Assembly (NCBI GenBank): GCA_040954595.2
Contig: CM082593.2
Location: 11,359,477-11,423,476 of the forward strand
Direction: 5' to 3'
Length of the DNA: 64,000 nucleotides
From: Balanoglossus misakiensis
Taxonomy: Eukaryota; Animalia; Hemichordata
Shown piece by piece: positions 1-64,000 of the stretch (within the stretch, counting starts at the first letter, position 1; every line of letters begins with the position of its first letter). Under the pieces are notes generated by a model. That model had not been told where the DNA came from. It did no database searches and was given only the letters and a program-made list of their open reading frames with translations. A program made the translations under genes and the position numbers.

Positions 1-301
1 CTTTGAGCCAATCGATATTCATGGTTTTTCAGCATTTCAGTCGACTATATTTACACCTGTTGCATGTCTTTGCAGTTTTTGACTTGACGCTTACAACCGA
101 GTCGCACCGCACGCAGTACTATCTTGTTGTCTTCATGTTTAGTTGTTGTTTTGCGCACACTATTTGCACAAAAATATCTGCTCGTTTTGTTATCAACGAT
201 CGAGTATATGTTAGGAAGTCCGACATAGAGAACTTTGTTCTAAATATTCAATGCCCCACAAATGATATACTAGACTGCTCGACACACCACACCCCAGCCA
301 T
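1..301 (-). pseudogene. Possible decayed small gene with a CxxC...CxxC zinc ribbon; runs off the window start
   Basis: Minus-strand frame from ATG at 301 reads MAGVWCVEQ...YCVRCDSVVSVKSKTAKTCNRCKYS with three in-frame stops; a minus-strand TATA-like GTATAAAT lies about 30 bp upstream. Confidence 0.25.
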
Positions 302-329
302 ACTCCATTAGTACACGCCACAAACACCG

Positions 330-782
330 TATTTATACAGCCTGAGGGATTTCAGCTTCGAACTTATTGCCCAATCATATTCGACTATTTCCAACCAATC
401 CCCTTCTGACTAATTGACCAATCACACGCTTCGAGCATAATTTCCAAAAAAGGGAAAACTAACGAATTTGCTACATCTTTCCGGTTTCATCTTCAACAGT
501 TTCTAACATTTTTTTGGACCCCCCCCCCCCTCGATAAACACCCATACTCAAAGGGTAACTTCATTTAATTGTCAGTAAATAAAATCAATTCACAGTCTTA
601 TTACATGTACTATTTATAATATACTCAAATTTCCACTACAAAATATCTGTATATGTGCGTTAAATTCTGAAATCTTTCCACCCAAACCTCTAGTTATGCA
701 AATTTAAATTGCTGTCTGTTGCGTTCGCCTACGGTTTCTCATTTTCGGACATTCGAATCTAACTCCTGATTGGCCTATAAAC
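330..782. promoter_or_regulatory. Putative divergent promoter region (TATA and CCAAT boxes)
   Basis: Minus-strand TATAAA at about 332-337; CCAATC at about 372, 395 and 418; plus-strand GATTGG immediately followed by CCTATAAA at about 768-781. Confidence 0.25.
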
Positions 783-1200
783 TTATTTCTTTCATCAACA
801 CTTTCTAACCGTTAACCCGCTGTACCTCCGCATGTCTCCACAAGAGCTAGGAGCTCAGAATCGGATGAACGAGACAAGCGGTCTCTCACGTTTAGTAACC
901 GTAACGCCGTTAAAGGTAGGTTTTCATTGATTCTAATAAGTCTCCGTTCAACAACATTTCAAAGATTCTCCATAACCCAGTAGTTGCCACTGTGCTTCAA
1001 TGAAATATTTCCTTTCAAACTTGCAAATGGTAACCGAATCTCAAATCGCAAATCTTTCCATTTTTAATAACGAAGTCGGATGCCGCAATCACCAACTCAC
1101 TTTTTTATCGGACTCCATCATTCTAATACTTTACTTCAATGTTCAAAAATTGTGTAAAACAATACCCACTCTCAATCTATATTTCAGGTTTAACGGCGTT

Positions 1201-2092
1201 ATGGCATCCCCGGCTCCCGGTCCCTCATCCCCAACCAGCCAAGGCGTGGCACTGAAATTGCGCCTCATGGAGGATGTCGAGATCCGGAATTCCGCCAACG
1301 GGAAACTGTTTAGCGTGCCTTGTATGCAGCAGGATGGCAACGTTCTGGAACTTAAATTCTGGAAAGAAAATCCGAAGTGGCTGAACAGATTACAGAAGGG
1401 AGAATACGTACAGCTCCGCAACTTTTCCACTGGAAGAGATAATACCATTTGCCTCTATGATAGAGCAAAGGTACGTTATAATCGCACCCCGAAACTTATG
1501 GGCCTGACTTTTTTTTTTGCCGTAGTCATTTTGGGTATCTTAACCTCCCATCTTCTACATTTTTAGAAATTTACTCTACAAAATTGAATGACCCATTACA
1601 TTTTAGAGACCTTTCCCGAATTCAACCGAAGCCCAATGGGAAGGTCTTCGGATGTAATCCAATATTGCAGCCTCCATGCGATCACGTACATTGAAAATCC
1701 ATTTATATGATACAACCATGCCTTGTCAACTCAACTCGGGTCAAAATTACTGCCATCGATTCATCATTTTGCAGTTCAAATTTTAAAAAGCAACTGACAA
1801 AAAACCACTCTTGCACTATTTCTCCACAACATTTACTACTCGTAATTATTAACATTCAATGTTTTCCATTTTATTTCCACTACAGTATGAATCAGTGACA
1901 CATACATCGAATTCTACAAAGAGACGTAAACTGACCATAACTGATGGCACAAGAGATGCTTAAGTCAACCTTTGGGGTGAGAAAACAGCGCTGCCACTGG
2001 ATGTAGGTGCCACAGTTAAACTAGGCCCATTGGTTATCAACAGATATAAAACATCGTCCACATTAAATACAACAGCGACAACTGAAGTGGAG
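1201..2092 (+). pseudogene. Spliced OB-fold (RPA-like ssDNA-binding) pseudogene; exons 1188/1201-1470 and 1886-2092
   Basis: Exon A (TTTCAG acceptor at 1187, GTACGT donor at 1471) encodes LELKFWKENPKWLNRLQKGEYVQLRNF. Exon B (TACAG acceptor at 1885, GTGAGA donor at 2093) encodes KRRKLTITDGTRDA*VNLWGEKTALPLDVGATVKLGPLVINRYKTSSTLNTTATTEVE, matching the RPA-type OB pattern (l.D.sg..v.lWge...G..v.l). In-frame TAA at 1961-1963. Confidence 0.55.
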
Positions 2093-2099
2093 GTGAGAC

Positions 2100-3500
2100 A
2101 TAAAATACTGTTCCTGATGCTCCGTGAGAACTGTCAAGTAGCCACGGTTCTAGGCGACATAGGATGGATGTCCACGGTACGGGAGGAGGCCATGCATGTA
2201 TACGGGAAGGAAAAGACCGAAGCCAACCTGCCCGTACCATCCGACGCAGCCATAAAAACCTGCACACTACCTCGGGAGTTCAATCCAGGCCGCGTACGTG
2301 GGGGATTCGTTGGCCATATCTCCCCGCAAGAGCCCACAAGAACCACCACCGCAGCTGACGACCTGGAGGAAACTTTGAGCATCTTCTGGGATCCGCAGCT
2401 GGAAAAACAGGTACTCGGTGGCGACAAGGACCAGGCGATGGAGGTGTTGGAAGGGCCAGACCCACCCCGCACCCGTGTATCACCCCCAATAGCAGTAGCG
2501 AGAGACGGGGGAAACCAACGGCTGCTGCAGGAGCCATCACCCCCACGCCAAGAAATGCTGCCGCTGCAGTCACTGATCAACCCATTGGAGCTGGAAGCGA
2601 CGTTGGAGGCAGGGGAATATCTAATCCCCTGGGAACTTCGACGCCACCCCGGCAGCCATACTAGGTCTAGATCCCCAACCCGGTCGCCGCGACCGGAGCG
2701 TTCTCGAGAGGAAAGGCGGGACCGCCCACCTTCCCGTGAACGACCATCCTTTTCACGCTGGGGAGATGTCAGCCCCAGACGTCGATCACCGATCCGGTAT
2801 CCGACGCCGGAACCACCCAAAGAAGACGAACGCCGCTGGAGGAGCGCCAGGCCGGCCCGAAGGAGCCCCCTATCCTCTGTTCCACATTACTCATCAGGCC
2901 CTTCTCCATGTCCGTTCCCGGGAGGCCGGAGGTCCACGCGCAAACTGAAGAAACACGCCTTTCAGTGCCACCTTCCAGTTATTTTTACTGAGAAGCCGGT
3001 AGTATTCCGCGAGCGGGACGCGGTGGAGGCGTTAGAGAAACTCACCTATACTGGCTGTGTGGTCCAGGAAATGAAATACCCGACCTGCTAGACTTCTATA
3101 TCCGCAGGGGCGGACCTGGACGGATCCCTACGGAATCCTTTTGTTCACCGGAGTCCATGGTGATGATGAAGCGCCTGTGCGTCTTCCAGGGGTGGGAGGT
3201 GCCGAACATGTTCCGACTGAGCTCCCCCACCACACCAGCGATTCTCATCCACTGGCGTGTCCTTAGCATACTGCTGAGGTGGGTATCCCAATCACGACAG
3301 GAAGAATTCCGGGAAATCCGACCTCACCGGAAAACATCATCAATCCGGACACAGCAACCAGAGAGGACGGGGGCGGAAGCAGTCGCACAGAATCCATCGA
3401 CGCAGGGGGAGCGAGGACGCGCCAGGGGGTTTTGATGCATTTTTTATCCCCCAAGCGTGCGCGGAGGAGTGCCGAGTGGAAGACGCGCCCACCACTATAG
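2100..3500 (+). pseudogene. Degenerate GC-rich, Arg/Pro/Ser-rich ORF, probably mobile-element derived
   Basis: GC content jumps; ORF 2030-3091 and frameshifted continuation 3157-3435 contain CPFPG...KKHAFQCHLP and FRLSSPTTPAILIHWRVLSILL, broken by stops and frameshifts. Confidence 0.4.
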
Positions 3501-5569
3501 ATGACCTCACTGACTACGATGTTGGTGTCCCCCCCGCATGTTTAAAGGTTTCTATAGAAAAGCATTGTTGAGGTTCACAAAACTTTGAAGAAGCTTTGCA
3601 ACCCTAACTTAGGCCAAAGATTTGAATGTTAAGGTTTCACAAACGTAGTTACAGCTGAGGTTCAACTAAGACTAGTATAAGAGGCTTCAGCACGCCAAGT
3701 CTTGTAGCAAGCTTCAACACAAAGCTTTTTGCAACATTGTTCAAAGCGTTGTCAAAGGTACTGCACAACCCTGGTGAAGTAGTGCTATATTTTCAATTAA
3801 ATGGCTTAAGCCATTTGTCTCTCCAACCAGAATTGCACCAGAGTTAAATACACACAGCTTGAAATTGTAAAATGTTGCAAAATCAAACGATCACATCCTT
3901 ACACCTATTATTAGAACCAGAAGTTGAGTCAAAATTTTCCTACCAAGAAATTTTCTTTCCTATTAAGTTTTTTGCTTATTGGCATTCATATGGGAGCCTA
4001 GACCTATTCCAGCTGAGTTGCCAAAATGGCAATGTTGGACAATTCTTCTAATATGCATGATCAAAAATGGCCGCCAAATACCTTCTCTAAAATAAAACTT
4101 GGCCCTTTTTTCTCAAAATTATGTGTAATATCTAAAATTTCAGGATTTGCATCCATATTGGTTATGTATTGCAAATATGGCAGTGTTTGGCAACTTTTCT
4201 ATTTTGCATAATCAAAAATGGCCGCCAATCACCACTAAAAGTGAAATTTTGCCATGTTTCCCAAAATGATGCGCAATATCGTATTTTCAGGATTAGCACA
4301 TTCATATGGGTACCTTTAACAATACAACTGTGTTGCAAATTTGGCAGTGTTACCGTACTAATCATGAAGCAAGGAAGTGCAACCTCTGTATCCCAAATAT
4401 ATGTCTATCCCCACTGATAGGAGTCACAAAGAGCCAGCCCCTCTGCATCATCCTGTTCCTCAATCTCACGATGGGAATCCTTTTCAGAATTCCGACCTCA
4501 AAACATCCAGGGATTCACCATCATTCACCACACCCTCGTCAGTATCCACCATGTTTAGATCCAATGCCTGAACATGTTGTCTCTTTATCTATGGATTGCG
4601 TTAAAGGCCAGTGGGAGTTTCATCTCCTTTTTTTGCAATTTTGACCATTTTTATCTGGTGCATAATGCTAGAGTACATATCATCCATACAGGATGATGCA
4701 TGTACAGTGATGGGAAATGTATCAATCCACTCCTGCACTAGATTTGCATACAGCGCCATACCTTTTAGGGCTATTTTCTTGACCCTTTTGATAGTCTGCT
4801 GGCCAAAAGTGGCTGGCCAAAGTGGCCAGCAGAGACATTCTTCCAATACCCTTCATAGTGCCAACAGACAAGGCTTGGATATACAACCTGTGTTGCTTGT
4901 AAGGCACACATCTCCAATTGGTACATTGGGCCAATTATACTGTACATGTACAGCTAGGAAAAAAATATACTTCATCATAGTTTCCATGGTCAGCAGCTTC
5001 AATAACTTGTTGCCTTTTCTTACTGAACATTTAGACTTATAAAGAAGTATAACAAGAATAAAGTTGTCCAATTAGTGTTGGCAGGGGGGTGGGGGATGTG
5101 TTCTCCCATACAAAGGTGTATAGGTATGTAGTCTTTAAGAAAAACTTGGGGTAAATGACCAGAAAAGTTGACTTATAATACAAATAGGTCGGGTTTTGGG
5201 CATTTACACGTGTTGATGTTATCGACTGGGGCGACAGACTACCATCCGAAAAAATTTCAAGTACCCCCCCCCCCTCGGGTGCCGGCCAGTGGGATGGAGG
5301 TGATAGAAACTGTTGCAGATACAATAGAGGCCTACAACCTGAAAACCTTCTGGCTTTAACCGAGGACTTGCCATTAAAGATACCTGTAGGCCCCTATATG
5401 CTGCTCCCACATACACTCCCAGTCCTAAACCTTGCATCTGATTTGTGGTGCAGATGAAGAATTAAGATTGGCTTGACAATTAGCACACTTAATTGCCTGT
5501 TATGAGATATAATACATACAATCATGGGACAAGAATGGCAAAAGTCAAATTATCCAGCAGGTGTTTGAA

Positions 5570-5797
5570 TTATGCAAATTAGAGCAGTTGTCTAATATTG
5601 CCATGTCAACCATGTTGAAATTGTTTTAGGTACCCATATTAATGGAAACCCTGCAAATTCGATATTACACACCATTTAAAACAAATATGGGAAATTAACA
5701 TGTTAGAGAAATTTGGCGGCCATTTTGGATTATGCAAATTAGAACAGTTGTCTAATATTGCCATGTCAACCATGTTGAAATTGTTTTAGGTACCCAG
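5570..5797. repeat. 160-bp tandem repeat, about 1.4 units
   Basis: TATGCAAATTAG(A/G)...TAGGTACCC at 5571 and 5731; same unit is amplified in the right arm. Confidence 0.8.
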
Positions 5798-6322
5798 GAG
5801 AGTTGAATGAAAATGCCATTTGCAATGCAGTTGTCTTGTATTGGGTGCCCATATTAAGGCATTCTTGAAAACGAAACATTATTCATCATTTTGACGCAAA
5901 CAGAAAAGGTGTTCAAATGCAAATTAGAAGAGTTGCCCAACCCTGCCATATTTGCAATACAGTTGTAGTGACTGTCAACTCGACTACAGACAGTCTCGAT
6001 GAACACAAGACATGATCCCCATTTGCAAGCTGAGTTGAAACTGACTGCTGCAGTAACTTAGCTGTGGGAATGTCTTGTGTGATTTAAAACAATGATGACC
6101 AAATTTAACACAGTTTCTCTGAGGTAACCATTTAGCTTTCGTGACTAAGTTTGTTTAAGAATCCTTTATTCTACCCAAGGAACAAATTTCCTTAGAATTT
6201 CACAGCTGAGACACAGTTTACAGATATACAAAAAGTGCGTACTACAAACATAAGAAATTGTTTGCATTTTTTTCTGATGGCAATGCATTTGACTGTAAAC
6301 AGACATTGACGTCCTTTAGTAA

Positions 6323-7147
6323 GGGACTGTTCAGTTTTGGTGGAAGGGGGGGGGGCAAAAGTTTGTGTCATTGGTTTTCAAAATCAGGCCGACACCCCCT
6401 TCAACCAGGACCAAAAAAATGATGACCCCCCCCCCCCCTTTGACAGGACCAAAATATGATGACCCTCCTCCCACCCTGAAAACATTCGCCATCCTTATCT
6501 TATGTACACTGACTGTATGCAATAAAGGTAAAGGGTCTCCTCACACCTCAATTCTAAATTTCTTAAAGAAATTTATAATTTGAAGTGTATAATAGTATAG
6601 CGTTGCAATAAAGAAGTCTATGGATAAATTAAAAGGACACGTCAATACAATAGTTGGTAGAATTGGTAAAACAAGAAAAGTGGAAGGGGTGGGTGTACGT
6701 AGGACAATTTTGTAAAATACAATTAATGCATTTTAATGAACTCATAGGCAAATTAACTTAATGTTGGGGAGGACAAATTTGACTTTTGCCACTCAAAGTT
6801 AACATCAGTGGGGGTGGGATGGCAAGTATTCTGCCCTGGTACACTATATGTGGCGAAGAAATAAGGGGATGGGTGTGGGAGGGGATGTCCCCCTTCCACA
6901 TAAGAAAACTTTGTAAAATATGTAGCTCAAAGTTGCATTTTAATGAAGTCAAAAGCAAATTATCTCAATGTTTGAATGGACCAATTTTACTGTTGCCACT
7001 CCACTCAAAGTTAGCATCGGTGGGTACATGTATATGACCTCCCCCCTAAACGTTTGAAAAAAAGATGACTCCCTCTTTTGGATTTCAAAATTTAAGTGAC
7101 CCCCTGGATTTTGCCAGCCTCCCCCCACCGTAAAACTGAATGGTCCC
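6323..7147. mobile_element. Non-autonomous TIR element (PIF/Harbinger-like MITE), TAA on both flanks
   Basis: Termini GGGACTGTTCAGTTTT and AAAACTGAATGGTCCC; TAA at 6320-6322 and 7148-7150; absent from paralogous sites at about 22860 and 28745. Confidence 0.75.
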
Positions 7148-8782
7148 TAAGCGCTATTTTGTCAGTGAAATGGCTCCATTATTATCCCTCCAACCATAGT
7201 TGAAACGGAGTTAAATATGTACAGCTTGAAATCATAAAATGTTGCAAAATTGAACCAAGAGTTTGGTCAATGATCAAGTTCTTACAGCTATTACTAGAAC
7301 CATACAGTCTCAGCGAACAAGAGACATTGGTCCGATTTGCAAGCCGAGTTGGAACTGACTTTGCCTGCACACAGATGTGCCAATTTCAGCGAATCTTATC
7401 GTATTTAAAAATGAATATGGAGAATTGTTATCTGTGTTCCTATTGCTAGCCTACATACATGTAGCTGTTGTCATTCTAGTGTTTTTTTTTCTGTATACCA
7501 AAATTGTCTGGACGATGAGCATGCAGAATTTTTCTGATGCTTCTTACTGGCAGAAGGACCACCAGTTGCAGATTTTCATTTCTACGGCACAAGGGAATTT
7601 TATACTTTGCGTGCAAATATAAATCCTGTTAAATTCTATATATTCTTTATTGGGGATTCAAAAGTATAATAATAATTGATAGTGTTAGTACCTCTATTCC
7701 AAAAAAGCATGCTGTGAGTGTGCGTGTGATTGTGATCAATATCGTAGTTTCAAAATTTGCAGTGTGCCAGTTCAACACATAGCATAACAATGGTAAAGCA
7801 CATGTGTGAATTTCGTGAAATTGGGGAGTGTATCTTACACGGCCATGGCTATCACATTTGCACATGATGGCTTACATTAAAATGTGTTGTCTATCACGGT
7901 TATTTAAATAACATAAAACATCTGATATCTACAGAAACAGTACTATTATAGTGGAAAACATGACAAAAATATTCAAGTAGTATATCACTCACATTTTGTG
8001 TTATGAAGACATGGCCAAACTGTTTGGGATACTTTTATCAAATGTTATGTGATACTATATCAGCCTGTTTTGGGGATCTTGACAATGACATATATTAGAC
8101 TTTTCATACACAGCATGAGGTAGAATTTTAGAAACGATTAGGTAATAAGACTGCATATCTCATAGGAAATAATCACTTTAGAAGTATTACGATAAAAAAA
8201 ATCATTTCACTCTTATTGGGAGCATACATTTGTAAAACATACATACAGACATGAATACAGACATAGAGAGATCAAGGTGTATACAATTTTCAGTGGGGGA
8301 GGGGGTCCTCCTTAATTGCAAACTACTATGTAATGGTAATTTCTCTTTTATAATAACAATTTTTGAGGTATACGGAAAAAATATCTAACAAAATAAACAA
8401 AACAACTAATTCAGCTATGATTTGATTCAATTATCATTCTAAAGAAGCACATATCATTAACTCACAACTAAACTTTTAAAGTGATCAACCATGCACTTTC
8501 TGAGAATTTTTTTATGCCCCCAAAATACAATTTTTTCATTTTCAGAACATTTATGATATATCACAGTAAAAAAATCCCCTGGAAACTGCAAAACAAAAAA
8601 TTGCAAAGCAATCAAACAAAAATGGCAAAAATTGTCCACAAAAACTATATTGACACTTCCATCATAGGATTTGTTAAAATGTCGTGATAACACACCTAGG
8701 AACCTGCAAACCAAATTTCAAAGAACTGTGAGTAGAGGTTTTTGAGTATTTGACCAAAATCACCCCAAAAATATACTTCAAA

Positions 8783-11133
8783 CCAGATATTAACTGAATA
8801 TGCTCACGTGCAGTACTGTGATTGGTTGACAGAATAACAAGATTAGAAAAACCAGTGTTAAACCAATTTGGTTTATAGTGTATATGGTGTAAGGGTTGTG
8901 TGTTGCACCATTGTGAAATGTAAACATGTTTGTGGAATTGTTGCCTTGTCAATTTTTGTAAGGGGTTATGAGTCATGTACCCCATCCTGAACTGCATAAA
9001 AAGATAAGTCTATGGAATTCTAAAACTCGTTGATCAAAAATGGCAAGAAATATACCAAAAAGTATGAATATTTCACCAGATTTCAACAAATCTGATTTCT
9101 GTTCATGCCTAAGAACCTCTTTAACAAGTTTCAATAAGGAAGACATTTTGGCAAACAACAGGTAATTCAGACAAATCTGACTGATATCACATATATGAAT
9201 TCCCATTCAAAGTTTCCAATCAATTGGACTTGTGGTTTTACTGAAGACTATTTGGCCAAACCCTGCAGAATTCCCAAAAAATACAGTTAGGCAAATTTCT
9301 TTACAATTTGATCATATCTGACTGAGATCACCCCTAGAAACCCAAATACAAAGTATCAAAACAATTGCACTTACAGTTTCACAGGATTTGATTTTTTGAC
9401 AAAAACAGGAAATATTGCCCAAAAATGCATTTTTGCAAATTTCACCACCGTTTGCACAAATGTGATTCAGGTAAGCCCTATGAACCTCCATACCAAGTTT
9501 CCAATCAATTGGACATGTAATTTCAGAGAAGAAATTTTTTTAACAAAACTACAGAAAATTCTCCCAAAAATTCATAAAAAATAGCAAACGCCAGATACTG
9601 ACTCCACCTGAACAAAATCATACGAGGTCTTCCCATAGTACTTGCACACCAATGCACGCCAATTTTTAACTGAATCTGATCCGCTGTTATTAAGTTTTTC
9701 AATTTTGACTATTTGAACATTTTTCGAGTTATTAATACCAGTATGCATTTTTTCGCAATAACAATTTCTATGTACACACTAAATATCAGTAGTTTCAAGT
9801 TTTTGATGTTGATGGACATACACATACATACATCAATACATTTAGACGAAACTGATCCATTCGCAAAATACATAATTCTGTATGAGGCACACATACAGAC
9901 ATACATAGACGACGGACACCAACTTATGCTATAAGCTGACATTGATATACATGTTAGCCAAAAACCAAAATCAACCTCAAAATAGACATTAAAATATATT
10001 GCACCACCATGAGAAGACAAATTCATTCTTCGACAAATTTTCTGGGGCGTCATTGATATAGCATGGCATATTGTCAAAGTACGTAGTCTCTGTGATAAGA
10101 TTCCATACACACAAAATGGTAACCTTGGAAGTCCAGCTGACGTAGTTATGCAATGGCGCCTCGTGTATTCCGTCGCCAAAAAATCATCGTAAAATTGATA
10201 GTCGGGGTCACAATTCAAGACGACTTTCTCTAAATTCTTTATGAATGGATTAAATCGAAATCGAAATGTTGACGTATGACGTACGGAATGAGATCTGAAC
10301 AGACATTCAATGTTATCATTCTCGCTCGATCACATATTGGGTAAGCCATCTAGCAATCGCTATATAGTATTGGCGATAACAGACTGTCTATAAACTCACA
10401 AAACGGATTTAACTGTTGAGTGTGATCAACCGCCACGTTGTTTTTCTCTGAACAATAGACAAATAGAAAGCCTGGTGACATTTTGAGATTGACTGCGTGA
10501 GGACCACAATATGCGTGAATCATTTACGGTTTGTCTTGATGAATGGGTCACGTCATAGTCATAACGCGGATTCGGCTGCACGCCAACTATCCGCCATATT
10601 GTTTCCACTAACTTACTCGTAAGTAGTTTCAAACTTCATTTGAAAAGAGTATTCGTCTGACGGTCCTGTAGATTAACAATTTACGCTCTATGAAGCAACT
10701 AAACAACGTTAGCTTCCTTTTGGATTCACGTAGGGAAGTTATTCGTAACGACGGGTACATCGTCTGAGCATGGACAGAACAACGGCAATATCGCCAGGAA
10801 TGTCTCATTTCACAGCGCCCTCAAACAGTCGATCTCCTCAAACTATCGTTTCCACTGGTCATATATGCGACATTAACGAAAGCTCACATAGACAACCATG
10901 TAATAGAAAAATTAAAACTTAAATAACTTCATTAATATCAAAGCCACACCCACCAAAACCTTTTCAGTTCTTGCCATATGATATCTGAACCTGTGTACTA
11001 AATTTGGTTGAAATCGGTTCAGCGGTTCTTGAGATATCGGGTATACAGACAGACACACACACACACATACATACATACACACACACACACAGACATCGCT
11101 AAACCATAAGCTCACGTGATTTTCACGTGAGCT
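8783..11133 (-). mobile_element. Helentron-associated non-autonomous element (HINE/DINE-like) with nested inserts
   Basis: Minus-strand 5' end TTTT-AGCTCACGTG-aaaat-CACGTGAGCT then TG/TGTA microsatellite; 3' end CACGTGAGC plus short hairpin and TT. Empty site ATACTTCAAAAATGAAAA seen in the paralogous arm at about 27632-27650. Confidence 0.7.
9040..9960 (-). mobile_element. Second, degenerate HINE-like element nested in the previous one
   Basis: Minus-strand TTTTT-GGCTAACATG-tatat-CAATGTCAGC hairpin, then GTCCGTCGTCTATGTATGTCTG microsatellite and the CCATCAACATCAAAAACTTGAAA core shared with the 11.7 kb element; left boundary approximate. Confidence 0.55.
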
Positions 11134-11736
11134 AAAAATGAAAAAAAATCCATGAGGTCTCAAAATGAATACACACCAATTTCTAAAGCAATTTGACCAG
11201 TTTCCACCAATTTCACATTGGTCCCAGTGGTAGATAGACATATACGAAATGGGAACCAAAGAATAAAACACATTTCAAAGATTTAACACATCTTTTTCCT
11301 CAAGAGTGTTTTTCAAATCTTCTCCACATCCTTCAAAATCGCCACCATAAAGCCATATTACTTGTAGTGCTTATGTTTGTCATATCTAGGTGATGCATAC
11401 CACCAGAGATGTGTACCCTTTGTATAGAGGCAGATTAAACAGGTGTGGTACCTGTTAAATATCTGACTTCTTTAAATTACAGCCACAATCGTCTGTCAAC
11501 AAGATGTTCATGTAGATGTATACCTAGCAGTAAGCTTATTTAGATTGACAAATCTTAGATGAAAATAATGAAAAAGTGGCACAACCCTTAGGGCTTTAAC
11601 TAGCAGCTTTATGCCAGATGAGTTCGAGTCTAACGATGTAATGTTGACATTAAGGTTTCATTGAAATAACTTGGGAACCTCTCTACTATTTGAAGCACCA
11701 AAGCTGTGAAAAACTTCCTTCTTTCCCTGAGTTTTT

Positions 11737-13711
11737 AGGTCCCATTGGTATAGGCCTATATACCATGGGACCTTATGGGATGGGTTGCGTCTGTATGTAT
11801 GTATGGATGGATGTATGGATGTATGGATGTATGTCTGTATGTCCGTCCACATCAAAAACTTGAAAACCGCTGCGCGTATCACCTCAATATTTGGTGTGTA
11901 GGTGCAGGCTGGGCTGTAGATGGGAGTTTGTCCAAACGAAGTTGCCAGGCCCAAAAATATGCAAATTAGCTTGTAAAATGTGAAATTGATCAAAACTCTG
12001 TAAGTCAACAATTACTGGTCAGATTGCTTTGAAAATTGATATGTATGTACCTTATGTCAACCTCACACCGACCTGTAAGTGTTAAGTTGATATCATGGAT
12101 GTTTTATTTTTTATGAATTTTTTAGTCTTTTTATTAAATTTATACCTTTACTTATACCTCTATGGTTAAGCTATGTCCACGTCTTATTGTGGAATTCTGG
12201 TCTGTGCAATAGTCCTGTTACAGTGACTGTCTATTGGCCAGTGAGCACAATGGGGCCAAAATAAAAGGCAAATTTTTGGGCTCACCTGTAACACCTGCTT
12301 AACACATTAATTATGTGCATACCTAATTCCGGGCTAATTAATAGGGCTAGAGGTTTCGTTCTTGTGGGACATGGACCAGTATAGGGTCAAAATTTCTTGC
12401 CCAAATTTTGGGTGACCTCAGGTGACCTTTGACCTACTTTCCTATATCTGGGCATCCAGAGCAGGTACAGACTTGGCGTTTGGAGGGTTGGGACTAAAAT
12501 TGAAAAGCCAAAATATGGGTCACCTGTGACACCTGCATATCTCATTAATTATGTGCATACCTAATTCCAGGCTAACCAATAGGGCTATAGGTTTGGTTTT
12601 TGTTGAACATGGACCAGTATAGGGTCAAAATTTCTTGCCCAAATTTTGCATGACCTTAGGTGACCTTTGACCTACTTTACCATATCTTGGCATCTAGAGC
12701 AGGTACAGATTTGGCGTTTGGAGGGTTGGCACTAAAATTGAAAAGCCAAAATTGGGGGTCACCTGTGACACCTGCATATCTCATTAATTATGTGCATACC
12801 TAATCCTAGGCTAACCAATAAGGCTATAGGTTTGGTTTTTATTGAACATGGACCAGTATAAGGTCAAAATTTCTTGCCCTAATTTTGCATGACCTCAGGT
12901 GACCTTTGACCTACTTTATCATATCTTGGCATCCAGAGCAGATACAGACTTCGCGTTTGGAGGGTTGGGACTAAAATTGAAAAGCCAAAATATGGGTCAC
13001 CTGTGACACCTGCATATCTCATTAATTATGTGCATACCTAATTCCAGGCTAACCAATAGGGCTATAGGTTTGGTTATTGTTCAACATGGTATAGGGTCAA
13101 AATTTCTTGCCCAAATTTTGCATGACCTTAGGTGACCTTTGACCTACTTTACCATATCTTGGCATCTAGAGCAGGTACAGATTTGGCGTTTGGAGGGTTG
13201 GCACTAAAATTGAAAAGCCAAAATTGGGGGTCACCTGTGACACCTGCATATCTCATTAATTATGTGCATACCTAATCCTAGGCTAACCAATAAGGCTATA
13301 GGTTTGGTTTTTATTGAACATGGACCAGTATAAGGTCAAAATTTCTTGCCCTAATTTTGCATGACCTCAGGTGACCTTTGACCTACTTTATCATATCTTG
13401 GCATCCAGAGCAGATACAGACTTCGCGTTTGGAGGGTTGGGACTAAAATTGAAAAGCCAAAATATGGGTCACCTGTGACACCTGCATATCTCATTAATTA
13501 TGTGCATACCTAATTACAGGCTAACCAATAGGGCTATAGGTTTGGTTATTGTTCAACATGGTATAGGGTCAAAATTTCTTGCCCAAATGTTGCATGACCT
13601 CAGGTGACCTTTGACCTACTTTTCCATATCTTGGCATCCAGAGCAGATATGCTTATTGCTATGTTGCTATGTGCTATGTCCTCAAATGGGACCACAGTGT
13701 CCTTGACGCTA
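11737..13711 (+). mobile_element. HINE/DINE-1-like Helentron-associated element, copy 1
   Basis: T-run, 5' GGTCCCA...TGGGACC inverted repeat, (TGTA/TGGA)n microsatellite, central tandem array, 3' ATGGGACC plus hairpin AGTGTC-CTT-GACGCT and T-run; no TSD; empty T-run site at about 27040. Confidence 0.85.
12270..13650 (+). repeat. Central tandem repeat of the HINE: about 6 units of 233-239 bp, partly a 472-bp dimer
   Basis: GGTCAAAATTTCTTGCCC recurs at about 12385, 12623, 12862, 13095, 13334 and 13567. Confidence 0.9.
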
Positions 13712-13879
13712 TTTTTTATGAATATGTTCTAATCTGGGACAAAAATTTGTTGCCAAGTGTCTTGACCCCTTTACCAAATGTCAGGGACCGGATTTTTTTC
13801 AGCAAAATTTCAAATAACCTTGGCTGATTTTTTACCTACTTTCACATATTGGGTAGCATGAAACAAAGTATGGCTTCCA

Positions 13880-15065
13880 GAAGGGTTATAGATACAGTGT
13901 TTTGTAATAACAAGAATTAACATGAAACTATAATTTCATGGTTATTTAGGACCGCCTTAATCTATGGTAACGTCATTAAATATTTGCATATCTAATTGTA
14001 GGCTATCCAGTGGAGGGAGAAACCTAAACATGGACAACATTGGGGTCAAAATTGTTTGACAGAACTTTGGGTGACTTTGGGTAAACCTTGACCAACATTA
14101 CTATATCTTGGCATCCAGAGCAGATGCAACCTTGACACTTGGAGTGATGGAAATGCATAATGGAGTATTATGTCTCAGCTAGTCACAGTGCTTTTGCTGT
14201 GTTTTATGTCTTTTATTTAGCCACATGAGATGTTTTTTTATTACACATTGGCTGTGTTTGCCAGTACTTTTTAGCTGGTCACACTGCCTTAAGACAATGT
14301 ATTCTCAAAATACCATGCAATCATTATGAAGCATATACAGCAGACAAAGTTATGGTATGACTGAACTTGCCCTTCTTTGTGACTAAAGCATGACCGGCCT
14401 GTCTTAGGTGGCCCCTACCTAGGGGCTTTACCCGTCATTGGCTCACAGTCTGAGAAATCAGCTCTGCAGGGAAGTTAACGATGTAACCCACCATTAAAGC
14501 TTGGATTTCCGCTTTTTGTATCTGATGCCTGGCTGAGGCCTTCTTAGGATCTACCCAACGCTGAGTAGGCTATCCCGTCATTGGCACACAGTCTCAGGGA
14601 GGGAGTCAAAAGTTCAGTATACCAGCAAAGCCTTTATATTGTCCATTCTTTTTAAGAGAAGGCTGGCTGCTGTAGAAAAATGTTGATCTCAAATTTATCA
14701 TGTCCAAAAAAGGCAGACTTCCAGCCCTATTGGTTAGGCTGGCATTAGGTATGTACATAATTAATGGGGCAAGACATCATATTCCATTACATAGTTCCAT
14801 CACTCCAAGTGTCAAGGATGTATCTGTGCCGGATGCCAAGATATAGGAATGTAGGTCAAAGTTTACCCAAGATCACCCAAAAGTTTGTCAAAAGATTTTG
14901 ACCCCAGAGTTGTCCATGTCCAGGTTACCACATCCACTAGAATAACATATGCACATATTTAATGAGGTTACCATAGCTCAAGGGGGTCTTTAATTAACCA
15001 TCAACATTTAGTTTCATATTAATGCATGTTAATATAATACACTGTATCTATAACCCTACTGGTAA
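13880..15065. repeat. About 300-bp inverted repeats flanking a 600-bp core (mirrored at about 25695-26890)
   Basis: 13880-14175 is the reverse complement of 14771-15065; the arms resemble the HINE 236-bp unit (GGGGTCAAAA...TATATCTTGGCATCCAGAGCAG). Confidence 0.8.
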
Positions 15066-15947
15066 GCCTAGAATTAGGTACATGCGAAAGTTTTTGACAA
15101 GATAGATAAGTTGTAAAATATGTACATGAACCTGACAATTGACTTAAAATAACATAAGGCAGACTTGATACTTATCGGAGATAGATACTAATAACAACAG
15201 ACTAGTGATGTTAATTACACCGGGAATGTTTGTCTTATTATAGCTACATGTAAAAGACTGCTTGAGGTAATGTAATTAAAGTGACCACTTGCGATTCACC
15301 TTCAAAGTGCTATGCAAGTCTATAGTACATTGTTTTTCCAATGATTGGACAAAGGATATTCATAATGTGTAATTAAGGCTGGATAGCATTTTCAATGTAA
15401 TAAGCCCTGCCTTCACTATAATCTTCACTTAATTTTGCAAATTTAAAAAAAATATTGAGTGTTTTGACATGCGTCAGTGGTCAGTAACACACAAGCTGCA
15501 TGATAAGAGGGTCACGAGAAATTGTAAGCCGCAATGTATAATGGATTAACTCCATGACCTATGCGACCTACGAACTGTGACGTACAGAATTTATTTCTAC
15601 GTGTAATGCGGTCAGCGGCAGTGAGCCACAGACCGCATTGCGAGAGCAGTGAGAATTCACCACAATGCAAACTTTCTGAACGTAGGTTGATCTTCGAATG
15701 AAATATTACCTTGTCACCAGTTTTCCACATGGCTACACTGTAAAATTGGGTGACGTGTTCGTTCACAAGTGGAATAATTGTGAGTAGTAATAAAGCACAC
15801 GAAGTTAAGCAACGAGCACTTTTTGAAATGCGCGCAGATGATCCCAGTTTAGCAAATTCAGGCCATTGCGTGCATGCAAAAAAAATAATACTGTACCGGG
15901 GGTGAGCCTACTTTCTTTCCATACAGATACACGTATATGTTGGTTAA

Positions 15948-16742
15948 GATGGGTCCCTAGGATCTTTTTGCTCGTTGCTATGGGCCTTTATAGGACACTA
16001 CACTCAATTTTGATCGAAACCGTTATGAACGTCCGACAAGGGGCTTGTATCTAGTTAAAAATACACACGATTGTGTGCACACCCCCTGTCCGAGTATGGT
16101 TACGGCAGCTACCGCCCGGCCATAGGCCGCCACGCTAATACGGCAAAGCAGCGGTCAGCAATAGCGTGCGCGTCCTGTAACCACAGTAACTGGATCGAAC
16201 GCTAAAAATCCAATGTTTTGTACACAGAGATTTTGTACCGTTCACGAAAATCCCTAAGGCTTTTTTCATAGGCCACGTACGCCAGCCAAATTTGACCTGC
16301 TTGTTGAGAACGCACTTCCGCATAGTGTGACGGATCGTTTTTTCGGTTTTCGTCGTGCTAAGAAGCGATACCGGTGGAAGAGTGCGTCCAAAAACACCCA
16401 AAATCGATGACTTTTTCAGGTGTGGTACGGGTATGCTGAAATCGTAGGATACAACGATAATATTTGAAAACAAAATCCGTCACGATCTTCCCTGGTTCAA
16501 GCAACTAATGAATACGCATCAAGTTCGTTTTTGAGGTCACGGAATAAAAAGCCTTAGGCTTTTGAAATTTGACCTAGCTAATTTGCATATCAATGGCGTC
16601 AGGGGGCGCGCGCTCACAATCGTGCAGATTTTCAACTAGTTACCAGCCCCTTGTTAGACTCTGAAAACGGCTTAGTCCAAATCGGGGTGTAATGTCCTAT
16701 AAAGGCCCATAGCAACGCGCAAAAAGATCCCAGGGACCCATC
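15948..16742. mobile_element. Non-autonomous TIR element with TTAA TSD (Kolobok-like MITE)
   Basis: About 55-60 bp TIR GATGGGTCCCT(A/G)GGATCTTTTTGC(T/G)CGTTGCTATGGGCCTTTATAGGACA; TTAA at 15944-15947 and 16743-16746; purine-purine start fits Kolobok rather than piggyBac (CCY). Confidence 0.8.
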
Positions 16743-17209
16743 TTAAGGTATGTGACAAACAGTTTTCATGTAACAGCCAGTGATGCTGACCATAAAACCA
16801 GCGCAGCTGATGCTTTCATCTACAATTTGCAACATGGACGTTTGTGTCTCTGCATGTGTCGTGCATGTTACTGCTGAACAAAAAAGATATGCGGGCACCA
16901 CAGGCTGGCGAAAGCGGTGCTCACGTGCTCTGCAAGCTGATGTTGTCACTAAATTGGCAAAGTATTGTACACATGGAGGAGTTTCTTGAGCTGTCTGTTG
17001 TATAAATGTCGGTTGTGAGTACATTATTTTTTATTTTTTTTAAATAATTTTCAAAGCCCCTATGATTGAAGCATATTATTACGACTCATCCGTTCATCAT
17101 TCATTCATTCATTCATTCATCCATTCAGTCAGTCAGTCAGTCACTGTACCAATTGAAGACGCCCTTGTATAGGAGAATTTAGCTATGTACTGACTGTCTT
17201 TTCATTTTT

Positions 17210-18481
17210 AGGTCCCATTGGTATAGGCCTATATACCATGGGACCTTATGGGATGGGTTGCGTCTGTATGGATGTATGTATGGATGTATGTATGTATGTA
17301 TGTATGTATGTCTGTATGTCCGTCCACATCAAAAACTTGAAAACCGCTGCGCGTATCACCTTGATATTTGGTGTGCAGATGCAGGCAGGGCTGTAGATGG
17401 GAGTTTGTCCAAACGAAGTTGCCAGGCCCAAAAATATGCAAATTAGCCAGTAATATGTGAAATTTATCAAAACTCTGAAAGTCAACAACTACTGGTCAGA
17501 TTGCTTTAAAAATTGGTATGCATGTACCTTATGTCAACCTCACATCGACCTGTTAAGTTAATATCATGGATGTTTTATTTTTTATAAATTTTTTAGTCTT
17601 TTTATTAAATTTATACCTTTACTTATACCTCTATGGTTAAGCTATGTCCACGTCTTATTGTGGAATTCTGGTCTGTGCAATAGTCCTGTACAGTGACTGT
17701 CTATTGGTCAGTGAGCACAATGGGGCCAAAATAAAAGGCAAATTTTTGGCTCACCTGTAACACCTGCTTAACACATTAATTATGTGCATACCTAATTCCG
17801 GGCTAACTAATAGGGCTTACGCTAGAGGTTTCGTTCTTGTGGGACATGGACCAGTATAGGGTCAAAATTTCTTGCCCAAATTTTGGGTGACCTCAGGTGA
17901 CCTTTGACCTACTTTCCTATATCTCGGCATCCAGAGCAGGTACAGACTTGGCGTTTGGACGGTTGGGACTAAAATTGAAAAGCCAAAATATGGGTCACCT
18001 GTGACACCTGCATATCTCATTAATTATGTGCAAAGCTAATTCCAGGCTAACCAATAAGGCTATAGGTTTGGTTTTTATTGAACATTGACCATTATAAGGT
18101 CAAAATTTCTTGCCCAAATTTTGCATGACCTCAGGTGACCTTTGACCTACTTTATCATATCTTGGCATCCAGAGCAGGTACAGACTTCGCGTTTGGAGGG
18201 TTGGGACTAACATTGAAAAGCCAAAATTGGGGGTCACCTGTGACACCTGCATATCTCATTAATTATGTGCATACCTAATTCCAGGCTAACCAATAAGGCT
18301 ATAGGTTTGGTTTTTGTTGAACATGGACCAGTATAAGGTCAAAATTTTATGCCCAAATTTTGCATGACCTCAGGTGACCTTTGACCTACTTTTCCATATC
18401 TTGGCATCCAGAGCAGATATGCTTATTGCTATGTTGCTATGTTTTATGTCCTCAAATGGGACCACAGTGTCCTTGACGCTA
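17210..18481 (+). mobile_element. HINE/DINE-1-like element, copy 2 (about 3 central units)
   Basis: Near-identical 5' end, core and 3' hairpin to 11737-13711; flanked by T-runs. Confidence 0.85.
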
Positions 18482-20909
18482 TTTTTACTTCATCCTATAG
18501 AATCTACCGACCTGGTCGCTGTCAATAACAATTCAACTCCTTAAACATCCTGTGTGTGTGAAGTCTATGAACACTGGCCATGCATTTCAATTCAAGGACA
18601 AAATGAATGCGCAATATTTCGTTTTATCGAGAGTAATGTGCAGTGATTAAATTTGCTAGGGCTCTCTTAGCAGATTTGGAGATAGTCATTTTGGTAGAAA
18701 CTTTTCGAGATGGGAAATCTTTGGTCATCTAACCAAGTTATTTGTATTTTTGTTATATAAGACAGAGTCATTTCTATATCATAGATGCAAAATTAATTTA
18801 TAACATGAATTTGAATAAATATTTTTTTTTAAATATCACCACATGAATTTGAATAAAATATTTTTTTTAAATATCACCAGATTGAAATCTTTGGAAGTTT
18901 GCACTTAGAGGGATGGCATGGCAGTTTTCCACTGTTCATATTACAAAGAATTTGGCGTCACGTGTAGATTTCATGAGTGTTCGAGTTTTGCTCTTCCCAG
19001 CCTCGTACCCACAATCCTCTGATACTTACACTTACGTCAGTTCTATAGCCGCTGACCCACTAGATTCTCCTTATGAATTGCCCAAATTATTTTTTGGTGT
19101 AGTTTTGATAGTTGGTGCACGGAAACTTTTGATCGATTCACGAAATTCAAAATATGTTACATCACAAACCTCATAAAATGGAGGCTAGAGTAGCCTGTTT
19201 GTTTTCAGGTAATTTTACAATTACCTCAATTACCTTTTTTCGAGGGAGGGGGTTAAGAAAACATACAGATTGAAATAACAAGGAAGTGGTATATCAAACC
19301 GAAACCTTATCTCAATCGTGATTCTAGCGTGTTTCCATGTCATGTGACATCCACAAAAATGTGGTATTATCTTGAAAAGAGTCCCGATTTCCCAAACTGG
19401 TTTTGCAAATGTACTTCACTTTGGAGCAATGCATGAGTACATTCGTAGAAAGATATTGCTCCACTATTTACTGACACTCCTCTTTTACTGCAAATATTAC
19501 TGCATTCTGTCAGGGCAAGACAAAAGACACAGCAGAACTGCCAGTATTAAAACAGACAACTGGCAATTTCAATAAAACATGTAATAACAAATATATGTAA
19601 CATTGAATGAGGTGTCCATACAGCTTGGTCATTTAAAGACCTCCAGTCATTGTGACAATGCATAAATATTTATGTACACCATGTTAAAAATTAGTTCAGG
19701 CATACCTTATACATGTATGTTTTTGACGGACCATATCCTCAGCACGCCCTTTTTTTTTCAAAAAGACTAGCATTATTCTCTGCCAGGCAGAGAGTTGCCG
19801 CTTTCTTGTTAACAATAATATACTATTATAACATTGCATAGATTCCTGTTTGTTTCTGTCCATATCTCACAAACTGTGGTGTGTATACTGTTGAAATGAC
19901 CTCAAGAAGAAAATGCCAAATGGAAAAATATTTGACATACTAACCTGTATGATAATGTTATACGGTACATTATATTTAACGGTTCCAATCCAATGTTGAG
20001 AACTAAGAAAACAATTTGAGCAGAATTCATTTAAAATTAATTGCAGTTCCGTTTCACCGCATTTCATAGGATGCTGGCTAAAATTCATAGTATGGTGGAT
20101 TACCTGTTATGCATTTCTTTCCCTATTTCGTCTGGCAGATTTGAGTTTGACAAGCTGTCATTTTCCTTTCAGCTCCGCAAAATTGATGGATTTACTTTGA
20201 CAGCACACAGACTGTCCATTTGTCATCGGAGATACAAGCAGCATCAGGTGCTGAACAGCTTGCAGCAGTGTTGGAAAAGAGTACACCACACTAACTTGCA
20301 AGAGTGCTTTGGCCCTTCCTTCACACTGTCCGAAACTTGTTGTGTTACATCATTGCTTAATGAATAAGAAATACACAGGTATTTAGCGTTCCATTCAATA
20401 CCTACAATAGATAAAAGGGTGTCGGTCTGTATGCGACAATCTTCAATGTTCTTATGAGCACAAGGCTTTATTCAGGGAACGTTTTACAGTAAGAATTATA
20501 TGATATAAACTGAATAAGTTTGTTGTCTGTCAACTCTTCTGTCTTTGTCTTACCGATACGGTTCTAACCGCGAACACTGAGGCTTCTCTGCTCGTAAACA
20601 GTATAAATCAATGGATGATAAAATGCGCCCTCTTTTGGTGAACTCTTCCTACCGCCCGACCTTCTACCTTACATTAAGGCATGTAGGGCGGTCAGGTAGA
20701 TGGCAGTGTATTGCAAGCGTCTCTTGCATATTTTTTTCCGCCAGGAATGGCATACATTCGTTTTTGGCGACACCACAACTGCTGGAACTTCTCGAAAAAT
20801 TGAGAGCCGGATTTCATAAATGCTCATGTTTTCCGAAGGGCTGAAAGAAGATCCAGAGTGGAATATTTAAATTTGCCTGTGGCAGACATCATAGTGGCTG
20901 CCAGTTATT

Positions 20910-21075
20910 CTATTTCTTGTGCAAGAGATAGTATCTTGTTCCAGCGAGATGATTTCTCGTGTGCACGAGAAACATGCTATCTCGTGCATATCTTGTGCGC
21001 ACGAGAAAATTGCGAGCGCACTCGTGTTCACGAGAAAATATCACATGCACACGTCAGTCGTGCGCACGAGATAAA
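20910..21075. repeat. Cluster of palindromic TCTCGTGCGCACGAGA-type subrepeats
   Basis: TCTTGTGCAAGAGA, TCTCGTGTGCACGAGA, TCTTGTGCGCACGAGA, CTCGTGTTCACGAGA and TCGTGCGCACGAGA within 170 bp. Confidence 0.65.
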
Positions 21076-22660
21076 AAAATGTGCCCTGTAGTCTTTCTTA
21101 GGACATGGTAGCGTGACGTCGCATTGTAATTAACGGACGATCTTGGAAATTCGGCTATTAATGGTGAATGGACTTTCGCCTCCTTCGAACAACAACAGAG
21201 ACTGACGTCGCAACAATGACGGAAAAAGTGAAGCAAATGGCCGACAAAACGAAGAGAATCGGAAAACGGGCAGGATCCTCGGCACAGACATCTGAGAATA
21301 ATACCACCACATCAAATAGAACGACGAGTAGTGCAGGACAAACCGCCACCAGTGACTATGACAACAAGTCTGAAGGCGATGCTGGCGAACCCTTGCACAA
21401 TACAACTACAGTCCTACAGAGAAATGCAGCCCAGCGCCACTCAAGATTTTCCATTCCTGGTCTGGCAACAGCCAAAATATGTTGTTGTTTTTTCTCTTAG
21501 AAGCGACCTCAGTCTGAGCTGCATGAGAATAAACTGTAGGTTGGGAATACTTGGGAAAACACGGCGCTAGAAAAACAGTCATCAAAAGTTGCACGTGTTC
21601 CCCGGCTACAGAAAGTCCAGTCGATAAACGTTTACGCTATAGAAACTCACTCTCTCAGCAAAAGTCTGACACCCTCGTCAATGACAAAACGCAAACCGAG
21701 CTGGGTATGATCAAGTCAAACATAGGGCCAATCCCCACTCTGTGTTTTATTATTTTCCACATACGATGGTTCTAAATAAAAATGTACCTATTTGAAATGC
21801 TTACCGAGGTAAGATCATTGAAAGTTTTCAAACGTTGATGACAAATGTATAACTGATTTTTTACAAATAAATAATCGCGCACTTGCATGTTATTTTCTCT
21901 ATACCAGACACCGCGCGCGCGCCGTTGGCAAAAAAAAAAACGCTGAAAATTATTGAGCATGCGCAGTCAATACTTCATATTGTAAACAAGATGGCGTCGC
22001 TGCCTATGCTTCTGGACCGTTGTCGCCTGACTATGTCGGCAAAGAAGAGACGAATTTAACCATGCAACGCCATATCGGAAGATAGAATGGTCGCGAGATG
22101 AAACCGGGCTATCCAACGATTAGGCAGCCATGTTGACTGATTGGTATGTCGCCGAAGTAATTATTTGCCATTGATTTGTTTACCAGAAACGGTTTGCCTT
22201 TGAAACACATTTGGCCTCACCGAAATTGATTTCAGAGGTTTTTTTCCCAAAAACTAATGACGTTCGTTTTCACCTGAGTGCGAGGATGGATTGAAGGGAC
22301 ACAAGCTTTTGTAGCCACCAATATTTTGACACTCTTTATATCAATGTTGAGCTGGCATATTTGCTCCAATATGATGTAGTGTACCTGTTGCATTGAAATG
22401 AAGCTGTAATAATATTACAGTGCAATCTAGTCCTTTGGGTTAATAGGAAAACGAGGTCAATAAATGACAGGTTTATTTAAATACATGATATATTTATCAC
22501 AAGCACTTATGCATATGTATGAGATACTTATTTATTTTTAATTATTTTTTATTTTTTATTTATTTTGTACGTTCAGGTAATCAAATGGATTTGTATGGAA
22601 TCACATACAAATTAATTGAAGACTATCATATCACAGAAGTCGAGCCGCCAGATGTGTAAG

Positions 22661-23490
22661 GTAACCATTTAGGTTTCATGACTAAGTTTGTTTAAGAATT
22701 CATAAAGCTACCCAATGAATGAATTTCCTTAAAATTTCACAAATGTGACAGAGTTTGCAGTTGTGCAAGAAAGTGTGTATTATTCACATAAGAATTTTTT
22801 CGTATGCATTTTTCTGATGGCAATGCATTTGACTGTAAACAAATATGGATGTCAGTTAGTAGTGCTATTTTGTCAGTGAAATGGCTTCATCATCATCCCT
22901 CCAACCAAAGTTGAAACAGAGTTGCAAATATTGCACAGCTTGAAATCATAAAATGTTGCAAAATTGAACCAACCGTTTGGTCAACGATTATGTTCTTACA
23001 GCAATTATTAGAACCAGACAGTCTCAGGGAACAAGAGACATGGGCCTGATTTGCAAGTTGAGTTAGAACTGCCTTTGCCTGCCCACGGACGCCCCAATTT
23101 CAGCAAAAATTATTGCATTAAAATATGAGTATGGAGAACTATGCTCTGTGTTTCTTTTGTTAGCTTACATAGCTGTTGTCATTCTAGTTTTTCCTCTGTC
23201 CTGTGAGCAGAGTTTCAGTTGCGAAAACTGACAGTTCTCAAAGTACAAAAGTACACCTAAATTGCCTCGGTGATGAGCATGCAGAATTTATCTGATGCTT
23301 CTTACTGGCAGAAGGACCCCACCAGTTGCAGATTGTGAATTCCATGGCACAAGGGAATTTACGCTTTGCGTTCAAATATAAATAATTAAATCCTGTAAAA
23401 TTATTCTATATGTTATTTATTGATGATTCAAAAGTGTTATGACTGATTGTGTTAGAGTACCTGTATTCCATATAAGCATGCTGTCAGTGC
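22661..23490 (+). repeat. Third copy of part of the duplicated segment
   Basis: Direct match to 6124-6320 joined to 7150-7715 (no MITE), and close inverted match to about 28170-28950. Confidence 0.8.
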
Positions 23491-24039
23491 ACATCCGATT
23501 GATAACAATTTCACATTTTTAAAAATTTGCTTCTCTGAATAATTATGAATACATAAAACTTCATATGATATAAATTGTCCTGATATCGTAAACATTAAAC
23601 CCCGATGCGTGGTATAAAAGACCACCCAAATCAGTGGCGAATCTTAATGCCGTTTGACTGACAACAGACAACACCAATGATCTTGGCTCTATGAAAATCG
23701 GCCCAAACAGATCCAAGCATAAAGAATTACACCACACAACGACAGTGGTTGGCTTTATAAACACACACAACATAAAGTTATCGATGAAAAAGTACACGAG
23801 CTTTTGAAACAACGATGATTTTGGGAGAATTCTGGTTTCAGTGCTTTTCAGAAGCATCCCTGGGAAACAATAACCACACCATTCAAACAGCTGTCAATCG
23901 CATAGAGGTGTAAAGTGTTCAATTATTTTCTATGTACATGAGATCAATTACACAGTTATTATGCATGACGACCACTCCCAAATAAACAACTGTACAAACA
24001 CACGTTAATCCGAACCCCAGTGCTTTCCGCACCCGGGTT

Positions 24040-25002
24040 TAAGGCCTAATGCTAGTGTCACAACATTGATTACCAGACCGTTTCCCTCTGTATGTATGTA
24101 TGTATGTATGTATGTATGTATGTATGTATGTATGTATGCATGTATGCATGTGTTTGTGTGTGTGTGTACATGTGTGTATGCATGTTACATGTATATATGG
24201 ATGTATGTCTGCCCTGATCCAAAACATGAAACCACTTCGCGTATCACCTTGATATTTGGTGTGTAGATGGGATTTTGCTTAAATGAAGTTTTCATTGCAA
24301 AAATACGCAAATAACCTGTGAAATATGTGGAATTGATCAAAACTCAACAACTGGTTAGACTGCTTTACACATTTGTATGCATGTAGGTAATGTCATCATA
24401 CCTGATATACTTTGAGTTTATATCGTGAATTGTCTATTTTTTATGCAATTATTTTGTCTTGTTTTACCATTTGAAAAAAAATATTTTCCTCTTAAAGAGA
24501 TTGGCTGATTTCTTTAGAATTTAGTATGACACTTCCGGTAGGTGATCTTAGTTAGTTTTGTTTAAATTGTCGCAGAATTTGTAATCTGTCATGTTTGGTC
24601 AAAATTCATTTTCTGAGAAACTCCTTAGATTGCTTTTAAATTTTGGTATGCTTGTTCCAAGAGGTAACCCAAGTAATGTTGTATATCATTTTGGTGAAAT
24701 TTACATATTGTGGTCTTGGGGCAATTTTTGCAATTTGTATTCTTTGAAACTACTAGTCAGATTGCTTTCAACTTTGGTAGGCGTGGTGATTGAAGTAGAT
24801 ATTATACAATTTGTTGATAGTTGGATATATGTGGTTTGAGGCAGTTTTTGTCATTGTTGAATGTTGTTTTCCCTAAAATACTTGTCTGGTTCCTTTGAAA
24901 TGTACTTACAGTAGGTCATATCTGCTTGCCAATGTCACATGATTTTTCCCATGAACACAGACATACCTAATTTTGTGTAATCCCCAGATGGGACCACAGT
25001 GT
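24040..25002 (+). mobile_element. Degenerate HINE-like element
   Basis: (TGTA)n microsatellite, core GCGTATCACCTTGATATTTGGTGTG as in the 11.7 and 17.2 kb copies, 3' ATGGGACCACAGTGT at about 24988-25002. Confidence 0.6.
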
Positions 25003-25325
25003 GTAATAACCTGACCAACAGTGACTAGTATATCCTGTGTGTTATACAGTACTTCTCACAAGGTTGAAGTACATGTAGACTGTTGATGATTTTTTGCGAT
25101 TCTTCAGAAACTTACAATACAGAGTCTAATGTGGTATCGTCCTTGGTCACATTCAGAACTACCTAGTCTATGCCCGGCAGTGTTCTGTCCGCTTTGCTTC
25201 CAAAACTAATGTCTGGCCTCACTCATGCCACTTGCCCAATAAACTAATACCCCTTGCTGGGAATTATGATGTAACTAGCGTCGCTTTGAAGCCTATCACA
25301 TTACTGAACAGTGTTGATTTGGTGT

Positions 25326-28300
25326 AAGATTATAGTGAAGGCAGGGCTTATTACATTGAAAATTCTACCCAACCTTAATTACACGTATGTATATCCTTTG
25401 TCTAATCATTGGAAAAACAATGTACATGTACCAAAGACTAAGTAGCTATTTGAAGGTGAATCGCAAGTGGGCACTTTTATTACTTAACCTCAAGCAGTCG
25501 GTTAGCTACCGTATACTAAGACAAACATTCCTGGTGTAATTAACATCACTGTCATTAGTAATATCTATCTCCAATCAGTATCAGTTCTGCCTTTATGTTA
25601 TTTTAAGTCAATTGTCAAGGTTCATGTACATATATTACAGCTTAACTGTCTTGTCAAAAACTTACGCATGTACATGTACCTAATTCTAGGCTTACCTGTA
25701 GGGTTAGAGATACAGTGTTTTATATTAATATGCATTAATATGAAACTAAAATTTGATGGTTAATTTAAGACCCCCCTGAGCAATGGTAACCTCGTTAAAT
25801 ATGTGCATATCTAATTCTAGGCTATTCAGCTGAAGTAGAAACCTGGACATGGACAACTTCGGGGTCAAAATCTTTTGACAAACATTTGTGTGATCTTGGG
25901 TAAACTTTGACCTACATTCCTATATTTTAGCATCCGGAGCAGATACAACCTTGACACTTGGAGTGATGGAACTATTTGATTGAGTATTATGTCTTGCCTC
26001 ATTAATTATGTACTTACCTAATGCCAGCCTAACCAATAGGGCTGGAAGTCTGGCTTTTTGGACATGATAAATTTGAGATCAACATTTTTCTACAGCAGCC
26101 AGCCTTCTCTTAAAAAGAATGGACAATATAAAGGCTTTGATGGTATACTGAACTTTTGACTCCCTCCCTGAGACTGTGTGCCAATGACGGGATAGCCTAC
26201 TCAGCGTTGGGTAGATCCTAAGAAGGCCTCAGCCAGGCATCAAATACAAAAAGCAGAAATCCAAGCTTTAATGGTGGGTTACATCGTTAACTTCCCTGCA
26301 GAGCTGATTTCTCAGACTGTGAGCCAATGACGGGTAAAGCCCCTAGGTAGGGGCCACCTAAGACAGGCTGGTCATGCTTTAATCACAAAGAAGGGCAAGT
26401 TCAGTCTTACCACAACTTTGTCTGCTGTATATGCTTCATAAAGATTGCAGAGTATTTTGAGAATACATTGTGTTAAGGCAGTGTGACCAGCTAAAAAGTA
26501 CTGGCAAACACAGCCAATGTGTAATGAAAAACATCTAATTTGGCTGAATAAAAGACATAAAACACAGCAAAAGCACTGTGACTAGCTTAGACATAATACT
26601 CCATTATGCAGTTCCATCACTCCAAGTGTCAAGGATGTATCTGTGCCGGATGCCAAGATATAGGAATGTAGGTCAAAGTTTACCCAAGATCACCCAACAT
26701 TTTGTCATAAGATTTTGACCCCAAAGTTGTCCATGTCCAGGTTTCTACCGCAACTGGATAGCCTAGAATTAGATATGTACATATTTAATGAGGTTACCAT
26801 GGATCAAGGCAGTCCTAAGTAAACCATCAAATTTTTAGTTTCATGTTAATTCATGTTAATATAAAACGCTGTATCTCTAACCCACTGGTATGCCATTCTG
26901 TGTTTCATGCTACCCAATATGGGTAAGTAGGTAAAAAGTCACCCTAGGCCATTAGAAATTTTCCTGAAAAAATCTCATCTCTTACATATGTACATTTGGT
27001 AAAAGGGAAATTTTAATCACGGAGTAGAACATATTCATAAAAAATATTTGAGGGAAAGAAGGAAGTTTTTCATAGCTTTGGTGCTTCAAATAGTAGAGAG
27101 GTTCCCTTGTTATCCTTAGACTCAAACTCAGAGTTTCCAATCTTTCAGTATTTTCATGATATTACTTTCCATCTTAGATTTGTTCATCTAAACAAACTGA
27201 CTGATAGGTATACATGAACATTTTATTGACTAATGAATGTGCCTGTATGTTGCCATTTAAAAAAGTCAGATATTAAACGAGCGCCACACCTGTTTTAATC
27301 AGCCTCCATATGGAGGGTACACATCGCAGAGAGATGACAAACCCCATGCAAATTCAAGTAATATGGCTCAATGTTGCTGATTTTAAAGGATAGGTGGATG
27401 ATTTGAAAAATGTTATTGTGGAAAAAGATGTGTAAAATTTGGCAGCTTGTGAGGCTTTAATTGTAAAATCTTTGAAATGTGTTTTACTCTTTAGGTCCAA
27501 TTTCGTATATGTCAATATACCATTGGGACCAATGTGAAATTGTTCTAAACTCAGAAACTCAAGAAGGTACTGGTCAGATTGCTTTAGAAATTGGTGTGTA
27601 TTTATGTTATTAAGACTTTATACAGATTTTGTTTTTCATTTTTGAAGTATATTTTTGGGGTGATTTTGGTCGTCATATACTCAGAAACCTCTACCCACAT
27701 TTTTTTTAAAATTTGGTTTGCATGTTCTTAGGTGTGATTTTATGACAATTTAACAAACCCAGTGATGGAAGTGACAATATTGTTTTTGTTTCTTTTTGGC
27801 AATTTCTGCCATTTTTGTCTGATTGCTTTGCAATTTAGTTTGCAGTTTCTAGGGAATTCTTACTGTGGTGCACAAAATTCACAAAGGTGATTTACTATCC
27901 TCATGCGCTTTGTTGAACTGGCACCCTGTTGCAAAACAGACATTACAACACTCTTTGAATTGAATTCATAGCTACCAATTTTTCGGGGGTGTAGCACCTT
28001 TTTTATGCCTAAAACTTTGATCGAGAACTTCAAATTAAATGCAACCCTCCAAATATTTGCAATATTTCAGGTAAAATGATATAATTTTAAAGCATAAATT
28101 TTGATGTATTCATAATCATTAAGAGAAACACATTTTGAAAATAGAATATTAATCACACTAGCAGTTATAATACTTTTGAATCATCACTAAAGAACATATA
28201 GAAAAATTAAACAGGTTTTAATTTTTTATATTTGAACGCAAAGCGTAAATTCCCTTGTGCCATGGAATTGACAATCTGCAACTGGTGGGGTCCTTCTGCC

Positions 28301-30615
28301 AGTAAAAAGCATCAGATAAATTCTGCATGCTCATCACCGAGGCAATTTAGGTGTACTTTTGTACTTTGAGAACTGTCGGTTTTCGCAACTGAAACTCTGT
28401 TCACAGGACAGAGGAAAAACTAGAATGACAACAGCTATGTAAGCTAACAAAAGGAACACAGGGCATAGTTCTCCATACTCACATTTTAATGCAATAATTT
28501 TTGCTGAAACTGGGGCGTCCGTGGGCAGGCAAAGGCAGTTCTAACTCGACTTGCAAATAAGGCCCATGTCTCTTGTTCACTGAGATTGTCTGGTTGTAAT
28601 AATAGCTGTAAGAACTTGATCATTGACCGAACTGTTGGTTCAATTTTGCAACAATTTTTGATTTCAAGCTGTGCAATATTTGCAACTCAGTTTCAACTTT
28701 GGTTGGAGGGATGATGATGAAGCCATTTCACTGACACAATAGCGCTACTGACTGATGTCAATGTTTGTTTACAGTCAAATGCATTGCCATCATAAAAATA
28801 CATGTGAGAAATTTCTTATGTGTATGATACACACTTTTGTGCATGACTGCAAACTCTGTTACAGTTGTGAAATTCTATGGGTTGAATTCATTGGGTAGAA
28901 TTCATGTTTTTTGGATTCTTAAACAACCAGTCACGAAAGCTAAGTGGTTACCTCAGAGAAACTGTGTTAAATTTGGTCATCAATTGCTTTAAATCACACA
29001 AGACATTCCCAGAGCTAAAGTTACTGCAGCAGTCAGTTTCAACTCAGCTTGCAAATTGGGATCATGTCTTGTGTTCATCGAGACTGTCTGTAGTTGAGTT
29101 GACAGTCCTATGGGGTCAATGATGAACCTACAAATGTTCTTTCCAATGAAATTGTTATAAATCTAATATTCAGGATTTGCATTCATACCTTAAACAATAT
29201 AACTGTATTGCAAATATGGCAACTCTTATAAGTTACATTGGAACACCTTCTCGCCACTGTTTGTGCCAAAATGGTGAATAAGCTTTCATTTTCAAGCCTT
29301 AACATAGGCACCCAAAACAAGACAACAGCATTGCAAATATGGCATTTTTTGTTCAACTCTTCTCATTTGCATAGTCCAAAATGGCCGCCAAACTCCTCTA
29401 ACATGTAAATTTCCTATGGTCGTCTTAAAAAGCGTGTAGTATCGCATTTGAAGGGTTTTCATCAATATAGGTACCTAAAACAATTTCAACGTGGTTGACA
29501 TTGCAATGTTAGACAGCTGTTCTAATTTGCATAATCTAGAATGGCCGACAAACTTCTCTAACATGTAAATTTACTATGGTTGTCTTTAATAGAGTGTAAT
29601 ATCGCATTTGCAGGGTTTTCATCAATATGGGTACCTAAAACAATTTCAACGTCGTTGACATGGCAATATTAGACAGCTGTTCTAATTTGCATAATCCAAA
29701 ATGGCCACCAAACTCTTCTTAAATGTAAATTTCCCTGTTTTGTCTTATATGGTGCCTAAAATCGCATTTGCAGGGTTTTCATCAATATGGGTAACTAAAA
29801 CAATTTCAGCGTGGTTGACATGGCAATATTAGACAACTGTTCTAATTTGCATAATCAAAAATGGCCGACAAACTTCTCTATTATGTAAGTTTCCCTGGTT
29901 TGTCTTATATGGTGTGTAATATCGCATTTTCACGGTTTTAATTAATATGGGTACCTAAAACAATTTCAACGTGGTTGACATGGCAATATTAGACAACTGT
30001 TCTAATTTGCATAATTCGAACACCTGCTGGATAATTTAATTTTTGCCCTTCTTGTCCCATGATTATATGTGTAATATCTCATTTTCAATGTGTTTACATG
30101 TATATGCAGAATCCATTTCAAACTAAGTGGGCATATTGTAGCGCCAATCTTATTTCTTAATCCGCACCACAGAACTGATGCAAGGTTTAGGACTGGAAAT
30201 GTATGTGGCCACTGGCCGACACCCCGGGCGAGAGGTCTCCAATTATTTTCAGCACGTAGTGTGCTTCCCGGTTGATAACATCAATATGTGTAAATGCCAA
30301 AAACCCGACCTATTGTAATACCAGTCAAATTTTCTTTGTCATTTACCATTTTTCTCTTGCATATGAAGGTTTTTCTTAAAGAGTACATACCCATATACAT
30401 TTGTATGGGAGCACACACCCCACCCCCTGCCAACAATAATTGGACAACTTTATTCTTCTTATACTTCTTTTTAGTCTAAACATTCATATAGAGAAGGCAA
30501 CATGTTCTTGAAGCTGCTGAATATGGAAATATGATGAAGTACATTTTCCTAGTTGTACATGTACAGTATGATAGGCCCAATGTACCAATTGGAGATGTGT
30601 GCCTTACAGGCAACA
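25326..30615 (-). repeat. Right arm of the large inverted duplication; ends at the satellite
   Basis: Reverse complement of the left arm; lacks the MITE and the HINE insertions; last matching bases GCCTTACAGGCAACA at 30601-30615. Confidence 0.85.
29365..30015. repeat. 160-bp tandem repeat, about 4 units
   Basis: TCTAATTTGCATAAT at about 29522, 29681, 29842 and 30002. Confidence 0.85.
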
Positions 30616-30621
30616 TACATG

Positions 30622-33600
30622 TAGCTCTGCATGGCCTGGTTAATCAATGTTGACGCAAAGGTTGACCCCACCAAACACTCAAAATTAATGGGCACGACAC
30701 TGGCCACTAGCTCTGCATGGCCTGGTTAATCAATGTTGACGCAAAGGTTGACCCCACCAAACACTCAAAATTAATGGGCACGACACTGGCCACTAGCTCT
30801 GCATGGCCTGGTTAATCAATGTTGTCGCAAAGGTTGACCCCACCAAACACTCAAAATTAATGGGCACGACACTGGCCGCTAGCTCTGCATGGCCTGGTTA
30901 ATCAATGTTGACGCAAAGGTTGACCCCACCAAACACTCAAAATTAATGGGCACGACACTGGCCACTAGCTCTGCATGGCCTGGTTAATCAATGTTGACGC
31001 AAAGGTTGACCCCACCAAACACTCAAAATTAATGGGCACGACACTGGCCGCTAGCTCTGCATGGCCTGGTTAATCAATGTTGACGCAAAGGTTGACCCCA
31101 CCAAACACTCAAAATTGATGGGCACGACACTGGCCGCTAGCTCTGCATGGCCTGGTTAATCAATGTTGACGCAAAGGTTGACCCCACCAAACACTCAAAA
31201 TTGATGGGCACGACACTGGCCGCTAGCTCTGCATGGCCTGGTTAATCAATGTTGACGCAAAGGTTGACCCCACCAAACACTCAAAATTGATGGGCACGAC
31301 ACTGGCCACTAGCTCTGCATGGCCTGGTTAATCAATGTTGACGCAAAGGTTGACCCCACCAAACACTCAAAATTGATGGGCACGACACTGGCCACTAGCT
31401 CTGCATGGCCTGGTTAATCAATGTTGACGCAAAGGTTGACCCCACCAAACACTCAAAATTGATAGGCATGACACTGGCCACTAGCTCTGCATGGCCTGGT
31501 TAATCAATGTTGACGCAAAGGTTGACCCCACCAAACACTCAAAATTGATGGGCACGACACTGGCCACTAGCTCTGCATGGCCTGGTTAATCAATGTTGAC
31601 GCAAAGGTTGACCCCACCAAACACTCAAAATTGATGGGCACGACACTGGCCACTAGCTCTGCATGGCCTGGTTAATCAATGTTGACGCAAAGGTTGACCC
31701 CACCAAACACTCAAAATTGATGGGCACGACACTGGCCACTAGCTCTGCATGGCCTGGTTAATCAATGTTGACGCAAAGGTTGACCCCACCAAACACTCAA
31801 AATTGATGGGCACGACACTGGCCACTAGCTCTGCATGGCCTGGTTAATCAATGTTGACGCAAAGGTTGACCCCACCAAACACTCACAATTGATGGGCACG
31901 ACACTGGCCACTAGCTCTGCATGGCCTGGTTAATCAATGTTGACGCAAAGGTTGACCCCACCAAACACTCACAATTGATGGGCACGACACTGGCCACTAG
32001 CTCTGCATGGCCTGGTTAATCAATGTTGACGCAAAGGTTGACCCCACCAAACACTCAAAATTGATGGGCACGACACTGGCCACTAGCTCTGCATGGCCTG
32101 GTCAATCAATGTTGACGCAAAGGTTGACCCCACCAAACACTCAAAATTGATGGGCACGACACTGGCCACTAGCTCTGCATGGCCTGGTTAATCAATGTTG
32201 ACGCAAAGGTTGACCCCACCAAACACTCAAAATTGATGGGCACGACACTGGCCACTAGCTCTGCATGGCCTGGTTAATCAATGTTGACGCAAAGAATGAC
32301 CCCACCAAACACTCAAAATTGATGGGCACGACACTGGCCACTAGCTCTGCATGGCCTGGTTAATCAATGTTGACGCAAAGGTTGACCCCACCAAACACTC
32401 AAAATTGATAGGCACGACACTGGCCACTAGCTCTGCATGGCCTGGTTAATCAATGTTGACGCAAAGGTTGACCCCACCAAACACTCAAAATTGATGGGCA
32501 CGACACTGGCCACTAGCTCTGCATGGCCTGGTTAATCAATGTTGACGCAAAGGTTGACCCCACCAAACACTCAAAATTGATGGGCACGACACTGGCCACT
32601 AGCTCTGCATGGCCTGGTTAATCAATGTTGACGCAAAGGTTGACCCCACCAAACACTCAAAATTGATGGGCACGACACTGGCCACTAGCTCTGCATGGCC
32701 TGGTTAATCAATGTTGACGCAAAGGTTGACCCCACCAAACACTCAAAATTGATGGGCACGACACTGGCCACTAGCTCTGCATGGCCTGGTTAATCAATGT
32801 TGACGCAAAGGTTGACCCCACCAAACACTCAAAATTGATGGGCACGACACTGGCCACTAGCTCTGCATGGCCTGGTTAATCAATGTTGACGCAAAGGTTG
32901 ACCCCGCCAAACACTCACAATTGATGGGCACGACACTGGCCACTAGCTCTGCATGGCCTGGTTAATCAATGTTGACGCAAAGGTTGACCCCGCCAAACAC
33001 TCAAAATTGATGGGCACGACACTGGCCACTAGCTCTGCATGGCCTGGTTAATCAATGTTGACGCAAAGGTTGACCCCACCAAACACTCAAAATTGATGGG
33101 CACGACACTGGCCACTAGCTCTGCATGGCCTGGTTAATCAATGTTGACGCAAAGGTTGACCCCACCAAACACTCAAAATTGATGGGCACGACACTGGCCA
33201 CTAGCTCTGCATGGCCTGGTTAATCAATGTTGACGCAAAGGTTGACCCCACCAAACACTCAAAATTGATGGGCACGACACTGGCCACTAGCTCTGCATGG
33301 CCTGGTTAATCAATGTTGACGCAAAGGTTGACCCCACCAAACACTCACAATTGATGGGCACGACACTGGCCACTAGCTCTGCATGGCCTGGTTAATCAAT
33401 GTTGACGCAAAGGTTGACCCCGCCAAACACTCACAATTGATGGGCACGACACTGGCCACTAGCTCTGCATGGCCTGGTTAATCAATGTTGACGCAAAGGT
33501 TGACCCCACCAAACACTCAAAATTGATGGGCACGACACTGGCCACTAGCTCTGCATGGCCTGGTCAATCAATGTTGACGCAAAGGTTGACCCCACCAAAC

Positions 33601-36600
33601 ACTCAAAATTGATGGGCACGACACTGGCCACTAGCTCTGCATGGCCTGGTTAATCAATGTTGACGCAAAGGTTGACCCCACCAAACACTCAAAATTGATG
33701 GGCACGACACTGGCCACTAGCTCTGCATGGCCTGGTTAATCAATGTTGACGCAAAGGTTGACCCCACCAAACACTCAAAATTGATGGGCACGACACTGGC
33801 CACTAGCTCTGCATGGCCTGGTTAATCAATGTTGACGCAAAGGTTGACCTCACCAAACACTCAAAATTGATGGGCACGACACTGGCCACTAGCTCTGCAT
33901 GGCCTGGCTAATCAATGTTGACGCAAAGAATGACCCCACCAAACACTCAAAATTGATGGGCACGACACTGGCCACTAGCTCTGCATGGCCTGGCTAATCA
34001 ATGTTGACGCAAAGGTTGACCCCACCAAACACTCAAAATTGATGGGCACGACACTGGCCACTAGCTCTGCATGGCCTGGTTAATCAATGTTGACGCAAAG
34101 GTTGACCCCACCAAACACTCAAAATTGATGGGCACGACACTGGCCACTAGCTCTGCATGGCCTGGTTAATCAATGTTGACGCAAAGGTTGACCCCACCAA
34201 ACACTCAAAATTGATGGGCACGACACTGGCCACTAGCTCTGCATGGCCTGGTTAATCAGGGTTGACGCAAAGGTTGACCCCACCAAACACTCAAAATTGA
34301 TGGGCACGACACTGGCCACTAGCTCTGCATGGCCTGGCTAATCAAGGTTGACGCAAAGGTTGACCCCACCAAACACTCAAAATTGATGGGCACGACACTG
34401 GCCACTAGCTCTGCATGGCCTGGTTAATCAATGTTGACGCAAAGGTTGACCCCACCAAACACTCAAAATTGATGGGCACGACACTGGCCACTAGCTCTGC
34501 ATGGCCTGGCTAATCAATGTTGACGCAAAGGTTGACCCCACCAAACACTCAAAATTGATGGGCACGACACTGGCCACTAGCTCTGCATGGCCTGGTTAAT
34601 CAATGTTGACGCAAAGGTTGACCCCACCAAACACTCAAAATTGATGGGCACGACACTGGCCACTAGCTCTGCATGGCCTGGTTAATCAATGTTGACGCAA
34701 AGGTTGACCCCACCAAACACTCAAAATTGATGGGCACGACACTGGCCACTAGCTCTGCATGGCCTGGTTAATCAATGTTGACGCAAAGGTTGACCCCACC
34801 AAACACTCAAAATTGATGGGCACGACACTGGCCACTAGCTCTGCATGGCCTGGTTAATCAATGTTGACGCAAAGGTTGACCCCACCAAACACTCAAAATT
34901 GATGGGCACGACACTGGCCACTAGCTCTGCATGGCCTGGTTAATCAATGTTGACGCAAAGGTTGACCCCACCAAACACTCAAAATTGATGGGCACGACAC
35001 TGGCCACTAGCTCTGCATGGCCTGGTTAATCAATGTTGACGCAAAGGTTGACCCCACCAAACACTCAAAATTGATGGGCACGACACTGGCCACTAGCTCT
35101 GCATGGCATGGTTAATCAATGTTGACGCAAAGGTTGACCTCACCAAACACTCAAAATTGATGGGCACGACACTGGCCACTAGCTCTGCATGGCCTGGTTA
35201 ATCAGGGTTGACGCAAAGGTTGACCCCACCAAACACTCAAAATTGATGGGCACGACACTGGCCACTAGCTCTGCATGGCCTGGCTAATCAGGGTTGACGC
35301 AAAGGTTGACCCCACCAAACACTCAAAATTGATGGGCACGACACTGGCCACTAGCTCTGCATGGCCTGGCTAATCAATGTTGACGCAAAGGTTGACCCCA
35401 CCAAACACTCAAAATTGATGGGCACGACACTGGCCACTAGCTCTGCATGGCCTGGCTAATCAATGTTGACGCAAAGGTTGACCCCACCAAACACTCAAAA
35501 TTGATGGGCACGACACTGGCCACTAGCTCTGCATGGCCTGGTTAATTAATGTTGACGCAAAGGTTGACCCCTCCAAACACTCAAAATTGATGGGCACGAC
35601 ACTGGCCACTAGCTCTGCATGGCCTGGCTTATCAAGGTTGACGCAAAGGTTGACCCCACCAAACACTCAAAATTGATGGGCACGACACTGGCCACTAGCT
35701 CTGCATGGCCTGGCTAATCAAGGTTGACGCAAAGGTTGACCCCACAAAAACACTCAAAATTGATGGGCACGACACAGGCCACTAGCTCTGCATGGCCTGG
35801 CTAATCAAGGTTGACGCAAAGGTTGACCTCACCAAACACTCAAAATTGATGGGCACGACACTGGCCACTAGCTCTGCATGGCCTGGTTAATCAGGGTTGA
35901 CGCAAAGGTTGACCCCACCAAACACTCAAAATTGATGGGCACGACACTGGCCACTAGCTCTGCATGGCCTGGCTAATCAGGGTTGACGCAAAGGTTGACC
36001 CCACCAAACACTCAAAATTGATGGGCACGACACTGGCCACTAGCTCTGCATGGCCTGGCTAATCAATGTGACGCAAAGGTTGACCCCACCAAACACTCAA
36101 AATTGATGGGCACGACACTGGCCACTAGCTCTGCATGGCCTGGCTAATCAATGTTGACGCAAAGGTTGACCCCACCAAACACTCAAAATTGATGGGCACG
36201 ACACTGGCCACTAGCTCTGCATGGCCTGGTTAATTAATGTTGACGCAAAGGTTGACCCCTCCAAACACTCAAAATTGATGGGCACGACACTGGCCACTAG
36301 CTCTGCATGGCCTGGCTTATCAAGGTTGACGCAAAGGTTGACCCCACCAAACACTCAAAATTGATGGGCACGACACTGGCCACTAGCTCTGCATGGCCTG
36401 GCTAATCAAGGTTGACGCAAAGGTTGACCCCACAAAAACACTCAAAATTGATGGGCACGACACTGGCCACTAGCTCTGCATGGCCTGGCTAATCAAGGTT
36501 GACGCAAAGGTTGACTCCACCAAACACTCAAAATTGATGGGCACGACACTGGCCACTAGCTCTGCATGGCCTGGCTAATCAAGACCTGGCTAATCAAGGT

Positions 36601-39600
36601 TGACGCAAAGGTTGACCCCACCAAACACTCAAAATTGATGGGCACGACACTGGCCACTAGCTCTGGCCTGGCTAATCAAGGTTGACGCAAAGGTTGACCC
36701 CACCAAACACTCAAAATTAATGGGCACGACACTGGCCACTAGCTCTGGGCTGGCTAATCAATGTTGACGCAAAGGTTGACCCCACCAAACACTCAAAATT
36801 AATGGGCACGACACTGGCCACTAGCTCTGCCTGGCCTGGCTAATCAATGTTGACGCAAAGGTTGACCCCACCAAACACTCAAAATTAATGGGCACGACAC
36901 TGGCCACTAGCTCTGGGCTGGCTAATCAATGTTGACGCAAAGGTTGACCCCACCAAACACTCAAAATTAATGGGCACGACACTGGCCACTAGCTCTGGGC
37001 TGGCTAATCAATGTTGACGCAAAGGTTGACCCCACCAAACACTCAAAATTAATGGGCACGACACTGGCCACTAGCTCTGCATGGCCTGGCTAATCAAGGT
37101 TGACGCAAAGGTTGACCCCACCAAACACTCAAAATTGATGGGCACGACACTGGCCACTAGCTCTGCATGGCCTGGCTAATCAAGGTTGACGCAAAGGTTG
37201 ACCCCACCAAACACTCAAAATTGATGGGCACGACACTGGCCACTAGCTCTGCATGGCCTGGCTAATCAAGGTTGACGCAAAGGTTGACCCCACAAAAACA
37301 CTCAAAATTGATGGGCACGACACTGGCCACTAGCTCTGCATGGCCTGGCTAATCAAGGTTGACGCAAAGGTTGACTCCACCAAACACTCAAAATTGATGG
37401 GCACGACACTGGCCACTAGCTCTGCATGGCCTGGCTAATCAAGGCCTGGCTAATCAAGGTTGACGCAAAGGTTGACCCCACCAAACACTCAAAATTGATG
37501 GGCACGACACTGGCCACTAGCTCTGGCCTGGCTAATCAAGGTTGACGCAAAGGTTGACCCCACCAAACACTCAAAATTGATGGGCACGACACTGGCCACT
37601 AGCTCTGGCCTGGCTAATCAAGGTTGACGCAAAGGTTGACCCCACCAAACACTCAAAATTGATGGGCACGACACTGGCCACTAGCTCTGGCCTGGCTAAT
37701 CAAGGTTGACGCAAGGGTTGACCCCACCAAACACTCAAAATTAATGGGCGCGACACTGGCCACTAAGCTCTGGCATGGCTAATCAATGTTGACGCAAGGG
37801 TTGACCCCACCAAACACTCACAATTGATGGGCACGACACTGGCCACTAGCTCTGCATGGCCTGGTTAATCAATGTTGACGCAAGGGTTGACCCCAGCAAA
37901 CACTCAAAATTGATGGGCACGACACTGGCCACTAGCTCTGGCCTGGCTAAACAAGGTTGACGCAAGGGTTGACCCCAGCAAACACTCAAAATTAATACGC
38001 GCGACACTGGCCACTAAGCTCTGGCCTGGCTAATCAATGTTGACGCAAGGGTTGACCCCACCAAACACTCAAAATTGATGGGCACGACACTGGCCACTAG
38101 CTCTGGCCTGGCTACTCAAGGTTGACGCAAGGGTTGACCCCACCAAACACTCAAAATTAATACACGTGACACTGGCCACTAAGCTCTGGCCTGGCTAATC
38201 AATGTTGACGCAAGGGTTGACACCACCAAACACTCATAATTGATGGGCACGACACTGGCCACTAGCTCTGGCTGGCTAATCAAGGTTGACGCAAGGGTTG
38301 ACCCCACCAAACACTCAAAATTGATGGGAACGACACTGGCCACTAACCTCTGGCCTGGCTAATCAATGTTGACGCAAAGGTTGACCCCACCAAACACTCA
38401 AAATTGATGGGCACGACACTGGCCACTAGCTCTGGCCTGGCTAATCAATGTTGACGCAAGGGTTGACCCCACCAAACACTCAAAATTGATGGGCACGACA
38501 CTGGCCACTAGCTCTGGCCTGGCTAATCAATGTTGACGCAAGGGTTGACCCCACCAAACACTCAAAATTGATGGGCACGACACTGGCCACTAGCTCTGGC
38601 CTGGCTAATCAATGTTGACGCAAGGGTTGACCCCACCAAACACTCAAAATTGATGGGCACGACACTGGCCACTAGCTCTGGCCTGGCTAATCAATGTTGA
38701 CGCAAGGGTTGACCCCACCAAACACTCAAAATTGATGGGCACGACACTGGCCACTAGCTCTGGGCTGGCTAATCAATGTTGACGCAAAGGTTGACCCCAC
38801 CAAACACTCAAAATTAATGGGCACGACACTGGCCACTAGCTCTGGGCTGGCTAATCAATGTTGACGCAAAGGTTGACCCCACCAAACACTCAAAATTAAT
38901 GGGCACGACACTGGCCACTAGCTCTGCATGGCCTGGCTAATCAATGTTGACGCAAATGTTGACCCCACCAAACACTCAAAATTGATGGGCACGACACTGG
39001 CCACTAGCTCTGCATGGCCTGGCTAATCAATGTTGACGCAAATGTTGACCCCACCAAACACTCAAAATTGATGGGCACGACACTGGCCACTAGCTCTGCA
39101 TGGCCTGGTTAATCAATGTTGACGCAAAGGTTGACCCCACCAAACACTCAAAATTGATGGGCACGACACTGGCCACTAGCTCTGCATGGCCTGGTTAATC
39201 AATGTTGACGCAAAGGTTGACCCCACCAAACACTAAAAATTGATGGGCACGACACTGGCCACTAGCTCTGCATGGCCTGGTTAATCAATGTTGACGCAAA
39301 GGTTGACTCCACCAAACACTCAAAATTGATGGGCACGACACTGGCCACTAGCTCTGCATGGCCTGGTTAATCAATGTTGACGCAGAGGTTGACGCCACCA
39401 AACACTCAAAATTAATGGGCACGACACTGGCCACTAGCTCTGCATGGCCTGGTTAATCAATGTTGACGCAAAGGTCGACGCCACCAAACACTCAAAATTA
39501 ATGGGCACGACACTGGCCACTAGCTCTGCATGGCCTGGTTAATCAATGTTGACGCAAAGGTTGACCCCACCAAACACTCAAAATTAATGGGCACGACACT

Positions 39601-42213
39601 GGCCACTAGCTCTGCATGGCCTGGTTAATCAATGTTGACGCAAAGGTTGACCCCACCAAACACTCGAAATTGATGGGCACGACACTGGCCACTAGCTCTG
39701 GCCTGGCTAATCAATGTTGACGCAAGGGTTGACCCAACCAAACACTCAAAATTGATGGGCACGACACTGGCCACTAGCTCTGGCCTGGCTAATCAATGTT
39801 GACGCAAGGGTTGACCCCACCAAACACTTAAAATTGATGGGCACGACACTGGCCACTAGCTCTGGCCTGGCTACTCAAGGTTGACGCAAGGGTTGACCCC
39901 ACCAAACACTCAAAATTAATACACGCGACACTGGCCACTAAGCTCTGGCCTGGCTAATCAATGTTGACGCAAGGGTTGACACCACCAAACACTCATAATT
40001 GATGGGCACGACACTGGCCACTAGCTCTGGCTGGCTAATCAAGGTTGACGCAAGGGTTGACCCCACCAAACACTCAAAATTGATGGGAACGACACTGGCC
40101 ACTAACCTCTGGCCTGGCTAATCAATGTTGACGCAAAGGTTGACCCCACCAAACACTCAAAATTGATGGGCACGACACTGGCCACTAGCTCTGGCCTGGC
40201 TAATCAATGTTGACGCAAGGGTTGACCCCACCAAACACTCAAAATTGATGGGCACGACACTGGCCACTAGCTCTGGCCTGGCTAATCAATGTTGACGCAA
40301 GGGTTGACCCCACCAAACACTCAAAATTGATGGGCACGACACTGGCCACTAGCTCTGGCCTGGCTAATCAATGTTGACGCAAGGGTTGACCCCACCAAAC
40401 ACTCAAAATTGATGGGCACGACACTGGCCACTAGCTCTGGCCTGGCTAATCAATGTTGACGCAAGGGTTGACCCCACCAAACACTCAAAATTGATGGGCA
40501 CGACACTGGCCACTAGCTCTGGGCTGGCTAATCAATGTTGACGCAAAGGTTGACCCCACCAAACACTCAAAATTAATGGGCACGACACTGGCCACTAGCT
40601 CTGGGCTGGCTAATCAATGTTGACGCAAAGGTTGACCCCACCAAACACTCAAAATTAATGGGCACGACACTGGCCACTAGCTCTGCATGGCCTGGCTAAT
40701 CAATGTTGACGCAAATGTTGACCCCACCAAACACTCAAAATTGATGGGCACGACACTGGCCACTAGCTCTGCATGGCCTGGCTAATCAATGTTGACGCAA
40801 ATGTTGACCCCACCAAACACTCAAAATTGATGGGCACGACACTGGCCACTAGCTCTGCATGGCCTGGTTAATCAATGTTGACGCAAAGGTTGACCCCACC
40901 AAACACTCAAAATTGATGGGCACGACACTGGCCACTAGCTCTGCATGGCCTGGTTAATCAATGTTGACGCAAAGGTTGACTCCACCAAACACTCAAAATT
41001 GATGGGCACGACACTGGCCACTAGCTCTGCATGGCCTGGTTAATCAATGTTGACGCAGAGGTTGACGCCACCAAACACTCAAAATTAATGGGCACGACAC
41101 TGGCCACTAGCTCTGCATGGCCTGGTTAATCAATGTTGACGCAAAGGTCGACGCCACCAAACACTCAAAATTAATGGGCACGACACTGGCCACTAGCTCT
41201 GCATGGCCTGGTTAATCAATGTTGACGCAAAGGTTGACCCCACCAAACACTCAAAATTAATGGGCACGACACTGGCCACTAGCTCTGCATGGCCTGGTTA
41301 ATCAATGTTGACGCAAAGGTTGACCCCACCAAACACTCAAAATTAATGGGCACGACACTGGCCACTAGCTCTGCATGGCCTGGTTAATCAATGTTGACGC
41401 AAAGGTTGACCCCACCAAACACTCAAAATTGATGGGCACGACACTGGCCACTAGCTCTGGCCTGGCTAATCAATGTTGACGCAAGGGTTGACCCAACCAA
41501 ACACTCAAAATTGATGGGCACGACACTGGCCACTAGCTCTGGCCTGGCTAATCAATGTTGACGCAAGGGTTGACCCCACCAAACACTTAAAATTGATGGG
41601 CACGACACTGGCCACTAGCTCTGGGCTGGCTAATCAATGTTGACGCAAAGGTAGACCCCACCAAACACTCAAAATTAATGGGCACGACACTGGCCACTAG
41701 CTCTGGGCTGGCTAATCAATGTTGACGCAAAGGTTGACCCCACCAAACACTCAAAATTAATGGGCACGACACTGGCCACTAGCTCTGGGCTGGCTAATCA
41801 ATGTTGACGCAAAGGTTGACCCCACCAAACACTCAAAATTAATGGGCATGACACAGGCCACTAGCTCTGCCTGGCCTGGCTAATCAATGTTGACGCAAAG
41901 GTTGACCCCACCAAACACTCAAAATTGATGGGCACGACACTGGCCACTAGCTCTGCATGGCCTGGCTAATCAAGGTTGACGCAAAGGTTGACCCCACCAA
42001 ACACTCAAAATTGATGGGCACGACACTGGCCACTTGCTCTGCATGGCCTGGCAAATCAATGTTGACGCAAATGTTGACCCCACCAAACACTCAAAATTGA
42101 TGGGCACGACACTGGCCACTAGCTCTGCATGGCCTGGCTAATCAATGTTGACGCATATGTTGACCCCACCAAACACTCAAAATTGATGGGCACGACACTG
42201 GCCACAAGCTCTG
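30622..42213. repeat. 86-bp satellite array, about 135 copies, with 81-bp variants and higher-order duplications
   Basis: Unit TAGCTCTGCATGGCCTGGTTAATCAATGTTGACGCAAAGGTTGACCCCACCAAACACTCAAAATTGATGGGCACGACACTGGCCAC repeated head to tail with no spacers. Confidence 0.98.
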
Positions 42214-42250
42214 CACTACAGCCCAGTGTGCGCCCTCTTTGTCAGATATT
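42214..42250 (+). repeat. Left bipartite terminal inverted repeat
   Basis: CACTACAGCCCAG-N11-TTTGTCAGATATT. Confidence 0.8.
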
Positions 42251-43247
42251 TCCGTCCCTACTTTCATGGCCTCATGAATAATGTATGAGGCGATTTGTTA
42301 CCGGCAATGGAACGTTCGCAGTTACAACAACATGAAAATGCCGGTAAGTATTACAAGACATTAAACGCATTTATAATGTTTACATCACGTTATCATATTC
42401 TTTAAGGTCTTAAGCTAGTATTGTTATCATTCTCTGATTTCTATTCATTTAATTTCACTGAAAATCTGACCTGGTTTCAAATCGCTATCATTGGTAACTA
42501 TGTAAACAAAGAACATAGCAACCACAACCAAGACAGAAAAACGGCCGAAAAAATCAAATCTTAATGCATTATTCAAAATTTCAAAACCATGAGAGTGTTC
42601 CTAAGACGTTTGTAACTCAGTGTTTTGATTTTCTATCCCCAAAAAGGTCATATGTAGAAATTGATCCAAGCAGAAATTCATCGAGTTTGGCGCGTTCTGC
42701 CTGCGCGTCGCTCTACCATTGATTACAATGGCACAGCTACGCAAATGTCGACTGTCAGGCAAAACATATCGGCAGATTTCTCGAGTTTGAAGCGTGAACC
42801 TATAAAACCAAAACGAGCAGATTGTTCCTTGATATCTATATAACATGTTGATATATCATTTTCGTTCTAAAATGTAAGAGTAAAAATTTTGAACGAGAGA
42901 GTTCTTGCGACAGCGCTTTGAACGCCGCGCGCGTACAGCGTTTAGGCAAAGCAGACGCACACAGAAGGAACTGCGTCCACGCGCAATATACGTAGATTGC
43001 AGCTGATTATACTCAATCAATGTTCCGGTACTTGCAACAGTATGCCAGTACTTCGCAAAATACACAGTCTTTTATATCATCAGGTCTTCTGTAGCGTCAT
43101 TAAATACTGTCTGTTTGGAACTGTTTGACTGAAACAGCTTTCTAGATGACCTTTTATGTTTTCTACAACTTTTCACATTTATTCACATTTAGGAAATGCT
43201 CCATTGTGTAACTCCATCCCAGCTGTGCTCTGGATATAACTCAAATC

Positions 43248-46200
43248 ATGCCTAACAGGAAAAGGACAAACCATTTTGACATCGGGCAGTATGCAGTCCA
43301 ACAAAAAAAAGCCAGAGAAATAGCTAGAGACATACAACTTCAACAGCTGTTAGATGCTGAGTTAGCTGCAAAGACACTGCCAGAAAAGGTTAAGAGCAAG
43401 TCAGAGAATAGATACAAGCTAGGGGCATGGGCAAGAGAGAGAAAGCGTAGACGTGAGGAAGAGGTAGCTCAGTACAGAGAGAAAATGCAGAAATTAGATG
43501 CAAAGAGGAGACTAGTCGACAGGGCCAGTAAGCAACTAAACAGGCTAGCAAAGAAGCAAAGGAGATTAGCTGGAAATAGGGTTAAGCTTAATCAGGAGGT
43601 AAGGTAATTATATAGAAGGAATTTAGCTTCATTTCAGATTTTCACAAGATTTATGATTACAAGCAGAATAGGAAAATATCCACCAAATTAAAGTTTGTAT
43701 ACTTTAAATTATATTACAACTAAGTGAATCATAAAACATTTTGACCTTGCTTTAATGTATATGATATGATTTTATGTGTGTTTGTTTTCTAAATTCTGAA
43801 CTACAGCTTTGAAACACCTCCCTGCTTGACCTTGGCATAACACTGGGGTTTCCATTTATGCATATTGCTTGCTCATGTGACATTGCCTCTCTGTTTGACC
43901 TTGGCATGACACTGGGATTTCCATTCATGTGTATTGCTTGATCATGTGATATTCTCTCTCTGTTTGACCTTGGCATGACACTGGGGTTTCCATTCATGTG
44001 TATTGCTTGCTCATGTGACATGGCCTCCATGTTTGACCTTGGCATGACACGTGGGTTTCCATTTATGTGTATTGCTTGCTCATGTGACATGGCCTCCATG
44101 TTTGACCTTGGCATGACACTGGGGTTTCCATTTATGTGTATTGCTTGCTCATGTGACATGGCCTCCATGTTTGACCTTGGCATGACACTGGGATTTCCAT
44201 TCATGTGTATTGCTTGATCATGTGATATTCTCTCTCTGTTTGACCTTGGCATGACACTGGGGTTTCCATTCATGTGTATTGCTTGCTCATGTGACATGGC
44301 CTCCATGTTTGACCTTGGCATGACACTGGGGTTTCCATTCATGTGTATTGCTTGCTCATGTGACATTGCCTACCTGTTTGACCTTGGCATGACAATGAAA
44401 ATCTGTTTTGTATTCATTTATTAAAGATTGCAGATTTGACATCCCCAAAGAAACAGAAGTGGGTTCATAAAAGCAGCCAGGTTTGTGCTAATAACAGTGA
44501 ATGCCTCACACTGTCCAGAAGTCAGCAACATGAACGCAGAAGTCAGACTCTTCATGCAGCTACAGTCATACACCAGTCATCATCAGGAACAGATATATCT
44601 GCAGGGAGACATGTCAGTGCAAATCCACCAAAATCAGCTCTTGATGGGCTATGGTATACTTTGATCAACAGTGCCACTCCACGTCAAATGGAAAAGTACC
44701 TTCAATCATCAATGAAAATAAATGAATTGGTCATACCAACTTTGATAAAGAAATCAATATCTGAATTTGAGAAAAGTGAAGGTAATTTGACTAGGAGTGT
44801 GCAAGTGTTGTATCAGAATGGGGTTTTGTCAAAACGCAAATACAATGCCTTACGTAATAGTGAGTTGAATCTGTCTAAATTAAAACAACCTAGAAAAGTG
44901 TTGCAATTTCACTTTAGGTGTAACATACCAAGGTTACTTTCCTACAACAAGGTCACTGAATATACACGTGGTTTAGATATAGGAAGTCTTGAACCAATTG
45001 TAACAGATGCAAACAAAGTAGTGGGTATGAAGCGAAATACAGAGCAGATGCTCTTTAAAGTTGCTGACATGTATCTTTGCTTGAGTGAGCACCACCCTAA
45101 CATCCTAAATTGGTTTGGCAAACCGAAGGGCACTTTCCAACTTGCTGTTGGTGCTGATGGGGCTCCTTTTGGAAAATATGGTCAGGCAACTTCCTGGCTT
45201 GTCAGTTTCATCAATGTGGGCCACAGATTAGCAAGCCCTGATGATAATTTCTTGTTGCTAGGGGCTAATCTGAAGGAAGATGACCCAGTCCTGATAGATT
45301 ATGCTAAAAACCTAGCCAAAGAGTTTGAGATCATAGAGGCCAAACAATACACTTTACATGGCCTGAGTGTAAAGTTTAATGTATCTTTGCTGCCATTTGA
45401 TCAAAAGGGATTAGCCTCAGTTTCTGGTGAGTTATCTAATGCTGCTGAGTATTTCAGTTCCTTTGCTAATGTAACAAAAGGTAGCATAGATGAAATAGGG
45501 GCAGATATAGGGCCAGGGAAATTTTGGTCAGAGTGGAGCTATAAGAAAAGAGTAACAGATGCTAATGCAGTGGCAAAATTCAAAGCAAATTTGACAAAGA
45601 AAACAGGTAAGCCTGAAACATCGACAGATCGCTCTAAGGTCACACGTTTCATTGCCTCCAGAAAATCCCGACAGGAATATATTCCACCCCTGGGTAAGTA
45701 TATACAGTGTGCCAAGATAGAACCCCTACATCTAAAAAACAATGCCTGGCAGTATTTCTTTCAAAGGCTTCTTACTGATGCTGTGGCTAAGACTGACCAA
45801 AAAGTCATTGACCATGGTGTGAAATTAGAAAAGCTACCACCAAATTCATGCCTGTACAAATTCCTGCATACACTAAAATATACAGTGAGAGCAGGGAAAC
45901 TATACAATCAAATTGTCAAATATTTTGCTGAGAATAAGGTTAGTACCCATGCCCAATCAGTGAGAGTTCACCGCTTTACAGGGGAAGAATCAAGGAAGTT
46001 GGCATGGTCTTTTATGTCACTGATAGAGTGTTTTAGGGAACCCGGTATCAGTGCACAGGTGAGAGCGAAATTGTCCCTGTATGGTTACATTGGTGTCCTA
46101 CTCAGAGATATAACATCTCTCTGTTCCAGGTTTACCCTACATGAGAGAGATATTGTAGTACTAAGGCAGAAGTGCAAATGGTACTTCAATTTGCATGCGT

Positions 46201-46655
46201 TATTTCTGACCGTAAACAATACTATTTGGCATATAGGATATGTTGTTCCGTGTCATGCATCTCAAATCCACCAGCAGTTCCAAATGGGGCTTGGGCTTAA
46301 TACAATGGAGGGCAGGGAGGCAAAACATCAGCGCCTTCTGGAATACAGCAATAATTCCACCCCTCAAAATAGATGGCCACTAATTTTCAGACATGAGTAT
46401 GTATTGTTGTACTGGTTACGCATGCGAGACCCCGCTTCAGATAACTACAGGGGGGATGGGAGGTCAAATGCCTCCAAAGTAATAAAGTACATCCCAGACA
46501 AATGCTTTGATGACCCATCATACTGTTATTGTGGGAATGTAAAGGAAGAGTTGTCAAATTCCTGTGAAATATGCAGCAGTGAATTTATGTCAGAAATAAA
46601 ACAGTCTGCAATTAGTGGTAAGATCTCAAAAAAACTAAAAAAAATAATGAAATAA
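43248..46655 (+). CDS. RAG1/Transib-like DDE transposase; predicted exons 43248-43598 and 44427-46655 (859 aa)
   Basis: Motifs in RAG1-core order: GADGAPF (cf. SCDGMG, D600), PFDQKGLASVSGE (cf. GYDEKLVREVEG, D708), IEPLHLKNN (cf. IDALHCDIGN), FTGEESRKL (cf. MNGNFARKL), GLGLNTMEGREAKH (cf. SIGAWASEGNESGN, E962). Phase-0 donor GAG|GTAAGG at 43599 and acceptor TAAAG|ATT at 44426 join the frames without a stop. Confidence 0.8.
43826..44393. repeat. 69-bp minisatellite, about 8 copies, inside the predicted transposase intron
   Basis: TTTGACCTTGGCATGACACTGGGGTTTCCATTCATGTGTATTGCTTGCTCATGTGACATGGCCTCCATG repeated. Confidence 0.92.
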
Positions 46656-46946
46656 AATGTGAAAGTTTGAATTTCATGATTCAAAACAATTATTACTGTA
46701 CATGAAATGTACCAGATAGTTTTAGATTTGTATATAACTGTAAGAGAGTTTGTTGTAAATAATCTTTCATTATGAATGTCACAGATTTTGTGCTGCTTGT
46801 ATTGTATTGTTCAAAATATGTATATAGCTTTTTAATCATCCTTTGAAACTAGCTGCTTATGTCAGCTCTGTAGATAACCATGTTTCAAAATAAGTGAATA
46901 AAAACTGAATGATCAATGATTCACCCACAGCGTTCTGTCTGTCGAC

Positions 46947-48251
46947 ATGGTGAGAAGCAAGCGGCAGCCAGCACCCAGGTCCAAGGGACCACAGAGTCAG
47001 AAGTCAACAAGTAACAAAACTGCGGCAGCGACCCAAGAACTAACAACGGATAAAGATCTGCCGGAAACTTCGGAGAAAAAATTAAAGAACGAAGATCTGA
47101 AGGTATATTTCAAAATCTTCAATGAAAAACTACAGGGTTTGAAAGAAATGGACATCATTCACGCCAGTAAGCAGGTGGTTGGTAAAAACGGCATCATCGG
47201 CGTGCAATACATTCCAAGAACAAGACAATGGTTAATTTATGCAAATGACGAGAGGTGTAAAGATAAACTCTTATTGTGCGGCATCGACATTGGAGGAATC
47301 CACATTGTATTGAACCTGTACAGTCCCCCACAGGGTGATAAAACGAGAATTTCAATACACGATGTGCCATTTCACGTGACGAATGCGACGGTTGATGCAT
47401 TTCTCAGTCAGTATTGTGAACAGAAGGAAGCTGTTGTCCGGTGCACGGTCACAGATCCACTGGACGGAGCAAAATACTACAACGGCAATCGGTTCTGTTA
47501 CGTGACATCAGTCAAGAAACCAATCCCAAACTTTGTACAGATGGAGACGGAGACTCAGGACGGTGTGAAAATTTCTTATCCCATTAGAATTTTCTATACC
47601 GGTCAACCAACCGAATGTCGACACTGCAAGGGTGAAGACCACCAAACACGGCACTGCCCGAATCGTCCACCAATGAAATGTTACAACTGCCAACAAAGCG
47701 GCCACAGCGGACGTCTCTGTCCAAAAGGCAAGCAATGCTACAATTGTAAAGGCTTTGGTCACATTGCGGCGAAGTGCCCGAAAACCGTTGAAAACGAAAA
47801 AGCGGTCGACAAGTTTGTGGAAAGTTACTCTAAGCGTGTCAGAGAAGCAGAAAAAATTATCGACATGGCTATTGAAGACATTACGCAGTCAACAACGAAT
47901 CTTGTGACGACAACTGCGGTAGTTCACGCCAATCCAGAGAAAGTGACGACGGAAAAGAAAGATGGCGACGAGCGGGAAAAGAAACCGGTGAAGTCACCAA
48001 CTTCGGAAGACGTTTTCCGGTCGCCGGACAGCTATAGACAGAAAAAGATTGGTATTACGCGGTTCTTCTCAAGACTAGGTTCAAAAAAAGACAAACGTTC
48101 TCCGCCAACTCCGATTGAAAACCTCCAAAAGAAGAGAAGAGAATTTGCCAGCTCCCATTCGACAATCAGCAACATTTCAAGTAATTCGGACTCGCGAGAG
48201 AATCCACAGAGAAGCGATGCGGTTGTAAAGGGAAGACCGAGATCGGCTTAA
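46947..48251 (+). CDS. Tx1 ORF1, gag-like nucleic-acid-binding protein with three CCHC zinc knuckles
   Basis: CRHCKGEDHQTRHC, CYNCQQSGHSGRLC, CYNCKGFGHIAAKC; also NGNRF and IFYTGQP motifs typical of Tx1 ORF1. Confidence 0.9.
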   Translation: MVRSKRQPAPRSKGPQSQKSTSNKTAAATQELTTDKDLPETSEKKLKNEDLKVYFKIFNEKLQGLKEMDIIHASKQVVGKNGIIGVQYIPRTRQWLIYANDERCKDKLLLCGIDIGGIHIVLNLYSPPQGDKTRISIHDVPFHVTNATVDAFLSQYCEQKEAVVRCTVTDPLDGAKYYNGNRFCYVTSVKKPIPNFVQMETETQDGVKISYPIRIFYTGQPTECRHCKGEDHQTRHCPNRPPMKCYNCQQSGHSGRLCPKGKQCYNCKGFGHIAAKCPKTVENEKAVDKFVESYSKRVREAEKIIDMAIEDITQSTTNLVTTTAVVHANPEKVTTEKKDGDEREKKPVKSPTSEDVFRSPDSYRQKKIGITRFFSRLGSKKDKRSPPTPIENLQKKRREFASSHSTISNISSNSDSRENPQRSDAVVKGRPRSA

Positions 48252-48311
48252 ATCGAGTAACTGTGTTTATTTATATATATATATACTTGCTTTTTGTGTG
48301 TGTTTTCATTT

Positions 48312-51300
48312 ATGGCTTGTAAAATAGTTACACTGAACATTAGAGGTATACGAGAAAGAACAAAACGCAACCTTATTTTCAATTGGTGCCGTAGTAAAGG
48401 TTTCCATATTATTTGCTTGCAAGAGACCTATAGTAAAAAGAGTGATGAGAAAATATGGAATAGAGAATGGGGAGGTAACATTTTATATAACCACGGCACA
48501 ATACACAGCTGTGGAGTTGCAATACTTTTTTCAAATAACATCCCTGTTTCGACTAGTGAGGTTCATAAAGACAGCATTGGGAGATTTATCAGTGTAAAAT
48601 TAGATTTAGAGGGATCTTCCCTCCGTCTTTTCAATATTTATGCTCCGAACAGTACTTCTGCCAAATTTTCTTTTTTTGCTAGCCTTTGTAATTTTGTTAA
48701 TCAAGTGATGTTAGATGGCGACCACATTGTAATTTGTGGCGATTTCAATACGATTTTGGATCCAAAGTTAGACAAATTTTCTAGTTGTGACAACGACAAT
48801 GACTGCGTTGATGCCAAGGCAAGGCGTTCTTTAAAAAATATTTTGCAATTGTATGATTTGTGCGACATTTGGCGTAAGTTTCATCCTTATGTTAAGCAAT
48901 ATACCTGGCGGCGGAGAAGGCCTATAACACAAAGCCGTCTAGATTTTTTTCTTGTGTCTAATGGTATTAACAAAAGTACTACTCTGTGTGAAATCATTCC
49001 TGCAAGTTATAGTGATCACATGGCTGTTGTGCTTTCCTTTGTTTATTGTAAGCATGAGAAAGGTCCAGGTTACTGGAAATTCAACAACAGTCTGTTAGAT
49101 GATAATGTTTATTTGAATAAGCTGGTTATTTATATTGAGAATTGTGCAAAAAAGTATAACCATGTGGCTTGTAAACAAACGAAATGGGATTTATACAAGA
49201 AAGCGTTAAAGCAGTTTACGGTTACTTACAGCATTCAGAAAAACTGTCAGCAACGGAGTAAGAAACAAGATCTTGAAGATCTGTTAAAGCAGAGCGAGAA
49301 ATTGTTGTGTAATTTCCCATCAGATGAAAATTATGGGGCATTTCAGAAAACTTACTCTGACCTCAATAGTATTTTAAGTAAAGAGGCAGAGGGTTGTCAA
49401 ATCAGAGCAAGAGCCCGATGGGTGGAAAAGGGGGAAAAAAGCACAAAGTATTTCCTTGGCCTAGAAAAAAGGAACGCCACAAAGAAAAATGTTGTAAAAC
49501 TCGTGACGAAAGAAGGGAAGGTGGTCACTGACCTCGATGGTATTTTGAAGGAAGAAGTCAATTTCTATGTAGAATTGTACAGTAAAAAGCAGACGTCCCT
49601 CAGCTTGGATGATTTCATCAGCAATGCTGGTTTGCCCAATTTAAGTCAGACAGACAGAAATAGTTGTGAAGGATTGATCTCCGAAGAAGAGTGTTGCCGG
49701 GTGTTACGTAAAATGAAAAAGAACAAGTCCCCCGGTTATGACGGTTTTACCATTGAATTTTACTGTGCCTGCTGGCCATTAGTGGGGAATTTGATTATTG
49801 ATTCTTTTAACAGTGCTTTTCAGAATGGCAGTTTGTCAATCTCTCAACAGAGAGGTGTTATCACATTATTACATAAGAAAAACGAACCCGAGCTTTTAAA
49901 AAACTGGAGACCGGTGTCATTATTATGCACTGATTACAAAATTTTGACCCAGGTTTTATCTGACAGAGTGTCAAAAGTTATTTCTAGCATTGTAAATACT
50001 GATCAGGTGGGTTACATCAGAGGGAGATTTGTTGGTGAAACTGTACGTTTAATTGAAGACATGTATCATTACACCGCCAAGCACAATATTCCTGGTGCTG
50101 TTCTGTATGTTGATTTTGAAAAGGCGTTTGATTGCATTAACTGGGAATTCATGCATCAGGCGCTAGAAAGTTTTGGTTTTGGCCCTGAGCTGAGAAGATG
50201 GGCGAAAGTGATTTATTCTGACGTTCAAAGCTGTATAATCAATAATGGGTGGATGTCGAATTTTTTCTCCTTGAAGAGAGGGGTACGCCAAGGATGCCCC
50301 CTTAGTGCGTTGCTTTTTGTCATTTGTGTGGAAGTTTTGGCATGTAAAATTCGTCAGTGTCCTGATATAGAAGGTATACAATTGCCATGTCAAAATTATA
50401 GTAGGAATGTGGTTAAAATTGCACAGATGGCCGATGATACCACTCTATTTCTGAAAGATGAAAAGTCTATTAGAAAAGTTCTTGGTGTATTACAAGATTT
50501 CGAAAAGTTGTCTGGGTTGAAAGTGAACAAAGAGAAAACAGAGGGTGTTTGGCTTGGTAAAAATAGATCATGTAAGAAACATATTATGGGTTTGAAATGG
50601 ACTGATCAACCAGTTAAGGCGCTTGGAGTCTGGTTTGGATATGATAATTTGAAATGCGAGCGGTTAAATTGGGAACCAAAAGTGGCTAAATTTGAGAAAG
50701 TCTTGAATTCATGGGGCAAGAGAGATTTAACGTTTTACGGAAAAGTGCTGATAGTGAATTCGCTTGCATTATCACAATTATCATATCTAGCATCAATGAT
50801 TGATGTACCAGAGCGCGTTATTAAGCAAATCGACAGGTTAATTTACAATTTTATTTCAAAGGGTCTGGGTAAAATGGCCAGAAATGTATTAGCTGGACCA
50901 TTAAACGAAGGAGGTTGTAACATGCCCGTTTTTAAATGGAAAGTGGTTGCATTCAAGTTTATGTGGATTGTGCGTTTAACAAACTGTAAAAATGCATGTT
51001 GGAAGAACTACCCTCTTTATTTATTTGACCCATGTTCGGATTTTTCAATTCTTAAAGATGTACTTTCAAATAGTAGAATTTCAAGAGAACCTTTTGTCTC
51101 AAGATTACCAGTCTTTTATCAACAGGTCTTAAAAGCTTGGAACATTATCCCACCCTGTAAAGATACAGTCAGCACCATTTTGTGGAATTGCAAATATAAT
51201 GTTTTTATTAATCTTAAGCGAAATGTAAATTATATTGAAATTAAGAATAAGAAAGTGGAATTAATGAAATTGAAGACAAAAGATGTGTACAGATTTTTAG

Positions 51301-51800
51301 TAAACCGCATTGCACAGCCAGCCAGCACATTGAGCTGGCAGCACGAGTTTGGGCAAACTACAGATTTAAAAAATGCTTGGTCATTAGCTTACAGAGTAAC
51401 AAAGGAGAACAAATTAAGAGCGTTTCATTGGAAATTTCTGCATAAGAAATGTATAAATAATGTAAAATTGTACCGTTGGAAAATTAGAGAAAATTCCCAT
51501 TGCGTGTTTTGTAATGTAGATGACACAACTCGACATCGCTATTTTGAGTGTACCATCGCCAAAGAAGTATGGCAAATTGTAGATAATATTGGACAAAGGT
51601 TGTATGGCTTGCACAGGCCTTTGAGTTGGCAAAATATTGTATATGGCTTTGAAAAGAACGATAACTTAGATGAGATGAACCTTTTAATTTTGATTGCAAA
51701 ATGGTCTATACACAAGTTTCACTGTATGGAATTACACAAAGCTCGTTTGTATAATCTTGTACAGCATGAACTGAAAATTCGAATGCATAATTTATTGTAG
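48312..51800 (+). CDS. Tx1 ORF2: APE endonuclease, reverse transcriptase and C-terminal zinc finger (1162 aa from ATG 48312)
   Basis: EN motifs TLNIRG, CLQET, GDFN, SRLDFF, SDH; RT motifs KSPGYDG, NWRPVSLL, DFEKAFD, RQGCPLS, MADD; C-terminal CVFC...H...EC. Confidence 0.95.
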   Translation: MACKIVTLNIRGIRERTKRNLIFNWCRSKGFHIICLQETYSKKSDEKIWNREWGGNILYNHGTIHSCGVAILFSNNIPVSTSEVHKDSIGRFISVKLDLEGSSLRLFNIYAPNSTSAKFSFFASLCNFVNQVMLDGDHIVICGDFNTILDPKLDKFSSCDNDNDCVDAKARRSLKNILQLYDLCDIWRKFHPYVKQYTWRRRRPITQSRLDFFLVSNGINKSTTLCEIIPASYSDHMAVVLSFVYCKHEKGPGYWKFNNSLLDDNVYLNKLVIYIENCAKKYNHVACKQTKWDLYKKALKQFTVTYSIQKNCQQRSKKQDLEDLLKQSEKLLCNFPSDENYGAFQKTYSDLNSILSKEAEGCQIRARARWVEKGEKSTKYFLGLEKRNATKKNVVKLVTKEGKVVTDLDGILKEEVNFYVELYSKKQTSLSLDDFISNAGLPNLSQTDRNSCEGLISEEECCRVLRKMKKNKSPGYDGFTIEFYCACWPLVGNLIIDSFNSAFQNGSLSISQQRGVITLLHKKNEPELLKNWRPVSLLCTDYKILTQVLSDRVSKVISSIVNTDQVGYIRGRFVGETVRLIEDMYHYTAKHNIPGAVLYVDFEKAFDCINWEFMHQALESFGFGPELRRWAKVIYSDVQSCIINNGWMSNFFSLKRGVRQGCPLSALLFVICVEVLACKIRQCPDIEGIQLPCQNYSRNVVKIAQMADDTTLFLKDEKSIRKVLGVLQDFEKLSGLKVNKEKTEGVWLGKNRSCKKHIMGLKWTDQPVKALGVWFGYDNLKCERLNWEPKVAKFEKVLNSWGKRDLTFYGKVLIVNSLALSQLSYLASMIDVPERVIKQIDRLIYNFISKGLGKMARNVLAGPLNEGGCNMPVFKWKVVAFKFMWIVRLTNCKNACWKNYPLYLFDPCSDFSILKDVLSNSRISREPFVSRLPVFYQQVLKAWNIIPPCKDTVSTILWNCKYNVFINLKRNVNYIEIKNKKVELMKLKTKDVYRFLVNRIAQPASTLSWQHEFGQTTDLKNAWSLAYRVTKENKLRAFHWKFLHKKCINNVKLYRWKIRENSHCVFCNVDDTTRHRYFECTIAKEVWQIVDNIGQRLYGLHRPLSWQNIVYGFEKNDNLDEMNLLILIAKWSIHKFHCMELHKARLYNLVQHELKIRMHNLL

Positions 51801-52070
51801 GTGTCACATGTTTACATGTACACAGCGTTAGATCATTATGTTGTTGTTGTTGTTGTTGTTGTTCCATTTTTTCTTAAGATATAATAAACAGATGTTAAAA
51901 AAAAAAAAAAAAATGATTCACCCACAGCTATTCAGTTCCTATAAAACATGTTTTTCTTTTTTAATTTTGCTTGGACATGCAACGATGCATGAATTCAAAT
52001 GGACTGACAAAAAGTAATATAGTCAGTTCCAAGAACATGAAAAAATTTCAACAACAGTCTAAATATGATT

Positions 52071-52691
52071 TCACAAATGCTGAGCAACACCATGTTTGTT
52101 CCAGCATCCAAAATGGAAATGTATTGTCACTGTCTCGGCTGATTTCCTGTATCTGACAATCATAGGTTTATCTTCGGTGCAGATAACTTCCACCCGCTTA
52201 CCCTTTACTGTCTTCACCAGAAGTTGTTGGTTTTCATAGTTGACACCTCTACCCAGCACGTAATTCACTTTGTTGATCCAGGTAAATCGAAAGGTAGCAA
52301 TACATGGAGTTTCCCGATCATAAATTCCCATTGAATTACGGGTGGCGCACTTTCGAAATACATCGAAAACTTCCATAGGAACATTCCTACCAAAACTGCA
52401 CTTCCATGGGTTGCGCACTGAGGGTGATGGCTTCATTCTCTGCATAATTGTTGAGCGCCAGTGACGCATCTCCCGTTCGAATACAGGATACACCGGAATC
52501 TGCTGTATCTTCGCAAGCTCCACCATCGTTGCACTACGTTTGCGAACTGTTACATCAACAGCAGCATCGAGATCATCAAAACAATCATGTAGGTTGATCG
52601 AACGGTCGATATTTGTCCTCAATAACTGAAATTTGGCCTCACGCAGCTTACGTTTCACTGTTTTAGAAACATCGATCATGGACGCCGCCAT
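52071..52691 (-). CDS. Uncharacterised 206-aa transposon partner protein, convergent with the transposase
   Basis: Uninterrupted ORF with start context CAAAATGGCG 105 bp inside the right terminus; globular-looking sequence (WKCSFGRNVPMEVF, FHFGCWNKHGVAQH); no kelch or PHD pattern. Confidence 0.7.
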   Translation of the reverse strand: MAASMIDVSKTVKRKLREAKFQLLRTNIDRSINLHDCFDDLDAAVDVTVRKRSATMVELAKIQQIPVYPVFEREMRHWRSTIMQRMKPSPSVRNPWKCSFGRNVPMEVFDVFRKCATRNSMGIYDRETPCIATFRFTWINKVNYVLGRGVNYENQQLLVKTVKGKRVEVICTEDKPMIVRYRKSAETVTIHFHFGCWNKHGVAQHL

Positions 52692-52759
52692 TTTGTATAT
52701 ACGATGCTAGGAACGTGACCCCAGCGTATGACCTCAATTAACATATTTCCGCTTCGCGG

Positions 52760-52796
52760 AATAGCGGACAAATGAACACACTTCTGGGCCGCAGTG
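52760..52796 (-). repeat. Right bipartite terminal inverted repeat
   Basis: Reverse complement CACTGCGGCCCAG-N11-TTTGTCCGCTATT. Confidence 0.8.
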
Positions 52797-55700
52797 CTGC
52801 ATTTTTGGAGTGGTCGAAAGTTTTAACATACAATCAACATGTCATATATGATCAGGGCACCAAATTCGAAGAACAAAGGTTTTTTTATTTTTTTTCTAAA
52901 AATGACATTTTCAAGGAAAATTTGGTAAAACGCAATTTCGTCTGCAGTGAGCCAAATTAGACTGTATTTTGTGGAATTTGTATCGATATATACATACGAA
53001 GAGCATTCTATACTCCATCAGATTTCCGAAAATGTAGAAAACAGGTATTTTTTGTAATTTTCAAAAATTTACCATTTTGACCAAATTGTGGCTAAAATTG
53101 TTATTTTCGTGTTGAATGCCGCCAGTGTCACTGCTTTTAAAAGTCATCAAAACTTTTAACATACAAGCAATTGTTTATATATGATCAGGTCACCGAATTA
53201 AAAAAATAAAGAATGTTTTCCCTAAAAATGACCTTTTTGGTGCAAAAACGAATAAAACGCAATTTTGTATTAAATCAGCTCATTCAGAGTGCATTTTTTA
53301 TAATCAGCACCATTTTTTACATATAATGGAAATTTCATACATCATCAGATATCCAAATATGAAAAAATGATTTAGATTTTAGATGATTGTCCAAAATTAG
53401 CTGATATCTAATAAATGTAGTATTGAACCGTTCCGTCCCCCCCCCCCCCCCCCTACATTATATGCGGTACGCCGATGTCAGCTTACCCGGCAGTACTGCA
53501 GGCCGTGCCCCCAACTAACGTCGGTGTTTGAAACGCCCTGGTTAAATTCGGGCTCTCTCTATAAATTGACAGGCAATAATGCAGTCCTACCCGAACAAAT
53601 GTCGAGTGTTGACCCGCTGTGACTTTCCCTCTTCGGTTTGCCCGACTTAGCCAACGTCTTTGTACTAGAGTGTCGGGTCTTTTGCAGAGCCAGGCCGAAG
53701 GAAATCCGAGTAGATCAACGTGGTCTCTGTACGCGTGTTTCTGCTCTAGAGTGTCGGGTCATTTGCAGAGCCAGGCCTAAGGAATTACGACTTGATCAAC
53801 GTTGCTAACGAACGCTAGTGTCTGTCATGGTGTGCCGGGGTTTTAGTCGAGCCAGGCCGTAGGAGATCTGACTTGATCATCGTGGTCAATGTACGCGTGT
53901 TTCCGCTCTAAAGTGCCGGGGCTTCAGCTAAACCAGGCCGTAGGAAATCCGACGTAATCACCGTTGATAACTTCCGCCAGTCTGTGTCATATAGAGCCGG
54001 TGCACCAGCCGAGTCACGCCGTAGGAAATCTGACTTGATCAACGTGGTCAATGTACGCCTGTTTCTGCTCTAGAGTGCAGGGGCTTCAGCTAAACCAGGC
54101 CGTAGGAAATCCGACGTAATCACCGTTGATAACTTACGCCAGTCTGTGTCATATAGAGCCGGTGCACCAGCCGAGTCACGCCGAAGGAAATGTGAGTAGA
54201 TCATCGTGGTCTCTGTACGCGTGTTTCTGGTCTATAGTGCCAGGGCTTTAGCCAAGCCATGCCGTAGGAAATATGACTTGATCAACGTTGCTTACTAACG
54301 CTAGTGTCTGTCATAGTGTGCCGGGGTTTTAGTCGAGCCAAGCCGTAGGAGATCAGACTTGATCAACGTGCTCTCTGTACGCGTGTTTCTGCTCTAGAGT
54401 GCCGGGGCTTTATCCAAGCCATGCCGTAGAAAATCTGACTTGATCACCGTTGCTAACGTACGCTAGTGTCTGTCATATTGTGATGGAGATTTAGCCGAGC
54501 CAGGCAGTAGAAAAATCGACTTGTTCAACGTTAACAGTGTGCAACTGTTTCTGCTCTAGAGTGCAGGGGCTTCAGCTAAACCAGGCCGTAGGAAATCCGA
54601 CGTAATCACCGTTGATAACTTACGCCAGTCTGTGTCATATAGAGCCGGTGCACCAGCCGAGTCACGCCGTAGGAAATCTGACTTGATCAACGTGGTCAAT
54701 GTACGCCTGTTTCTGCTCTAGAGTGCCGGGGCTTCAGCTGAGCCAGGCCGTAGGAAACCCGACGTGATTACCGTTGTTAACTTACGCCAGTCTGTGTCCT
54801 ATATGTAGTGCCGGGGCATCAGCCGTGCCAGGCCGAAGGAAATGTGAGTAGATCATCGTGGTCTCTGTACGCGTGTTTCTGGTCTATAGTGCCAGGGCTT
54901 TAGCCAAGCCATGCCGTAGGAAATATGACTTGATCAACGTTGCTTACTAACGCTAGTGTCTGTCATAGTGTGCCGGGGTTTTAGTCGAGCCAAGCCGTAG
55001 GAGATCAGACTTGATCAACGTGCTCTCTGTACGCGTGTTTCTGCTCTAGAGTGCCGGGGCTTTATCCAAGCCATGCCGTAGAAAATCTGACTTGATCACC
55101 GTTGCTAACGTACGCTAGTGTCTGTCATATTGTGACGGAGATTTAGCCGAGCCAGGCAGTAGAAAAATCGACTTGTTCAACGTTAACAGTGTGCAACTGT
55201 TTCTGCTCTAGAGTGTCAGGGTTTTAGCCGACTTATGCTGTAGGAAATCTGAGTTGATGAACGGGAATTCAATGTTAGAAAACCCGTGTGGAAGGTATCT
55301 CTACCCGTTTGAAACTAAGAAAAGAATTTATTCTTATTTATTTTGTAAAAAAGACAATTTTTCGAGAGAAAAAAAGTCGAAAATGGTAATTTTGTCTTGG
55401 GTGATTCAAATTATACCGCCTTTTCTGGAATTTGCAGCACTTTTTACAAGAGAACGACACTTCATGCTCCATAACATTTCCGAAAATGAAGAAAAGAGTT
55501 AATTTTTTAGGATTTTTCAAAAATTTACCATTTTTGTCAAAATATGGCCAAAATGGCTATTTTTACTTGAATTCCGTCAATATCTTTGCATTTTTGGAGT
55601 GGTCGAAAGTTTTAACATACAATCAACATGTCATATATGATCAGGGCACCAAATTCGAAGAACAAAGGTTTTTTTTATTTTTTTTTCTAAAAATGACATT

Positions 55701-57841
55701 TTCAAGGAAAATTTGGTAAAACGCAATTTTGTCTGCAGTGAGCCAAATTAGACGGTCTTTTGTGGAATTTGTATCGATATATACATACGAAGAGCATTCT
55801 ATACTCCATCAGATTTCCGAGAATGTAGAAAACAGGTATTTTTGTAATTTTCAAAAATTTACCATTTTGTCCAAATTGTGGCTAAAATTGTTATTTTCGT
55901 GTTGAATGCCGCCAGTGTCACTGCTTTTAAAAGTCATAAAAACTTTTAACATACAAGCAATTGTTTATATATGATCAGGTCACCGAATTAATAAAATAAA
56001 GAATGTTTTGCCTAAAAATGACCTTTTTGGTGCAAAAACGAATAAAACGCAATTTTGTATTAAATCAGCTCATTCAGAGTGCATTTTTTATAATCAGCAC
56101 CATGTTTACATATAATGGAAATTTCATACATCATTAGATATCCAAATATGTAAAAATGATTTAGATTTTAGATGATTGTCCAAAATTAGCTGATATCTAA
56201 TAAATGTAGTATTGAACCGTTCTGTTCCCCCCCCCTACATTATATGCGGTACGCCGATGTCAGCTTACCCGGCAGTACTGCAGGCCGTGCCCCCAACTAA
56301 CGTCGGTGTTTGAAGCGCCCTGGTTAAATTCGGGCTTTCTCTATAAATTGACGGGCAATAATGCAGTCCTACCCGAACAAATGTCGAGTGTTGACCCGCT
56401 GTGACTTTCCCTCTTCGGTTTGCCCGACTTAGCCAACGTCTTTGTACTAGAGTGTCGGGTCTTTTGCAGAGCCAGGCCGAAGGAAATCCGAGTAGATCAA
56501 CGTGGTCTCTGTACGCGTGTTTCTGCTCTAGAGTGTCGGGTCTTTGGAGAGCCAGGCCTAAGGAATTCCGACTTGATCAACGTTGCTAACAAACGCTAGT
56601 GTCTGTCATGGTGTGCCGGGGTTTTAGTCGAGCCAGGCCGTAGGAGATCTGACTTGATCATCGTGGTCAATGTACGCGTGTTTCCGCTCTAAAGTGCCGG
56701 GGCTTCAGCTGAGCCAGGCCGTAGGAAACCCGACGTGATTACCGTTGTTAACTTACGCCAGTCTGTGTCCTATATATAGTGCCGGGGCATCAGCCGTGCC
56801 TGGCCGAAGGAAATGTGAGTAGATCAACGTGGTCTCTGTACGCGTGTTTCTGCTCTAGAGTGCCAGGGCTTTAGCCAAGCCATGCCGTAGGAAATCTGAC
56901 TTGATCAACGTTGCTAACGAACGCTAGTGTCTGTCATAGTGTGCCTGGGTTTTAGTCGAGCCAAGCCGTAGGAGATCAGACTTGATCAACGTGGTCTCTG
57001 TACGCGTGTTCCTGCTCTAGAGTGCCTGGGCTTTATCCAAGCCATGCCGTAGAAAATCTGACTTGATCACCATTCCTAACGTACGCTAGTGTCTGTCATG
57101 TTGTGACGGAGATTTAGCCGAGCCAGGCCGTATAAAAATCGACTTGTTCAAAGTTACCAGTGTGCAACTGTTTCTGCTCTAGAGTGTCAGGGTTTTAGCC
57201 GACTTATGCTGTAGGAAATCTGAGTTGATGAACGGGAATTCAATGTTAGAAAACCCGAGTGGAAAGTATCTCTACCCGTTTGAAACTAAGAAAAGAATTT
57301 ATTCTTATTTATTTTGTAAAAAAGACAATTTTCCGAAAAAAAGTCGAAAATGGTAATTTTGTCTTGGGTGATTCAAATTATACCGCCTTTTCTGGAATTT
57401 GCAGCACTTTTTACAGAGAACGACACTTCATGCTCCGTAATATTTCCGAAAATGAAGAAAAGAGTTAATGTTTTATGATTTTTTAAAAATTTACCATTTT
57501 TGTCAAAATATGGCCAAAATGGCTATTTTTTCTTGAATTCCGTCAATATCTCTGCATTTTTGGAGTGGTCGAAAGTTTTAACATACAATCAACATGTCAT
57601 ATATGATCAGGGCACCAAATTTGAAGAACAAAGGTTTTTTTTTTTTATTTCTAAAAATGACATTTTCAAGGAAAATTTGGTAAAACGCAATTTTGTCTGC
57701 GGTGAGCCATATTAGACTGTCTTTTTTGGAATTTGTATCGATATATACATACGATAAGCATTTTATACTCCATCAGATTTTCGAAAATGTAGAAAACGGG
57801 TATTTTTTCTAATTTTCAAAAATTTACCATTTTGACCAAAT
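52797..57841. repeat. Macro-tandem repeat: units of 2789 bp and 1966 bp plus a truncated third unit
   Basis: GCATTTTTGGAGTGGTCGAAAG at 52799, 55588 and 57554; each unit has an AT-rich part, a poly-C tract and an array of about 81-bp subrepeats. Confidence 0.92.
53666..55250. repeat. About 81-bp diverged subrepeat array, about 20 units (about 10 units at 56447-57230)
   Basis: TAGAGTG(C/T)CGGG...CCAGGCCGTAGGAAATCTGACTTGATCAACGT recurs with 80-82 bp period. Confidence 0.85.
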
Positions 57842-58161
57842 TGTGGGGAAGTATCGTGGCAGTGATCAATACTCCCGGGAGGGGGTTCGAGTATACTGAC
57901 GTCGGAAAAGAAGCGAACGATTCAGTGCTAGGTAAAACACTGGTTTATTACCATCTGAATCCAACAACAAAGTAACACCACAGAGCTCCTTACAAAATGC
58001 TGCCCGAAAGCGCCAAAACTGGGTTATATATAAGTCCCACGAACGCCGGAGCAAACACTCAACAATTACAATAAATCTGCTACAAGTTTGGCGGGAAACA
58101 AAGTCAACTCTGATAGATCCGTCACGTGATCCTTCTGGAGTAAATCTCTCACTTCTCCATA
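57842..58161 (-). repeat. 3' LTR (320 bp) of the BEL/Pao element; PPT at 58162-58170
   Basis: Minus strand GGGGGAGAA then TATGGAGAAGT...ACTTCCCCACA (terminal inverted repeat, TG apparently mutated to TA); TATATAA at about 58025 and AATAAA at about 57944. Confidence 0.8.
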
Positions 58162-58333
58162 TTCTCCCCCGCGCAAAGGAAAGTCTCGAAAATCATCAGA
58201 AAAAAAAACATTAAATAACATGAAATATGATTAAAGTCACCTAAAGTGTTCAAGGATAATAAACTAATGTTCATTGTGTCAGTAAACATGATAACAGTCA
58301 CAATGCGATCGAAATTGTTTTCCAATTTCAAAG

Positions 58334-61300
58334 TCAAATAGAGAGATCCGCTATTCGTACTCGAGCGGCAACTGCAGAGTCTCTGACAGGTCGTCTCGGG
58401 GGTACAACATCCGCCTTCACCGAGGAATCTTCAGAGGCTCCAGCTGTGTCGACTGTTTCAGTATTCGTGTTGGAATCTGCTCCAATACCTGTATTATCTC
58501 CAGACACAATTGACAGCTCCTTGGAGACAACTTCCAATGGGTACAATTTATGGATAGGTCGGTTTGTAGGACCACCTGCGGTGTTCAACTCCGCAGATCG
58601 TACCAGTTTATTATTACCGAAGATCAACCTTGTTACAGTTCCTAAATGCCATTTCGGACGTTTGTCAGTGTCACTGTGTATTATCACGACATCTCCGACC
58701 TTGATGACATTATCACGAGTTCCTTTGGTGGGATGTCGTTCACGTAGGGCAGTCAGATACTCGGACGACCATCTTCGCCAAAATTGATCGTGTAATCTTG
58801 ATAGATGTTCATATCTTTTGTTGATTTCACGATTATCACAGTAAGATGGGTCAATCACCTCTTCGTCGGTGATCTCGATGTACGGCAATGAGGTCAGTGT
58901 CCTGCCATGTAGCAAGTGATTTGGGGTCAATCCAATGTTGTCGTTTATACTAAATGACACGTACGTTAACGGCCTGTCGTTTAAAACGGCTTCAGTTTCA
59001 GTCACAACTGTTGCGAGTTCATCAAAGGTTAGGTAAGCTCGACCGAGAGTTTTCCTAATAGCGTTCTTTGTCAAAGCAATCAGCCTCTCCCAGAAGCCAC
59101 CAAACCAGGGCGCGCGCTTCGGTATAAACGTCCATTGTACACGGTGTGCGGCGAGAAAGTCATTTACTTCTGGCGTATCAAACAGTGTTTTGATTTCATT
59201 GGCAGCCGATAAATAAGTCGATGCGTTGTCTGACAGCATCCTACTCGGCAAAGAACGTCTCGCGGCGAATCTTCTGAACGCGTGCATGAACGTCTGGGTT
59301 GACATATCAGGAACCAGTTCTAGGTGAATGGCACGCGTCACCGCACAGGTGAATAAACAGATATAGGCTTTGGCACGTGTCCCATCTTTGGCCTTGGTAT
59401 AAAGATGACCCGTGAAATCCACGCCTGTTACAGTAAATGCTGGGACAATGTTCACTCGATAACTTGGTAGCGGCGCTTGCACTGGATTCGCGTAAGGTTT
59501 CCCGGTAACTTTGTTGCAAATGACACAACCACGTAAGACACCGCGTACAATAATCTGAATTTTGGGGATCAAATATCTTTGCCTTATCTGTGTCACTGTA
59601 GATTGGACTCCCTGGTGAAGCGTCAGTTCGTGTGATTTCCGTATTATCAAATTTGTCAATTTATGATGCGAGGGTATCAAGGCGGGAAATCTTGTGACGA
59701 AATCGATCGGCGCGTTATGGATTCTACTCCCACAGCGAAGTACGTCTTCTTCGTCAACAAATAAGTTCAGTTGTCGAACAATGGGCGCACATTTACTCAA
59801 GTTCAATTTCACAGACTGGATTTCGGCGTCATAGAACTGCCGTTGAATATGTTTAACCCACATATTTTCCGCTCGGTGCAGCTCATCAGGGGTAATTCTC
59901 CCGTGTTTCACCTCGGTAGATTTTTTCATCCGTGCGATGAATCTGAGGACATAACTTGTCACTCGTAATAGCCTATCCAAGTTGTTGAATCTGGAAATGT
60001 CAACAACGTGTTGAATTCCGTAGTCATTGGGACTGGTAATTTCCAGATTTTCGCGATCTGTACATCGTCTGGCTTTGGGGGGAGCGAGTATTTCTGCCTT
60101 CTCGGTAGACTGATCGTTGATTCCGTTGCCGAAACGCGGCGGCAATCTGTCCGTCTCATCTGGTTCGATTGCGGTATGCATCACATTAACATCAAACGCT
60201 GGGCAACTAGGCCAATCGCTTGTCTTTAGCCATGTTGGTCCATTACGCCATAGTTCAGAGCGTTCCATCATTTCGTAGGTTACCCCTCTGGTTAAAAGAT
60301 CAGCTGGGTTGTGTTCTGATGGGCAGTATTTCTTTGTGGACTGAAATTCGCGAATTTCATCTACTCGATTCTTCACAAACACCGGAAGTCTCTTCTCACT
60401 GTTCAGCCAGTGAAGGACAATTTGGCTGTCACTCCATAAATAACAACGAACTATGTCATATTTGGAGGACAGGGCTTCTTTAGCGTACTTGCTGAGACGT
60501 GTGGCTATTAACGCAGCCATCAATTCCAGTCGCGGGAGTGTAGTTTCAGCCACTGGTGCGGTTCTAGTCTTCGCCATCACAAACGACGTTTGCTGTCCTC
60601 TTTTCAAATACACTACTGCCCCATACGCTCTCTGGCTTGCGTCTGCAAAGGCGTGTAGCTCGCATTCATTGTCGCCTTCAAGTTCATCAAAATATTGTCG
60701 TTCGATCTTCGTGTTTCGCGAGTCTTTGAGATCTTCTGCGATGTGCATCCATTGAGTGTAGAGATCTGCGTTGATAGGTTCATCCCAGTCTAATTCCAGT
60801 TTCCATAGTAACTGAATGAACAATTTGGCTTTGATCATTACAGGGGCGAGAAATCCAAACGGATCAAATAGCATCGCCACATAGCTGACAATGTCACGTT
60901 TGGTCACGAGTTCGGCACGCGACGACATATTAACCACTTTGGAGTAAGTCAATTCGTCAGATTTTGTTGACCACTGCATTCCCAAAACGGATACATCTTC
61001 GGTGGGTTCGTTCAGATTGTCACATGTAGCGAGTTCGTTTATTTGTTGACAGTTGGAAGACCATGCTCTGAGTTTGAATCCGCCTGATGTCATCAACTCA
61101 TTGGCTTCATGGTAGTATTTCATGGAGTTTTCTGCAGTATTTTTTTTTATTTATTTATTACACAGATCAACGGGCAAACCCACTTACAGATCTGGGAAAC
61201 AATAAAAACAATTAAGTCACAAAACAAAAATTAACTGAAAAACAAGACACCAAAAAAGTAACACATGTCACGTAAAATATAAATACAAATCAAGGAACAG

Positions 61301-63992
61301 TACCATTAAAATGACTGGATAAAATAGATTTAAAACTGTGGAGCGTAGAAAAAATATCAATATTACATTTAGAAGAAATCTCATTAAAAGCAGACATGCA
61401 TCTGAGCATTGTCGAGAATTTTCTACAATTAACGGAGCGCAAGTCGGGTTTAAAAAGGGGTTTCTTGCGTAAATTTCTACTAGGGGCGTAAAAACATATT
61501 TGATTTAAAATACCAGGTGAATCATACTGTGAGTGGATAATTTTGTATAAAAAAAAACATGTCAAGGGTGAGTCTTCTGTTATATAACATTGGGATATTC
61601 AGTAATCTACAATAAATAGGGTAGCTGGACCTGCTGCAGTGAATATTGAGTTTGCAACAAATGTACTTCACAAACTTAATTTGTACCCGCTCAATCTTGT
61701 CTGACAGGCCCTTTTGGTGGGGTGACCACAAAACAGAGCCATACTCTAGAATAGATCTTACATAAACAAAATATAGAGAAATAATAGCGGATATGTCATT
61801 AAAAGGCTGGCAGAGGCGCTTAATAAAACCCAGAGATTTGAAGGCTCTGGAAACTGTGTTATTTATGTGGAAAGAATAATTGAGATTAGAAGTAAGGTAT
61901 ATGCCCAAGTCCTTGATTACAGAAACACGTTGAAGGGGAGTGCCATTGATAGAGTAGTCAGTAGATGAAATAACCCTTTTCTTTAGGGTGAAACTGATGA
62001 ATTTGCATTTATTGATATTAGGTGACAACTTCCAGTTGTCACACCAGAGAGCAAATTTATCAAGGTCTTTCTGTAACAAGTCACAATCAGCGGAGGAGGT
62101 GATGGTACGGTAAATCTTAGCATCGTCGGCATACATGCTGAGCTTTGCAGAAATATCTAACAGTGATATATCATTTATATACATTACAAAAAGTAGTGGC
62201 CCCAAGAGTGAACCTTGTGGGACCCCCGATGTAGCAGTGAAGCTGTTTGACGAGTGACTGCCAAACACCACCCTCTGTTGTCTGAGATGGAGATACGACG
62301 CCAGCCAGCTGTGCAAATTGCCACATATACCAAATTTGGCGGCTTTGTACAGCAGTAGTGTGTGACAGACACTGTCAAACGCCTTGCTAAAATCAGTGTA
62401 GATTGAATCTACCTGTTCTTTGTTGTTCAATGAAGCTGAAATGAAATCAGTGTAAGCCACTAAGTTGGTTGTGGTAGATCTATTTTTAACAAATCCATGC
62501 TGATCAATGGATATATTTGGTTGAACATGCTGGTAGATATGAGGGACAATGACAGCTTCGAAAATCTTAGCAAAATATCAACTCCATCGATCACATTATC
62601 CACACAGATATTATTTCCCAATCTGTCAGCGGTGGGAAGTTGACTATTGTTCTCTAAATGCGTCTTGATAACCGCATTGAGGATGAATGGGGAACAGACT
62701 GCTCCAAACAAGACAGACTTAAACTGCAAAGTTATGAAGTCACTTTCTGGGTCGTTAATGTCCGACAGCCACAGAAATTTCGTGAATTTCCTCTCATCTT
62801 CTTCCAACCGAATGTTCAGGAATGCTTTCTCAATGTCAGCTGTGAAAGCAATGTTATTGGCGCGGAATCTCAGCAGAATCGCTGGCAGGTCATTTATTAA
62901 TGACGGTCCAGTTTGCAAGCAATCATTCAAACTTGGATAATTAGAATCCTTCTTACAAGAGCAATCATAAACGATGCGAATGGGTGTTGTGGTCGAATTC
63001 TTAACCACCGGACGATGTGGCAAATAGTGTCCGATATTCACGTCATCTTCGTCAACCTCTCCGATGAAGTCGCGACGTCTCTGTTCATTGATTATGTCGT
63101 CATATTTCTTGATGAGTTCAGAGGGTAACCTGCGTATCATATTACGCGTGCGTTTCATGGCGACATCGTAGTTGGTGGGTAGTGGAGGGTGATCTTCCTT
63201 CCACAGTAGTTTAGCTACGTATTTTCCTCGGTCAACTCTCAAGTGCGTGTCTCTGTAAGACTCGTACGTCAACTGTTCATCAACTGTTGGATTGTCCTGA
63301 ATACCGATCAATTCAAGGTCCCACATATTTTAGACCTGTGGTTCTCGGCCGATCGCAGTACTATCCATCGGTGTATACATGTCCGTTGCGCGATCTCCAT
63401 GCAGTCCGTTGATAGAGTTCTCTGAAACTACGTTACTGGTATCAGCAGTAGAAATCACATGTAAGATATGCGCATTAGAATCCACTTTGGGAGTTCCGAG
63501 GGGTCCGGAGAGTAAGTATCCAAATTTGGATGACACAGCAGTGGGGCCGGACGCGCCAGAAATAACGTGTGAGCCCACGAAATTCCAATATTGGTCGGCT
63601 CCGATTAGAACATCTATTGGCCACGACTGATCACTCGAAACTGGATGTGCGAATGGTAGCCCTTTCAGGTGGCTCATATTGTGGACTTCCTGAGAAATGT
63701 GATTTGTTAAGTCCGACGATATCTCTGGAATTATCATCGCGTGAATAGTTGAAGTATTCCCGTTCAGTTCATGAGCAGTTAGTTCGGTGAATCCCATGGT
63801 GCGTACTTTGGAATCCTTGCCACGGAAGGTCGATAACTTTATGTGTTCGTGCCGCGTAGCTTTCGCGGACAGCTGACGGGCGAATCTCTCAGTGACGAAT
63901 GTCTTATTTGCTCCTTCATCAAACAGGATGATGGCATGTATGGGGGTTCCCCGTCCGACAGACAGTGGTACAAACGCAGTTTTCAGCAGCAC
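58334..63992 (-). pseudogene. BEL/Pao pol (aspartic protease, RT, RNase H, integrase), disrupted
   Basis: LFDEGANKTF protease; HYLPHRPV, RIVYDCS, DIEKAFL, FGAVCSPF and CVDN (for YVDN) RT; FADASQRAYG, LPRLEL, WSDSQI RNase H; GVDFTG, SDNA, GGFWERL integrase. In-frame TAA at 63330-63332 and a LINE insertion at 61141-62575. Confidence 0.92.
61141..62575 (-). mobile_element. 5'-truncated CR1-group LINE inserted in the BEL RT
   Basis: Frame from about 62574 reads FAKIFE...QHGFVKNRSTTTNL...YTDFSKAFD...GVPQGSLLGPLLF...YADD; minus-strand tail (TAAA)n then A-run; TAT at 61138-61140 and 62576-62578; removal restores BEL GVD-TAENSMKYY. Confidence 0.9.
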
Positions 63993-64000
63993 TGGCCCAG

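What the first reader, a model, noticed from the sequence alone, without database searches (positions are those of the whole stretch)
42214..52796. Intact two-gene RAG1-like transposon in ProtoRAG-style tail-to-tail layout, with a non-RAG2 partner and 3-bp TSD
Seen: CAC-initiated TIRs, CTG on both sides, an uninterrupted transposase with RAG1-ordered motifs (candidate D at 45156, D at 45399, E at 46317) and a convergent 206-aa ORF. Known: Transib has one gene and 5-bp TSDs; ProtoRAG/RAGL has convergent RAG1L and kelch RAG2L with 5-bp TSDs; CACTA and Chapaev3 make 3-bp TSDs. This element mixes those traits and fits none cleanly. Inference: a distinct, possibly undescribed lineage of the Transib/RAG/CMC radiation that recruited its own second subunit, relevant to the origin of two-component V(D)J recombinase. 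Best candidate for a new system in this window.
Basis: partly seen in the sequence, partly recalled or inferred. Interest (0 to 1): 0.9.

Follow-up and report, generated by a model that had tools for sequence, protein, structure and literature searches.

The report
Two-gene RAG1-fold transposon with new partner
This is one copy, interrupted by a retrotransposon, of a jumping-gene family found in corals, sea anemones and an acorn worm; its enzyme is predicted to fold like the antibody-gene recombinase RAG1, and it usually travels with a small gene unrelated to RAG2 that likely helps it move.

Summary
The element is real and belongs to a family, but this copy is not intact. CAC…GTG ends at 42214 and 52796 enclose a spliced transposase gene and a convergent 206-aa gene. 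The transposase model matches RAG1, ProtoRAG RAG1L and HzTransib (Z 20-23, 9-12% identity), with D157/D238/E544 invariant. No Pfam family matches, and the C(2)C zinc motif of CACTA/Chapaev/Transib/RAG1 appears absent. Relatives occur in cnidarians and Ptychodera. The partner gene lies tail-to-tail in 26 of 32 related loci with enough flank, is under purifying selection, diverges in step with the transposase and is not kelch. Relatives have CACGC(T/C)GGG ends; 5 of 12 complete ones show a 3-bp duplication, none a longer one. Near-identical copies sit in different flanks. Verdict: a distinct two-gene lineage of the CMCT clade, not found in eight literature searches; Repbase and Dfam could not be checked. 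It parallels ProtoRAG but is not shown to be close to RAG's ancestry, and the partner's role is untested. The scan earlier noted two-gene RAG1-fold elements in protist and plankton DNA, not matching by sequence.

The parts
42211..42213 (+). CTG, left copy of the apparent 3-bp target duplication; also the end of an 86-bp satellite unit
42214..42249 (+). Left terminal inverted repeat, imperfect and bipartite (13-bp end block, unmatched spacer, second block at 25-35)
   Evidence: junction with the satellite also present in independent contigs
43248..43598 (+). Predicted transposase exon 1: 117 aa, basic, no cysteine; F-x-I-G-Y/W-A motif shared with N-termini of relatives
   Evidence: splice sites inferred, no RNA
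43599..44426 (+). Predicted intron holding a 69-bp minisatellite (43817-44394)
   Evidence: boundaries are one of several possible
44427..46655 (+). Transposase exon 2: RAG1/Transib-fold core with D (45156), D (45399), LH (45726), H (46254), E (46317) and a C-terminal C-x-C-G...C-x2-C motif (46524-46574)
46897..46902 (+). AATAAA, candidate poly(A) signal of the transposase gene, just upstream of the LINE
   Evidence: function inferred
46915..46931 (+). 17-bp target duplication of the LINE, left copy
46932..51911 (+). Nested L1/Tx1-type non-LTR retrotransposon; ORF1 46947-48251 (zf-CCHC), ORF2 48312-51800 (endonuclease, reverse transcriptase, zf-RVT), poly(A) tail; absent from another assembly
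   Evidence: the L1/Tx1 label is recalled from the domain layout
51912..51928 (+). 17-bp target duplication of the LINE, right copy
52071..52691 (-). Partner gene: 206 aa, basic (pI 9.9), predicted N-terminal helical hairpin plus alpha/beta domain; not kelch; conserved in place across the family
52761..52796 (-). Right terminal inverted repeat
   Evidence: junction present in an independent contig
52797..52799 (+). CTG, right copy of the apparent duplication; part of a high-copy repeat whose unbroken copy at 57538-57565 reads through this site

Best explanation
This is a LINE-interrupted copy of a two-gene DNA transposon family whose transposase is predicted to share the RAG1/Transib fold and likely cuts and pastes the element with a 3-base stagger, while the convergent 206-aa gene likely encodes a dedicated helper for transposition. 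Shown: the ends, both open frames, the nested LINE, the family, the tail-to-tail linkage, selection on the partner, copies with different flanks and 3-bp duplications. Predicted: the fold and the D157/D238/E544 triad. Inferred from RAG/Transib: a transposase dimer binds the ~35-bp ends, cuts them out by a nick-and-hairpin reaction and inserts them. Inferred, about 50%: the basic partner binds DNA or the transposase as an accessory factor, as RAG2L and CACTA TnpA do, but it was recruited independently of both. The lineage belongs with the CMCT clade (CACTA, Mirage, Chapaev, Transib) but appears to lack its internal C(2)C zinc motif and carries a conserved four-cysteine motif at the C-terminus. 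Family identity about 0.9, absence from curated libraries about 0.6, helper role about 0.5.
For: Fold: all Foldseek PDB rows shown with E<=0.001 (47 matches counted) are RAG1, BbRAG1L or HzTransib, and the next row is E 0.5. VIA-align gives Z 20-23 over 425-495 residues, rmsd 3.7-6.0, against 12.7 for P element and 6.4 for Hermes. Model pLDDT 89.9. Invariant D, D, E and LH. 84 homologs, named ones from Ptychodera (62%), Nematostella, Porites, Actinostola, Exaiptasia and Paramuricea, with Pocillopora and Acropora among cluster members. Of 80 loci chosen by the transposase alone, a partner homolog lies downstream on the minus strand in 31 of 41 with >=1000 nt of flank and 26 of 32 with >=1500 nt. 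Partner dN/dS is 0.23-0.42 in 13 of 14 measurable pairs; identities of the two proteins correlate (rho 0.51, 0 of 2000 permutations, 16 elements). Copies about 99% alike stop matching at the CAC ends and have different flanks. 3-bp duplications in 4 of 11 metagenome elements (binomial 4.5e-5) plus L081. A contig joins 46928 to 51926 without the LINE.
Against: No transposition or binding was observed. 6 of 32 loci with >=1500 nt of flank (7 of 23 families) show no partner, even with all homologs as queries. 7 of 12 complete relatives lack a matching 3-bp duplication; collapsed assemblies explain L048 against L050 but were not shown for the others. The window's two flanks come from different repeats. 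The dN/dS pairs are not independent, and the correlation would also follow from shared descent alone. The position of the missing zinc motif rests on recalled motif order, not on a residue-level superposition. No tree with RAG1, Transib, Chapaev or EnSpm could be built. In the sample laid, both junctions match the window's and one contig has a 22-nt deletion in the transposase, so current activity in this host is not shown.
Confidence: 0.65

Rival explanations
1. The family is already catalogued in Repbase or Dfam, for example as an animal EnSpm, Chapaev, Transib or unclassified 3-bp-TSD family from Nematostella or Acropora, and only its fold and second gene went unremarked.
For: It is abundant in well-annotated cnidarians. 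CAC..GTG ends with 3-bp duplications are used to file elements as EnSpm (PMC12730594, passages). Neither library is searchable here, and the CMCT tree file in that paper's supplement was cut.
Against: No Pfam family reaches its cut-off in the window protein or in 15 of 84 homologs scanned. All named homologs are 'uncharacterized' or 'hypothetical'. The C(2)C motif said to be shared by all CMCT groups appears absent. Eight searches listed no description.
Confidence: 0.35
2. The partner is not part of the transposition machine but a regulator or anti-silencing factor that acts on host chromatin or damps the transposase.
For: It evolves faster than the transposase (median identity 23% against 40%) and is missing from 7 of 23 families. 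Accessory proteins that counter silencing are known in other transposons (PMC13547354, passages). HzTransib, of the same fold, was solved as a transposase-DNA complex with no partner named (entry titles).
Against: Position and orientation are kept between a probable hemichordate and cnidarians, and selection is about as strong as on the transposase in close pairs; this fits either role.
Confidence: 0.35
3. The layout shares ancestry with ProtoRAG: the tail-to-tail two-gene cassette is old, and the second slot was filled by RAG2L in one line and by this gene in another.
For: Same orientation, CAC ends and bipartite TIRs (PMC7204232 passages). Vertebrate RAG1 scores slightly above HzTransib in both fold searches.
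Against: Identity is 9-12%, whereas RAG1L and RAG1 cores share over 30% (PMC4411706 passages). The family profile does not find RAG1 in the PDB at E<=10. The earliest-branching described RAGL has its genes in tandem (PMC9435367). Convergent layout is one of few options for two genes. BbRAG1L (Z 20.1) and HzTransib (Z 20.0) are tied.
Confidence: 0.12
4. The window's ends and CTG are a chance pairing and the two genes are unrelated neighbours.
For: The two flanks belong to different repeats, the end sequence differs from the cnidarian consensus, and only one pair of junctions was seen in the sample.
Against: 0 of 300 shuffles gave such ends; the same architecture recurs in relatives; the left flank ends in the 5 bases expected if the element had inserted into the right-hand repeat.
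Confidence: 0.03

Closest known systems
ProtoRAG / RAGL transposons (RAG1L + RAG2L); PMC7204232, PMC10629977, PMC4411706 (passages)
   Same: RAG1-type core fold; two genes tail-to-tail between CAC-starting TIRs; overlapping hosts (hemichordates, cnidarians).
   Different: Partner is 206 aa and not a kelch-PHD protein; 3-bp rather than 5-bp duplication; 9-12% identity; C(2)C motif apparently absent; no unequal spacer seen between the two ends in the first 60 bases.
Transib (HzTransib; Nozomi/Hayabusa group); PMC1131882 (passages), bioRxiv 10.64898/2026.08.26.747230 (abstract, section 20)
   Same: Same fold (Z 15-20); CAC ends; some Transibs also make 3-bp duplications.
   Different: Transib is described as coding for one ~700-aa transposase with 5-bp duplications and CACAATG-like ends; here ends are CACGC(T/C)GGG, a second gene is conserved, and the profile does not detect HzTransib by sequence.
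Chapaev / Chapaev3; PMC4079192, PMC4411706 (passages)
   Same: CAC..GTG ends, 3-bp duplication (Chapaev3), invariant LH motif, animal hosts.
   Different: No TWA target (0 of 6 duplications), no cysteine-rich Chapa domain in the predicted N-terminus, C(2)C absent and H(4)H partial, conserved second gene.
EnSpm / CACTA (TnpD + TnpA); PMC12730594, PMC13547354 (passages)
   Same: CAC ends (the window's left end begins CACTA), 3-bp duplication, transposase plus accessory protein.
   Different: No CACTA-type Pfam domain in either protein; TnpA and TnpD come from splicing or tandem genes, not convergent ones; TnpA-like domains are reported only in flowering plants.

Membership tests
CMCT clade (CACTA, Mirage, Chapaev, Transib, RAG1) | DDE transposase of RAG1/Transib fold | tested here: met
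   (predicted model); invariant D, D, E
CMCT clade (CACTA, Mirage, Chapaev, Transib, RAG1) | 5'-CA..TG-3' ends and 2-5 bp duplication | tested here: met
   definition
CMCT clade (CACTA, Mirage, Chapaev, Transib, RAG1) | [quoted passage not shown] | tested here: not met
   No Cys or His column reaches 60% between D238 and H348; Y-F-S-x-F stands where the motif is expected by recalled order
CMCT clade (CACTA, Mirage, Chapaev, Transib, RAG1) | H(3-4)H motif | tested here: inconclusive
   Second H in 62 of 65; first H in 25 of 64; the window has Y there
CMCT clade (CACTA, Mirage, Chapaev, Transib, RAG1) | Phylogenetic placement among the named groups | not testable with these tools
   No tool supplied RAG1, Transib, Chapaev, Mirage or EnSpm sequences; the tree holds family members only
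RAGL / ProtoRAG | Two convergent genes inside CAC TIRs | tested here: met
RAGL / ProtoRAG | RAG2L with six-bladed kelch core and PHD | tested here: not met
   206 aa; model (pLDDT 94.6) is helical hairpin plus alpha/beta; no GG motif; no Pfam family matches more than 1 of 90 members
RAGL / ProtoRAG | 5-bp duplication | tested here: not met
   0 of 12 complete relatives and not the window; only 3-bp matches and one 2-bp match
RAGL / ProtoRAG | Sequence similarity to the RAG1 core (about 26-39%) | tested here: not met
   No hit at E<=10 with the protein or the 80-sequence profile; 9-12% in structural alignment; benchmark
Transib | Single transposase gene | tested here: not met
   Second gene in 16 of 23 families with enough flank
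Transib | CACAATG-like end heptamer | tested here: not met
   Majority end CACGCTGGG over 20 ends; the feature is variable in Transib
Chapaev3 | 3-bp duplication of TWA consensus | tested here: not met
   Length met; sequences CTG, GAT, AGC, ATT, TAG, ATA, 0 of 6 TWA (definition)
Chapaev3 | N-terminal Chapa zinc finger | tested here: not met
   Predicted exon 1 has no cysteine; an unseen exon is not excluded
Chapaev3 | LH motif | tested here: met
   L347-H348 in 80 of 80
EnSpm / CACTA | CAC ends with 3-bp duplication | tested here: met
EnSpm / CACTA | Recognisable TnpD and TnpA domains | tested here: not met
   No Pfam match at cut-off; that plant CACTA proteins have Pfam models is recalled
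Any catalogued Repbase / Dfam family | Match to a curated consensus | not testable with these tools
   No such library among the tools

The most novel reading that the evidence does not exclude
An undescribed superfamily-level lineage of RAG1-fold transposons that lost the internal zinc site and, independently of RAG2, recruited an obligate second subunit of a new protein family in the same tail-to-tail layout. It would be a natural replicate of the step from one-component Transib to two-component RAG, recently mobile in corals and testable in an excision assay.
Probability: 0.3. Interest if true: 0.85.

Novelty: new variant of a known kind. Interest (0 to 1): 0.66.

Why it matters
How a one-protein transposase came to need a partner is an open step in the origin of V(D)J recombination. 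A separate RAG1-fold lineage that carries an unrelated partner in the same layout would let that step be studied as a repeated event. It also defines two unannotated protein families (84 and 122 database hits) that are common in coral genomes and appear there only as uncharacterized genes, and it challenges the C(2)C motif as a universal mark of the clade.

Tried and rejected
No host genome was held, so copy number and empty sites could not be read directly. Complex prediction of transposase with partner: no verdict. Sequencing runs: no RNA holder listed. Fold search of the partner: no Foldseek match at E<=0.001; the wide search was filled by its N-terminal helices (best Z 7.5), leaving the C-terminal domain barely tested; weak rows (YER067W, RnlA, CENP-N, E 0.04-0.14) were not used. 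Partner profile against PDB sequences: nothing below E 1.2. Word search with the partner: no hit; the full HMMER search found 122, of which at least P0104 and P0161 look spurious, and 89 of the 122 were aligned. Viral structures and viral contigs: nothing. Longer fused forms of the transposase: none scored, weak evidence. Prokaryote genomes: one hit, L081, read as probable animal DNA in a bacterial bin. Lanisha (moss) was checked as a possible prior name; the passages give no link. The Atlas tool did not complete. Yuan and Wessler 2011 is not held. L039's TTA/TTA pair was dropped because it uses an internal end-like site; L057 was dropped from the TSD count because only one flanking base is present. 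Contig depth was not used as copy number. The careful tree did not finish; the quick tree was used.
Full report
Observation. The interval begins CACTACAGCCCAG at 42214 and ends with the reverse complement of CACTGCGGCCCAG at 52796; 11 of 13 bases match, an unmatched spacer follows, and a second block matches at positions 25-35. CTG stands on both sides. None of 300 mononucleotide shuffles of the two flanking regions gave such a pair. Three long plus-strand frames and one minus-strand frame lie inside. Two of the plus-strand frames belong to a non-LTR retrotransposon (zf-CCHC; endonuclease, RVT_1, zf-RVT) with a poly(A) tail and a 17-bp duplication at 46915 and 51912. It takes 4,980 of the 10,583 bases; the element without it is 5,586 bp. 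One contig of run X1 runs from 45567-46928 straight into 51926-52826, so a LINE-free form exists.

Flanks. The left flank is the end of an 11.6-kb array of 86-bp units; the right flank is another repeat whose unbroken copy at 57538-57565 reads through the CTG. The flanks share CTCTGCAT. The simplest reading, which is inference, is insertion into the right-hand repeat followed by a microhomology join of the satellite to the left end. Both junctions also stand in contigs of one sample that differ from the window, so they are not an assembly slip, but the window alone does not prove the duplication.

Transposase. The open frame 44382-46655 plus an upstream exon (ATG 43248) gives 859 aa under one of 21 in-frame joins. 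Exon 1 shares an F-x-I-G-Y/W-A start with relatives. A search gave 84 homologs among 7,991 candidates scored: Ptychodera flava 62%, the rest 31-41%, named ones cnidarian. The host is probably a marine invertebrate, perhaps a hemichordate (inference). Neither the protein nor a profile of 80 sequences finds RAG1 in the PDB by sequence; no Pfam family reaches cut-off in the window protein or in 15 of the 84 homologs. The AlphaFold model of residues from 44688 on (pLDDT 89.9) has 47 Foldseek matches at E<=0.001; every such row shown is RAG1, BbRAG1L or HzTransib, and the next row is E 0.5. VIA-align gives Z 20-23 over 425-495 residues for the best entries of the three, 12.7 for P element and 6.4 for Hermes; model residues 27-584 cover RAG1 461-1006. 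D157, D238 and E544 are invariant (79/79, 80/80, 62/62), as is L347-H348. No CACTA, Chapaev or Mirage structure appeared, so the match places the protein in the clade but does not single out RAG1. [quoted passage not shown] Here no Cys or His column reaches 60% between D238 and H348, and the first H of the pair is present in 25 of 64; four cysteines near the C-terminus are conserved in 54-56 of 54-59. The mapping of these positions rests on recalled motif order.

Partner. The 206-aa frame has 122 hits among 1.84 billion representatives, most about 200 aa and unnamed in the ten clusters looked up. No Pfam family matches more than 1 of 90 aligned members. The model (pLDDT 94.6) has long N-terminal helices and an alpha/beta domain, not a propeller. 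The protein is basic: pI 9.9, and 38 of 53 full-length members exceed 9.

Family architecture. A metagenome scan with the transposase alignment found 226 stretches and kept 80 loci, which fall into 48 groups. A partner homolog lies downstream on the opposite strand in 31 of 41 loci with at least 1000 nt of flank, 26 of 32 with 1500 nt and 19 of 23 with 2000 nt; the only plus-strand hits are three 32-residue fragments. By group, 16 carry it and 7 with at least 1400 nt do not, even with all homologs as queries; these 7 are scattered over the tree. One partner cluster and one transposase cluster share nine contig lengths, an indirect sign of linkage. Partner dN/dS is 0.23-0.42 in 13 of 14 pairs with measurable dS (the 14th, 0.76, is a pair only 20% identical), against 0.16-0.62 in 15 transposase pairs; identities correlate across 16 elements (rho 0.51, 0 of 2000 permutations). 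The pairs are not independent. Copies 98-99% alike stop matching at CACGC(T/C)GGG or CACGCCGAG ends and have different flanks (L005/L013/L019, L048/L049/L050, L038/L040/L041/L052), which shows recent movement. I picked the ends by eye. Of 11 elements with both flanks, 4 have a 3-bp duplication (binomial 4.5e-5; three pairs are from the same families), one a 2-bp match and none 4-8 bp; L081 adds ATA/ATA. L048 and L050 share a left flank but only L050 has the matching right flank, as collapsed assembly would give. The TIRs are about 35 bp, with a conserved first 10 bases, a variable middle and a second block in the same register on both ends.

Mechanism. Shown: architecture, linkage, selection, mobility, 3-bp duplication. 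Predicted: fold and triad. Inferred from RAG, BbeRAGL and HzTransib (nick/hairpin cleavage, PMC10629977 passages): a dimer binds both ends, excises the element and inserts it with a 3-base stagger. Inferred, about even odds: the partner is an accessory factor for this reaction. The alternative is a regulator or anti-silencing protein.

Comparison. It works like Transib/RAG1 and is laid out like ProtoRAG (PMC7204232 passages), but fails RAGL on kelch partner, 5-bp duplication and sequence similarity; Chapaev3 on TWA target, Chapa domain and C(2)C (PMC4079192 and PMC4411706 passages); and CACTA on domains and gene orientation (PMC13547354 passages). A 3-bp duplication alone is not distinctive (bioRxiv 10.64898/2026.08.26.747230, abstract and section 20). 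Also seen: PMC1131882 passages, PMC9435367 first of two parts, PMC8245031 passages, bioRxiv 10.1101/2021.09.26.461848 passages, and parts 1 and 19 and searched rows of the PMC12730594 supplement, whose CMCT tree was cut, so its family names could not be read; bioRxiv supplements were not seen. Eight searches listed no description of this family. Repbase Reports and subscription journals lie outside the library, so prior cataloguing remains about 35% likely.

Earlier scan notes. Look-ups by either protein found nothing alike. A word search listed two convergent two-gene RAG1-fold elements with methyltransferase-like fusions from protist and plankton DNA; I did not check them.

Verdict. A real, recently mobile, two-gene lineage of the RAG1-fold clade with an unclassified partner; the window copy is LINE-interrupted. 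New variant of a known kind, interest 0.66.

Noticed in passing
L005 564-799, L038 3128-3234, L048 1170-1267 and 2091-2177, L081 3735-4073: In four separate families an inverted copy of part of the partner gene lies in the left arm (84-96% identity). It could come from template switching between paired ends or make hairpin RNA; the window copy lacks it.
   Followed up: partly
L081 3199-11740: A complete element with an ATA/ATA duplication on a contig filed as an Anaerolineae MAG; the neighbouring ~588-bp tandem repeat suggests misbinned animal DNA rather than a bacterial copy.
   Followed up: partly
window 46932-51911: Full-length L1/Tx1-type element with both frames open, absent from another assembly at this site, with diverged relatives in the same sample; probably a young insertion.
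   Followed up: partly
window 45545: A contig of run X2 lacks 22 bases here, which would break the transposase frame in that allele.
   Followed up: no
window 42540-42860 and 43290-43720: Contigs several percent diverged from the left arm are present in the sample, suggesting related or non-autonomous copies.
   Followed up: no
protein P0172 (Tubulanus polymorphus): A partner-like domain (E 4.6e-5) forms the C-terminus of a Tau/MAP gene model in a ribbon worm; either exon capture or a gene-model join.
   Followed up: no
window 30622-42215: An 11.6-kb array of 136 units of 86 bp, 96% alike, abutting the left end.
   Followed up: partly
window 52797-57850: A high-copy repeat that recurs at 55587 and 57552, interleaved with 81/162-bp tandem arrays.
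   Followed up: partly
window 58337-63998: Long minus-strand frames whose starts look like retroelement polyprotein and reverse-transcriptase pieces (label from recall).
   Followed up: no
L038 3240 (also L037, L039-L041, L052): An internal end-like CACGCCGGG site about 845 bases inside the true left end, next to the inverted partner fragment.
   Followed up: no

Follow-up and report, generated by a model that had tools for sequence, protein, structure and literature searches.

A 206-aa ORF and a transposase gene in the hemichordate Balanoglossus misakiensis together make up one 10.6-kb DNA transposon, which was later split by the insertion of a LINE between the two genes. The ORF is almost certainly a genuine partner gene encoded by the element. 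Whether its product assists the element's own transposase, a predicted RAG1/Transib-fold enzyme, as a cofactor we judge to be evenly balanced, the role being argued by analogy with RAG2. The element would represent a two-gene lineage of predicted RAG1-fold transposons that has apparently not been described previously. The features of the element and its surroundings in the window (the whole 64,000-nucleotide stretch of DNA that was analyzed) are listed in Table 1.

Table 1. Positions of the transposon, its genes, and neighboring repeats in the window
Feature	Position	Strand	Remarks
Left terminal inverted repeat (TIR) CACTACAGCCCAG	42214..42226	+	Pattern search of the window
Right terminal inverted repeat (TIR) CACTGCGGCCCAG	52784..52796	-	11/13 identical to the left TIR
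Target duplication CTG	left copy 42211..42213, right copy 52797-52799	+	3 bp
Transposase coding exon 1 (predicted)	43248..43598	+	GT..AG and frame
Phase-0 GT..AG intron (predicted)	43599..44426	+	Contains a 69-bp minisatellite, 43817-44394
Main transposase exon	44427..46655	+	Holds a 739-codon ORF, 44436-46655
Full-length LINE, presumably L1/Tx1-like	46915..51928	+	Later insertion between the 3' ends of both genes
LINE ORF1	46947-48251		Zinc knuckle
LINE ORF2	48294-51800		Endonuclease and RT
Partner gene	52071..52691	-	One exon, 206 aa, basic, pI 9.9
BEL/Pao retrotransposon pol fragment	58334-61123	-	Ordinary repeat
RT fragment	61522-62460	-	Ordinary repeat

The terminus pattern matched the whole window twice, at the element's own two ends; because the pattern was derived from these same ends, the shuffle expectation (mean of 0.22) is no independent test. 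The predicted splice product of the transposase gene is a stop-free protein of 859 aa, and its predicted first exon encodes a basic segment with two F-x-[IL]-G-x-[YW]-A-like motifs followed by a helical stretch. Short ORFs resembling this exon are also found upstream in related elements. The LINE (∼5 kb), which we take to be of the L1/Tx1 type from its domain layout, retains both ORFs intact and a poly(A), with a 17-bp duplication whose copies lie at 46915-46931 and 51912-51928. Poly(A) signals flank it, AATAAA at 46897 (+) for the transposase side and ATTAAA at 51960 (-) for the partner side. With the LINE located between these signals, each gene could still terminate. In a contig of run X1, position 46928 is followed immediately by 51926, and a LINE-free form of the element therefore exists. 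Runs X1 to X3 represent one sample from one study, which may be the source of the window itself, and their contigs share the flanks of the window at both ends, and the preferred reading is therefore that they cover this one locus and not further copies.

Different repeats meet at the element, a satellite of 82/86 bp that extends over 11.6 kb on the left (30622-42213) and a repeat with a unit of 2 to 2.8 kb on the right (52797-57850). Both hold CTCTGCAT at a matching spot, and the junction may therefore stem from element-linked recombination or deletion. A contig of run X2 joins 41957 to 52799 without the element and reads ..CTCTG CAG CGG CATTTT; the CAG in this joint (one contig, 27 letters on its short side, within repeats) could conceivably be an inverted target site duplication (TSD), as a hairpin-type excision footprint leaves. 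A further complete element, with both genes and an ATA duplication, was found inside a 294-bp tandem array (L081:6349-14890), so that insertion into satellite DNA is seen twice. This locus was the only one recovered by the prokaryote genome search, on a contig assigned to an Anaerolineae MAG; given the tandem array, the contig is likely animal DNA in a MAG bin.

The preliminary description had reported an intact ORF 105 bp from the right terminus, and this was borne out: the ORF translates without stops into 206 aa ending in FHFGCWNKHGVAQHL, and its ATG lies exactly 105 nt inward of the right terminus at 52796, in the context CAAAATGGCGGC. Compared with the window, the ORF in the X1 to X3 contigs differs at four sites (two synonymous and two nonsynonymous, with no indel), too few for a selection test. 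The predicted structure (pLDDT, 93.9; pTM, 0.83) contains six helices and seven strands, arranged as a two-helix hairpin (residues 2 to 53), two further helices, and a seven-strand alpha/beta domain (residues 97 to 197). The helical N-terminal half and beta-rich C-terminal half proposed earlier from the sequence thus recur in the model, where the helices span residues 2 to 85 and the seven strands residues 97 to 197. The protein had also been judged too short for a six-bladed kelch and devoid of a recognizable PHD; in agreement, the model has no propeller, none of the 106 family members matches a kelch Pfam family, and the conserved columns of their alignment contain no cysteine.

As modeled, the partner has no fold match above background, and its fold gives no clue to function. 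Foldseek returned 0 matches in the PDB at an E value of ≤1e-3, and the matches listed by a wide VIA fold search were taken up by the helical hairpin (Z ≤ 7.2), with the C-terminal domain barely covered. For that domain, a second fold search gave Z scores of 3.7 to 5.1 (e.g., to the RnlA N-terminal domain, YwmB, and AcrID1), in a range (Z under 8) that counts as background by the tool's own note. The single match in a viral fold library was rejected (TM, 0.21; rmsd, 16). The C-terminal domain was modeled within the full-length partner only and may, for that reason, still have a known fold.

The partner is not the orphan that it had been called. A phmmer search of 1.84 billion representatives gave 122 matches at an E value of ≤1e-3, the best at 38% identity, and a word-index search yielded 46 candidates, none at an E value of ≤1e-3. 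The alignment of the query with 105 of the 122 homologues (A2; 106 members) shows conservation of W78, R85, P95-W96 (two adjacent residues), R102, and F109 and a C-terminal motif, [YF]G-x-W-N-x-x-G-x-P-Q-H. Two of the 122 matches, P0142 and P0199, were excluded from A2 as spurious repeat proteins. The family is basic (median pI of 9.3 in 58 full-length rows), and no acidic residue is conserved at 75% or more in A2, which argues against a metal-dependent nuclease. On sequence grounds, the family is already catalogued as Pfam PF26709; the label PF26709.1 was precomputed for 9 of the 10 proteins retrieved by a profile search. The Pfam search with the partner gave nothing above the curated cutoff, PDB sequence searches gave nothing below an E value of 0.03, and among PHROGs one family was matched, by 1 of the 106 members. 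ESM Atlas held nothing usable for the partner (P0001) and only matches under 0.9 for P0124, and viral contigs contained no relative of the partner (1 pattern match) or of the transposase (129 pattern matches). In Tubulanus polymorphus, a partner domain forms the C terminus of a Tau/MAP-repeat host gene model (P0210; XP_074652023.1), of which three isoforms fall in the P0210 cluster; judged from sequence, this fusion is possibly an exon capture or possibly an annotation artefact.

The structural model of the transposase (pLDDT, 90.2) was closest to RAG1 (6dbi_C; Z of 21.9, rmsd of 3.8, 462 aligned residues, 10% identity), followed by amphioxus BbRAG1L (Z of 19.7), HzTransib (14.4), and the P element (12.3), with the next match at 7.1; as the listed matches include no solved CACTA or Chapaev transposase, the proximity to RAG1 may reflect solved structures only. 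Foldseek likewise returned a RAG1-type match (E value of 3e-12), and a RAG1/Transib fold is predicted for the transposase. The D-D-E triad (D241, D322, and E628 in P0002 numbering) is present in 88/88 transposases, as are LH431-432 and H607, and the first His of the H(4)H pair is present in 34/88. In none of the 88 is there a CxxC in the 40 columns after D322, where the C(2)C motif was sought; the segment reads [YF][FP]S[SPT]F. At residues 697 to 713 (P0002), a C-terminal CxC..CxxC is kept in 83 to 86 of the 88 transposases and is likely a zinc site, of another pattern, located where RAG1L has its C-terminal tail. Within the N-terminal 300 aa of the spliced protein, as predicted from its exons, there are three Cys and no CxxC. 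The CACTA Pfam families (TnpD/TnpA) were not matched by any of 23 transposases or 106 partners, and the element may be a distant member of EnSpm/CACTA.

All 14 elements for which both ends were available have CAC..GTG termini, and related loci mostly begin CACGCYGGG. A 3-bp TSD was identified in 7 of the 14, namely, in 6 of the 13 elements in the TSD census and in L081, where it was read from the ends of the element. The census of 13 gave one 2-bp match and no 4- or 5-bp match (0/13). Elements without a TSD match are on short-read contigs, several of which share the flank of one end. The duplications observed were CTG, TTA, TAG, ATT, AAT, AGC, and ATA, one of which (1/7) fits TWA.

Homologues of the transposase numbered 191 at an E value of ≤1e-3 among the 7992 candidates scored, and the named ones come from Ptychodera flava (62%), sea anemones, corals, and the nemertean Lineus. 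In a metagenome scan, 257 transposase loci were confirmed, the best 80 of which, with host DNA inferred to be animal and mostly coral, were used for a linkage census. The preliminary description had predicted homologues convergent to such transposases, and among these best 80 of 257 loci, 31 of the 35 with at least 1.4 kb downstream of the transposase indeed carry a convergent partner homologue, with none on the same strand (0/35). No partner lies upstream in the 32 loci of the same 80 that have at least 1.4 kb on that side (0/32). When the 35 loci with sufficient downstream DNA were grouped into families at 75% transposase identity, the partner was present in 15/18, and it is also present in L081. 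The remaining four loci (L014, L026, L054, and L072) show no partner within 1.5 to 4.6 kb downstream and no right end either; they may be elements with a transposase alone, and in the family of L072 the other two loci do carry the partner. The intergenic gap between the two genes ranges from 242 to 2928 nt (33 loci).

An in-frame ATGGCG start is located 77 to 131 nt inward of the right TIR in 12 of the 13 elements with a right end. ATGGCG-like starts are common among animal genes. Set against the general YY1/TISU consensus, the start context of the partner is similar to the YY1/TISU element, which goes with very short 5' untranslated regions, and a YY1-like motif overlaps the start. The TISU context has been described for constitutively expressed genes (PMC2518114). 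Short partner-like fragments were observed near the left ends of several elements (L016:1168-1263, L017, L018, L022:435-728, L065:1908-2012, L067, and L081:6934-7275), perhaps as relics of end duplication.

The dN/dS ratios, proposed earlier as a check, indicate purifying selection on the partner (0.25 to 0.60 in 11 unsaturated pairs from two families); in the same pairs, those of the transposase are 0.11 to 0.31. Synonymous excess in the partner was detected in three non-overlapping pairs (P values of 3e-5, 1e-6, and 2e-3, which assume no transition bias and are based on two families). The partner evolves faster than the transposase, with a mean identity of 25% versus 41%. Across 16 family representatives, partner and transposase distances are correlated (Mantel rho of 0.58; P value of 1e-4), and the two trees have five clades in common, with the element of the window placed differently in each. 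Partner and transposase have long been inherited together; such co-divergence is expected from linkage alone and hence is no proof of physical contact. Fungal TET/JBP cargo genes of one type cluster by host, not by element (PMC12730594). The preliminary description had named two outcomes that would speak against the partner, homologues unlinked to this transposase and an ORF not conserved among element copies; neither was found.

The preliminary description had proposed an accessory subunit, a regulator, or a targeting factor for the transposase, and the protein may be any of these. The cofactor reading is based on the long-kept RAG2-like position, the predicted RAG1-fold enzyme, the lack of a conserved acidic catalytic set in the partner, and the absence of any sign of swapping between families. 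Under this reading, the small basic partner would use its conserved C-terminal sheet and tail to join the transposase on the element ends, and during cut-and-paste transposition it would assist in holding or bending DNA of the flank or the target, doing for its transposase what RAG2 does for RAG1 but arrived at independently with a different fold. RAG2 touches the ZnC2 region of RAG1, and, speculatively, the partner might dock near the region of the transposase that lost the C(2)C zinc site. The propeller of RAG2 touches both RAG1 and the DNA next to the heptamer (PMC8355894), and the same role for the partner is suggested by analogy only. A broader proposal is possible, and we advance it tentatively: a separate RAG1-fold lineage of superfamily rank in cnidarians, nemerteans, and hemichordates would have lost the RAG1/CACTA zinc site and independently recruited, in the position of RAG2, a non-kelch, obligate second subunit with an undescribed fold, so that the RAG1+RAG2 design would have been invented twice.

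Several other roles can be envisioned for the partner. It might be a stand-alone DNA-binding regulator of ends or promoters that sets the expression or recruitment of the transposase without forming a stable subunit, for which CACTA TnpA and the Harbinger Myb protein are models. A basic protein with conserved W78, R85, W96, and R102 would suit such a role, co-divergence with the transposase fits it equally well, and the C-terminal domain is weakly similar (Z of 4.6 to 4.7) to the sheet-and-helix folds of the RnlA N-terminal repeat domain and YwmB, which we assume to be TBP-like. These fold similarities, with Z under 8, are nevertheless background, no known DNA-binding family was matched by more than 1 of the 106 partner members, and we consider a regulator somewhat unlikely. 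Counter-defense is another conceivable function, modeled on VANC of VANDAL elements or on TET/JBP carried by transposons, in which the partner would act against silencing at the level of host chromatin or small-RNA machinery. Its faster evolution relative to the transposase would agree with this, as would a start context like that of constitutively expressed genes (TISU; PMC2518114); yet no enzyme or chromatin-reader family was matched among the partner members, and the partner tracks its own transposase lineage without swapping (16 representatives), which makes an anti-silencing function unlikely in our estimate.

Two further alternatives conflict with the data. That the partner is of no use to the element, being either a host gene carried along or an ORF that arose by chance, could be argued from the nemertean host gene model in which the domain is fused to a Tau/MAP-like protein, but position, strand, start context, and frame have been kept although the transposases average 41% identity, and we regard this as highly improbable. 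A shrunken RAG2L in a degenerate RAGL transposon would account for the identical convergent position and for RAG1 being the closest of the solved structures. The model, however, contradicts it: 206 aa with six helices and seven strands cannot build a six-bladed propeller, there is no conserved cysteine for a PHD, the TSD measures 3 bp instead of 5, and identity of the transposase to RAG1 is just 10 to 12%. This derivation is therefore scarcely tenable.

DNA transposons with two genes are no rarity. Research on the origin of adaptive immunity has yet to explain how a Transib-type transposase with a single gene became dependent on RAG2, and if the cofactor reading is true, a second lineage with the same predicted fold, a convergent layout, and an unrelated partner would offer a natural control on whether such enzymes recruit a cofactor repeatedly and on the docking site. 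The family also breaks the C(2)C rule that defines the CMC/Transib clade. Neither protein matches the Pfam copy searched, which was without PF26709, and annotation pipelines are therefore likely to miss such elements. The two genes remain intact, and neither is too large for a standard excision assay.

Among known systems, RAGL/ProtoRAG/TransibSU elements likewise combine a DDE transposase of the fold predicted here with a convergent second gene inside TIRs starting with CAC. The preliminary description had placed the partner in the position that RAG2L occupies, which holds for the position and fails for the ancestry: unlike RAGL, the element has a partner without kelch or PHD, a TSD of 3 bp rather than 5, and a transposase without C(2)C, without N-terminal zinc fingers in its predicted form, and with 10 to 12% identity to RAG1. 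The C-terminal Cys/His PHD finger of RAG2/RAG2L proteins is absent in amphioxus as well. The hosts of RAGL include cnidarians, nemerteans, and hemichordates, as here (PMC7204232 and PMC4411706), and YY1 acts on ProtoRAG ends (PMC7481187).

Chapaev3 elements have in common with this family CAC..GTG ends, a 3-bp TSD, the LH motif, animal hosts, and sometimes a two-exon transposase (PMC4079192), the last being predicted here. The predicted transposase may lack the Chapa zinc finger, and the accessible part of the same source mentions no second gene for Chapaev3 (PMC4079192). Chapaev3 further has C(2)C, H(4)H, and TWA duplications, in contrast to 0/88, 34/88 (first His), and 1/7 here. TnpA of EnSpm/CACTA elements is normally encoded on the same strand as the transposase, whereas the partner here is a separate, convergent gene. 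EnSpm does encode a second, regulatory protein (PMC1131882), and the element fits the EnSpm rule of CAC..GTG ends with 3-bp TSDs (PMC12730594). Canonical Transib elements have a single gene, a 5-bp TSD, and C(2)C; some Transib families make 3-bp TSDs (10.64898/2026.08.26.747230), and their TIRs start with G.

The literature searched contains no description of this family. Repbase Reports, figures, bioRxiv supplements, and most subscription journals lay outside it, and Repbase in particular may already list these elements under another label, e.g., EnSpm or unclassified. C(2)C and H(3-4)H are stated to be common to every lineage of the CMCT clade (PMC12730594), and the transposase family described here, without C(2)C, differs in this from the whole clade, including Plavaka, ESTA, and Lanisha. 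Each named family has one defining feature that the element does not show, and it was therefore filed under none. With the CMCT clade (EnSpm, Mirage, Chapaev, Transib, and RAG1) it shares CA..TG termini and a TSD in the range of 2 to 5 bp, and the element, as far as its sequence and the structural models indicate, would resemble a CMCT/RAG1-type cut-and-paste transposon in how it works.
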